64,000 nt of DNA from Balanoglossus misakiensis. Lineage: Eukaryota; Animalia; Hemichordata. Shown one piece after another: positions 1 to 64,000 of the stretch. The position numbers and the translations under genes are program-made. The notes below the pieces were generated by a model. The model was not told the origin of the DNA and did not search any database. It saw only the letters and a list, made by a program, of their open reading frames with translations. The DNA lies in assembly GCA_040954595.2 (NCBI GenBank), contig CM082588.2, positions 9,284,844 through 9,348,843 on the forward strand, read 5' to 3'. The stretch's first letter is position 1. The number at the start of each line of letters is the position of its first letter.

Positions 1-220
1 CCACAAATTTTGATCTGTTAGTTTTCCGCACACATAGTTACAGAGCATTATTAAGCATAGTGGCCACTACTCTAGTCTTTAACAGTAGAACTAATTAACA
101 TAACAAATTAGCTGCTACTCTGTAAGAAATTTCTGGGGAGAACGCTGGTTACATGTATATGTATTACTAAGTGATGCATACATTACACTGAAGTATGTAT
201 TTCTTTCTCCACTATACTAG

Positions 221-417
221 GAAGGTGACTTAGATATTTATAAAAATATCCAACGAGTTGACGGCCTATATGAGATGAAAGCTGAAGTCACTGTACTGTT
301 TGTTGATTTCAACAAATGCCAAGCAACTTCCAACTTTCTTGTGGAAAAGTTAGACAACACAGTGACTGTATCACAACCACAGTTATTTCATAGTCACCAA
401 CGGCTAGAAATGCTCAG
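221..417 (+). CDS. IRAK1BP1: IRAK1-binding protein 1 (SIMPL domain), penultimate coding exon; earlier exons lie upstream of the window
   Basis: Acceptor tactag| at 220 and donor AG|gtaaga at 417. Translates EGDLDIYKNIQRVDGLYEMKAEVTVLFVDFNKCQATSNFLVEKLDNTVTVSQPQLFHSHQRLEMLR, recognisably similar to vertebrate IRAK1BP1 (MEAEV...NFLVEKLD.SV.IS.PQF.H). Its phase-2 end matches the next exon. Confidence 0.9.
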
Positions 418-781
418 GTAAGAAACGTCAAAATTTTCAAATTTTGTACTTGCAAGCATTTGTTACAGTTAAAGTGCGTTGGGCCCAGAGACAAACACTA
501 TTTGTGGGTGAGAAATAGTATCAGAGCTTCAAATAAACAGTATCAGGAAGAACACTGGGTAAAAATGTGCCCTCTATAAAGCCTATATGACGCGTCACTG
601 ACTCCACAAACTCACTGGTGACTCAAGAAAATTATCCACTATACCTGTAAAGGTTTGGGGCTGATTCAGAGAGGTTTTTAGAACTCCTCAAATTGACTCA
701 ACACTTTTAAAAAGTATGTTTTGTTAGAGGGCACACTAATAAATATATCAAAGTGGATTTTAAAGCAATTTTTGTGTTTAA

Positions 782-1056
782 AGGGACAAAGTCTCTCTCT
801 GGCTGCCCTGTTTTCCATTAATTATGTTTGATACAATACACCGTTTATGTTAATGTTCATGTTTATATGTAGTGAATGAACGTTCAGCTACATACAACTT
901 CCATCCTGCTTGTATGATTTGAAGTAAAAACTCGCCAAGAATGAACAAATGGTAGAAATTATTCATTTGGGTGAGTATTTTTAGAATAACATGAACAGTG
1001 TCTTGTATCAAGCATAATTAATGGAAATAGGGTAGCGAGAGAGAGACTTTGTCCCT
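782..1056. mobile_element. MITE with long imperfect TIRs (Kolobok-like) in the IRAK1BP1 intron
   Basis: AGGGACAAAGTCTCTCTCT...TTCCATTAATTATG versus CATAATTAATGGAA...AGAGAGAGACTTTGTCCCT; TTAA on the left. A one-ended copy lies at about 6200-6290. Confidence 0.7.
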
Positions 1057-1239
1057 TAGGGAAGTTGAAGGACACCTCTCCACAAGGGATGTGCGATCGG
1101 TAAAATTGAAAACATTGTCATTTCCTTTACTTGTGTATATTGGGATTCTCTTTTGTATTTATAATGAAAAATAAAATAATAAAATAAAGGGGTCATCGCA
1201 CTTGTTTTCAAAATACATCCCATTTAGGACAAGTTGTCT

Positions 1240-2329
1240 CAGTGTTTTCTCCAGTACGTGCGATCGCGCGATTCCCCCTCTTTTACACTTGAAGCGCCCC
1301 TTGTAACAAGTTCAGGGGGCGACAATCGCCCTTTCATGAGCAGCCCACCCGGCCAGTACATGCGCGTCCAAGCCTCCGTAGCATGCACCGTCAGTCAAAA
1401 CACTGGGAAAACGGCCGATATTACTGCGTGCTGGCCTATACATTTTAACTTCCCACCCCCCAAAACTATGTTGTAGATGACTTTCACATTCATTTACGTG
1501 TAATTTAGCTCCAGGGCTATAGTGTGCAATTGTTGGCACAGCCTATCTGGATACGGTCTAAATTTAGAGCACATGCTCTGCACTCAAGTGAACTTGTTGT
1601 TATGGCGACTTTTGAAATTGGGTTGGCAGGTAACAATTTTATGCAAATTAAAGAAACTGCCTTCATGCCATGACGATTATCAAGAATGTATCAGTTTTCC
1701 ATGACCTTGATTTCTTACTTAGGAAGGAAAGTCATTCAATATGTACAGAGACTGTTTATTTGAGCAGTGTGCCTAGCCACAGATGGGGAAGTGTAGGCAG
1801 AAATCTGAAGAAATGTATAACTCTTCAATTTATTTAACTATTAATGGTTTCACAATCTAATATTTTGGCAGCTAAACAAGAATTTTTTTTCTCAGGTATA
1901 GAATTAAAGAAAGACACTATTGTTTTAGCAGTTGCATTTATTTTATTCATTTAACTCTACTTGCCAGGGGAGCAGTTAATCAGTCACTCTCCTACCACTT
2001 GTGTAATTAATTTCAGGAGAGTTATTTTCAGCTCTCCAGCATTTTTTTAAATTACTTGCCCTGAAAGTTATGCAAGCTGTTCCTCTGCAAAATCTACTAA
2101 TTTAAAGTAGAAAAAAACTTTAACTGTTAATATGTTGTCAAGTTCACATGTAAAATGATTATGTTGTAATTTACTTATGCTGTTTTTAATATGGAATGAA
2201 GGCAGTTAGTAAGTTCATTCCTTGATGTTTACCTAATTAACATAAATTATGCAAATCATGATTCCCCCCTTAATTTTGGACTAAGGGGGGACATTCCCCC
2301 CTTCTCTCAACATCCTGGAGAAAACACTG
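1240..2329. mobile_element. Non-autonomous TIR DNA transposon (hAT-like CAG ends) with a 7-bp TSD
   Basis: 15-bp TIR CAGTGTTTTCTCCAG / CTGGAGAAAACACTG, flanked by GTTGTCT at 1233-1239 and 2330-2336. Confidence 0.8.
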
Positions 2330-2574
2330 GTTGTCTGCTCTCAGAGGTGTCTTGACTACCTGGAGTGTGGGAATTTCTGCACCATATTTAATTCCTATAT
2401 ACATGTACATTGCCTGTTGATCTGAAGTTTGTTTGGGTTAAAGGTTTACATAGGTGATCGTTAATCAAGATGTTAAGAAACAGGTTTCACTGGAAATGCT
2501 TTTCTAAGCAAAGAAATGTTTATCCAGGTATCATAAACAATTTATCAAAGATTAATTGTATACAACTTAAAACT

Positions 2575-2717
2575 CAGTGTTCTTCTGAAAAATTTCTGAT
2601 AGCATGGCGACTAATCTGCATAACATTATAATCAATTGTTGTTAATTGAATTCGGTTGTCTTCTCAAAATTAAAGAGTGGTGGCCACCATGCTTTAATTG
2701 CTCTAGGGAGAATACTG
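2575..2717. mobile_element. Small degenerate hAT-like MITE
   Basis: CAGTGTTCT...AGAATACTG ends, with flanks AAAACT / AAAACC. Confidence 0.45.
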
Positions 2718-2763
2718 AAAACCATATCTTGTACTGTCTCTAAAATTACTCTTTTCATCTCAG

Positions 2764-3058
2764 ACGCCAAGCCTGTCTCACGGCTGTACGGAATGCTAAA
2801 CAGAAGGCCATAGAAGTTGCAAGACTACTGCGCCAGTCATTGGGTCGACCCTTAATGGTGAGAGAAGACTACAGCCATGAGTGGGAAGGCCCATCTGCTA
2901 ATGAAGTGCCTCAAGACAACGAAGTCCCGGTCAGTTTTCAACAGAGGGTTGCCAATGCCACCATAACTGTCAGTGTCAAAGTGTTTGCTGCCTTTGAATT
3001 GAAACCCAAAGAAAAAGGCAAACAGCTGGAGAGCACATTGCTTGAAGCCAATGCGTGA
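2764..3058 (+). CDS. IRAK1BP1: IRAK1-binding protein 1, last coding exon
   Basis: Acceptor ttttcatctcag|. In frame with the previous exon: RRQACLTAVRNAKQKAIEVARLLRQSLGRPLMVRE...EWEG...QQRVANATITVSVKVFAAFELKPKEK...stop. Matches the IRAK1BP1 C-terminus (RRQACL.AV.NA..KA.EV; ATI....KVF..FE). Confidence 0.9.
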
Positions 3059-3402
3059 AACCTTGGATTAGAATGGAGGACCACGGTACAAGCAGAACAA
3101 TTTTTGAAAACAACCACTGGTGACAGTTACTCCGACCACATTTCTCACACTCGGGGATATTCTGTCCCACACTCTCCTGTGGTTCATGTGGGACAAAAAA
3201 TCCCCCACTTGTGTGAGAAATATGATCCCAGGTCCTTGGGCGTGTGAGATTCTATTATTCACTCAGTTATTTCTTGTTCTTTTGTACCATTGGTCCCTAT
3301 CCATCTTTGACTCAATATTTGTTTACAAACTTGTCTTGTCTGTAGTCGTCTGATTCTCAAACATTCCTCAACTGATTTCATTGGAACATGGCAAGATACA
3401 AT

Positions 3403-3408
3403 AATAAA
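3403..3408 (+). terminator. Candidate polyadenylation signal of IRAK1BP1
   Basis: AATAAA about 345 nt after the stop codon, followed by T-rich sequence. Confidence 0.4.
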
Positions 3409-4469
3409 ATGTTCATTTTTCTTACTTCATTACATATATGTTACTAGGCAGCCATTTTTGGGTGGTTACATTCATGTATATGTTCTCTAATGTAACATTG
3501 TTCTCCCAAGATCAATTACAAAGAATTGTCCAATACCATACTTGGAAATCAGGCTAAACTCATTAGCATAACAACCAATTGTACTGTTATGCAAAATAGC
3601 TAATGCTGTATTGAAATTCCTGGGAGAGCAAACGTATCTGCTGTGACACTGAATTCTTCTAAAAAGCTTTGATCTAAGCAAAATTAAGAAAATCATTATG
3701 TACAAAATTTGAAAAGCCTAGGACAATTAATGAAAAATGGTATGTGCAATTTTGATTAAGAAATGTATGTGATCAAAGAAAATTCCAGTCTTTATTTTTA
3801 AAAAACAGAAATCTGTATTTTTGGTAATATTTTGATATTGTTGCCTGTATATCTTTAATTCTATGTAATTGTTATTTTTTCATAACGATACAAAATATAT
3901 TTTGATTAAGCTTTTGATAATGTTAACATGTGAATCAAAATTATGTTAGTGGAGTTTTATTCATGTGATTAGTAACACTATTCCTAAATGGAAATATACC
4001 ATTATCTTAAAAGATGAATTTCCAGTAAACATTATTTTTTTGGTAACATGCTTACTGTTTAAATTTGAATTGAAAAGGATTGATTATATCAAATTATCAC
4101 TTCAGAAATGTCTGTGGGTTTTTGAAGATGATGATCTTCTGGTGGTTTGAGCACATCTCATCTCACCACACAACTCCATTCCAAAGTTATGCAAAACTTA
4201 TCCTTTAACAACCACTTAAAAATTTGTAGGGCAAATTGGTTGGAGGTGGGGGTGGGGGGCAGTAAATACATGATTTCTCAGAAACTGCTCATTTGATTGT
4301 GTTGAAATTTGGTTTGTTCCGTCCTGTTGATTCTCTGTAATGATTTATGAAATGTTATGACAGAATAGTAATTTTGATTTTCAATGCCTTTTCTGTCAGT
4401 TCCCTCTTTAGAGGTCCAGTCTTGCCATAGAAAACATGGAGTTTTGGACTGCACCATGGTGGTGAAAGG

Positions 4470-4931
4470 GATTATGAGGTTATTACGAAAATACCGCAAA
4501 GTATGCACAAGGACATTAGCGCCAAGTATCGCCCGACGCGCAGCGGAGGGCGATGCGCTGCGCTAATGTCCGAGTGCATACTTTGCGGTATTTTCGTAAT
4601 AACCTTATTATTATACATCTTACATCTCCGTTAGTTCTTGTTTGGCATGTTACTTGGCTTTCAAAACGCCCAAAATGCCGATACAATCGATCGAAAACTG
4701 CTCAGTTGACTCAGTGAGCAGCCATCTTTGTTTTTTGTTTACGTGTGCGCACGTGCGTTGGAACAGGGGCGCCTTGAAACCGTCCGCATAACAACACATA
4801 CCTGTACACGGTGAGTTTGGGACGCCATGAAACTAAGGCTTATTTAACGCGCGTTCCGTACGTAACGTTCCGTATGGCTTTTTATTGCATGCCAAAATCT
4901 ATTGTTCTCGGCACTAGATGTATAATGATTA
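4470..4931. mobile_element. Hairpin-headed non-autonomous element (Crypton-like architecture)
   Basis: About 130-bp palindrome at 4477-4605 (AGGTTATTACGAAAATACCGCAAAGTATGCAC...GTGCATACTTTGCGGTATTTTCGTAATAACCT). Second inverted pair TTATACATCT / AGATGTATAA. GATTA direct repeat at both ends. Confidence 0.6.
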
Positions 4932-6522
4932 CTTTTATTTTAGTTTCATACTTGTCTTTTCTTGCATTGTAATTGTATGTAATAATTTCTAACTCAGATA
5001 GTACAAATGACTGTGAATGGAATGAAAAATATAATGTACTGCAGAAAATGAATTTAAGACACTTCTTTGTTATGTATAAAAAACAAACATATTTTTTCAA
5101 TTAAATACTTGAAATAATTTTTTGTATCTGAAAAGATTTGCTTTTGATTTGCCCATGTCTTTGTAATTGTCAAAGCACTTCTCTCATGTAATGCAGTCTT
5201 GCAAGATTACTTCCTATTGACCAATTTAAAAAAAATCACTCTACACAACAAGTGCATGTTGTATAACTAAGGCTTTGTGAATGACTCTGTGAATCAAGAA
5301 TCTGCTAGTAAGCTTGGTGAAGTGTACAACTATAGCCCCCCCCCCCTCTCTCCCCGCTCTCCATCTCCCCCTCTCTCTCTGACAGACAGACTGACTGTAT
5401 GTATGTATGTATGTAACCATTGTACGCATGAGGAGTTTTTGTCAACTTTTGGTAACAAAAATTGCCTCCTGTGTTCACACATGGCCCTGTGGGAGCTACT
5501 GTTATTCTGATTTCTGGGTGTCTGCTTTTGTCCATAGAGGACACCCTGATACTCAGGAAAGGGGACTAAAGGATTGGCATGATCTTTTGACATGATACAC
5601 AATATGAACTCATTCGAACATTTTCGTCGAAAGTCGCTTGATTCTCGCGGCTTCGTCGCTCGTGGCGCACTTTGTGTGGTTATGCCATTGAAGGATAAAG
5701 CGAGGTCTGGCTATATTACGTAGATCGTCACTTTGATTTTGATATTACATTAGTAAAGTGATATACTTTTGGGGGAAAACACAACTTTTCTCGTGTCTGT
5801 TTAACCTTTAAATGTTCCGTGTTAAAACGCAAACAAGAAAACTTTAGTGCAATAAGTCGAACCGAGCACTTTCTCACAATTACCAAAATACCCTAGTTTA
5901 CAATTACCAAATAATCTACCTATGTTTCATGTTTCATTGTACGAGCTAATGAAAGTGTTTCAAAGTCTTCATAAAAGTGACTGAATGTTGTACTATATTA
6001 CGACTGTTGTGATCATTTTTCGTCTCGGTAAATTCAAGCCCGGACATAAAATCAACATATTCAATTTGGTTCTGTTAGTTAGCTCAATATTTATTATTAC
6101 GCCACAATTATGGGAGTTCAAAGCAGTCGCAAGCTCCGTAAGCTAAATATATATTGAAGAGACTGTCAAACATTTTGTAATTTTATGTCATACGCCCACT
6201 TAAAGGGATAAAGTCTCTCTCTCGCTACCTTTTTCCATTAATTATGTTTGATACAAGACACCGTTAATGTTATTGTACATGTGGATAAATTTTGTGAACA
6301 CGCCAGCATATGATTCTGGTAACTCACAGTCACGAGGTGGTAAAGACGGCTGCTATGGCCCGATTATAGGCCTGGCCATAGGTGTAATATATCAAACCTC
6401 ATGCTAACAGTCACGTGACCGGTTTATATTTTTTCAGAGCACTCCGGTTTATATTGATTCTGGCGAATCACGACACAGTATTAGCATGAGGTATATTATA
6501 GTACTTGCATACATTCTGATAA

Positions 6523-7850
6523 CGAGACGGCGTTTGGAAGCAACCATGGATATTTTAGAACAAACAGTCGATCTACAGAGTCTACCGGAAAACTTTCTTA
6601 TTCGCTCGGGCCTGTGTGTTCTACGCATCACAACGGAATATGCAAATAAGGAGACGGTGATTGGAAGCAACCATGGATATTTTAGAACAAACAGTCAATC
6701 TACAGAGTCTACCGGAAAACTTTCTTATCCGCTCAGGCCTGTGTGTTCTACGCATCACAACGGAATATGCAAATAAGGAGACGGTGACTGGAAGCAACCA
6801 TGGATATTTTAGAACAAACAGTCAATCTACAGAGTCTACCGGAAAACTTTCTTATCCGCTCGGGCCTGTGTGTTCTACGCATCACAACGGAATATACAAA
6901 TAAGGAGACGGTGACTGGAAGCAACCATGGATATTTTAGAACAAACAGTCGATCTACAGAGTCTACCGGAAAACTTTCTTATTCGCTCAGGCCTGTGTGT
7001 TCTACGCATCACAACGGAATATGCAAATAAGGAGACGGTGACTGGAAGCAACCATGGATATTTTAGAACAAACAGTCGATCTACAGAGTCTACCGGAAAA
7101 CTTTCTTATCCGCTCGGGCCTGTGTGTTCTACGCATCACAACGGAATATGCAAATAAGGAGACGGTGACTGGAAGCAACCATGGATATTTTAGAACAAAC
7201 AGTCAATCTACAGAGTCTACCGGAAAACTTTCTTATTCGCTCAGGCCTGTGTGTTCTACGCATCACAACGGAATATGCAAATAAGGAGACGGTGACTGGA
7301 AGCAACCATGGATATTTTAGAACAAACAGTCGATCTACAGAGTCTACCGGAAAACTTTCTTATTCGCTCAGGCCTGTGTGTTCTACGCATCACAACGGAA
7401 TATGCAAATAAGGAGACGGTGACTGGAAGCAACCATGGATATTTTAGAACAAACAGTCGATCTACAGAGTCTACCGGAAAACTTTCTTATCCGCTCGGGC
7501 CTGTGTGTTCTACGCATCACAACGGAATATGCAAATAAGGAGACGGTGACTGGAAGCAACCATGGATTTTTTAGAACAAACAGTCAATCTACAGAGTCTA
7601 CCGGAAAACTTTCTTATTCGCTCAGGCCTGTGTGTTCTACGCATCACAACGGAATATGCAAATAAGGAGACGGTGACTGGAAGCAACCATGGATATTTTA
7701 GAACAAACAGTCGATCTACAGAGTCTACCGGAAAACTATCTTATTCGCTCTCAGGCCTGTGTGTTCTACGCGTCACAACGGAATATGCAAATAAGGAGAC
7801 GGTGACTGGAAGCAACCATGGATATTTTAGAACAAACAGTCAATCTACAG
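6523..7850 (+). repeat. 127-bp tandem satellite, segment 1 (about 10.5 monomers)
   Basis: Monomer ...GGAAGCAACCATGGATATTTTAGAACAAACAGTCGATCTACAGAGTCTACCGGAAAACTTTCTTATTCGCTCRGGCCTGTGTGTTCTACGCATCACAACGGAATATGCAAATAAGGAGACGGTGACT. ORF-track starts recur every 127 nt. Confidence 0.98.
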
Positions 7851-10800
7851 GTCTGAGGTCGCGCTACGTGCTGCACCCACTGCTTTTAGTCTCTCCAGTT
7901 TTTGTCATTTTAAACGTGTTTTTCGCACCTTCGCCGTTATATTCCTGCTCGAGTTGGTTTATGAATGTCTGGACCCTACCCTACAACTTTTACTGACATC
8001 TCAACTTTCCTGCTTTTGGAACTACAGTGGTTTTTAGTTTACTTTCGCCGGTCTCAGTATTTCAATAGTCGCCATCTTTCCAAGTCATGCCTCCACCAGT
8101 GTATACTGCTGCCACCTTGATGAACATCGGTAAGAATGTCATGAATGACCGCCTATTGTCCAGGATAACTATCACCTTATGGAACAAGCTCAAAGATTTG
8201 AACTTATGTAAGACTCTGAATACCAAAAGAGGCTGCTTTGCAGGCAGACAAAAGAAACGATGCATCTCAACACGAATAACGCCGTATCACCTGTTCAACA
8301 AATGCAGAATAGCCAATCAGTGTTCCCGTGTTACTTATGGTAATCTCCTCAGGATTCCTACTACTGAATATTCAAATAGCCATGGCGAACTACTGCATAA
8401 CAATAATCAGTCTCAGACTGGTTTTGTTCCAGCGAAAGACAAATCACACAATATTCCAGTCGACTTATCTCCTGTCACGAAGCCATCCATCGATCAGCAT
8501 CCAAGAAATGTTCTACGCTGCGCCTTCATGAACTGTCGATCATTGTGCAATAAATCCACAGCTATCAACGATTTCCTGCAAGACTGTCATTTGGATGTTT
8601 TAATGCTTGCTGAAACGTGGCTTCGTGACGATGACAGTGATTCATCCCTCATCAATGAAACTCTGCCACCAGGCTATAGCATCATCAGTGTTCCGCGTAA
8701 AGGTCGTGGGGGGAGGCATCGCTACGATTTTTAAATCTTCACTGTTAGTGTCACAATGTCCACCTTCTACCTCAATCAAGTCGTTTGAATTAATGGAGGT
8801 ACGTATAAAAACTCCATCGTCGCATATCACACTAGCCACGGTTTACCGTCCTCCTCCGAATAAAACAAATGGTTTCACTGTTGATGACTTCGTTAATGAC
8901 TTCACTGACTTCTTGTCTTCTCATCTCACCAACAACGCCCCTCTTGTCATCACTGGCGACTTCAATTTTCATATTGACAATCTGAACTGCCCAAATGCCC
9001 GGAAATATCATGACATTCTGGAGTCGTTTTCTATGAGTCAATTGATAACTTCTCCTACACATCGTGCTGGCCATACTATTGACCATATCATTACTCGTGC
9101 TGATGACAGTACCATCGCTGATGTCCGAGTTGAACCGATCCATGCGATCTCTGATCATTTCCCAGTGTTATTCTCAATACGCAATTACTCTTACGTTAGA
9201 AACACGCGTAAATCTGTTACATCAAGGGATATGAAATCCTTTTCCGCTAATGGTTTCGCTGCTGAATTATTTGCATCCATCCGCCTTCAACCCGATGCTG
9301 ACGTATCTACTAATTGGGATTTGCTTAAAAACACTGTTAGCGATATATTTGATCGCCATGCACCAACCCGTGTGAGACTAGTGCCAAATAGGCGACCAGT
9401 GCCATGGATTAATCAGTCAATCATCGATGCCCGGTTGAAAAGAATGAAGGCAGAAAAAATGTGGAGAAAATCTAGGCTGGAAGTACATCGCCAGATTTAC
9501 AGGGCCTGTCGGACCGACGTCGTTCGCCTTGTGGATGCTGCTAAAAAGAACCATTATGTCGGCCTTGTTGACGAGTGCTCAGGTAACCAAAAACAATTAT
9601 TCAAGGTCGTAAAGGGACTGCTTGGTCACAATAACACATCCACTGTACTACCAAAACATGATGATTCTCTGGAATTAGCAAATCGTTTTGCAAAATTCTT
9701 CATTAATCGCGTAAAATCACTAACTATAAATATGGGCAATTCCATTCGACATCATTCACAACCACAAGCTGAATTGAAATCCGATTGTCGCCTTAATGCC
9801 TTTGAGCCTACAACAGCTGATGAAATTGACAAGGTTATTCGTGCATCGCCTTCATCTACTTGTCGCCTTGATCCGATTCCTACCAAGATCTTCAAACATT
9901 CTGACATTTTACAAGTTTTGTTACCACATATCACAGAAATCTTCAATAACTCTCTGCAGTATGGTGCTGTACCTCCTCATTTCAAGGAAGCCATCGTTAA
10001 ACCTCTACTTAAAAAGCCATCTCTTGATCATGAAGTTCTCAAAAATTTCCGTCCTGTATCCAACCTGCCGTTTTTGTCGAAGATCCTGGAACGTATTGTT
10101 GCCAAGAGACTGACTTCTCACATTGTCAACCATTCATTGGACGAGCCTTTGCAATCTGCTTACAAGCCAGGACACAGTACTGAGACTGCTCTCCTCAAAG
10201 TAACAAATGACATTTTGCTTGCTCTTGATGAAAAAAGAGATGTTTTCTTGGTATTACTCGATCTTTCCGCAGCATTTGACACTGTGAACCATACCATTTT
10301 ACTCAATCGCTTAAGAGACCGCTTCGGTCTCTCAGATACTGTTCTCATGTGGTTTAAGTCATACCTTTCCAATCGTAGTCAGTGTGTACTTGTAAATTCC
10401 ACCCAATCACCTTTCTATCCGCTCGACACTGGGGTACCACAGGGATCAGTTCTTGGTCCCATACTTTTCAATATGTACACGTCTCCATTAGGTGAATTAG
10501 TTCAAAGTCATGGTTGTCTTTATAGTTTTTATGCAGATGACTCTTCACTTTATATGTCTTTTAGTAAAGACAACGCAGCAAGAACTGTTTCAAATCTTGA
10601 ACTTTGTATTTCTGATGTTAGGTTTTGGATGTCTGAAAACTTCTTGTGCTTAAACGATGATAAGACTGAATTTGTTATTTTCTCTGGTATTTTGGGTGAT
10701 CTGTCTGCTAGAGGGATTTCAGAAATTCGTGTTGGCGATTCTCTGATTCCCGTCCATTGTCAGGCTAAGAGCCTTGGAGTGATCCTTGACTCTTGTCTGA

Positions 10801-11484
10801 CAATGAAGCCACATATTGGACAGATCTGCCGCTCTGCCACTTTTCATTTACGTCGCATTGCGCTTATCCGCAAATATTTATCTCATTCAGCTACAGAGCA
10901 ATTAGTTCATGCATTCATTACGTCTCGAATTGATTCATGTAATTCACTTTTATTTGGGCTCCCGAAGTATTCAATCAACCGTATCCAACGCGTTCAGAAT
11001 ATTGCTGCTAGAATTGTAACTCGTTCTAAAATCACCTGTCACATCACTCCAATTTTGTATCAGTTGCACTGGCTACCTGTTACAGAGCGTATTGTTTTTA
11101 AGATGTTAGTTCTCATTTTTAAATCCATTCATAAACTTGGTCCAATCTATCTTTCTAGCATGACTAATCTATATGTTCCATGTCGCAATTAAAGGTCAGC
11201 TGATCAGTTCAAACTCTGCCCTGTTCGATCACGCACCAAGAGTTATGGTGATCGTGCTTTTACTGTTGCTGCTCCAATTCTTTGGAATAATCTTCCACTC
11301 ACCATTCGCCAGGCACCAGACTTATCTGTTTTTAAATCAAATGTTAAAACTTTACTTTTTAAATCTGTTTTTTAGCCATTTGTTGTATTGTACTTTTGCT
11401 TTAAGCGTCATTGATCACATTTTTTTGTGGATACTGACGCTATACAAATAAATTATTATTATTATTATTATTATATTATTATAT
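7851..11484 (+). mobile_element. Non-LTR retrotransposon, L2/CR1 group, apparently single-ORF and near full length
   Basis: APE and RT coding region; 3' stem AGCGTCA...TGACGCT then ATACAAATAAA and a (TAT)n tail. TACAG is duplicated at 7846-7850 and 11485-11489, and the satellite resumes in register. Confidence 0.95.
8087..11375 (+). pseudogene. LINE ORF (AP endonuclease + reverse transcriptase) with one frameshift and one nonsense codon
   Basis: APE motifs NCRSL, AETWL, YRPP, GDFN, TIDHI, SDH. RT motifs FRPVSNL, LDLSAAFDTV, GVPQGSVLGP, YADD. Extra G in the G6 run at 8708-8713. TAA at 11190-11192, after which the frame continues RS...YGDRAFTVAAPILWNNLP...FKSNVKTLLF to TAG at 11375. Confidence 0.92.
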
Positions 11485-12020
11485 TACAGAGTCTACCGGA
11501 AAACTTTCTTATTCGCTCAGGCCTGTGTGTTCTACGCATCACAACGGAATATGCAAATAAGGAGACGGTGACTGGAAGCAACCATGGATATTTTAGAACA
11601 AACAGTCAATCTACAGAGTCTACCGGAAAACTTTCTTATTCGCTCAGGCCTGTGTGTTCTACGCATCACAACGGAATAAGCAAATAAGGAGACGGTGACT
11701 GGAAGCAACCATGGATATTTTAGAACAAACAGTCAATCTACAGAGTCTACCGGAAAACTTTCTTATTCGCTCGGGCCTGTGTGTTCTACGCATCACAACG
11801 GAATATGCAAATAAGGAGGCGGTGACTGGAAGCAACCATGGATATTTTAGAACAAACAGTCGATCTACAGAGTCTACCGGAAAACTTTCTTATTCGCTCA
11901 GGCCTGTGTGTTCTACGCATCACAACGGAATATGCAAATAAGGAGACGGTGACTGGAAGCAACCATGGATATTTTGGAACAAACAGTCGATCTACAGAGT
12001 CTACCGGAAAACTTTCTTAT
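11485..12020 (+). repeat. 127-bp satellite, segment 2
   Basis: Same monomer, about 4 copies. Confidence 0.97.
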
Positions 12021-12317
12021 TCTTTACTATCAATCACGTGATCTGGCAATGTGTCACATGGCGCAGTCATTTCCAGATGACGGGCAAGCAATATTTCGGC
12101 ATCCAGTAAAAGTTTTTCCGAGTATGTTTTTACTTTAGAACCGCCAAACACATAACATGTATCGGGTATGTTGCCTCATCAGCCTCATTGCATTCCGTCT
12201 GCACAGTCTTTGTCTGCACCACGTAAGTCCACGTTGCTGAAGTTGCCCGTCATCTGGAAATCTGAACGCGAACGTAACTGCCACCTGAACGCGTCTGACG
12301 TCATTTGATAGCGAAGA
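12021..12317. mobile_element. 297-bp non-coding insertion with imperfect TIRs and an apparent AT duplication
   Basis: Left end TCTTTACTATCAATCACGTGA versus reverse complement of the right end TCTTCGCTATCAAATGACGTCA. The target CTT-AT-TCGC becomes CTTAT[element]ATTCGC. Confidence 0.8.
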
Positions 12318-12823
12318 ATTCGCTCGGGCCTGTGTGTTCTACGCATCACAACGGAATATGCAAATAAGGAGACGGTGACTGGAAGCAACCATGGATATTT
12401 TAGAACAAACAGTCGATCTACAGAGTCTACCGGAAAACTTTCTTATTCGCTCGGGCCTGTGTGTTCTACGCATCACAACGGAATATGCAAATAAGGAGAC
12501 GGTGACTGGAAGCATCCATGGATATTTTAGAACAAACAGTCGATCTACAGAGTCTACCGGAAAACTTTCTTATTCGCTCGGGCCTGTGTGTTCTACGCAT
12601 CACAACGGAATATGCAAAGAAGGAGACTGTGACTGGAAGCAACCATGGATATTTTAGAACAAACAGTCGATCTACAGAGTCTACCGGAAAACTTTCTTAT
12701 CCGCTCGGGCCTGTGTGTTCTACGCATCACAACGGAATATGCAAATAAGGAGACGGTGACTGGAAGCATCCATGGATATTTTAGAACAAACAGTCGATCT
12801 ACAGAGTCTACCGGAAAACTTTC
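12318..12823 (+). repeat. 127-bp satellite, segment 3
   Basis: Same monomer, 4 copies. Confidence 0.97.
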
Positions 12824-12990
12824 GTCTTGACTCCACTGCCATACAGTAGCCCTCTCTCACACATTGTTGCATAGTAACACTAATCACAGACGACCAAAAT
12901 ATGGTGACAGCCAGACCAAAGAGCAGTCGGCCTTGACATAGAAATAAAGAACGGGAGGTGGCACTGAGAAAATACAGCAACTGTATAAAT

Positions 12991-14031
12991 TTACAGACCT
13001 AAAGATTTGGAGACCGAAAGTCGTTTAGCTAAAGAATCTTTAATGTAACCATCCTTGGCACTGTCGGACTTCCACCGACCATGCCGTTTCCAGCATCTCT
13101 CATTAATTGCGCTGTTAGCTGCTGCTGAGGCACCGCTAGCACGAAGAGAATGAATGCCCACATTAACTTGCTGCCCAGTGACTTCCTTTAACCGCCTGAC
13201 CAGGCACTCCCTGGTGCGTGTATAGCTTAGCTGTTTGTTGACATAAACAAGCCCTAGTGTATCCTTGGATCTAAAAACAGGCTTGAACAGATAGTGAGAA
13301 CTGTGTGGAACACAATTGGCAGCATTTATATACCTAGAATACATGTTGTAAGGGCAAGTGACCGTATCAAGCTTTGCTAAAACCACAGTGTCGCCCTGCC
13401 TATATTGGTCAGTTTTACTTGAAGTGATGAAAAGACTTAAGTGATCTGAATTAACAGTGACATCACAACACCTTAATTTGCTGATTTCATCAAACCTCAA
13501 GAAAGCAGCAAAGCTGAAAAGAATCATAGTTAAATCTCTCAAAACTAGGAGGTCTTCACTTTCCGCATATTTCATGCAAAGTTCTTTCAAATCACCTGCT
13601 GACACTACGTCCTTTTTGGTGATTGGTTTCTTTGGTTGCCTCTTACTGGCTTCTAACAGACTAATTACAAAAGGGTGGACAGTGGGGTCTGGATGTGCAG
13701 ACAAGTTATGAGCCCATTTAATGGCATATACATAACTACTAATGGAATTATAAGTGCAACCTGTATCCAACAAATGTGTTAAAAATAATGCAACATGAAT
13801 TGGTGAAGCAGGCAATGCTTGACCCTTTTTGTCTTTAATAAATGAATTCCACCGTGAGAAATATCCAAGGTATTTGCGGCTTGTATTGTCACTCTTTGAT
13901 AGTGGAATTAGCGCAGACATCTTTTCTCCCAAGGCTCTCAATGATGAATCTTCAATGCCCTCTTCGTCCATAAAACTGTCAACGGCTCGCTGGAGATTCA
14001 AACCTGTAATGGGAAAAAAGAAAATTTCCAC
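12991..14031 (-). CDS. Tyrosine recombinase (integrase) of the DIRS-like element
   Basis: Catalytic set FLRFDE (R), SKTDQ (K), HSLRASG (HxxR), HGRW (H) and DGYI (Y). The ORF-track start is GTG; a likely splice acceptor lies at 14004. Confidence 0.95.
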   Translation of the reverse strand: MEIFFFPITGLNLQRAVDSFMDEEGIEDSSLRALGEKMSALIPLSKSDNTSRKYLGYFSRWNSFIKDKKGQALPASPIHVALFLTHLLDTGCTYNSISSYVYAIKWAHNLSAHPDPTVHPFVISLLEASKRQPKKPITKKDVVSAGDLKELCMKYAESEDLLVLRDLTMILFSFAAFLRFDEISKLRCCDVTVNSDHLSLFITSSKTDQYRQGDTVVLAKLDTVTCPYNMYSRYINAANCVPHSSHYLFKPVFRSKDTLGLVYVNKQLSYTRTRECLVRRLKEVTGQQVNVGIHSLRASGASAAANSAINERCWKRHGRWKSDSAKDGYIKDSLAKRLSVSKSLGL

Positions 14032-14046
14032 GTTCAGCTATCATGT

Positions 14047-16770
14047 TTATTCATGCCATACAAATCTTATGGCAAGCAAGTTAAAACCCAGTGGCTGTTC
14101 AGCAAATATCCCATTGTAGCCCTGGCCCCTAATGACTGAGCCTGTCCTAGGCAACGTACGAACTGAAATTACGAGAAGATCTTTCTTCAGTGCATGTAAA
14201 ATGGGCCAATACTGAGCAGATTTCCACTCAGGCAATATGATTGTACCAGTAGCCCTGTCTTTAAGCAGTTTCTTAAAAACTAGTAATGCAAGTCTGGGTG
14301 GTGGAACTATCCAGTTGTTGTCATTGCCCCAAAACTGTGCAAATGCATCAATACCATTGGTGCCCGCACACCACCATTTGGAATTAAAAGTTTTACACTG
14401 AGCATTGTAGCTACACGCAAATCTATCTACAGAGTGAGGCCCCCAAACTTTGTCTAGCTCTGCAAATATTTCAGGACTGATTCGCCAGTCATCAGCATCT
14501 TTGCATCTGCTTAACAGATCAGCTTTTCCATTAAGCTCCCTCGGGATCCACTCTGGGATAATCTGCATGCTATATTTCATGCATATGTCATGCACCTCTA
14601 GTGCGATATTTTGCAGGTCTACTTTGACACTGCCTACCTGTAGTATCCGCACCACATTTTGGTTATCAGTGAACCATTGTATGCATTTGCCCTCTAGGCA
14701 TTCTTTGTTGCTCTTTAAAATTCTGGAAACTGCTTCCAGTTCTCGCCATGTGGAGCTTTTAATTTTCTCCTCAGCAGACCATTGTCCAATGGTTTCAGAG
14801 CCGTTATGGTCTACAATAAACCCGCCATAGCCTGAGTCTGAGGCATCACTATAAACAACTACTGTTGTTGTGGAAACATTGACTAGGTCCGAGCCATTTA
14901 GGCTTTCCAGGTTATTGAGCCAGAATAACAATTCATCAAAACTATTCTTAGTTAGTACAACCTGGCTATTCCATGACGCTCGACTTTCAATACTGTGATA
15001 AATATATCGAGTGCGGAGCCTAGCTAATGGCCCTATAGCCCCTTGCATAGAAATTAATTGTCCTGCAATGCCAGCCAATTTCCTAACTGGAATACACACG
15101 GAACCGTGAGCGACTGATTGGACAACTCTGGAAACAACAGATAAAAGATTGATAACTCTTTGTTTAGTAACATATAGTTTCCCCATCTCCATGTCTAAAA
15201 TGGTTCCTAGCCATTCAATGATGGTAACTGGTTCCCAAAGGCATTTACTTTCTGAGCATAGGAAACCAAATTCTTCAAGATCACGTCTGACTATCTTACT
15301 CAATGCTGCTGCATCATATTTACCTCTACATCCACCGATCCCGTCATCATAGAAAATAAGGACCCGGTGGCCTTGGCTACGCCAGTGTGTTACAGGGACA
15401 CGCATCAACTTTGTAAATATATATGGGGCAGTAGCAATCCCAAAGGCAAGAACGTTAAAGACGAAAAACTTTTCTCTGCCATTGAAACAAAATGCAAAAC
15501 CCAGATAGGGTCTATGGTCATGAGCTATTTCTATATGGTGAAAAGCTGACTTAATGTCAAATTTAAACAAAAAATCACCTCTCTCAAACAAGGTACGTGC
15601 AACACTGGTATCTTCACAGCAGAATTTGAACTTATACAGACATGGATTGATATGTCTGCAGTCAAGCACTAACCGCTGTTTTCCATCCTTGTTAGTGGCT
15701 ACTGATAACGGGTTAACAACGAGTGCAGTGTCACTTGACACTTCGCTAATGGCTCCGATCGTGAGTAATTTGTCGATAGCTTCGCAAACAAAAAACCTGT
15801 TGTTTAATGCGGAGGTGTTATTAGGTAGCTTGACGCTATCTGGTAAATGATGGAACGGCAATTTATAGCCGTTTAACACGATATCGAGAACGTGCGAATT
15901 AGCACCTGCAGATTCCCATTTCTCAGAACACTTTTTGAGCCTCCCTACAGGGCTAACACTATCGGAAACGCAATCGAATAAAGTATCACTTAACTTTACG
16001 CCTCCTTGTTGGCTGTTAGCACTCTTGCTGGCAGCGCAATCCGGGTCTCCACGCCAATGGCCTGGTTTCCAACAAGCAAAGCATAGTCCTGGTTTGCTGG
16101 ATGCGATGGCATTCTGCTTTGGTGGTCGTCTGGTCGAGTTGCTTACGTCACCTGGCTGCTCGGCCTGCATGTACGGCGTATCCCAACGTGGGTATCGTTT
16201 GCGTTTTTTCGATTGCTGTTCTTTCACTTTCCTCTGCGCCCTGGTTTGGGCTTTATATATGCGTTTTTCATCGTCCGAATCGTCGGCAAGCTCGTTTGTT
16301 TCGTATTCTTCAACTACTTTCCATCCCAAGTCGTTGCTGTCCGCTAGTCGGATAAGCTTCTGTCTATGTTGTATGGTTTTCATACCCTCAGTGACTTGTT
16401 CTTGTATCTTCGATACGGTTTCCCCAATGACTCCGGTTTTGGACGTTTCACTGATAGGGTGGACCAATCTGTCGATTTCCTCAAGATTTTGATGGATGAG
16501 TTGGTTATGCTTGTACTGCTCCTCATTTCCCTTCTTCTTGAAAGTGGGACGGTCGTTGGACTTCAGCTGCTTAATCAGTGAAAGGTGACTTTCTGACAGA
16601 TCGGTTTGCGACGCAGACAGTTCGCGCTTGAGCGAATTTAGTCGTCCTGTCATCAACTTTTCCAGATCGGTCAGTAGGCTGGTATTTGCCGTCTTCAGAG
16701 TGTCTGCGACTTGTGTTTCAATCAAACTCTTCAGTTCTGTACTGCTTATGGCTTGCATGGGATTGGTCAT
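14047..16770 (-). CDS. DIRS-type Gag-Pol polyprotein: Gag with zinc knuckle, reverse transcriptase, RNase H, dam-like methyltransferase domain
   Basis: 907 aa uninterrupted. Knuckle CFACWKPGHWRGDPDC. RT RLVLDCR, FDIKSAFHHI, LAFGIATAP, FYDDG. RNase H SDAS, WRELEA, FTDNQ, NGKADLLSR. MT-like DRFA...IDAF...WIVPPP...PEWKSAQYWP. Confidence 0.95.
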   Translation of the reverse strand: MTNPMQAISSTELKSLIETQVADTLKTANTSLLTDLEKLMTGRLNSLKRELSASQTDLSESHLSLIKQLKSNDRPTFKKKGNEEQYKHNQLIHQNLEEIDRLVHPISETSKTGVIGETVSKIQEQVTEGMKTIQHRQKLIRLADSNDLGWKVVEEYETNELADDSDDEKRIYKAQTRAQRKVKEQQSKKRKRYPRWDTPYMQAEQPGDVSNSTRRPPKQNAIASSKPGLCFACWKPGHWRGDPDCAASKSANSQQGGVKLSDTLFDCVSDSVSPVGRLKKCSEKWESAGANSHVLDIVLNGYKLPFHHLPDSVKLPNNTSALNNRFFVCEAIDKLLTIGAISEVSSDTALVVNPLSVATNKDGKQRLVLDCRHINPCLYKFKFCCEDTSVARTLFERGDFLFKFDIKSAFHHIEIAHDHRPYLGFAFCFNGREKFFVFNVLAFGIATAPYIFTKLMRVPVTHWRSQGHRVLIFYDDGIGGCRGKYDAAALSKIVRRDLEEFGFLCSESKCLWEPVTIIEWLGTILDMEMGKLYVTKQRVINLLSVVSRVVQSVAHGSVCIPVRKLAGIAGQLISMQGAIGPLARLRTRYIYHSIESRASWNSQVVLTKNSFDELLFWLNNLESLNGSDLVNVSTTTVVVYSDASDSGYGGFIVDHNGSETIGQWSAEEKIKSSTWRELEAVSRILKSNKECLEGKCIQWFTDNQNVVRILQVGSVKVDLQNIALEVHDICMKYSMQIIPEWIPRELNGKADLLSRCKDADDWRISPEIFAELDKVWGPHSVDRFACSYNAQCKTFNSKWWCAGTNGIDAFAQFWGNDNNWIVPPPRLALLVFKKLLKDRATGTIILPEWKSAQYWPILHALKKDLLVISVRTLPRTGSVIRGQGYNGIFAEQPLGFNLLAIRFVWHE

Positions 16771-17068
16771 CGTGATGAAGACAAAGCGAAGAAAAAATGA
16801 CTCAAAACTGGCGGCAAAAAAAAAAAATTGATGAACAAGGACCGAACGTCTGTGCTGCTCAAAGATCTGCCTAGAAGTGGCTCAAAATTGCCTCAGCACG
16901 CATATGGCATTTTCCTCACTAAAACCCTCATTGGTCAATGCAACATTTTATATTTACTTATCCAATAAGAATACAACAAAACTATGAGCACGCACTAAAC
17001 ACTGCTTGTGTGCGTGACATCAAGACAAAGATTTCGATACTTTACTGTCGAAACGCGCGAAATCATAT

Positions 17069-17816
17069 TTATTCGCTCGGGCCTGTGTGTTCTACGCATC
17101 ACAACGGAATATGCAAATAAGGAGACAGTGACTGGAAGCAACCATGGATATTTTAGAACAAACAGTCGATCTACAGAGTCTACCGGAAAACTTTCTTATT
17201 CGCTCGGGCCTGTGTGTTCTACGCATCACAACGGAATATGCAAATAAGGAGACGGTGACTGGAAGCAACCATGGAAATTTTAGAACAAATAGTCGATCTA
17301 CAGAGTCTACCGGAAAACTTTTTTATTCACTCGGGCCTGTGTGTTCTACATATCACAACGGAATATGCAAATAAGGAGACGGTGACTGGAAGCAACCATG
17401 GATATTTTAGAACAAACAGTCGATCTACAGAGTCTACCGGAAAACTTTCTTATTCGCTCGGGCCTGTGTGTTCTACGCATCACAACGGAATATGCAAATA
17501 AGGAGACGGTGACTGGAAGCAACCATCGATATTTTAGAACAAACAGTCGATCTACAGAGTCTACCGGAAAACTTTCTTATTCGCTCGGGCCTGTGTTCTA
17601 CGCGTCACAACGGAATATGCAAATAAGGAGACGGTGACTGGAAGCAACCATGGATATTTTAGAACAAACAGTCGATCTACAGAGTCTACCGGAAAACTTT
17701 CTTATTCGCTCGGGCCTGTGTGTTCTACGCATCACAACGGAATATGCAAAGAAGGAGACTGTGACTGGAAGCAACCATGGATATTTTAGAACAAACAGTC
17801 GATCTACAGAGTCTAC
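17069..17816 (+). repeat. 127-bp satellite, segment 4
   Basis: Same monomer, about 6 copies. Confidence 0.97.
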
Positions 17817-17874
17817 AGGCCGAGTTACACGAGGCAACTCGGCAGGCAACTCGGTAGGCAACTCGACGCGCAAC
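17817..17874 (+). repeat. Left TIR of the Harbinger element
   Basis: AGGCCGAGTTACACGAGGCAACTCGGCAGGCAACTCGGTAGGCAACTCGACGCGCAAC, containing three AGGCAACTCG subrepeats. Confidence 0.95.
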
Positions 17875-18736
17875 CCGAGTTGCCTACCGAGTTGCCTCGT
17901 GTGTATGATCTAGTCGCCTCAATGGAACGCGTCTGGCGACGTCGCCTCGAAATCCGTCATGTCGGATTTTCGGGCGACGAGTTGCCTGACGCGCAAGCGG
18001 TTGCCCCGCGTTACCAGTTTTCCCCAATAACCTTTGACATCTGCACATGCGCAGAGGCATTTTCTGAACCAGGAAACAAATTGTCGTCCAGAGAAATAGT
18101 CGCGAATATTGGTAAGTATTTTTTTTATATCGCATATATTATCTACTATGTTTTGAGTATTTTATTATGAGCTCAAGTTTGATCAAATAAAACTAAAATG
18201 AGTGGTCTTTTCAGTGTTGTTATGACAAAAATTTATAAGTTCCGCAAAATGGTTACGAGGATTGACAAGTTGGTTGATCTCATGACCTGGCCAGCCAGCT
18301 GTGAGTAGGAAGATTTTTTTGTGTGGAAGCTTATTATTTCTGGATAACGCCAGCTAGAAATGTGTTCTTCGCTAGAAATTATAGTAGTATAGTGCATGAC
18401 TGGAATGAACATTGTCAGTTTGGGTCTGCAGTCTGTGCAGGTCAAGTGTCTAGTGGGCTAGTCTATGTACCGTAAACAGTGATGGTGGTGGTAATTGTCT
18501 CCATAGTTTTGCTCACATATTACAACGGACTGTTTCCCGTAGCCAGTAGGGCAATTGTTATGTTCTTTCCACAACTATAAATGACAGGTTTTCAGAAAAT
18601 TACTAGTTCTGTGCCATGATGTCGAATCCATAGATATAATGCAATAATATATAGCAGTTTGAAAGCTGATAGTGGTAGTTATGTAGTTGAATTTCATTTT
18701 AAGCGTGTTGTTTTTTGTTTAATAGCTTTTTACAAG

Positions 18737-18887
18737 ATGGATACTTGGTCAGATGATCAGGTTGATCAGCTTATCGAGAAGTATAGGGAATGTCGGCCCT
18801 TATGGGATGTGTCTCATGCAGACTATAAGGACAGAGTTATTAGGGAAAAACTAATAACAGAGATATCTGTCAGTCTTGACAAGTCAG
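18737..18887 (+). CDS. Harbinger MADF/Myb-SANT DNA-binding protein, coding exon 1
   Basis: MDTWSDDQVDQLIEKYRECRPLWDVSHADYKDR... fits the MADF pattern LI..Y...P.LWD.....YKD. Donor G|gtgaat, phase 1. Confidence 0.88.
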
Positions 18888-19300
18888 GTGAATAAGTTTA
18901 AAGGTTTATTTCCTAGAGATAACAATGAACAAATAGTATAATTATAGTAGGTAACAATGAATAAATATTATATAATCATAGTGGCTGTATCTAATATTTC
19001 CAGTATATCTTAATGTACAAATAATTCAAATCATCAGCTTATTTCATTAATATTATTTAAGTTTCTTATACCTTGACAGGTTTACATCCCATTTGAAAAG
19101 TAAAAATCAGCCACAGTTCATCAAAGATGATTCATTTAATAAAATTATTGTATCAGTTTTCTTCTGGTAAAATTTGGAAAGGAATTGTGTCATAGTTAAA
19201 CTACTGCTACTATGGCCAATGACTTGATGGCTAATTTAAACAAATTTATCCAAACTTGTGTTGTAACACTTATATATTTGTACAATGTTTCTCATTTAAG

Positions 19301-19482
19301 TACCAAGTGTGTACAAGAAAATAAAGAATTTAAGAACAATGTACGCCAGGCATCGCCGTGGCCCAAAAAGCGGAAGTAGTGCAGGCCAATTAGAGAAGCG
19401 CCAGTGGATATTAAATAAGCTGAGCTTTTGTGATGAATACATAATCCCTAAAAGTACAAGGTCTACCTTTGACGCACCTCAG
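19301..19482 (+). CDS. Harbinger MADF protein, coding exon 2
   Basis: Acceptor ctcatttaag|. VPSVYKKIKNLRTMYARHRRGPKSGS...W....LSF completes the MADF domain. Donor CAG|gtaatg, phase 0. Confidence 0.88.
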
Positions 19483-19699
19483 GTAATGTTGATTGTGACA
19501 GAATAGAAACATAGCATAGCATAGGTTTTAGGATATTGTTAGGTATTGATAGGAGGATTAGTATTTCTAACACCTTCAAATAACAATATTTTAACATTTG
19601 ATTGTAAGCAGCGTACTTTACGTGGCTCTAAATTTTATCTTAGGTTGTGGAAAAGAAAGAATTCTCTTATTGTTGCGGGTATCAACCCATTTGTTATGC

Positions 19700-19813
19700 A
19701 TTACAGTGTATTTTTGTTCTTTTTTAGCCACAATACCATATGGTGAAATTTTTGTGGAAATCGTACCTATTGATATTAAAATTTTTATTTTTATATAATT
19801 CTTTATTTAATTG

Positions 19814-19851
<38 letters not shown>

Positions 19852-21419
19852 GTTAAGGGGTTTAAAGAATTATATAAACAATCTATCAATTTAATAAGCA
19901 CGGGTGGATTTCATGTACAATCATTCGTGATACTTCAGATTCATAAAGACAACATTTTTCAAAGTGGCCTATGTATCTAAAATTGCAGACGACGTTTCAA
20001 CGCTTTCGGTTGGAGATTTTCTACCTAATATTCACAAAAAGACCTCGGGTATTGTTAAACACTATTTAAAACCTTGTTACCCGGTGAGTCTGGTGGCGTG
20101 TGTACGACAGATCTGAGGTACAAAACTTCGCTCGAAACCCAACACGAGTTGGAGAACGAGTTTATTTACGTACAACATTGTAGCAATTTTTCGTATGTTT
20201 GCGCGTGCTCTGGAATCACGCGATGTCAACTGAGTGTGAACGAGCTGTTTCGCGTCGTGTCGTCTGCCCAGTTTTCGTGGCTAAAACGACAGGAATAATA
20301 CCCCAGTTGGCTTTAGAATTGCACATATCATGAGATTTGAGCGCCATAGAAACCGCAGATATCGTGGAACAGGAAGGTTAGTGTTTAAATCATTGATTTT
20401 AATCGAAGAATTGTCCTCTGAGTTATGCTACGTTTGTGTCGGTGTCAAACGGACGCAATGTTTACACGGCAGCAAAATAAAATCGGAGAAATGAAGAAAT
20501 GTTATCACGATACTTTGGATTTCGTGTTATTATTTCTCGGGAATTTTATTGTTTTCTCAGACGAGGTGACAGGACAGACACACGAGGCATCTCGCGGTTT
20601 CGTTTTCAATTTTATGTTTTGACTGCATTTGCGTGTCAGCTGACAGGTCTTCGCATTCATCAGAAGGTATCGTGCGTCACTGAGATTTGATTCTTCCTAA
20701 ACGAAAATTATTTCATAACCATACCAAATAAAACATTCCCAGAAATTTAGAAGTTTGCAGACTTTTCTGCTAGTTGTCTATTTAGTGTTGAAGTCACGCT
20801 GAACTGCCAAATTTAACACAGACTCGCTGTCAATACTCAAACAGTGTACTTCTACGAGTGTGTCCTGTAACTGCCTTCCTTCAATAACCCATGTCATACA
20901 ACAACAAATAGACGGTAAACGTTTATGCAATACCAATGAATTTATGTTTTAAAACTGGTCGACAGTCTGGAAATGCATGAACAATCGATTGATTGGATTC
21001 CTTAACGATACTATTGTATCTTGTATTTTTTTGTAGTTACACTGTGGAAATCGGCAGGCTGCATTGCCAGTTGTTCTGCACATGCGCAGTTCCTCTGTCT
21101 TGAAAGAAAAGTCAAATTTCACCAACTTATAAATGTGCATTCAGAAAATAAACCCCAAATGTTTTCTTTGTGAACAAAAATACTGCCAGTGTGATTTTGT
21201 GTTCAAATCCAACCAATTATTATGTAAATTGACTTGTGATACCCTCTCTTAGCACAAAAAGCATAATTTCAGCCCCAAAATGGTTGCCATAGAAACATGT
21301 GATCACTAAACGGATATCATTTTTGTTCTTATTGAGCCAAGATACCCCTATGGTGAAATTTTTATGGAAATCGGACCTATTATTATTACAATTATTATTT
21401 TTATATAATTCTTTATTGA

Positions 21420-21489
<70 letters not shown>

Positions 21490-24400
21490 GTTAAGGGGTT
21501 TAAAGAATTATATAAACAATCTATCAATTTAATAAGCACGGGTGGATTTCCTGTACAATCATTCGTGATACTTCAGATTCATAAAGACAACATTTTTCAA
21601 AGTGGCCTATGTATCTAAAATTGCAGACGACGTTTCAACGCTTTCGGTTGGAGATTTTCTACCTAATATTCACAAAAAGACCTCGGGTATTGTTAAACAC
21701 TATTTAAAACCTTGTTACCCGGTGAGTCTGGTGGCGTGTGTACGACAGATCTGAGGTACAAAACTTCGCTCGAAACCCAACACGAGTTGGAGACCGAGTT
21801 TATTTACGTACAACATTGTAGCAATTTTTCGTATGTTTGCGCGCGCTCTGAAATCACGCGATGTCAACTGAGTGTGAACGAGCTGTTTCGCGTTGTGTCG
21901 TCTGCCCAGTTTTCGTGGCTAAAACGACAGGAATAATACCCCAGTTGGCTTAAGAATTGCACATATCGTGAGATTTGAGCGCCATAGAAACTGCAGATAT
22001 CGTGGAACAGGAAGGTTAGTGTTTAAATCATTGATTTTAATCGAAGAATTGTCCTCTGAGTTATGCTACGTTTGTGTCGGTGTCAAACGGACGCAATGTT
22101 TACACGGCAGCAAAATAAAATCGGAGAAATGAAGAAATGTTATCACGATACTTTGGATTTCGTGTTATTATTTCTCGGGAATTTTATTGTTTTCTCAGAC
22201 GAGGTGACAGGACAGACACACGAGGCATCTCGCGGTTTCGTTTTCAATTTTATGTTTTGACTGCATTTGCGTGTCAGCTGACAGGTCTTCGCATTCATCA
22301 GAAGGTATCGTGCGTCACTGAGATTTGATTCTTCCTAAACGAAAATTATTTCATAACCATACCAAATAAAACATTCCCAGAAATTTAGAAGTTTGCAGAC
22401 TTTTCTGCTAGTTGTCTATTTAGTGTTGAAGTCACGCTGAACTGCCAAATTTAACAGACTCGCCGTCAACACTCAAAAAGTGTGTACTTCTACGGGTGTG
22501 TCCTGTAACTGCCTTCCTTCGATAACCATACAACAACAGATAGACGGTAAACGTTTATGCAATACCAATGGATTTATGTTTTAAAACTGGTCGACAGTCA
22601 GGAAATATGCGTGAACAATCGATTGATTGGATTCCCCAGCGATACTATTGTATCTTGTGATTTTTTGTAGTTACACTGTGGAAATCGGCAGGCTGCATTG
22701 CCAGTTGTTCTGCACATGTGCAGTTCCTCTGTCTTGAAAGAAAAGTCAAATTTCACCAACTTATAAATGTGCATTCGGAAAATAAACCACAAATGTTTCC
22801 TTTGTGACCAAAAATACTGCCAGTGCGATTTTGTGTTCAAATCCAACCTATTATTATTTAAAGTGACTTGTGATACCCTCTCTTAGCACAAAAAGCATAA
22901 TTTCAGCCCAAAAATGGTTGCCATAGAAACATGGGATCACTAAACGGATATCATTTTTGTTCTTTTCGAGCCAAGATACCCCTATGGTGAATTTTTTGTG
23001 GAAATCGGACCTATTATTATTAAAATTATTATTTTTATATAATTCTTTATTTAATTATTATTATTACCAGTTAAGGGGTTTAAAGAATTATATAAACAAT
23101 CTATCAATTTAATAAGCACGGGTGGATTTCCTGTACAATCATTCGTGATACTTCAGATTCATAAAGACAACATTTTTCAAAGTGGCCTATGTATCTAAAA
23201 TTGCAGACGACGTTTCAACGCTTTCGGTTGGAGATTTTCTACCTAATATTCACAAAAAGACCTCGGGTATTGTTAAACACTATTTAAAACCTTGTTACCC
23301 AGTGAGTCTGGTGGCGTGTGTACGACAGATCTGAGGTACAAAACTTCGCTCGAAACCCAACACGAGTTGGAGACCGAGTTTATTTACGTACAACATTGTA
23401 GCAATTTTTCGTATGTTTGCGCGCGCTCTGAAATCACGCGATGTCAACTGAGTGTGAACGAGCTGTTTCGCGTCGTGTCGTCTGCCCAGTTTTCGTGGCT
23501 AAAACGACAGGAATAATACCCCAGTTGGCTTTAGAATTGCACATATCATGAGATTTGAGCGCCATAGAAACCGCAGATATCGTGGAACAGGAAGGTTAGT
23601 GTTAAAATTATTGTTTTTAATCAAAGTATTGACCTCTGAGTTATGCTACGTTTGTGTCGGTGTCAAACGGACGCAATGTTTACAATGTACAAGGCAGCCA
23701 AATAGAATCAGAGAAATGAAGAAATGTTATCACGATACTTTGGATTTCGTGTTATTATTTCTCGGGAATTTTATTGTTTTCTCAGACGAGGTGACAGGAC
23801 AGACACACGAGGCATCTCGCGGTTCCGTTTTCAATGTTGAATTTTATGTTTTGGCTGTATTTGCGTGTCAGCTGACAGGTCTTCGCATTCATCAGAAGCT
23901 ATCGTGCGTCGCTGAGATTTGATTCTTCATAGACGAAAATTATTTCATAACCATACCAAATAAAACATTTCCAGAAATTTAGAAGTTTGCAGACTTTTCT
24001 GCTAGTTGTCTATTTAGTGTTGAAGTCACGCTGAACTGCCAAATTTAACACAGACTCGCTGTCAATACTCAAACAGTGTACTTCTACGAGTGTGTCCTGT
24101 AACTGCCTTCCTTCAATAACCCATGTCATACAACAACAAATAGACGGTAAACGTTTATGCAATACCAATGAATTTATGTTTTAAAACTGGTCGACAGTCT
24201 GGAAATGCATGAACAATCGATTGATTGGATTCCTTAACGATACTATTGTATCTTGTATTTTTTTGTAGTTACACTGTGGAAATCGGCAGGCAGCATTGCC
24301 AGTTTTTCTGCACATGCGCAGTTCCTCTGTCTTGAAAGAAAAGTCAAATTTCACCAACTTATTATTGTGCATTCGGAAAATAAACCCCAAATATTTTCTT

Positions 24401-24651
24401 TGTGAACAAAAATACTGCCAGTGTGATTTTGTGTTCAAATCCAACCTATTATTATGTAAATTGACTTGTGATACCCTCTCTTAGCACAAAAAGCATAATT
24501 TCAGCCCCAAAATGGTTGCCATAGAAACAGGTGATCACTAAACGGATATCATTTTTGTTCTTATTGAGCCAAGAAACCCCTATGGTGAAATTTTTGTGGA
24601 AATCGGTCCTATTATTATTAAAATTATTATTTTTATATAATTCTTTATTTA

Positions 24652-24697
<46 letters not shown>

Positions 24698-26266
24698 GTT
24701 AAGGGGTTTAAAGAATTATATAAACAATCTATCAATTTAATAAGCACGGGTGGATTTCCTGTACAATCATTCGTGATACTTCAGATTCATAAAGACAACA
24801 TTTTTCAAAGTGGCCTATGTATCTAAAATTGCAGACGACGTTTCAACGCTTTCGGTTGGAGATTTTCTACCTAATATTCACAAAAAGACCTCGGGTATTG
24901 TTAAACACTATTTAAAACCTTGTTACCCGGTGAGTCTGGTGGCGTGTGTACGACAGATCTGAGGTACAAAACTTCGCTCGAAACCCAACACGAGTTGGAG
25001 ACCGAGTTTATTTACGTACAACATTGTAGCAATTTTTCGTATGTTTGCGCGCGCTCTGGAATCACGCGATGTCAACTGAGTGTGAACGAGCTGTTTCGCG
25101 TCGTGTCGTCTGCCCAGTTTTCGTGGCTAAAACGACAGGAATAATACCCCAGTTGGCTTTAGAATTGCACATATCATGAGATTTGAGCGCCATAGAAACC
25201 GCAGATATCGTGGAACAGGAAGGTTAGTGTTAAAATTATTGTTTTTAATCAAAGTATTGACCTCTGAGTTATGCTACGTTTGTGTCGGTGTCAAACGGAC
25301 GCAATTTGTTTACACGGCAGCCAAATAGAATCGGAGAAATGAAGAAATGTTAGCACGATACTTTGGATTTCGTGTTATTATTTCTCGGGAATTTTATTGT
25401 TTTCTCAGACGAGGTGACAGGAAAGACACACGGGCGGTTCCGTTTTCAATGTTGAATTTTATGTTTTGGCTATATTTGCGTGTCAGCTGACAGGTCTTCG
25501 CATTCATCAGAAGCTATCGTGCGTCGCTGAGATTTGATTCTTCATAGACGAAAATTATTTCATAACCATACCAAATAAAACATTTCCAGAAATTTAGAAG
25601 TTTGCAGACTTTTCTGCTAGTTGTCTATTTAGTGTTGAAGTCACGCTGAACTGCCAAATTTAACACAGACTCGCTGTCAATACTCAAACAGTGTACTTCT
25701 ACGAGTGTGTCATGTAACTGCCTTCCTTCAATAACCCATGTCATACAACAACAAATAGACGGTAAACGTTTATGCAATACCAATGAATTTATGTTTTAAA
25801 ACTGGTCGACAGTCTGGAAATGCATGAACAATCGATTGATTGGATTCCTTAACGATACTATTGTATCTTGTATTTTTTTGTAGTTACACTGTGGAAATCG
25901 GCAGGCAGCATTGCCAGTTTTTCTGCACATGCGCAGTTCCTCTGTCTTGAAAGAAAAGTCAAATTTCACCAACTTATTATTGTGCATTCGGAAAATAAAC
26001 CCCAAATGTTTTCTTTGTGAACAAAAATACTGCCAGTTTGATTTTGTGTTCAAATCCAACCAATTATTATGTAAATTGACTTGTGATACCCTCTCTTAGC
26101 ACAAAAAGCATAATTTCAGCCCCAAAATGGTTGCCATAGAAACATGTGATCACTAAACGGATATCATTTTTGTTCTTATTGAGCCAAGATACCCCTATGG
26201 TGAAATTTTTGTGGAAATCGGACCTATTATTATTAAAATTATTATTTTTATATAATTCTTTATTTA

Positions 26267-26298
<32 letters not shown>

Positions 26299-26337
26299 AT
26301 TCTTTATTTAATTATTATTATTATTATTATTATTATT
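19700..26337 (+). repeat. Tandem array of four 1.58-1.64-kb units separated by (TAT)n tracts, inside MADF intron 2
   Basis: Equivalent positions at 20074, 21712, 23292 and 24920. (TAT)n of variable length at about 19820, 21425, 23055, 24655 and 26270. Confidence 0.95.
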
Positions 26338-26519
26338 GCATAACACAGCAAGCATAATACAGCATATCCATAAAATATATACATATACATCAGAATAAAT
26401 AATATCATGCAATGACCACAAATAAATACAGACTTGAATTCAATTATCAACAATACCACTGTTGATCATACAAAAGGGTTGTATTGTAAAGGCAAATCTC
26501 TAGTTTTAAATCTCTAAAT

Positions 26520-27335
26520 TTAAATTTTGCTAAGTTGCCAATCAACAGACCCTTCATTGCTGAAATAATCACACAGTCTATTTCTTACATTATTTGCTCC
26601 CTCTGTTCCCCTTGTGGGTGGATGTCTTTCTAGACAAACCATACCAGTGTTTTCATGTCTCCAAGCACCATCAAGGATGTCATGTGTCACGGGGTCAACA
26701 ATGTCTGTTGATCCTGGAGGTGTATAAACTGTGTTTGCAGTAGAATGGGACACCAGATAATTATGCAAAGCACAGCAGGCTAAAACAACACTTTGTACAG
26801 TGTCTGGGGGAAGATTGATTGCTGTCTGAAATATTCTAAAACGACTGGCCAGTATACCAAAAGCATTCTCAACAACTCTTCTGGCCCTGGAGAGTCTGTA
26901 ATTATACAATCTCTTCTCCAAGGAAAGTTGGCGGTATGGGTATGGTTTCATGAGGTACTCTTTTATGGGAAAAGCATCATCAGCCACTACCATGTATGGC
27001 AAGCATTCAGTTGTACCAGGTAGTGGTGCGGGCTTTGGTACTTTTAGGGCATTTGTTTCCAAAGCAGATGACAAAGAACAAGCTCTATACACACCCCCAT
27101 CACTAATCCGACCCTGACATCCAACATCTACATATGTAAATTTATAATGGGCATCAACAAGGCCCATTAGCACAATACTGAAAGTATGTTTGTAGTTGTA
27201 GTAAATACTCCCACTGTTTGCTGGCTTTCTGATTACAACATGCTTGCCATCTAGGGCACCAATGCAATTTGGAAAGTTCCATCTGTCTTCAAAGTCCTTT
27301 GCAATTTTGGCCCAATCTTCTGTTGTACTTGGAGT
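26520..27335 (-). CDS. Harbinger transposase, last exon (DDE_Tnp_4 / HARBI1-like catalytic domain; 421 aa in total)
   Basis: Acceptor tgtttcag|. WNFPNCIGALDGKH, YNYKHTFSIVLM, GRISDGG, VADDAFP, YNYRLSRARRVVENAFGILASRF, ACCALHN. Confidence 0.95.
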   Translation of the reverse strand, partial: TPSTTEDWAKIAKDFEDRWNFPNCIGALDGKHVVIRKPANSGSIYYNYKHTFSIVLMGLVDAHYKFTYVDVGCQGRISDGGVYRACSLSSALETNALKVPKPAPLPGTTECLPYMVVADDAFPIKEYLMKPYPYRQLSLEKRLYNYRLSRARRVVENAFGILASRFRIFQTAINLPPDTVQSVVLACCALHNYLVSHSTANTVYTPPGSTDIVDPVTHDILDGAWRHENTGMVCLERHPPTRGTEGANNVRNRLCDYFSNEGSVDWQLSKI

Positions 27336-27518
27336 CTGAAACAAACATGGGATGCATAATAAAGTCATGTTACATTACAGTCCTCTGACAGCATATTCAG
27401 TTCCTTGGTTTTTTAAATAACATTTTTTAAAGTGATGGTAAACTAACTGAATTAGCTGATTTTGAATGAAAATGTCCCTGAACCAGAAAATGTTACAAAT
27501 GTATTTTGTTTTTTTCAG

Positions 27519-27965
27519 TGTTCCCAAGATTCGGAGGATTCTATTTCAGAGGACCATGACGAAGTTGTTCAACATGTTGAACCTAGACCATCTCGCAAAA
27601 GGAAACAAGATGAAACAAGCTTTATGTTATCTAGCATGGCTGCGGCATGCAATAAAATAGCAAACAAAAACGAAACAACACGTTCTTCACCTTCGGATGA
27701 AGCTTTCGGCAACTATGTTGCTGGAGAGCTCGCAGCTTGTGAAAACGTAAAAGCCAAAGCTGTGGCAAAATTGAAGATATCAGAAATAATTACTAAAATG
27801 TGTTTGGGAGAATTTAATTTGCCAAGATTCGAACCATTTATATATCAAACACCACCTGCCACACAAACATACCCTTCTGGCCCAACCCCATACACCAGCA
27901 CCCCAGCCCACCATTCTCCTGAATGCTCATACACTCCCACCCATCATCCTTTGGTAGATTTTTAG
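27519..27965 (+). CDS. Harbinger MADF protein, last exon (about 259 aa in total)
   Basis: Acceptor ttttttcag|, phase 0. Contains RKRK and a BESS-like C-terminal motif DEAFGNYVAGEL......KAVAKLKISEII typical of MADF partners. Confidence 0.8.
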   Translation, partial: CSQDSEDSISEDHDEVVQHVEPRPSRKRKQDETSFMLSSMAAACNKIANKNETTRSSPSDEAFGNYVAGELAACENVKAKAVAKLKISEIITKMCLGEFNLPRFEPFIYQTPPATQTYPSGPTPYTSTPAHHSPECSYTPTHHPLVDF

Positions 27966-28218
27966 GTCCCATTGGTATAGGCATATATACCATGGGACCT
28001 TATGGGATCGATTGCATCTGTATGTATGTATGTATGTATGTATGTATGTATGTATGTATGTATGTATGTCCGTCCACATCAAAAACTTGAAAACCGCTGT
28101 ATGTATCACCTTGTTATTTGGTGTGCAGATGCAGGCTTGACTGTAGATGGGAGTTTGTTGTCATTGCCAAAATGAAAAATGTGAATTTGGTCAAAACTCA
28201 GTACCTCAAGAACTACTA

Positions 28219-30988
28219 TTATTAGGGGACCAAGCGCCCTCAGGCGCTTGGTCCCCTTCTGTTATTGCTGGAGTTTTTCTTCTTTCTTCTTGAGTCGTTT
28301 TTTTGCTCCCGTTTTTCTCTGAAATTCCGGCACCTGCGCCTATGAAGTTTGGCACGATGATTGGGGCCCATGAGTACTAGTGCACCTGCCCTTTGAATTT
28401 GTAATTAGTCACGTGACTTGGTGGCTATAATCGAGCGAAATTTTCAAATTGACCTAATTTGCACGTTAATGGGGGAATGTACATTCTTTTCGCGATTTTT
28501 GTAGACCATGTGGCCAAAATCCCCTGTGCCAAATTTCAAGGTCCTAGGCCACGTCGATTTTGAGAAGAAGATTTTTGTAATATTTTTCGCATTTTTGGTG
28601 GGCTGAGGACGGACACTGGGGCATCGGACTTTGACCATCATTACGTAATGTTGTGGAGATCTCATTAGCTACTCACTTCTGGCGGGTTGCAGTAGTCCTT
28701 GGAAAATCGGCTGAAATACGTAAACAGACCAGTGATTATTTTCCACGGAATGAATTTTGGGATAACACATTATCGGAGTTCAGGCTGTGTTAGGGCGTTT
28801 TATTGAATTACGCTGAGTTTGTTAGCTGTTGCCGTTCAAATGTTTCTATCTAGACCCGGCTACACTGGTTAACATTCAATGTAATGCGGCAGCGGACTTT
28901 GACCCTCAGTCGCTAATGTGGCCGAAATACGTCAGCAGACCAATGATTTTCTTGCACGAAGGGAGTATGGTACCAGCAATAATCAGAGATCAGGCTTCTT
29001 TGCCGTTCAGTTCCTACTTCAGTCGTGACGTTGCAACTGAACGTTCAGTATGGGGGTTGGCCCGCAGTTGGCCCGTAATGGCACGCAGCTTCATGCAGCT
29101 GTACGGGACGAAAATAATACGCCCGATTCGGGGGGTCAGTCACCTGTGACACCTGCGTAATTCAATTATGTGCATGTGTAATTGTGGGGTCAATGAAAGG
29201 GATGCTAGTGTGGTATTTGTTGCAAATGGATCAATATGAAGTCCGATTTTCCTGTCAAGTTAGGCTGCATTCACAAAATCCTCAGGAGGGGGGGGGGGCA
29301 GGAGAATTGAGGAGGGGATTTGAAAAAATTGAGGGTATGTAAGGGGGGGGGATTTGAACTAATTTAGGGACTGAAAGGGGGGGGGGACTTGAAAACTTTG
29401 ACGACTAAATATTTATTTTGAGTCCCCAAAAATGCAGTTTCGCGCCCTTTATTTTACAAAATTTTCTAATGTGGGAGGGGGACACCCCCTCCCACACCCA
29501 CCCCCTTCATTCATCGACACCTTTCAATCATTGACTGGTTTATCTAGTGTCCCAGGTCAGGGGACTTGCCCCACCCCATGATAACTTTGAGCGGCGACGG
29601 TTAAATTTGTCCTCCCCAACATACCGGTAGTTGAGTTAATTTGCCTTTGCCGGGTTCATTAAAATGCAGCTTTGAGCTCTGTATTTTATAAAATTTTCTT
29701 ACGTGCACCCCCTCCCAAACCCACCCCCTTCAATTTTGGTTTACAATGACTCCCAACACAGGATACAAATACTTAAAAAATGGGAGCGCTGTTTTTCTTT
29801 TTTTACGAGATAGATACTAGGTGATCTGTTTTGCTCTGTGAAAGAAAATGGGGAGGGGGGGATTTCAAAATTTTGGCAGTTCGGAAGGGGGGGATTTGAA
29901 ATTTTTCGGGTTGTGTACGGGGGGCATGTGAAAATTAGCGGTAAAAAAAAATTGAATTCTCCCGCCCCCCCCCCCCCCCCCCCCCTCAAGAGGTGTTTGT
30001 GAATGCAGCCTTATGGGCGATCTTATGTGACATTTCACCTACTTTTGCTTAGTGAGCATCCACAGCAGATGCATGCAGCTTTGGCGTGGGGGGGGGGGGG
30101 GGGGCATATACGGATGGGACCATAAAGATATACCAAAGGCGGGGTCACCTGTTGCACCTGCCTAAGTCATTGATTTTGTACATTTAATTGGACACTAACC
30201 AACAGGGCAATAGGTGTGGTTTTTGTTCCACAGGGACGAATGTAAGTGTCAGTTTGTTTTTGCCCAAATGTATAAGTTGATTTGGATGACCTCTGTCGTA
30301 CAGTGCCATATCTCAGCCCGTTGTACAAGTGCAGCTTTGGTATTCGGAGCGAAACTATCATGAAATGCCAAATACAGGGGGATACCTGCGACACCTGCTT
30401 GATTCATGTATTACGTGCATACCTAATGGTAGGCAAAGTGAAAGGGCTGCAAATGTAGGATTTGTTGCACATGACATAAACAGGAATGAACATTTTTTGT
30501 CAAATTTTTGGGTGACATCAGGTGTCCATTGACCTGCTTTCCATATGTTAGCATGCACATCATATATAGCCAGGTGTTTGGAGGGGTAGGGTAGGACCCT
30601 CTGCGTCATGAAATGCTCAATTCCTGGAGCCACCTGTAACTTACTTGCCTAACTCATTATTATGGCCATACCTAATTTGACAAACCCAAAGGGCGAGGAT
30701 TTTCCATTGTCTTGAATAAGAACCAAATAAGAATCCTAATTTTTGGCCCAATTTTTGGATACCCTCAGCTGACCTTTGAAGTAACTGAAGTACTTACAAC
30801 GTAGAAGTTCACCTTTGGTTGTTGTGTTTGTATTTGTAAGACATCCATTTCGGGTGGTTGCCTACTTCCCCATATCTCCACATCCAGAGCAAATACAGCC
30901 TACGCATTTGAATGGTACAACCCTGAATGGAGTCTAATGGTTATTAACTCTATGCTTGGGCCCCTTCAACGCTGCTTGCAGCTTTAAT
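28219..30988 (+). mobile_element. Second HINE-like element nested in the first
   Basis: 5' hairpin GGGGACCAAGCGCC-CTCA-GGCGCTTGGTCCCC. 3' GCTTGGGCCCC subterminal IR plus hairpin GCTGC-TT-GCAGC. A related 5' end occurs at about 42350-42405. Confidence 0.65.
29263..30010. mobile_element. Tourist/Harbinger-like MITE
   Basis: TIR GGCTGCATTCACAAA / TTTGTGAATGCAGCC, TTA TSD, poly-G/C subterminal tracts. Confidence 0.85.
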
Positions 30989-31828
30989 TATTATTATTAT
31001 TACTGGTCAGATTGCTTTGCAAATTGGTGTGTATTTATTTTATTGAGTTGTTTTAATTAGGCAGGAAGCCCCTTCCTGAGGCAGTGAATTATATACAAAT
31101 TCCTGAAAGATTACATAACTGGCTTGTTCTATTTAGTGTATGTACAGTACATATGCCATTGGCAGCTAATGGGTCAGTCAGTGCTTGCCCATTGATCTCT
31201 CGCTAAGAGTGTGTGTGTGTGTGTGTGTGTGTGTCTGTCTGTATATGGCCATGTACTCTGGTGTAGACTTTTTCTTGTATAATCCCTCAATGGGACCACC
31301 GTGTCCTTGACGCGATTTTTAAAAACATGTTAAAGAATTCTATAATGATTTTCTCTTTAAGCAATATTTTAGTTGTTTGCGCAGGTTTCTGCCCAGAGTG
31401 TAAAAAGTTAAATTTTATTTCCAGTGTTTTTTAAACAAAGTTGTAGTGTAATGCTGAGAGGATATTTTAGTACATAAGATATATTTATTAAATTTGGGAC
31501 TGAAATTTTCGTGTGTTTACAATACTGTTGGTTGCTATAGCTTGTTGACCCCCCATTTTTATTCCACAGATCAAATATTTAGAAGTCATAGTATCATCAG
31601 TATTAATGAATACATAAACAACAAGGAAGGTAAGAGTTAGATTTTAAGAAAAAAACATTTCAATAATCACATCCATTGTAACATGCAACTTATTGTTGTT
31701 GTTGTCTCCATATTTGGAGTGTGTTAGCATTCTATGTAATATTTTATTGATATGTATACTAAGATTTTCTGTTTTAAAGTCCAAATGACTTAAAAAATGA
31801 AATAAACATGGAAAAAATTTATAGTTAC

Positions 31829-31944
31829 CTTGAGATAGCTGTCTTTAAGAGCCTCGAAGATTGCTTCACATGTTTCTGGGATTATTTTCCGAATTGTTGA
31901 AACAGACATCCGAAATCCATACTGTAGACATTGGTATGATTGTC
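31829..31944 (-). CDS. Harbinger transposase, coding exon 3
   Basis: Acceptor tctccatag|. GQSYQCLQYGFRMSVSTIRKIIPETCEAIFEALKDSYLK. Donor AAG|gtaact, phase 0. Confidence 0.9.
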
Positions 31945-32027
31945 CTATGGAGAAACAATACAAAACAATTAAATGCATTTGTATACAAACATCTACAGAT
32001 CATATATATATATATATATATATATAT

Positions 32028-32204
32028 CTGTCTTGAAAATTGAAGAAAGTACTCTGATTTTTAACATGGTTGAACACCATGCAATGCACCCTGTGAGTGC
32101 TTCAGTGCATATACAGACTTATAATTGATACAGGATGGCATGCCAATTATAGTAAATGTCTATTTTACAGAAAATATAGGGTACTTTCTCCATTTTCATT
32201 ACAG
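32028..32204. mobile_element. Small TIR element inserted in a (TA)n tract of transposase intron 2
   Basis: CTGTCTTGAAAATTGAAGAAAGTACTCT versus reverse complement of the right end CTGTAATGAAAATGGAGAAAGTACCCT; (TA)n on both sides. Confidence 0.65.
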
Positions 32205-32310
32205 ATATATATATATATATATATATATATAGTAGAGGACTCTACTATCAAGCTCTGGATTTACACCATCGAGCACTCTGCCAGCAGAACTTGCAACGAA
32301 CTCCCAAATC

Positions 32311-32341
<31 letters not shown>

Positions 32342-32416
32342 TATATATATATATATACACGCGCACACACACACACTCACATGTGTAATGATAAAAGCTG
32401 TAGCACATTTGTATAC

Positions 32417-32658
32417 CTGTTGCCAAAAACCGGAGGGTTACAGCCAACCGTTCCCCTGGAGATATTGATGACCTCATGACTGTGTCCTGTTTCTGGATTC
32501 TGTCTTCTATTAGGGTTAGCAAATCTGAAAACCCTGTGTAATTGACCCTCAAAAAATTCTTGTAGCATCTTGGGTCCTCTAATCTTAACTCTTGAATGAG
32601 AGTGTGATACCATCCCAGTTGTGGTCTCCGTAACAGCCAAGGCCTACACCAAAGTTTT
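32417..32658 (-). CDS. Harbinger transposase, coding exon 2
   Basis: Acceptor tttacag|. RKLWCRPWLLRR..G.YHTLIQEL...YKNFLR...FSDLL...KQDTVMRSSISPGERLAVTLRFLATG is the canonical Harbinger N-terminus. Phase 1 donor. Confidence 0.92.
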
Positions 32659-32824
32659 CTGTAAATATGTGAATTGTACATGTCAACAGTTCCATAAATA
32701 AAATTTTAAAAATCTTGGTAATTCAGGAAGTTATATGTTGAGACACATGCATACAAAAACTGGATTTACAAAGCTATTAAGTAAAATATCACATTCATTT
32801 TACTCATAATTATAAATTATTCAC

Positions 32825-32916
32825 CTTTTCCTTTTCTTTTTCTTATTTCTCTCTTGGAATAAGTAGGCAGTTGCAGTTGCCAGAATTACCAGAAAATCTT
32901 CCTGTATGTCATTCAT
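32825..32916 (-). CDS. Harbinger transposase, coding exon 1
   Basis: MNDIQEDFLVILATATAYLFQERNKKKKRK(R). Donor AG|gtgaat, phase 2, matching the next exon. Confidence 0.75.
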
Positions 32917-33545
32917 CTTCGTGAAGTGTCGTAAAAATAAACACACAACGTTATTATATGACATGATCTTAAAATTAAAAAACAAACAAAACAACCATGT
33001 ACTTGTATCTATAACATTTGGTCATTTAATGCTTTGACAACAATTGTAGTGCATAAGCTTTATATAATTATTTAATTCTCAAAAAATACGGATAACATTA
33101 TAAACATTGTGGCGTCATCCCTTCTCAGCTTGAGCGTTCTCTGGTGTCATTGCTACAAGCGGTAGGTACGGTACAATCACACGTAAAGTAGCATAAAAAA
33201 AACTAAGTGTAAGCACATTGCACAGAGTGTATGCATTGCCGGCCATATACACATGCGTACGTACTGTAGAGTGTTGAATTTCGACAGTACGTGAACTGCA
33301 AAGTACATATTAAAGCAATGATTGAGCTTGCAACGGTATTTTGCAAATAATCCCTGCACACAGATCCTAAAATCAACAATAGATAAGAAGGAATCAAAAA
33401 AATATTGAGCGACAGGGCGAAACTTACCTTTCCTATTGTTTACATACGATGATAGGGCTTCTGCACATGCGCAGTCCTGTTCACGCGCTGCGAGTTGCCA
33501 GTTGAGTCGCCCCGTGTAACCGTTCGCAGTAGCGACGCGACTGGC

Positions 33546-33603
33546 GTTGCGCGTCGAGTTGCCTACCGAGTTGCCTGCCGAGTTGCCTCGTGTAACTCGG
33601 CCT
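33546..33603 (-). repeat. Right TIR of the Harbinger element
   Basis: Exact reverse complement of 17817-17874. Confidence 0.95.
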
Positions 33604-34201
33604 TACCGGAAAACTTTCTTATTCGCTCGGGCCTGTGTGTTCTACGCATCACAACGGAATATGCAAATAAGGAGACGGTGACTGGAAGCAACCATCGATA
33701 TTTTAGAACAAACAGTCGATCTACAGAGTCTACCGGAAAACTTTCTTATTCGCTCGGGCCTGTGTGTTCTACGCATCACAACGGAATATGCAAATAAGGA
33801 GACGGTGACTGGAAGCAACCATGGATATTTTAGAACAAACAGTCAATCTACAGAGTCTACCGGAAAACTTTCTTATTCGCTCGGGCCTGTGTGTTCTACG
33901 CATCACAACGGAATATGCAAATAAGGAGACGGTGACTGGAAGCAACCATCGATATTTTAGAACAAACAGTCGATCTACAGAGTCTACCGGAAAACTTTCT
34001 TATTCCCTCGGGCCTGTGTGTTCTACGCATCACAACGGAATATGCAAATAAGGAGACGGTGACTGGAAGCAACCATGGATATTTTAGAACAAACAGTCGA
34101 TCAACAGAGTCCACCGGAAAACTTTCTTATTCGCTCGGGCCTGTGTGTTCTACGCATCACAACGGAATATGCAAATAAGGAGACGGTGTTTGGAAGCAAC
34201 C
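33604..34201 (+). repeat. 127-bp satellite, segment 5 (end of array)
   Basis: Same monomer, about 4.7 copies. Confidence 0.97.
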
Positions 34202-34329
34202 AAATTGAAAGATTGTGGTTACATTACGTTTTTTCAAGTAGACTTGACACCAAATCTTCTCTGTCACCGGAACTCTACCTTTTGAGTCCTTTAAATAACT
34301 CTCTTTCTTTCTTCCGTATGGTATCAATA

Positions 34330-34500
34330 AAACAAGAAAGACAAAAGAAACTTTCACGAGAGAATAGATTTTGTATTTGCAATGATGGCAGTACCGAAAA
34401 CGAGAACCATTTCCTTTTGCAAAGTAAATTTAATAACGTTTTAAATTATCTCCCACCCCGGTACTCCACAAACCCGAATCTAGATAAATTTGGAATTGTG
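34330..34500 (+). pseudogene. Remnant of a LINE ORF2 C-terminus
   Basis: KLSRENRFCICNDGSTENENHFLL resembles the R..R.C..C....E.E.HFL..C tail of CR1/L2-type ORF2. Confidence 0.45.
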
Positions 34501-36588
34501 CCGTATTGATTTCCTCATCACAGACTCCCTCGCCAAGCGTAGGCCTACATCATGAACAATTGAGGCAGAAATAATTGGGCCACATCAATTACTAGTACAT
34601 TTTGTTTTCATATAGGTTGGGCTATGTCTGGGTGTTGCAAGAAGCTGGAAATAAAAAATCGTGTTGATTTTTATTTGGTTCTGTTAACTTCTTTCTCTGT
34701 AAAATCTGAGTAAACGATTGACAGAGAATGTTACTGTAAGTCTATTTTCTGAATATGAAGCGGTGGCCTTGAAAAATAGGCCTAATAAAGCATTGTTGTT
34801 ATATGCGGCTAGTCTGGCCGTTGGAAATCAGGCTTGCTCAGCGTGGCTGGTGTAACCTTCCCACAGGTTACAAAAAGTAGAGAGTGTAATAATGTAATAC
34901 ACGAGTACGAGCGCTTTTTCTTCCTCTCTGGGGCTTGGGCCTGGAAGTAAAATCTGAACACTCCATTAGCCCTAGGGAACGTTTCAAACAATTTGCTCGT
35001 TCCAATCAGTTTATGTCGAAATGGAAATACTATTCTTAAAATACATTTTCCTATAACGTGTTTCACCAAAGGGCGAAACACTTAAAACGTTTATCTACAA
35101 ACGGGAACGATGGCGAATGTTGTTTCTTTGTAACGAGAGTGATGGAACACTTCGATGATTTGTTTCTATCGGGTCGATGGGCCGATTCCCGGAAGACACG
35201 TCACCACAAGAGGGCGCACTATGCAGGCTACCCGGGAAAACTCTGAAAGAATGCATGAAAACCAAAAGAATTTGTCCGTTTTAAAGCAGTGGTGTGTTTA
35301 CGCATGTACGTACATTCAATGACAATGGTGTTTGCAAGGAAAACTTGACAAAATAAGTCAATTGTATCTATATTTCTAGAAAATCATGAAAACATTTTGG
35401 TTACATGTACATAACAATCAACTTACTCGAAGGCACACAAGCAATGAACAACACGTTGTACCCTCGTTTAGTTCAAACTTTTCAATTTTAGTAATTTTGC
35501 TTTGTGTATCTGCTGTTTCTAATTCCAGAAATTGTGTGGCGACGCAATTTTATTTATTTTTTCCCCTTCAAGTCAGTTTTATATATGGGATTGACTGTTC
35601 ACTAAACGTCTGTAACCAGCGGCTACAGGTGGAACATGCGTGTGAGATCAGCTAGGCGCTTTAAACTTTCGTCGCTGCCACCATCTCATGTGTCAATTCT
35701 CCTGTCATCTATGCCACTGCAAATGCCATCATTGCAATCGTCTTAATCATCACCACCTTCATAGTCCGGCATTGTCACTGATATAGTCTCTACACTTTCA
35801 CCATCAACCTGAGAAAACCTGAAAAGAAAAGAAAACACTCTTGTTCAATCATGATGCCATTTTGACACCCAGGTACCTTTTAGAAGCAGTGTGCATGTCT
35901 GTGTGTGTGTCTGCGTGTGTGTGTGCCTGTCTGTCTGTCTGTGTCGTTTATCAACAAATGTTTTTTTTTCTGCCCAGAATGGAAGATTAGATTGGATTAG
36001 AAAAAAAAATCCATCTTGACAAATCATTATTAGATCGCAGCTATATGCTAATAACCGATCGTCTGACAGAGTCATGAGGTGATGGTCTAAGGCAATCATG
36101 GACCTTCATCTCAAGGACATTCGCTCTGATATTCACTTCAAATTTCGGTATTTATTGAAAATGGTTGAATTATGATAATTTTTTCTTGACAAACTCAGAC
36201 ATCGAATGGCATTGGTGGTATTCTCTGGCACTGATGAGGCCATAAAAAGTAGGCAGGTCTGAAAAGTAGCTGACCAGAACCCTGAGAGAGAACCCTGCCC
36301 ATGCTCAGTCGAGTGCTAGCCTGGTCACCATACCCAGTGTGTTTTAGATAGACTCACACACAAAGGTCTGGCCAAAGAGTCAACTATCTGCCATTTTGAA
36401 GATCTGCATGTCAATAGAACTCAAAATGTGATGTCACAGCAACGAGGTCACCACATGGTTCTGACTCTGACGTCGTTCAAGTCAATCACCGTACGCGACA
36501 CACTACTGATTGGCTGAAGCAATGACGCGGGCGTTGCTAATAATTGGAAAATAATTAGCATTAATTAGCAACATCCGTTCCATGGTAA

Positions 36589-37641
36589 GGGAGCATTCGT
36601 TTTTTACAGGGAGGGGGGGGGCGGTGGAAATCAGGGGGGGGGGGTTTACTTTTACAAAGCAGTTTTTAGGGGGGGGGACAAATTTTATAATCAAGGGATT
36701 ATTATATAGGGACTGAAAGGGGGGACTTGAAAACTTTGACGGCTAAATATTTATTTTGAGTCCACAAAAATGCAGTTTCGCGTCCTTTATTTTACAAAAT
36801 TTTCTTACGTCCCACACCCACCCCCTCCATTCATTAACACCTTTCAATCATTGACTGGTTTATCTAGTGTCCCAGGTCAGGGGACTTGCCCCCACCCCAT
36901 GATAACTTTGAGCGGCGACGTTAATTTGCTTTTGCTGGGTTCATTAAAATGCAGCTTTCAGCTCTGTATTTTATAAAAAAAATTTACGTCGTGGGAGGGG
37001 GACACCCCCTCCCAAACCCACCCCCTTCAATTCTCGGTTTACAATGTCTCCCAACACAAAATACAAATACTTAAAAAATAAAAACAATGTTCAGTAGACA
37101 TGTACATGAACAGACATAAATTGACAACAGAGAAAAAGATGCTGAAAAAAGACAAACTGAAAATAGTTGAAGCGCACATTGGCCGGAAACTGTGTCAAAC
37201 AACTCTGGAAAGTCTCAGAGTAAACCATGAGAGGGACAAAGAGGAGGATGAGCAGGAGGATGAAGAGGATGACTTGGACGAGGACAGTGAACCAGAAGAT
37301 GAACATGTAGTGATAGGTGAACTAGGTGATTCAGCGGAAAGTGACTCAGAAAGTGATAGCGGCGACATTGAAAATGAACTCTTTCACGTAACAAGATCAG
37401 GCAGACAATGCACTACTTGGAAATCAAGGAACTAGGTTTCATGGTTGATTATGTGGTATGTCGAACATACACCAATATCTGACAAAGTTTGACAAGTTTA
37501 ATCCGGTGGATAAACTTTTTTTTTTTGGGGGGGGGGGGTCACATTTTAGAAAAGTAATTTCCAGGGGGGTTGCCTTTTACATTTAGTCGGCGACTCAAAT
37601 TCCACCGCCCCCCCCCCTCCCTGTAAAAAACGAATGCTCCC
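36589..37641. mobile_element. Tourist/Harbinger-like MITE carrying an internal coding-like fragment
   Basis: TIR GGGAGCATTCGTTTTTTACAGGG / CCCTGTAAAAAACGAATGCTCCC, TAA TSD. Internal 36708-37078 is near-identical to 29367-29780. Confidence 0.85.
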
Positions 37642-38134
37642 TAACAATAAATTTCCGTGAAATACGCAAGAGCCAAAATAGCATGAAAATAAAAAGTCGC
37701 GTAATTCTTTTTGAAGATAACGATGCAGTGAATGAAATAAGAGAACACGAAAATTAATACTCGCGAAACAGTGGCCTCTCTCGATATCGCGAAAATAAAG
37801 TGTTTTACAGTATGTATCTCTGTAACACTTTGCAATTAACAGCAGCATCAAATATGATGAAATGAATTCCGATATTCTTTACAGGTTTCCATCTTTGCAA
37901 GGATCAATGGGAACACAGATGATGACGACGGTTTTGGACAAATTGAATACGGTCAACTGCTGTCGCCAAGGTTACTCCTAGAAATTGGGATGCACTATAG
38001 ACCGTGTGTAAAGGTCTTCACTACCAGGTGTGCTGTCTTTGCACCTGGTTGGACGCCTTTGACCAATGGGGAGTTGCTGGAGCTGGATTTCAGCTGTGGC
38101 CGAATCTGCCAGACTAAAGGTGTGTATCCAATAA

Positions 38135-39252
38135 GGGACCGTTCAGTTTTTACGGCCGGGGGGGGGGGCGGCAAAATCCAGGGGGAGGGGGTCACTTAAA
38201 TTTTGAAGTCCACAAGGGGGGGGGGTCATCTGTTTTTTTAAACGTTTAGGGGGGGGGGTCACATACTTTTGCCACCGAACTTTTGGTTTTGAGTCCACAA
38301 AATTGCAGTTTCGCACCCTTTATTTTACAAAATTTTTCCCAAACCCACCCCCTCAATTCACCGCCACATTTCATTTTTTGCTGGTTTGTCTAGTGTACCA
38401 GGGCAGAGTGCTTGCCACCCCAACCCCACCGATGAGAATATTTAACAAAGTGAATACATAAAGGAGAATAATTGTTTAAACCATTTTGCATAACTGATCT
38501 CGCGCTGCAACTTCTATATACTAGAAGTTTTATAAATGATGTCATGACAAGATGACGCCAAATCTTCTAACTTTGAGTGGAGTGGCAAAAAGTAAAATTG
38601 GTCCTCCCAAACATTGAGATAATTTGCTTTTGAGTTCATTAAAATGCAACTTTGCGCTACATATTTTACAAAATTTTCACCCACCCCCTCCATTCTTCGC
38701 CACATTGCATTTATTCACTGGTTTGTCTAGTGTACCAGGGAAGACTTCTTGCCACCCCACCCCCGATGCTTACTTTGAGTGGAGTGGCAAAATTAAAATT
38801 TGTCCTCCCTAACATTGAATTTATTTGCTTTTGAGTTCATTAAATTGCAACTTTGAGCACCGTATTTTACAAAATTTTCTTTGGTGGGAGGGGGACACCC
38901 CGCCACTTTTCTTGTTTTACCGATTCTAGCAACTATTGTATTGACTTGTCATTTTAATTTGTTCATAGATTTCTTTATTGTAACGATATACTATTATATA
39001 CTTCAATAATACTTTAAGAAATTTATAATTGAGGTGTGAGGAGCCTCATTCCCTTAATTGCATACAGTGTACATAGTATCAGGACGGCGAATGTTTTCGG
39101 CGTGGGGGGGGGGGGTCATAATATTTTTGGGTCTGTCAAAGGGGGGGGGGTCATCATTTTTTGCTCCTGGGTGAAGGGGGGGGGGTCGGCCTGATTTTGA
39201 AATCGATGACACAAACTTGCCGGGCCCCCGGCCGTAAAAATTGAACGGTCCC
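38135..39252. mobile_element. Tourist/Harbinger-like MITE
   Basis: TIR GGGACCGTTCAGTTTTTACGGCCGGGG / CCCCGGCCGTAAAAATTGAACGGTCCC, TAA TSD. Confidence 0.85.
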
Positions 39253-40529
39253 TAAGCTGCTGTACATACCTTGGTAGAATTTCCATATTTGTGTTCTTGG
39301 GGCAATTTTGGGGGATTTTTTTCATTATCTACGTGGTATAAATTGCTATCAAATACAAGTTTTAAATATCTCAAACTTCATGTTTCGGTATAAAACTTTT
39401 GCAGAGTTCGTCTATTAAAATATGAAAAGACGTTTTACTTTTACAGTTTTACTTTACAATTCCAGTACTAGTCTGTTTCCCCGGCCCCGCCCATTCCCAC
39501 GATGACTGCGCTATACGCTAACAGAAATGGATGGCTTTGCTCGTCACCGTGACTGTAGCGAAACGGAATTGCTCTATAACATCCGCTGTATTAGATACAC
39601 TGCCCGGAGAAACTTTCATAGCAGTCTGGGCCATGTGGCCTATATATATTACACGGCTTGCAATGAACACTCGTACTTGGAGCCAGCTGACTCGGAGCTG
39701 TGAAGACACAAAAACAAAACATGGCGTTGAGGGCGCTGTATAGTCGTGGTGTCATGGCGGGGCGATTTGAACTTCTGACTTCCATCGCTCGGATTGAATG
39801 GAGCGCTAAGCCCTCAGAATGGAATATTACTCCTGAAATACTGGTTCCAAGTATTCGCCAGAGGTCCAGGTGCAAGTTTTATCATAAACAGTACAAGTTT
39901 CTTGTGTAGTTCTAGCGCAGGCAGTGGAAGTTGTCCCACGTAATGGAATTTTACACGATTGCGTCACAAGGTGTCATGGCGGACTTTATCTCTCCGACGA
40001 GAATATTCGAGATGGATGCCGTCACTGAACATGGAGAATAGTATATTATGATTTGTGTGCGCGTTTGAATTCAAATTTCATGCTGGAGTCCTTCTGAAGA
40101 TGTTACACAGTGTGCATGGAATATCGTTGGTCGACTCGAACGTTTCAGTGAGTATTATTTAATTAACTTATCCTGTTTACAACAGGCTGGATATAAACGA
40201 AGTTGTCATTCACAAAAATATGCAAATTAGCTCAATGTGAAATTGGTCAAAACTCTGAAACTCAACAACTATTGGGCAAATTGCTTTGAAAATTGGTATG
40301 AATGTACCTTATGTCAACCACTGAACCTCACACAGTCCTCAAAGTTTTTAGTTAATATCATGAATTTTGTATTTTTATGAAGATTTTAGTCTTTTTTCAT
40401 ATTATAGACAGTGTAAACAATCATGGGTTGATTGCTTTTAAATTTAGTATACAGCTTCCAATAGGTAATCTAAGTCATTTTTTCCAGTTTGTTGCATAAT
40501 TTGCATATTTGTAATTTGGGGGTAATACA

Positions 40530-41925
40530 TTGGTATGTACCATGGGACCTTATGGAATCAGTTGCGTCTGTATGTATGTATGGATGGATGGATGTCTGTA
40601 TGTCCGTCCACATCAAAAACTTGAAAACGACTGCTCGTATGACCTCGATATTTGGTGTGTAGATGCAGGCAGGGCTGTAGATTAGAGTTTGTTCAAACGA
40701 AGTTGTCATTGCCAAAAATATGCAAATTAGCTGGGGAAAACCTAAATTTGGTCAAAACTCAGAAACTCAACAACCGCTGGTCATATTGATTTGAAAATTG
40801 GCTTGCATGTATCTTATGTCTACCTCAAACAGTCCTGTATGTTTTGAGCTAATATTATCGATTTTCTACTTTTTATGCATTTTTTTGTATTTCTCCATAT
40901 TATTGGTAAAACAATCTTCATTTCTGAAAGTGATAGGCCTACTTCTTTGAAATTTAGTACGAAGCTTCCTATAGGTTGTCTTCGTAACCATAGTTTTGTA
41001 CAAATTATTGCAAAAATTGCATATTTAGAATTTTGAGCAATATTTGCCATTTTTGGTCAATTTTCTTTTTCTCTAAAACCGCATGCCAGATTGCTTTGCA
41101 ATTTGGTAGGCAGGTTCCTAGGGGTAACCACAGGAAGATGTTGCTAAAAAAATTCTGATATTTGCATAAATGTGTTATTGGGGAAATTTTTTCCAATTTT
41201 TGTCAAAAATTGTTTTCTCTGAAACTGCATGTCACATTGCATTGAATTTTGCCAGGCATGTTCCTTATAGTGATTGAAGTAAGATATTGTACAATTTTGG
41301 TGATATTTGCATATCTTTTTTTTGCCACTTTTGAACAAAAATTTTCTTTGAAATTTGTTTTTTCTCTGATTGATTTGAAATTTAGGATACAATTTCATAA
41401 CACATACATGTGCAACTTCTATTCAATTCTGATATCAGAAATATTCAATATTTAGCGATTTTTTTTGTAAGTTTCTTTGTTTTTGGTTAGCAAATCTTCT
41501 CCTAAACCAATTCTCCAGTTGTTTTGAAAGTTACTGTTTACAAGGAGTTGTTACCCCCAAATTAGACATGTTTACATAGGTGTTACAGAGACCACCAGCT
41601 ATTAAATTTTTAATTACCAGTGGCAGGTCAGTGAGCGTCTTTGTCTGTGTGTGTGTGTCTGTCTGTTCCAGGGCTGACTGAAGGAAGTGGCTTGTCATAT
41701 GTGTTTGTACAGACAATTTTTGGTCAAAAAATAATTTTTCTCGCACCACTTGTAAGACTGCCATGACACATTTATTGGTCATGTTCCCTGTTAATTTTTT
41801 ACATTCAACATTCTATAAGGTTAAATCATATCTGCTTGCAATGTCACCTGTAATTTTTGTTCTGGTGTATCCCTATTTCTGCATAATCCTTAAATGCGAC
41901 CACAGTGTCCTTGATTCTATTTTTT
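40530..41925 (+). mobile_element. HINE-like element, same family as 27960
   Basis: TACCATGGGACCTTATGG...CTGTATGTATG...CCGTCCACATCAAAAACTTGAAAAC is shared with 27988-28095. The end motif GACCACAGTGTCCTTGA...TTTTT resembles 31295-31320. Confidence 0.6.
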
Positions 41926-42521
41926 ATGATTTTTGGTAAAAAATAATTTCTCTGAAACCTCTTGTCCAGAATCCTTAGGATTTTGGTAGGCATGTTCCTA
42001 GGGATAACCAAAGTAAGCTGTTGTACATACCTTGTTGGTGAAATTTCCATATTTGTGTTCTTGGGGCAATTTTGGGGGATGTTGCGAAAACAATTGTTTT
42101 CTATGAAACCGTTTGTCAGATTGATTTAAATTTTTGTGTAGGCAAATTCCTCATGGTGATTGAAGTAAGACATTGTACAATTCTGGTGATATTTGCATTT
42201 TGTGTTTTTGCCACTTTTGAACCAATATTGTTTTCTCTGAAACTGCCTTGACATTTTGTGGGAATTATCATGTGGGAACTCAAGTAGGTAATGAATAGTG
42301 TTGGTGAAATTTGTGTTCTTAGGGCAATTGTTGGTGTTTTTGGTCTTAATTAGGAACCCAAGCGCCTGAGGGCGCTTGGGTTCCTATTGTAATTGCTGTA
42401 ATTACATGTTCATGAAAACCATGTTTTCTGTTCATACACTTTTTCAACACTAGATGGCGCGCTACACTATTTCAGCCAGACGATGGAGGGCTCGGGGGAT
42501 GGAGGATTTGTGAATCATTAA

Positions 42522-42833
42522 CCCTAATGCTACTGGGTGTCATACCTGTTTAGAGTGTCAAGTCTCTTAAAATATGTATTTGCCACTTTTTCTTCTAAAA
42601 CGTATTTTGACTGTCTTGACATGGCTCTCATATGTACTTAGACAAACTTAAGCTTGGCAGTCTGAGCCCCCTGTAAAATGTACCAAAACACACTGGTTTC
42701 TACTGTATTGATCTGAGGGTCTTGTATTGGCCCTACTGAATAACACACACTTGGCAGTCTAACAGGCCTGGGAGCCAGGATTCTAGGAACCCTGGAAATC
42801 AAACCAGTTTCAACTGACTTGGCAGCGTTAGGG
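42522..42833 (+). mobile_element. piggyBac-like MITE, copy A
   Basis: TTAA-CCCTAATGC ... GCGTTAGGG-TTAA. Confidence 0.8.
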
Positions 42834-42972
42834 TTAAACTGACAGATTTCAAGATTAAACTCTTTTACTTCAAACACCCATGCAGCATTCATGCAATTAG
42901 AATGTCCGTTACTTTCCCACATTTCGGTTCATGGGGCAGATCAGTGTTCTTGATAAGGTTGTTTTGGTATAA

Positions 42973-43282
42973 CCCTATTGCTGCCGAGTCAGTTAAAACT
43001 GGTTTGATTTCCAGGGTGTGTAGAATCCTGGCTCCGAGGCCTGTTAGGCTGCCAAGTGTGTGTAAGTCAGTAGGGCCTATACAAGACCCTCAAACCAAAC
43101 CAGTGCAAAGCAGTACGATTTGGTCCATTTTCTGGGGGGTTCAGACTGCCAAACTTGTGTGTCTAAGTACGTAGGAGAGCAATGCCAAGACAGTCAAAAT
43201 ACGTTTCAGAAGAAAAAGTGGCAAATACGTATTTTAAAGGACTTAAGACTCTGAACAGGTATGACACCCAGTTGCATTAGGG
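42973..43282 (-). mobile_element. piggyBac-like MITE, copy B (inverted relative to A)
   Basis: ATAA-CCCTATTGC ... GCATTAGGG-TTAA; reverse-complement similar to copy A along its whole length. Confidence 0.8.
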
Positions 43283-45249
43283 TTAAAGGTTGGCTAACAC
43301 ATCTGGCAGTGGTCACTGATAACAGACTTTGTATTTTGTGTGACTTTTTTGTTTTGGTTATGTAAATGTCTCCATACACAACATTTTTAGTCTGTCAATA
43401 TGCATTTTTCAACAGCAGTAACAATGTGTTTGTGCAGTGGTGAATCTAGGATCAGAGATTTGAGGGCATTTTTGCCGGTGGTCTCCATTTTAAGGGCCTT
43501 TTGAAAATTAGAGGGACATTTTGTCTGTTGCCATTATGACAATCATACTAGTATACAAAATATTCATAAAGAAGGGCAAGATGGAGAATAAGAATTGCAG
43601 AGAATTCCATTGCACTTTTAGTCTGTACACTGCACTGCAACTACACCCCATGTAAAGTGTAGGAATAAAATTGTGCTATCTAATCTTTTTTCAGTGTGAT
43701 CATGATTATCAATGATGATTTGTGAAGCATTTTCCATTATTTTACAAGTTGAGCTGCTTTTCTGAGTCAATGATCTGAGTTGTCTATTTGCATAAATTAT
43801 GCTAAAATTCAAAAGAATAGCACCCTTGATTCAAACACCAACTGATTCATCTTAATGTTGAACTGCCTGTGGTAACATTTTCTGGACTTTTACCAAGGTG
43901 ACTATTGACAATTGACCTTGTCTGCGTCTATACAAGTGTTTCAGCATTCTCAGGCTCGGAAGTTAACTTTCCTGCTTAGAACTAGAGTAAATGTTCTCCT
44001 AAATTTTAAAATTTAGGATTATGATATAAGGCTCTGTAGTTATCTCATTTTTATATGTGGATGAGAACTGGCAACAGTTTTATAAACAACTGTATACAAA
44101 TTTGAAGATGAAAACATACGAGTTCCTCTTACCCATGATTTCTATATTTTTTGAAAGTTTAGTATTTGTGCTCAAAATTGTTTTCAACTTTCTTAAATTG
44201 CAGGAGGAACCTTCCATGTGATCTAGCCGACAGGACTTTTGGGGAAAAGTTGAAGATTACAGAAATGGATGTACATTATTGCAGCCGATCTTTGAGCAGG
44301 GAAGTAAAATTTTTTATACTATGTACTTTGTTGTTTTACTTGACAGCTTAAATATTGCAGAATTGGCAGATGGTGCAGAATTGCTCACTTTGTGCTAGGG
44401 AGTCAAATCACATTATATTAACTGCATTCTGGGTAAAAAGTCGACTACTCATTGTAGTAAGAGATAGAATAAATGATATGTTTACCGTATTTTATGACTT
44501 CCTTTGGTCAAACATGTCTGTCTTTGTAGTAAGCATATCAAACTCATTCAACTTTTTTCACATTTTGTTAATTTTTCCGTTACAAAGATTCAGAATGACC
44601 CATCATCACTTTAGCTCATGAACTCCCATTTCATAAACATGGCAAAAATCGGCCATCTTGAAATTGTGTCTACCATGAGATTTTCATCACTCACTTAGGT
44701 AGCTTAATAAAACATATTTAAGGTAGGGAGAATTGAAAGCACCTGCTGCAAGACATGGCAAGCATCTGCTATATTTAGTTTGGATATACTTCATGATGAT
44801 CAAATGCAAATTATGGCAAAGAGGATGATCACACCAGTCACGTTGAAATTGGAGCAGTATTATGTCTTAAAATAAATAACAATTGAAAGACAAATGTAAT
44901 ACGAGAACCGTAAATCTGCACTTAATGAAAAATGTAAGATGCATTGAACCAAGAGTAACTTCCACTTAACACCAGTGCATAGGGTTTTTGTCATCAAAGG
45001 TAGGATTTTAGTTTGTAGATTGTAGTTGAGGTAAGGCAGGACATTTTAATCATGTGTGAAATACATTTATAAGTAATTCAATAATAGACAGGGCCGGTAA
45101 TAGGATCCTGGATCACATGTAAATTACTCCTGAAATTATAGTTTTGAGTGTTTGCAGGATAAGGTGCTATAAAGTTTCAAAATACATATTAAACAAACTT
45201 GTACAAAGGATTAAATAAAAATTTGAATCTTGACAATGAAGTCAGTTAA

Positions 45250-45751
45250 AGGCACGTAAGCTGCAACTGGATAAAAAATAAAAGTTTTAAATAATCTCAT
45301 ATATGCTTTTAATTATGTCTATTAAATGCTATTTTATGATAATATATCAAGCTCAACAATTATTTATGACAAAATTGCCAAAAATTAAAGAAAAACGAAA
45401 ATTCCTGCAATTTTAAAAAAGTGCAATATTGCAATGAAAAATGAAAATCTGATGTCTCAGTGGTGTACATTTACTTCCATGAGCTCAAGTGGATGAGATC
45501 ATGTTTTGTTTATGAAGTTTCACAACCGGAAATGCGACATTTTCATTGTTTCTTGCATTTTCCCACGGTGGCGGCCATAATCGCTTGCGGCAAAGCTTTA
45601 TTATTTATCTGGTTAAAACTTGCATATGCACTCATATTTAGGGTTTAAATGCTTGTGTATTGTTCACTGCCTTCATCTGCATGGACCAATGGTAGTGCAG
45701 TTTGAAACAAAAATTATGAAAATTATCCCAAAAGTTACAGCTTACGTGCCT
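45250..45751. mobile_element. Kolobok-like MITE
   Basis: TTAA TSD; TIR AGGCACGTAAGCTGCAACT / AGTTACAGCTTACGTGCCT. Confidence 0.85.
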
Positions 45752-47284
45752 TTAATAATATGCACAATGGTGATTAGAGTGATGGTATCATAAAAGTAAT
45801 AATAATGATGAAGACTAACGATATAACAAAAAATGTTATGATGATGATGATAATAAAATAACTAGTAATAAAATAATGAAAATAATGAAGTTGATTATGA
45901 TGATAATGAGGATGATGATAACAATGGCGATGATGAAGATGTTGCAATAACAGTGACAATGATGATGATGATTAGTTCTTTATAACTGTGTAAGAAAGTC
46001 ACCAATAATAGTAGTTTCTGCAGAACATATGTCAATGTGGTATTGTCTGGTTTTGGTGAATCTTCTGGATACTTTGAGACGCAATTGGTTGGAGAATGGA
46101 TATGTCTTGAGGTGGTATAGGTGGTGATTATTTGATTCTTAGTGGTCTTAATTTACTCCAGAATAATGGGTGTAATGTTGTATCTGTTACTAGCGTTACC
46201 TTTGGCATTGTGGTTGTAGTGGTAAAAAATAACAGAATTAATAATGTTAGTAAAGGTTTAATTTACCATAAATATACGTTACACAGAGATGTATTTTCAT
46301 CTAAACAATCAGTCACATTCATCTGAAATATTCGTCAGAATTGGTAGCCTAATGTTTATGCATAGTTGGCATTGCATACTTTGTGATTCTGTGTACAGAG
46401 TTTTGCAAAGCAAATGTGTTTGTACAAACCAGGGTAAAATGATCCTAGTACATAGAGCTGTTGGTGAAAATTTATGACTGGTGTAGATAAATATCATTCA
46501 TATGCCTGTTATTAAATGAACTAAATAAAGTTTTCTTTTTTTTTCTAGGAATGCACTTCATATGAATCCCTGTTGCCTAGTATCATTTTAATGTACAAAT
46601 GTAGCAGCCATTTTACTTGACTTGTACAATATATATATCATGTACCGGGTTCATCTGTGTTTCAGACGAAAGACATGCATGCAAATTTAACTACAGTTAC
46701 CATGGTAAATGGAGATCTGTACTGACTGGTACAGCAGTTTTAACTGTACCATAGCTGTGTTTAATATAATAATGGTGGTGATAATAGTGATGACAATGAT
46801 GGTGATAATAATGGTGGTGATGGTGATAATGATGGTGATGATGGTGGTATGATGATGATAATAATGGTTTAGATGGTGATAATGATGATGGTGATAATAA
46901 TGATGGTGATAATGATGGTGATGCTGGTGATACTGATGATGATGATGATGATGATAATGTTGGTGATGGCGATAATAATGATTCTGGTGATACTTATAAA
47001 AATAAAAATATCATACTCACATGTAATGACACAAAGCTTTGTAAATGGGTGATCTGCTGGGTGCAGTCATGCTCTCAGGTGTATTTTATTAAAACTTGCA
47101 CACATGTGGGTGTTCCCATTCTGACCTGGCCAGTCAGATTTGGGGATGTCATAACCTTGCACTCTCAAACATGACATACCGTTTTACTATAAGTAACACT
47201 CAGAGTGTTGATAAGTAAAAGTTTCTGATTTATCAAACTAGTTAATAATATTACTATCTGGAATTGGTGGTGTTATTACGTGTA

Positions 47285-50200
47285 CAGTGTTTCACAATTG
47301 TAAACAAACAACCTGTGTGAAACCAAGGTGTTCATAATGATGGGGGAAGGGGGGTGTAAGTGATTACAAATTTTTGTTTCAGGTACTGTAGCTTGATACG
47401 AAAACTTTGAACTAACCTGCAGTATTAAAATGCTGCAACATGATGTGTTTTGGCATTAATAAGTTTACTATGCTTGTGTTATTAAGTGAACAGTGTTTCA
47501 CAATCGTAAACAAACAACCTGTGTGAATCCAAGGTGTTCTAATTGATTATAATGGGGGAGGGGGTTGTTGGGGTGTCAGTGATTACAAATTTTTGTTTCA
47601 GGTACTGTAGCTTGATATGAAAACTTTGAACTAACCTGCAGTATTAAAATGCTGCAACATGATGTGTTTTGGCATTAATAATTTTACTATGCTTGTGTTA
47701 TTAAGTGAACAGTGTTTCACAATCGTAAACAAACAACCTGTGTGAATCCAAGGTGTTCTAATTGATAATAATGGGGGAGGGGGGGGGGGTTGTTGGGGTG
47801 TCAGTGATTACAAATTTTTGTTTCAGGTACTGTAGCTTGATATGAAAACTTTGAACTAACCTGCAGTATTAAAATGCTGCAACATGATGTGTTTTGGCAT
47901 TAATAATTTTACTATGCTTGTGTTATTAAGTGAACAGTGTTTCACAATCGTAAACAAACAACCTGTGTGAATCCAAGGTGTTCTAATTGATAATAATGGG
48001 GGGGGGGGGTTGTTGGGGTGTCAGTGATTACAAATTTTTGTTTCAGGTACTGTAGCTTGATATGAAAACTTTGAACTAACCTGCAGTATTAAAATGCTGC
48101 ACCATGATGTGTTTTATCATTAATAAGTTTACTATGCTTGTGTTATTAAGTGAACAGTGTTTCATAATCGTAAACAAACAACCAGTGTGAACCAAGGTGT
48201 TCTAATTGGTAATGATCGGGGGAGGGGGGTGTCAGGGGTGGGGGGTGTCAGTGATTACAAATTTTTGTTTCAGGTACTGTAGCTTGATATGAAAACTTTG
48301 AACTAACCTGCAGTATTAAAATGCTGCACCATGATGTGTTTTATCATTAATAATTTTTCTATGCTTGTGTTATTAAGTGAACAGTGTTTCACAATCGTAA
48401 ACAAACAACCAGTGTGAACCAAGGTGTTCTAATTGGTAATGATCGGGTGTGGGGGGTGTCAGTGATTACAAATTTTTGTTTCAGGTACTGTAGCTTGATA
48501 TGAAAACTTTGAACTAACCTGCAGTATTAAAATGCTGCACCATGATGTGTTTAATTTCATTAATAATTTTACTATGCTTGTGTTATTAAGTGAACAGTGT
48601 TTTACAATCGTAAACAAACAACCAGTACAATGAACCAAGGTGTTCTAATTGGTAATGATCGGGGGTGGGGGATGTTAGGGGTGGGGGGTGTAAGTGATTA
48701 CAAATTTTTGTTTCAGGTACTGTAGCTTGATATGAAAACTTTGAACTAACCTGCAGTATTAAAATGCTGCACCATGATGTGTTTTGGCATTAATAATTTT
48801 ACTATGCTTGTGTTATTAAGCGAACAGTGTTTCACAATCGTAAACAAACAACCTGTGTGAATCCAAGGTGTTCTAATTGATAATAATGGGGGGGGGGGGG
48901 GGGGTTGTTGGGGTGTCAGTGATTACATATTTTTGTTTCAGGTACTGTAGCTTGATATGAAAACTTTGAACTAACCTGCAGTATTAAAATGCTGCACCAT
49001 GATGTGTTTTATCATTAATAATTTTCCTATGCTTGTGTTATTAAGTGAACAGTGTTTCACAATCGTAAACAAACAACCAGTGTGAACCAAGGTGTTCTAA
49101 TTGGTAATGATCGGGGGAGGGGGGTGTCAGGGGTGGGGGGTGTCAGTGATTACAAATTTTTGTTTCAGGTACTGTAGCTTGATATGAAAACTTTGAACTA
49201 ATCTGCAGTATTAAAATGCTGCACCATGATGTGTTTAATTTCATTAATAATTTTACTATGCTTGTGTTATTAAGTAAACAGTGTTTCACAATCGTAAACA
49301 AACAACCAGTGTGAAACCAAGGTATTCATAGTGATGGGGGGTGGGGTGTCAGCAATTCATAATGATTGGGGGTGGGGGTGTGTCAGCGATTTATAATGAT
49401 GGGGGTGGGGGTGTCAGTGATTACAAAATTTTGTTTCAGGTACTGTAGCTTGATATGAAAACTTTGAACTAACCTGCAGTATTAAAATGCTGCACCATGA
49501 TGTGTTTAATTTCATTAATAATTTTACTATGCTTGTGTTATTAAGTAAACAGTGTTTCACAATCGTAAACAAACAACCAGTGTGAAACCAAGGTATTCTT
49601 AATGATGGGGGGTGTGGTGTCAGCAATTCATAATGATTGGGGGTGGGGGTGTGTCAGCGATTTATAATGATGGGGGGTGGGGGTGTCAGTGATTACAAAT
49701 TTTTGTTTCAGGTACTGTAGCTTGATATGAAAACTTTGAACTAATCTGCAGTATTAAAATGCTGCACCATGATGTGTTTTATCATTAATAATTTTACTAT
49801 GCTTGTGTTATTAAGTGAACAGTGTTTCACAATCGTAAACAAACAACCAGTGTGAACCAAGGTGTTCTAATTGGTAATGATCGGGGGAGGGGGGTGTCTG
49901 GGGTGGGGGTGTAAGTGATTACAAATTTTATGTTTCAGGTACTGTAGCTTGATATGAAAACTTTGAACTAATCTGCAGTATTTAAATGCTGCACCATGAT
50001 ATGTTTAATTTCATTAATAATTTTACTATGCTTGTGTTATTAAGTGAACAGTGTTTCACAATCGTAAACAAACAACCAGTGTGAACCAAGGTGTTCTAAT
50101 TGGTAATGATCGGGGGAGGGGGGTGTCTGGGGTGGGGGGTGTAAGTGATTACAAATTTTATGTTTCAGGTACTGTAGCTTGATATGAAAACTTTGAACTA

Positions 50201-53200
50201 AACTGCAGTATTTAAATGCTGCACCATGATATGTTTAATTTCATTAATAATTTTACTATTCTTGTGTTATTAAGTAAACAGTGTTTCACAATCGTAAACA
50301 AACAACCAGTGTGAAACCAAGGTATTCATAGTGATGGGGGGGTGTGGTGTCAGCAATTCATAATGATTGGGGGTGGGGGTGTGTCAGTGATTTATAATGA
50401 TGGGGGTGGGGGTGTCAGTGATTACAAAATTTTGTTTCAGGTACTGTAGCTTGATATGAAAACTTTGAACTAACCTGCAGTATTAAAATGCTGCACCATG
50501 ATGTGTTTTATCATTAATAATTTTACTATGCTTGTGTTATTAAGTGAACAGTGTTTCACAATCGTAAACAAACAACCAGTGTGAACCAAGGTGTTCTAAT
50601 TGGTAATGGTCGGGGGTGGGGGGTGTTAGGGGTGGGGGGTGTAAGTGATTACAAATTTTTGTTTCAGGTACTGTAGCTTGATATGAAAACTTTGAACTAA
50701 CCTGCAGTATTAAAATGCTGCACCATGATGTGTTTTGGCTTTAATAATTTTACTATGCTTGTGTTATTAAGTGAACAGTGTTTCACAATCGTAAACAAAC
50801 AACCTGTGTGAATCCAAGGTGTTCTAATTGATAATAATGGGGGGGGGGGTTGTTGGGGTGTCAGTGATTACAAATTTTTGTTTCAGGTACTGTAGCTTGA
50901 TATGAAAACTTTGAACTAACCTGCAGTATTAAAATGCTGCAACATGATGTGTTTTGGCATTAATAATTTTACTATGCTTGTGTTATTAAGTGAACAGTGT
51001 TTCACAATCATAAACAAACAACCAGTGTGAAACCAAGGTGTTCTCATTGATAATAATGGGGGGGGGGGGGGGTTGTTGGGGTGTCAGTGATTACAAATTT
51101 TTGTTTCAGGTACTGTAGCTTGATATGAAAACTTTGAACTAACCTGCAGTATTAAAATACTGCACCATGATGTGTTTTGGCATTAATAATTTTACTATGC
51201 TTGTGTTATTAAGTGAACAGTGTTTCACAATCGTAAACAAACAACCTGTGTGAATCCAAGGTGTTCTAATTAAGCAATAAAACACCCCCAGCCATGGTAT
51301 ATCACGAGATTTTGACCAGTTCACGACATATACGCACAAGCGATAGCGAGTGCGTATATGGAGTTGAACTGGTCAAAATCGAGTGGTATACCATGGCTGG
51401 GGTGTTTTATTGCTATTATATTATGCCAGTATATTGAAACTTTGCATAAAACATTTTAAAAAGGCATTTTCTTTAACTATGATATATGACTGTGGTATAT
51501 GGCTAATATATCACGGTCACGTGTCGTGTCTCGACCAATCAAATAGCGTGATTTACACCATCAATATACTGGTATAATATAATTGATAATAATGGGGGGG
51601 GGGGGTTGTTGGGGTGTCAGTGATTACATATTTTTGTTTCAGGTACTGTCAGCTTGATATGAAAACTTTGAACTAACCTGCAGTATTAAAATGCTGCACC
51701 ATGATGTGTTTTGGCATTAATAATTTTACTATGCTTGTGTTATTAAGTGAACAGTGTTTCACAATCGTAAACAAACAACCAGTGTGAACGAAGGTGTTCT
51801 AATTGGTAATGATCGGGGGTGAGGGGTGTCAGGGGTGGGGGGTGTCAGTGATTACAAATTTTTGTTTCAGGTACTGTAGCTTGATATGAAAACTTTGAAC
51901 TAATCTGCAGTATTAAAATGCTGCACCATGATGTGTTTAATTTCATTAATAATTTTACTATGCTTGTGTTATTAAGTAAACAGTGTTTTACAATCGTAAA
52001 CAAACAACCAGTGTGAAACCAAGGTATTCATAGTGATGGGGGGTGGGGTGTCAGCAATTCATAATGATTGGGGGTGGGGGTGTGTCAGCGATTTATAATG
52101 ATGGGGGTGGGGGTGTCAGTGATTACAAATTTTTGTTTCAGGTACTGTAGCTTGATATGAAAACTTTGAACTAATCTGCAGTATTAAAATGCTGCACCAT
52201 GATGTGTTTTATCATTAATAATTTTACTATGCTTGTGTTATTAAGTGAACAGTGTTTCACAATCGTAAACAAACAACCAGTGTGAACCAAGGTGTTCTAA
52301 TTGGTAATGATCGGGGGTGGGGGGTGTTAGGGGTGGGGGGTGTAAGTGATTACAAATTTTTCTTTCAGGTACTGTAGCTTGATATGAAAACTTTGAACTA
52401 ATCTGCAGTATTAAAATGCTGCACCATGATGTGTTTAATTTCATTAATAATTTTACTATGCTTGTGTTATTAAGTAAACAGTGTTTCACAATCGTAAACA
52501 AACAACCAGTGTGAACCAAGGTGTTCTAATTGGTAATGATCGGGGGAGGGGGGTGTCAGGGGTGGGGGGTGTCAGTGATTACAAATTTTTGTTTCAGGTA
52601 CTGTAGCTTGATATGAAAACTTTGAACTAATCTTCAGTATTAAAATGCTGCACCATGATGTGTTTAATTTCATTAATAATTTTACTATGCTTGTGTTATT
52701 AAGTAAACAGTGTTTCACAATCGTAAACAAACAACCAGTGTGAAACCAAGGTATTCATAGTGATGGGGCGTGGGGTGTCAGCAATTCATAATGATTGGGG
52801 GTGGGGGTGTGTCAGTGATTTATAATGATGGGGGTGGGGGTGTCAGTGATTACAAAATTTTGTTTCAGGTACTGTAGCTTGATATGAAAACTTTAAACTA
52901 ATCTGCAGTATTAAAATGCTGCACCATGATGTGTTTAATTTCATTAATAATTTTACTATGCTTGTGTTATTAAGTGAACAGTGTTTCACAATCGTAAACA
53001 AACAACCAGTGTGAACCAAGGTGTTCTAATTGGTAATGATCGGGGGAGGGGGGTGTCAGGGGTGGGGGTGTCAGTGATTACAAATTTTTGTTTCAGGTAC
53101 TGTAGCTTGATATGAAAACTTTGAACTAACCTGCAGTATTAAAATGCTGCACCATGATGTGTTTTATCATTAATAATTTTACTATGCTTGTGTTATTAAG

Positions 53201-55747
53201 TGAACAGTGTTTCACAATCGTAAACAAACAACCAGTGTGAACCAAGGTGTTCTAATTGGTAATGATCGGGGGTGGGGGGTGTAAGTGATTACAAATTTTT
53301 GTTTCAGGTACTGTAGCTTGATATGAAAACTTTGAACTAACCTGCAGTATTAAAATGCTGCACCATGATGTGTTTAATTTCATTCATAATTTTACTATGC
53401 TTGTGTTATTAAGTGAACAGTGTTTCACAATCGTAAACAAACAACCAGTGTGAACCAAGGTGTTCTAATTGGTAATGATCGGGGGAGGGGGGTGTCAGGG
53501 GTGGGGGGTGTCAGTGATTACAAATTTTTGTTTCAGGTACTGTAGCTTGATATGAAAACTTTGAACTAACCTGTAGTATTAAAATGCTGCACCATGATGT
53601 GTTTTATCATTAATAATTTTACTATGCTTGTGTTATTAAGTGAACAGTGTTTCACAATCGTAAACAAACAACCAGTGTGAACCAAGGTGTTCTAATTGGT
53701 AATGATCGGGGGTGGGGGGTGTTAGGGGTGGGGGGTGTAAGTGATTACAAATTTTTGTTTCAGGTACTGTAGCTTGATATGAAAACTTTGAACTAACCTG
53801 CAGTATTAAAATGCTGCACCATGATGTGTTTTGGCATTAATAATTTTACTATGCTTGTGTTATTAAGCGAACAGTGTTTCACAATCGTAAACAAACAACC
53901 TGTGTGAATCCAAGGTGTTCTAATTGATAATAATGGGGGGGGGGGGGTTGTTGGGGTGTCAGTGATTACAAATTTTTGTTTCAGGTACTGTAGCTTGATA
54001 TGAAAACTTTGAACTAACCTGCAGTATTAAAATGCTGCACCATGATGTGTTTTGGCATTAATAATTTTACTATGCTTGTGTTATTAAGCGAACAGTGTTT
54101 CACAATCGTAAACAAACAACCAGTGTGAACCAAGGTGTTCTAATTGGTAATGATCGGGGGAGGGGGGTGTCAGGGGTGGGGGGTGTCAGTGATTACAAAT
54201 TTTTGTTTCAGGTACTGTAGCTTGATATGAAAACTTTGAACTAATCTGCAGTATTAAAATGCTGCACCATGATGTGTTTAATTTCATTAATAATTTTACT
54301 ATGCTTGTGTTATTAAGTAAACAGTGTTTCACAATCGTAAACAAACAACCAGTGTGAAACCAAGGTATTCATAGTGATGGGGGGTGGGGTGTCAGCAATT
54401 CATAATGATTGGGGGTGGGGGTGTGTCAGCGATTTATAATGATGGGGGTGGGGGTGTCAGTGATTACAAAATTTTGTTTCAGGTACTGTAGCTTGATATG
54501 AAAACTTTGAACTAATCTGCAGTATTAAAATGCTGCACCATGATGTGTTTTATCATTAATAATTTTACTATGCTTGTGTTATTAAGTGAACAGTGTTTCA
54601 CAATCGTAAACAAACAACCAGTGTGAACCAAGGTGTTCTAATTGGTAATGATCGGGGGAGGGGGGTGTCTGGGGTGGGGGTGTAAGTGATTACAAATTTT
54701 ATGTTTCAGGTACTGTAGCTTGATATGAAAACTTTGAACTAATCTGCAGTATTTAAATGCTGCACCATGATATGTTTAATTTCATTAATAATTTTACTAT
54801 GCTTGTGTTATTAAGTGAACAGTGTTTCACAATCGTAAACAAACAACCAGTGTGAACCAAGATGTTCTAATTGGTAATGATCGGGGGAGGGGGGTGTCTG
54901 GGGTGGGGGGTGTAAGTGATTACAAATTTTATGTTTCAGGTACTGTAGCTTGATATGAAAACTTTGAACTAAACTGCAGTATTTAAATGCTGCACCATGA
55001 TATGTTTAATTTCATTAATAATTTTACTATGCTTGTGTTATTAAGTAAACAGTGTTTTACAATCGTAAACAAACAACCAGTGTGAAACCAAGGTATTCAT
55101 AGTGATGGGGGGTGGGGTGTCAGCAATTCATAATGATTGGGGGTGGGGGTGTGTCAGCGATTTATAATGATGTGGGTGGGGGTGTCAGTGATTACAAAAT
55201 TTTGTTTCAGGTACTGTAGCTTGATATGAAAATTTTGAAATAACCTGCAGTATTAAAATGCTGCACCATGATGTGTTTAATTTCATTAATAATTTTACTA
55301 TGCGTGTGTTATTAAGTAAACAGTGTTTCACAATCGTAAACAAACATCGAGTGTGAAACCAAGGTATTCATAATGATGAGGGTGGGGTGTCAGCAATTCA
55401 TAATGATGGGGGGTGGGGGGGGTGTGTGTCATCGATTTATAATGATGGGGGGTGGGGGTGTAAGTGATTACAAATTTTTGTTTCAGGTACTGTAGCTTGA
55501 TATGAAAACTTTGAACTAATCTGCAGTATTAAAATGCTGCACCATGATGTGTTTTATCATTAATAATTTTACTATGCTTGTGTTATTAAGTGAACAGTGT
55601 TTCACAATCGTAAACAAACAACCAGTGTGAACCAAGGTGTTCTAATTGGTAATGATCGGGGGTGGGGGGTGTTAGGGGTGGGGGGTGTAAGTGATTACAA
55701 ATTTTTGTTTCAGGTACTGTAGCTTGATATGAAAACTTTGAACTAAC
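47285..55747 (+). repeat. Tandem satellite with 210-285-bp monomers (conserved core plus variable G-rich spacer), about 35 copies
   Basis: Recurring GTGATTACAAATTTTTGTTTCAGGTACTGTAGCTTGATATGAAAACTTTGAACTAA...GTAAACAAACAACC core. Confidence 0.97.
51272..51584. mobile_element. Hairpin-headed non-autonomous element (Crypton-like) inserted in the satellite
   Basis: About 140-bp palindrome AGCAATAAAACACCCC...GGGGTGTTTTATTGCT. Second IR ATTATATTATGCCAGTATATTGA / TCAATATACTGGTATAATATAAT. TAATT repeated at 51267-51271 and 51580-51584. Confidence 0.75.
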
Positions 55748-57089
55748 GTTTTTTCCAGACAGTGTTTGCATTGAACCGGTAATTGTGATCACAATTCATT
55801 CCAGATTAAATGATATGATTAACATTGCATTATATAACATTTATGTTCCAGATGTGTATGTATTTAATTGTGTTTTAATACCATCCAGTCAGTTTCACCA
55901 ACAGCTCATTGTCTTTCCCCCTTTTCATCAGTGAAGTTAGCACCCATTTGAAAATTGGAAAATAATTTACATAACATGTATATATGTTTGGCTGTTTTGG
56001 AAATTGCAGTAATTTAGTAAATGAACATTCAGAATTACTGGTGTATAATGTCAGCTATGGGTATAAAAAATTGCCATTTGAAATTTTAATATTATAATAT
56101 TCTTAGACTTACAAATTTACATACTGATAATAATAAACATTATTTAAGAGTTTAATACAATCCCCTCAGCTAGATTAATAAACTTGTGACTTTGTAGAAT
56201 GCTGTTGGTTGAAACTTTCTGATTTTCATGGGTAAACATTTTGATTTTATTCCCGTAAATGTTGGTGATGGTGGTGGCAGTTTTGATGTTAATTGTTATT
56301 GCTAAATAATGGTGATGGCATTGATGGTTGTACTGATGTTGATGGCGGTTGTGATGATGATGATGGTGGTGGTAGTGATGATGATGATGATGATGATGAT
56401 TATGGTGGTGATGATTGTAATGATGATGATGGTGATATGATTGTAATGATGATGATGGTGATGGTGATAAATAAGAAATGTGTTGTTTTTTCATTCACCC
56501 AAAGCGGTGGAACTTTAATATTCTGCTGAATTTGTATTGATTGTCAAGTACGCTTAGCTTATAGTGATAATTTAGTACTTATGTCTGATGATTTTAGGGA
56601 ATAACTACTGAAAAGTCCATTAATAATTTTGTAGTTTTTATCACTGTAATTTTTCTTAAACCTACAACTACGCATAAATTGTAATGGCAATTTTCCAGTA
56701 AGGAGCTTAAGCCAGTGAATGGTATAGTTTAGCAATTGTAATGTACATAATATATAAACAGGTGATAATTACAGGAATAATTTTAAATTTGTGGAATTTT
56801 CGTCCCCACGGGACTGTGTCATTGACAACGATTAGTTAACTGAGTACCAGTCCATGTTTCTCCCCTAGAAATATTTTCACATTTGTAAGTCTGTTGGGTA
56901 AATAAATAAGTATATCAGATCCTAGAATTTTACAATTTGGTTAATGTGCATCAGCTAGCTAACTGCCTACCAGCTGAAAGGGGCAACACTATGTAAGTGT
57001 GACATACTAGGTACCATTAAACTCAACCTGTCTATGATAATAAATTAATATTTACTATTTATTATTTGTTGCAGGTGTTGGGGATTGTT

Positions 57090-58317
57090 AGCAGCCAAGT
57101 TGAAGTCCATAGCAGTCAGTTTTAATTGTCTATTTACACAATTTTTTTCTCATTAGTTTCAGATTCCCATGATGCAAAATATCCTCCAGTCCAGATGCCA
57201 AGTTAGTAACCAAGGTAACATGATTCCTGTGGTGTGAGTATGCAAATTAATATTGTGTGACCAGCCATTCAAGTACATTCCATCCCTAAATCACAATGAA
57301 AATCTGAATGTCACAAAAAGCCAAGATCTCTGGCTTGCAGTCATGTGACATCTTTGTGTCGCTTGTGTTTTCCTGGACACTTTGCACTAGTCGCCTTTAA
57401 ACCAGACACAACTGAGCACCCATCGAGAAATAATTATGGATTGGAGCCAAGTTGCAGTCTGTAGCAGTCAGTTATAATTGTCTATTTACACAATTTTCTC
57501 ATTAGTTTCAGATTTCCATGATGCAAAATATCCTCCAGTCCAGACACCAAACTGGTAACCAAGGTAACATGATTCCTGTGGTGTGAGTATGCAAATTAAG
57601 TTTGTGTGACCAGCCATTCAAGTACATTCCATCCCTAAACCACAATGAAAATCTGAATGTCACAAAAAGCCAAGATTATGGCTTGCAGTCATATGTCATC
57701 TTTGTGTCGCTTGTGTTTTCCTGGACGCTTGCACTAGTCGCCCAAAACAACTGAGCACCCAACAAGAAATAATTATGGATTGGAGCCAAGTTGAAGTTCA
57801 TAGAAGTCAGTTATAATTGTTTATTTACATAATTTTTCTCATTAGTTTCAGATTTCCATGATGCAAAATATCCTCCAGTCCAGATGGCAAGTTGGTAACC
57901 AAGGTAACATGATTCCTGTGGTGTGAGTATGCAAATCAATTTTGTGTAACCAGCCATTCAAGAACATTCCATCCCTAAACCACAATGAAAATCTGAATGT
58001 CACAAAAAGCCAAGATCTCTGGCTTGCAGTCATGTGACATCTTTGTGTCCCTTGAGTTTTCCTGGACACTTTGCCCTAGTCGCCTTGAAACCAGACACAA
58101 CTGAGCACCCAATGAGAAATAATTATGGATTGGAGCCAAGTTGAAGTTCATAGAAGTCAGTTATAATTGTCTATTTACATAATTTTTCTCATTAATTTCA
58201 GATTTCCATGATGCAAAATATCCTCCAGTCCAGATGCCAAGTTGGTAACCAGGTAACATGATTCCTATGGTGTGAGTATGCAAATTAAATTTGAGTAACC
58301 AGCCATTGAAGTACATT
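57090..58317 (+). repeat. Tandem repeat of about 345 bp, about 3.6 copies
   Basis: AGCCAAGTTG...CCATGATGCAAAATATCCTCCAGTCCAGA recurs at about 57093, 57445, 57784 and 58134. Confidence 0.92.
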
Positions 58318-58871
58318 CAGGGATCTGCCCACGCTGGTCGGCGCCGGTCGCGCGCGACCGGCACTCTTCAGGCCGCAACCAGGACAAAAAGGTCGCGACC
58401 ATTGCTATTGTACGCTGTGATACGCGAGTTTTGGCGTGAGAAATTTTCTTTTTCGGCGGAAATCAAACAAAGAAACCCGCTAAACTGTCGATAACAAGGT
58501 CGCGCGCGTTCGACTGACCGTGTGCGGTACATTGGGTCTACAGCTCGATGCAGCCGGCTGGGTCCCGCGATCGCGCGTGACCACCCACTCTTGAGATCGA
58601 CTCAAAAGTCGTTGTCACGGTCGGGATTGCTAATTGCCTCGATCGGTATAAAATTGTAGTCTTTGAAACCCCCAAAATCGTCATCATTGTTGATGTCGCC
58701 GTCATGAAAATGTCCGGTGAAAAATTGCCTGTCTTCCGGGTTTACAAAGCAAAGCAAAGACGCATACTGTCAAAGGTCACGTAACACTTTACATCGAGCT
58801 CATGAATATTAATAATCTCATTAATATTCATGAGCGCGACCACCACTCTGTTTTTGCTCGGCAGAACCCTG
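58318..58871. mobile_element. hAT-like MITE with a 6-bp flanking duplication
   Basis: CAGGGATCTGCC / GGCAGAACCCTG termini, TACATT on both sides, GC-rich interior with GGTCGCGC subrepeats. Confidence 0.75.
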
Positions 58872-58879
58872 TACATTAC

Positions 58880-60210
58880 ATTCATGAAGACAGGAGATCA
58901 TCTCTGTCCATAGATATATTTTACCATTATGTTGTTTGACACAGAAATACTTATTGGTGTATTCTCCATTGTTTTGCAGAAAGGGGTATCTAGCTGTTGA
59001 TCAACATCTGCCAAACTATACGTGTATGGTTTCTCTCTGGTGATCAACATCAATCAGTGGAACTAGATGTGTGTGTTCCTGCCTGTATTGCAGCCAAGTG
59101 GTGTCTGAGGGTAACATAAGATAATTCTTGTTCTCCTGAAGATTGTATAGACACCATGGATGACAGCATAGAATTTAATTGCTCATTTTGGAGGGCTGTG
59201 TGTGACTTATTGTATTGTCCATCCAGGAGATCATGTCTGTAAATTTTACTGTCAGCTTTTTTGACACTAAAATACTTTGTCATATTTTCCATTTTTGCAG
59301 ATATTGGTTTCTCTCTGGTGATCAACATCGAACTGTCAAACTAGATGTGTGTACATGCCTGTATTGCAGCCAAGTGGTGTCTGAGGGTAACATAAGATAA
59401 TTCTTGTTCTCCTGAAGATTGTATAGACACCATGGATGACAGCATAGAATTTAATTGCTCAGTTTGAAAGGCAGTGTGTGACTTATTGTACCGGTATTGT
59501 CCATCCAGGATACATTTTACTACCATGTTTTTTGACACTTAAATAAATCGTCATATTTTCCATTTTTGCAGATAATGGTTTCTCCCTGGTGATCAACATC
59601 GATCTGTCGAACGAGATGTGTGTACATGCCTGTATTGCAGCCAAGTGGTGTCTGAGGGTAACATAAGATAATTCTTGTTCTCCTAAAGATTGTGTAGACC
59701 CCATGGATGACAGCATAGAATTTAATTGCTCATTTTGGATGGCAGTGTGTGACTTATTGTATTGTCCATCTAGGAGATCATCTGTCTATACATTTTACTG
59801 CCATTTTTTGTCATATTTTCCATTTTTGCAGATATTGGTTTCTCTCTGGTGATCAACATCGATCTGTCGAACGAGATGTGTGTACACGCCTGTATTGCAG
59901 CCAAGTGGTGTCTGAGGGTAACATAAGATAATTCTTTTTTTTCTAAAGATTTTGTAGACCCTATAGAGGACAGCATAGAATTTAATGGCTCATTTTGGAG
60001 GACCTTGTTCAACGTATTGTATTGTTCATGAAGACAGGGATAATCTCTGTCCATAAATACATTTTGCCGTGCTGTTTGACACAGAAATACTTATTGGCAT
60101 ATTTTTCATTTTTGCAGATAACATTTACTGGTCCCTCTGATGAGTAACGTTTATCAACATAGATCTGTGCATGCTTGTATAGCCGCCAAGCACTTCAAAG
60201 GTAACATAGT
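58880..60210 (+). repeat. Tandem repeat of 260-280 bp, about 4-5 degenerate copies
   Basis: GCCTGTATTGCAGCCAAGTGGTGTCTGAGGGTAACATAAGATAATTCTT recurs at about 59081, 59357, 59628 and 59888. Confidence 0.9.
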
Positions 60211-61630
60211 ATTAACCTTATGGGCCACTGATAATAAAATTTGATGCATTCCTTCATTTTACTTGATAACGAACCCCCCCCCCCCCCCCCCGTACCCCCC
60301 CCCTACCCCACGTCGCCCCCTGAATGCTGCTATACACATCCATATAATATAAAAGCACTGGAAGTGCACATGGTCGGTATATACTGTGCGCTTCAGTAAG
60401 AATAAATATTCATCCAGCAATGCATGATGAACTGGGTCTGATTTTATAGCATTTATGCCCAAGTTGAGCTGGCCTTTCTACTTATTCATAACCGCTGTAC
60501 AGAGAGGTCCAGTCAACACCATACACGGAATACTGTAACTGATGTCAAATCCATCCTCTTACTTTCTGTTCCAATATGCATTCAACCAGTTCATTGCCTG
60601 GTGAAAAACAGCAGATTCTTTAACTTGTAGTTTCGCAGACTTCAATTCACTCTTTTGACGCGGGCTTAATCTTTATTATGTAGAGTTTTAAGGGAGTGTC
60701 ACACCACTATTACTATTACATATAGTGATCAAGAAATGACCTGATTGGATGTTGTCACATTCTGGGCCCCCTTTACCCCTGTTCAGTGTTTGACGGGAGC
60801 ATATTTTTGTTTCTGTGTGAAAGATGAATGTCTCTTATTTGCTGTAATCAATCAATCAATACAAGGTGAGTGTAATGTCATCTTTCTGTGTCTAGGCAAG
60901 AAGAGGATACATGTATGAATGCAGAAGCCCCAGTGAATCGGATGCAGAGATGTTTCCTTCCAAGGACAGTGACTTTCTGTTACTGACTTTGATTCCATCG
61001 TCATTGCAAGAACAGAACTTCTCCCATGGGTTCAAATTGAACATTGATCCATCCCTACCTCAGTTATATGATCTGTATTACAAATGTATTATTCTGATAG
61101 CATTTTTTGTAATTGTGTCAGACAGAGAGAAGGGGGCAAGTTAAAACTAAATTGTACACTTCAGTTCGCCAACACTGCTAAATTATCGCCCTGATTTTAA
61201 TATTCAGCATAACCTGAAGGTTGTTGAATCCTATAGGCACAATAAGCATTGCACGTAACAAGCACTTAGTGTAAATTTGCGTTAATTGCACAGGGTACAG
61301 CAGCCTTCAGGTGTTTACTGTTTAGCTTTGTAGCATAATTGCACCCACATATAAAGAAAAAGTCAAGTTAAGATATTAAAGCTGAATGGTAAACAGAATA
61401 CAAAGGGTTTACAGCATTAGTCCTGTATTGATACAGAAAGCAAATATGACAATGAACAGTTAACCAACATTGACAATTGTTTGACTGGCTCTCTCTCTCT
61501 CTCTCTCTCTCTCTCTAAACTTGGACGGTCATCTTTCCAGAATGTACTGGATATAGGCATGATTTACTAGTATTGTACATTTTGAAAGTATGAATTGGTA
61601 ATGCAGAAGAAATATGTGCCAATCAATCTG

Positions 61631-61817
61631 TTCATTCATTCATTCATTCATTCATTCATTCATTCATTCATACATACATACATACATACATACATACATA
61701 CATACATACATACATACATACATACATACATTCATTCATTCATTCATTCACTCGTTCATTCATTCATTCATTTAATTATTTCTTTATTTGTGTTGGTGTA
61801 TGTTTGCATGTACCCGG

Positions 61818-61851
<34 letters not shown>

Positions 61852-62085
61852 TTGTATGTATGTATGTATGTATGTATTGTATATATATGTATGTATGTCT
61901 GTCTGTAGGTCTGTCTGTATGTCTGTCTGTCTGTCTGTCTATGTATGTATGTATGTCTGTCTGTATGAATGTATGTATGTACGTATGTATGTATGTATGT
62001 ATGTATGTATGTATGTATGTCTCTGTCTGTCTGTATGTATGTATGTATGTATGTATGTATGTATGTATGTATGCATGCATGTATG
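61631..62085 (+). repeat. Compound microsatellite (TTCA)n/(TACA)n/(TG)n/(TATG)n/(TCTG)n
   Basis: Directly visible. Confidence 0.95.
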
Positions 62086-62119
62086 AATATTTTCAAATTT
62101 TTTGGATGTCTCGGAGTAC

Positions 62120-64000
62120 TCTCTGTGTTGTGTTTTCGAATTCATATTCAAATTGTCAACATTTTTGGTTGTCTGTGACTACTCTCTCGTCACATTCTGG
62201 CCTCTGTGTTTGCCATGGTTGTGTTTTCGAATTCTTATTCGAATTGTCAACATTTTTGGGTTTGCCGTGGTTGTGTTTTCGAATTCTTAACATTTTTGGG
62301 TGTCTGTGACTACTCTCTCGTCACATTCTGGCCTCTGTGTTTGCCGTTGTTGTGTTTTCGAATTCTTGTTCGAATTGTCAACATTTTTGGGTGTCTGTGA
62401 CTACTCTCGTGTCACATTCTGGCCTCTGTGTTTGCCGTGGTTGTGTTTTCGAATTCATGTTCGAATTGTCAACATTTTTGGGTGTCTGTGACTACTCTCT
62501 CGTCACATTCTGGCCTCTGTGTTTGCCGTTGTTGTGTTTTCGAATTCTTGTTCGAATTGTCAACATTTTTGGGTGTCTGTGACTACTCTCGTGTCACATT
62601 CTGGCCTCTGTGTTTGCCGTGGTTGTGTTTTCGAATTCATGTTCGAATTGTCAACATTTTTGGGTGTCTGTGACTACTCTCTCGTCACATTCTGGCCTCT
62701 GTGTTTGCCGTTGTTGTGTTTTCGAATTCTTGTTCGAATTGTCAACATTTTTGGGTGTCTGTGACTACTCTCTCGTCACATTCTAGCCTCTGTGTTTGCC
62801 GTGGTTGTGTTTTCGAATTCATGTTCGAATTGTCAACATTTTTGGGTGTCTGTGACTACTCTCTCGTCACATTCTGGCCTCTGTGTTTGCCGTGGTTTTG
62901 TTTTCGAATTCTTATTCGAATTGTCAACATTTTTGGGTGTCTGTGACTACTCTCTCGTCACATTCTGGCCTCTGTGTTTGCCGTGGTTGTGTTTTCGAAT
63001 TCGTATTCGAATTGTCAACATTTTTGGGTGTCTGTGACTACTCTCTCGTCACATTCTGGCCTCTGTGTTTGCAGTGGTTGTGTTTTCGAATTCTTATTCG
63101 AATTGTCAACATTTTTGGGTGTCTGTGACTACTCTCTCGTCACATTCTGGCCTCTGTGTTTGCTGTGGTTGTGTTTTCGAATTATTATTCGAATTGTCAA
63201 CATTTTTGGGTGTCTGTGACTACTCTCTCGTCACATTCTGGCCTCTGTGTTTGCCGTGGTTGTGTTTTCGAATTCTTATTCAAATTGTTGACATTTTTGG
63301 GTGTCTGTGACTACTCTCTCGTCACATTCTGGCCTCTGTGTTTGCCTTGGTTGTGTTTTCGAAGTCTTATTCGAATTGTCAACATTTTTGGGTGTCTGTG
63401 ACTACATCTCGTCACATTCTGGCCTCTGTGTTTGCCGTGGTTGTGTTTTCGAATTCTTATTCGAATTGTCAACATTTTTGGGTTTGCCGTGGTTGTGTTT
63501 TCGAATTCTTAACATTTTTGGGTGTCTGTGACTACTCTCTCGTCACATTCTGGCCTCTGTGTTTGCCGTTGTTGTGTTTTCGAATTCTTGTTCGAATTGT
63601 CAACATTTTTGGGTGTCTGTGACTACTCTCGTGTCACATTCTGGCCTCTGTGTTTGCCGTGGTTGTGTTTTCGAATTCTTATTCGAATTGTCAACATTTT
63701 TGGGTGTCTGTGACTACTCTCTCGTCACATTCTGGCCTCTGTGTTTGCCGTTGTTGTGTTTTCGAATTCTTGTTCGAATTGTCAACATTTTTGGGTGTCT
63801 GTGACTACTCTCGTGTCACATTCTGGCCTCTGTGTTTGCCGTGGTTGTGTTTTCGAATTCTTATTCGAATTGTCAACATTTTTGGGTGTCTGTGACTACT
63901 CTCTCGTCACATTCTGGCCTCTGTGTTTGCTGTGGTTGTGTTTTCGAATTATTATTCGAATTGTCAACATTTTTGGGTGTCTGTGACTACTCTCTCGTCA
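62120..64000 (+). repeat. 91-bp tandem satellite running off the window end
   Basis: Monomer GTGTTTTCGAATTCTTRTTCGAATTGTCAACATTTTTGGGTGTCTGTGACTACTCTCTCGTCACATTCTGGCCTCTGTGTTTGCCGTKGTT; 91-nt periodicity in the ORF track. Confidence 0.97.

Follow-up and report, generated by a model that had tools for sequence, protein, structure and literature searches.

The retrotransposon that interrupts a satellite array in the 64,000-nucleotide window (the whole stretch of Balanoglossus misakiensis DNA analysed) appears to be a reduced PAT-like copy whose end junction belongs to a clade-wide stem-loop, likely folding in single-stranded sense DNA as the site of the element's tyrosine recombinase (YR), a combined reading to which we give a probability of about 0.5. 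The insert spans 12824-17068 (4245 bp): the satellite runs ...ACTTTC to 12823 and continues with TTATTCG from 17069, and with the 127-bp satellite as reference no target duplication was found at either edge. In run X1 the first base of a 112-base contig falls on 12824 exactly, which would be expected of copies that diverge there into differing flanks. The features are the following, in positions of the window:

12318..12823, no strand: 127-bp satellite flanking the element's 3' end
12824..17068, minus strand: PAT-like tyrosine-recombinase retrotransposon, very likely in the reduced form A-ORFs-B, without target duplication
12824..12830, minus strand: arm Y, TCAAGAC in element sense, the element's last bases; putative recombinase-bound arm
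12824..12935, minus strand: B block, 3' repeat of 112 bp, delimited by the 112-base contig and a loose end at 12935
12991..14037, minus strand: YR ORF; first ATG at 13971, 326 aa
14004..14026, minus strand: predicted splice acceptor before the YR frame, made up of a pyrimidine tract and TTACAG|G; YAG in relatives
14047..16770, minus strand: Gag-RT-RNase H-methyltransferase-like ORF, 907 aa from its ATG
16821..17068, minus strand: A block, 5' repeat with hairpin and promoter-like motifs; contigs depart at 16821 into non-gag sequence
16930..16966, minus strand: CCAAT, TATAAAA and ATTGG inside A, candidate internal promoter
17020..17036, minus strand: the "splint", X' (17030-17036), core' TTT (17027-17029) and Y' (17020-17026), together the junction stem-loop's 3' half
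17045..17050, minus strand: hairpin tip C-GACA-G, a loop of the GNNA mini-hairpin type
17058..17064, minus strand: arm X, which reads GATTTCG in sense and supplies the inner stem's 5' strand
17065..17068, minus strand: core ATAT, the element's first bases, which at the insertion point form one side of the mismatched bubble
17069..17816, no strand: 127-bp satellite flanking the element's 5' end, with AATAA at its end in element sense

An earlier sequence-only reading had proposed these boundaries without target duplication, and the letters at 12823/17069 agree with it; it had also reported that leader and tail share no long direct or inverted repeat, which a repeat comparison of the window copy bore out, and the CCAAT/ATTGG and TATAAAA motifs that it had noted were located as listed. 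No further copies of A or B were found in the window. The A block measures ~250-275 bp, and its inner edge may reach ~16795.

Both ORFs are open, as had been claimed, with RT/RNase H and YR encoded on the same strand and YR downstream. The larger ORF matches RVT_1 (Pfam, E=1.6e-15), RNase H under the Pfam cut-off (E=0.004) and, weakly though at the expected place, a Dam-like domain (E=0.0026, 17.9 bits vs a Pfam cut-off of 28.1); its Gag zinc knuckle, Cx2Cx4H, is also present in 6 relatives. The YR ORF matches Phage_integrase at E=1.7e-4, under the Pfam cut-off, and its residues R159, K186, H274, R277, H297, W300 and Y309 are invariant in 32/32 aligned sequences. At the place of the predicted splice acceptor, YAG was seen by eye in 19/19 loci among those listed, a strict pattern having matched 3.

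The split direct repeats A1-ORFs-B1-A2-B2 are absent from the window copy, so that this copy does not count as a complete PAT element. In contigs of the organism's own sample, the A end is joined directly to the B start; this junction was absent from the joints listed in the first contig comparison and is present in the later one as a loose end, extending 26 letters behind 17068 in X1 and 112 in X2. Second contexts are found in the organism's contigs as well: behind A comes sequence other than gag, and ahead of B sequence other than YR. Junction and second contexts lie on separate contigs, and no contig spanning A2-spacer-B2 was found for the window copy's family. Summed contig depth in X1, a weak measure that gives no copy number, is ~380 at the ends vs 103 in the ORFs, and this excess suggests many gene-less copies bearing A/B.

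Among 81 related loci, 9 show B1...B2 split direct repeats in one contig. All four repeats are present in L011, and L019, with the form A-ORFs-B, is ~95% identical to L004 and L039, both with B1-A2-spacer-B2. The junction motif also occurs in relatives that keep B1-A2-spacer-B2. A search of genome contigs yielded a single close locus, L081, besides 7 weak ones, and the viral contigs searched gave no relative. The sequence-only reading had suggested a minimal architecture with the motif in place of terminal repeats, which the A|B junction and the second contexts in contigs do not support; nor does a family devoid of terminal repeats agree with the 9 loci bearing a B1...B2 tail and with the motif's presence beside a complete tail. 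The simpler alternative that it offered, collapse of a PAT-like element, agrees with the contig junction, the second contexts and the relatives' tails. The B-A2-B2 tails that it had associated with such a collapse do exist, a correspondence in kind and not in number with its wording "most sister copies". From these sequence comparisons we consider it very likely that a PAT-like element has been reduced to A-ORFs-B in the window copy, and the same reduced form is met again in relatives. Without A2, it would likely make proteins but be unable to rebuild its own 5' end.

It is very improbable, in our view, that A-ORFs-B is itself an active form, as the earlier reading had proposed, with a splint that would enable circularisation and movement of an element having one junction and neither A2 nor B2. 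Whole A-ORFs-B does occur in five loci (L012, L045, L027, L019 and L013, the last with a deduced end), 4 loci passing B in the 99.6-99.8% identical L023-L027 family reach flank at 3 sites and 0 reach A, and the window copy is intact, with 4 differences from an X1 contig in 2562 bases. However, the junction and second contexts exist for the window copy's own family, complete members exist in that of L019, and L014, in the L012/L045 family, has a B|A junction; the possible misjoining of short-read metagenome contigs across B also speaks against this alternative, as do the internal promoter-like motifs, which would leave the RNA without the hairpin.

The 7+7 motif complementary to the end junction proved to be real: the element has a single occurrence of each of TCAAGAC (17020), GATTTCG (17030), GTCTTGA (12824) and CGAAATC (17058), and a post hoc estimate puts at ~7e-6 the chance that its first 300 nt contain both 7-mers side by side in the right order. 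A first scan allowing arms of 6 bp returned numerous chance matches, satellite included, and was rejected. Pairing between the two free ends is predicted, in the way first described. In a stem-loop alignment of 18 sequences, 18 pairs and 312 cells, both sides have changed in 13/18 pairs, so that the covariation of 17020-17036 with the termini, raised as a check by the earlier reading, is found across families. Of the cells, 87.5% are paired, a value reached by 0/500 shuffles, with slid controls at 38-45%, this shuffle test overstating significance because the rows were chosen after the hairpin scan and are mutually related. RNAalifold recovers 13 of these pairs unaided, and the stem-loop model finds 12 further matches beyond its training set at E<=1e-3, all 30 model matches at this threshold being on the sense strand. 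The tip helix by itself is not significant (27/500 shuffles). In all probability, then, the motif makes up the 3' half of a stem-loop that bridges the B|A end junction throughout the clade, as judged from these alignments; covarying inverted repeats would also fit paired duplex-DNA binding sites or an RNA structure.

The insertion point coincides with the internal bubble of the stem-loop, the element ending at the bubble's edge, and the cut sits inside one arm of the inverted repeat, off its centre. The B repeat ends with Y in 4/9 loci and one base further in another 4. Most inner-stem positions swap C-G, G-C, T-A and A-T yet stay complementary, and invariant arm positions comprise A at columns 20 and 22 (17/17 rows) and T:A at 32/61 (18/18). 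The tip C-GN(N)A-G, with a free N and two lengths, is found on the sense strand in 16/18 rows and on the antisense strand in 0/18, and 0/6 four-base tip loops are GNRA. Wobble asymmetry (just 7 G.T vs 3 A.C mismatches) and fold energies did not fix which strand folds in the 18 rows: DNA energies are near-equal for sense and antisense, and RNA energies favour sense in 17/18.

In element sense the target reads ATAA|GAA, while the element starts with ATA and ends with GAC, and core and target have no sequence in common. Left flanks have A at -4 in 9/10 and A at -2 in 8/10, by a post hoc test of 8 positions, uncorrected and with several flanks from the same family; right flanks (n=15) have no common pattern, and flank and core begin with the same base in 7/15, about chance. 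Only the target's left flank thus seems to resemble the end arm Y. Pairing of the right flank with core' had been predicted and is not seen in the flanks of related loci.

The off-centre cut, the paired-but-variable stem, the sense-strand tip and the one-sided flank bias together point to folded sense DNA. The arm-side 3'-phosphotyrosine polarity of YR chemistry would also point to the sense strand. We put at even odds that the folded sense-strand junction would be the recombinase's substrate, by analogy with attC and the integron integrases; the motif's role at the recombination site, already suggested by the sequence-only reading, is the best reading here too. GNA/GNNA mini-hairpins are described, in the portion of PMC13037366 consulted, as stable DNA structures whose RNA counterparts are less stable. 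The single-stranded DIRS-1 cDNA shown in the consulted sections of PMC7192593 is antisense, so the source of single-stranded sense DNA is an assumption of the folded-junction model.

Less likely, and doubtful in our judgement, the stem-loop would serve reverse transcription, with the B end of the RNA or linear plus-strand DNA pairing with Y' to prime synthesis or to hold the ends for ligation, the presumed role of the DIRS-1 internal complementary region (ICR), and the recombinase acting afterwards on a duplex circle. This would suit the predicted pairing of the separate ends, the RNA fold energies and the DIRS-1 ICR, which, in the same sections of PMC7192593, is needed after first-strand synthesis, with the primer given as unknown. 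Against this stand the length of Y/Y', only 5-9 bp, the B1|A2 template for end rebuilding that complete elements already have, and the tip loops, which are not of the RNA-type GNRA; the core/target non-homology and the one-sided flank bias would also be left unexplained.

Double-stranded DNA with inverted arms is the usual binding substrate of tyrosine recombinases, and this, together with the invariant A and T:A positions, favours an arrangement without folding in which Y-core-X would be the crossover site and X'-core'-Y' an inverted accessory site for the recombinase or a host factor. We regard it as improbable, since the inner stem swaps bases while remaining complementary and the spacer keeps its strand-specific tip of two lengths. 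Moreover, two-strand exchange normally requires overlap homology, whereas core and target share no sequence.

Under the folded-junction model, a complete A1-ORFs-B1-A2-spacer-B2 element would be transcribed from within A1 and reverse-transcribed to a circle, whose sense strand would fold at the B|A junction, Y:Y' and X:X' pairing and leaving a 4/3-base mismatched bubble. The recombinase would then cut between Y and the bubble and swap that single strand with a target whose left flank is like Y, with A at -4 and -2; the product would be resolved by replication or repair, so that neither homology nor duplication would be required. The window copy may have originated by B1 x B2 recombination after insertion, or a circle with a single junction, comparable to a one-LTR circle, may have been inserted. 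More tentatively, and at somewhat less than even odds, PAT-like retrotransposons may integrate by single-strand exchange from a folded sense-DNA junction with a GNA/GNNA cap, an animal counterpart of the attC route, free of homology and reading one target flank, one-junction A-ORFs-B circles also being substrates and maybe the moving form in some young families (L023-L027).

The specificity of the DIRS-1 recombinase is presented as not experimentally studied in the consulted part of PMC7192593, and a candidate substrate of 60 bases, for which strand, cut point, bubble and target bias are defined, is available from this locus and its relatives. If the model is true, animal retroelements would join the bacterial integrons, for which folded single-strand recombination has been shown; rebuilding a duplex around the end junction would be a principle common to the DIRS ICR and the PAT repeats, and a compact eukaryotic integrase with few target requirements would be at hand.

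The closest known elements, from the portion of PMC4157794 consulted, are the echinoderm-form Pat1-like elements (SpPat1 type) of the PAT group, order DIRS, from which the window copy differs in having no A2-spacer-B2. The word "hairpin" is absent from the main text of that paper, and the literature searched, covered in part, gave no account of a PAT junction hairpin, which may be described in Goodwin and Poulter 2004 or Poulter and Butler 2015. Solo AB repeats of Cafeteria Ngaro elements are likewise reduced split-direct-repeat forms, ascribed in the relevant passages of PMC8547959 to inter-repeat recombination, but they lose the ORFs, whereas the window copy keeps its ORFs and loses A2-spacer-B2; Ngaro elements have no methyltransferase domain, and the weak Dam-like match speaks against that assignment. 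As with the DIRS1 ICR, an internal complement to both ends is adjacent and ordered, and as in DIRS1 the YR integrates without target duplication (passages of PMC3266345 and PMC7192593). Unlike DIRS1, the window copy has neither inverted terminal repeats nor a common trinucleotide at both ends matching the target, and its complement, mismatched at the core, measures 17 bp at the start of A, whereas the excerpt of PMC3266345 gives 85-130 bp for the ICR and places it near the 3' end. Integron attC sites are bacterial cassette sites, served by another enzyme clade and experimentally shown, whereas for this eukaryotic retroelement the process is only inferred; the predicted principle is nevertheless alike in the parts of PMC3458562 and PMC2727003 consulted, a tyrosine recombinase acting on one folded, partly unpaired strand, with exchange of that strand and replicative resolution, and the attC-like imperfect inverted repeat, folding with unpaired central bases and conserved in structure over sequence, is found here.

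The tyrosine-recombinase (YR) retrotransposon at 12824-17068 (-) interrupts a single 127-bp satellite unit, and inspection of the sequence revealed no target duplication; the insert boundaries proposed by the sequence-only reading are thus borne out, with the satellite unit split exactly. The element carries a 907-aa Gag-RT-RH-MT-like frame and a separate YR frame. In the latter, the seven catalytic-type residues are identical across all 32 aligned sequences; named YR relatives, with identities up to 57%, come from marine invertebrates including Saccostrea, Mytilus and Glandiceps. In the window (14004) and in 18 related loci, the YR frame follows a YAG that resembles a 3' splice site (19/19 loci inspected by eye), so YR is likely made from spliced RNA. 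After the Gag zinc knuckle, AAG-(A/T)TAAGT shows nucleotide-level conservation in 6/7 loci (window 15988-15996 (-), L001, L003, L013, L019 and L029); it corresponds to the splice-donor consensus save for the first intron base, and its phase does not match that of the YR acceptor. The satellite also houses the following inserts:

7855-11484: endonuclease-RT non-LTR element with ORFs at 8069-8734 and 8604-11192 and an (ATT)n tail
12023-12317: MITE-like insert of ~295 bp with short imperfect inverted ends
17817-33603: 15.8-kb insert that ends in ~55-bp terminal inverted repeats and shows a duplicated TAC

The 15.8-kb insert contains a DDE_Tnp_4 frame (26520-27374, E=1.8e-33) and is likely a large PIF/Harbinger-type unit. 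Within 6519-34202, four unrelated inserts fall within ~25 bases of one part of the 127-bp unit, possibly an insertion hot spot.

Comparison of leader and tail within the element found no long repeat common to both, in agreement with the sequence-only reading, and the four 7-mers singled out by the sequence-only reading each occur once, where it had placed them. In sense order, the element starts with a core (4 nt), X, a loop, X', core' (3 nt) and Y', and ends in Y; X and X' are predicted to form a local hairpin, with Y pairing to Y' and core and core' left as an unpaired bubble. Both 7-mers of the splint (X'-core'-Y', 17020-17036) would match by chance with a probability of ~7e-6, a post hoc estimate.

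That reading had suggested that the splint may be part of a new minimal architecture lacking terminal repeats, which is unsupported for the window family. The element is present in three DNA runs (X1-X3), all from one sample. With the whole element as query, X1 yielded a 112-base contig (12824-12935) plus a loose end at 12935, giving a 3' repeat, B, of 112 bp with a second upstream context, and contigs departing at 16821 from the window sequence into non-gag sequence give a 5' repeat, A, of ~250-275 bp with a second downstream context. With A alone as query, the loose end beyond 17068 was the start of B, over 26 letters in X1 and 112 in X2. The window family therefore has a B|A junction (end of B joined to start of A), A leading elsewhere and B arriving from elsewhere. 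Judged from sequence, these would be pieces, on separate contigs, of the B1-A2-spacer-B2 tail of a complete element; the junction could also stem from a tandem or a circle, and it was absent among the joints reported when contigs were placed on the whole element. At least eight of the contig ends listed agree with the window for 4-5 bases past 17068 before diverging; other insertions therefore also have an ATAA or AATAA left flank. In X3, which showed no ORF coverage, a 756-base contig on 16821-17072 runs from flank through A into non-gag sequence; it is likely an A-spacer derivative that lacks genes and exists in more copies.

Relatives comprised the best 80 of 112 metagenome loci and one further close locus (L081, a contig from a bacterial metagenome-assembled genome bearing an animal-type retrotransposon, likely host DNA in a bacterial bin). 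Self-comparison found a B1...B2 pair downstream of YR in 9 of these 81 loci (B 55-92 bp, 391-773 bp apart), most of the remainder being too short to show whether the tail exists; L011 has all of A1, B1, A2 and B2. The reduced A-ORFs-B form appears to recur, in short-read contigs where misjoins are possible: in L019 (~95% identical to L004 and L039, both with full tails), in L012 and L045 (L014, a member of their family, has the B|A junction), in L027, with L024, L025 and L026 likewise passing from B into flank (three sites among the four loci), and in L013, whose end is inferred. One rival reading makes this one-junction form the active one; the window copy, without A2, is likely unable to rebuild its own 5' end. 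If B|A is a split LTR, the complete element corresponds to a two-LTR circle opened within one LTR, and the window copy is what either B1 x B2 recombination or insertion of a one-LTR circle would leave.

A double-stem scan downstream of YR, shifted 330 nt downstream for L011 and L037, scored >=13 in 21/59 loci with sufficient tail; the best of eight shuffles reached 13 in 4/59. From the group that aligned best, 17 junctions selected by the B1...B2 and hairpin scans were aligned with the window 5' end; AT-rich families (e.g. L011, L014, L018, L021, L037) were excluded. Of 312 cells 87.5% are paired, 13/18 pairs vary on both sides, slid controls pair 38-45%, and RNAalifold recovers the identical two helices; 0/500 shuffles match the observed pairing, a result that is not a probability because the rows are related and selected. 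Searched against 82 sources (377,267 bases), a model built from this alignment gave 38 matches at E<=1 and 30 at E<=1e-3, the latter all sense-strand and 12 outside the training set; five antisense matches scored about one third as high. Matches beyond the training set include the 5' ends of L013, L019, L029 and L063. Others lie upstream of YR in L059, L060, L032 and L062, the last two between MT and YR (L032:1166-1229, L062:2631-2694), where the internal repeats lie in these loci, a placement described for nematode-form Pat1. The end of B, known independently from its repetition, coincides with that of Y in 4/9 loci and lies one base later in 4/9 (L068 is ambiguous). On these alignments we regard the conserved junction hairpin as real, and together with the B ends it indicates that the splint is a feature of ordinary split-repeat elements, with crossover at the bubble edge.

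The hairpin tip reads C-GN(N)A-G on the sense strand in 16/18 rows and on the antisense strand in 0/18, with ten loops of three bases and six of four, none of the six being GNRA. According to PMC13037366, GNA and GNNA mini-hairpins are highly stable in DNA and the tested RNA counterpart far less so, although the motifs in that work are closed by G-C stems, stronger than the ones in our rows. Taken by itself, the tip helix fails the shuffle test (27/500), and the strands are distinguished neither by wobble counts (7 G.T, 3 A.C) nor by DNA fold energies. Among ten left flanks, nine carry A at -4 and eight at -2 (binomial P 0.0002 and 0.002, without correction, some flanks sharing a family), in agreement with the A positions that are invariant in arm Y; fifteen right flanks revealed neither a common pattern nor homology to core or core'. 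Taken together, the data favour a recombinase acting on the folded sense-strand junction, every step of which we infer: it would bind the folded junction, cut between Y and the bubble, and exchange one strand with a target mimicking Y on one side. The main difficulty for this folded sense-strand reading is that the single-stranded DIRS-1 cDNA shown in PMC7192593 is antisense; as further rivals, the stem-loop may serve priming or end-joining, or the inverted repeat may provide binding sites in duplex DNA.

The element agrees with echinoderm-form Pat1-like elements in the order of its domains, in its zinc knuckle and in where the repeats lie, as described in PMC4157794, PMC6681497 and PMC13465315; a DIRS1-like identity was rejected by comparison with PMC3266345. 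Within the sources covered, which did not include two key works, supplements or Repbase, our literature search found neither a junction hairpin nor folded-strand integration described for these elements. The conserved hairpin makes the way in which tyrosine-recombinase retrotransposons integrate concretely testable. Gene-less AB reductions are already known in Ngaro (PMC8547959), and the one-strand exchange that we propose would parallel the action of integron integrases on attC (PMC3458562, PMC2727003).
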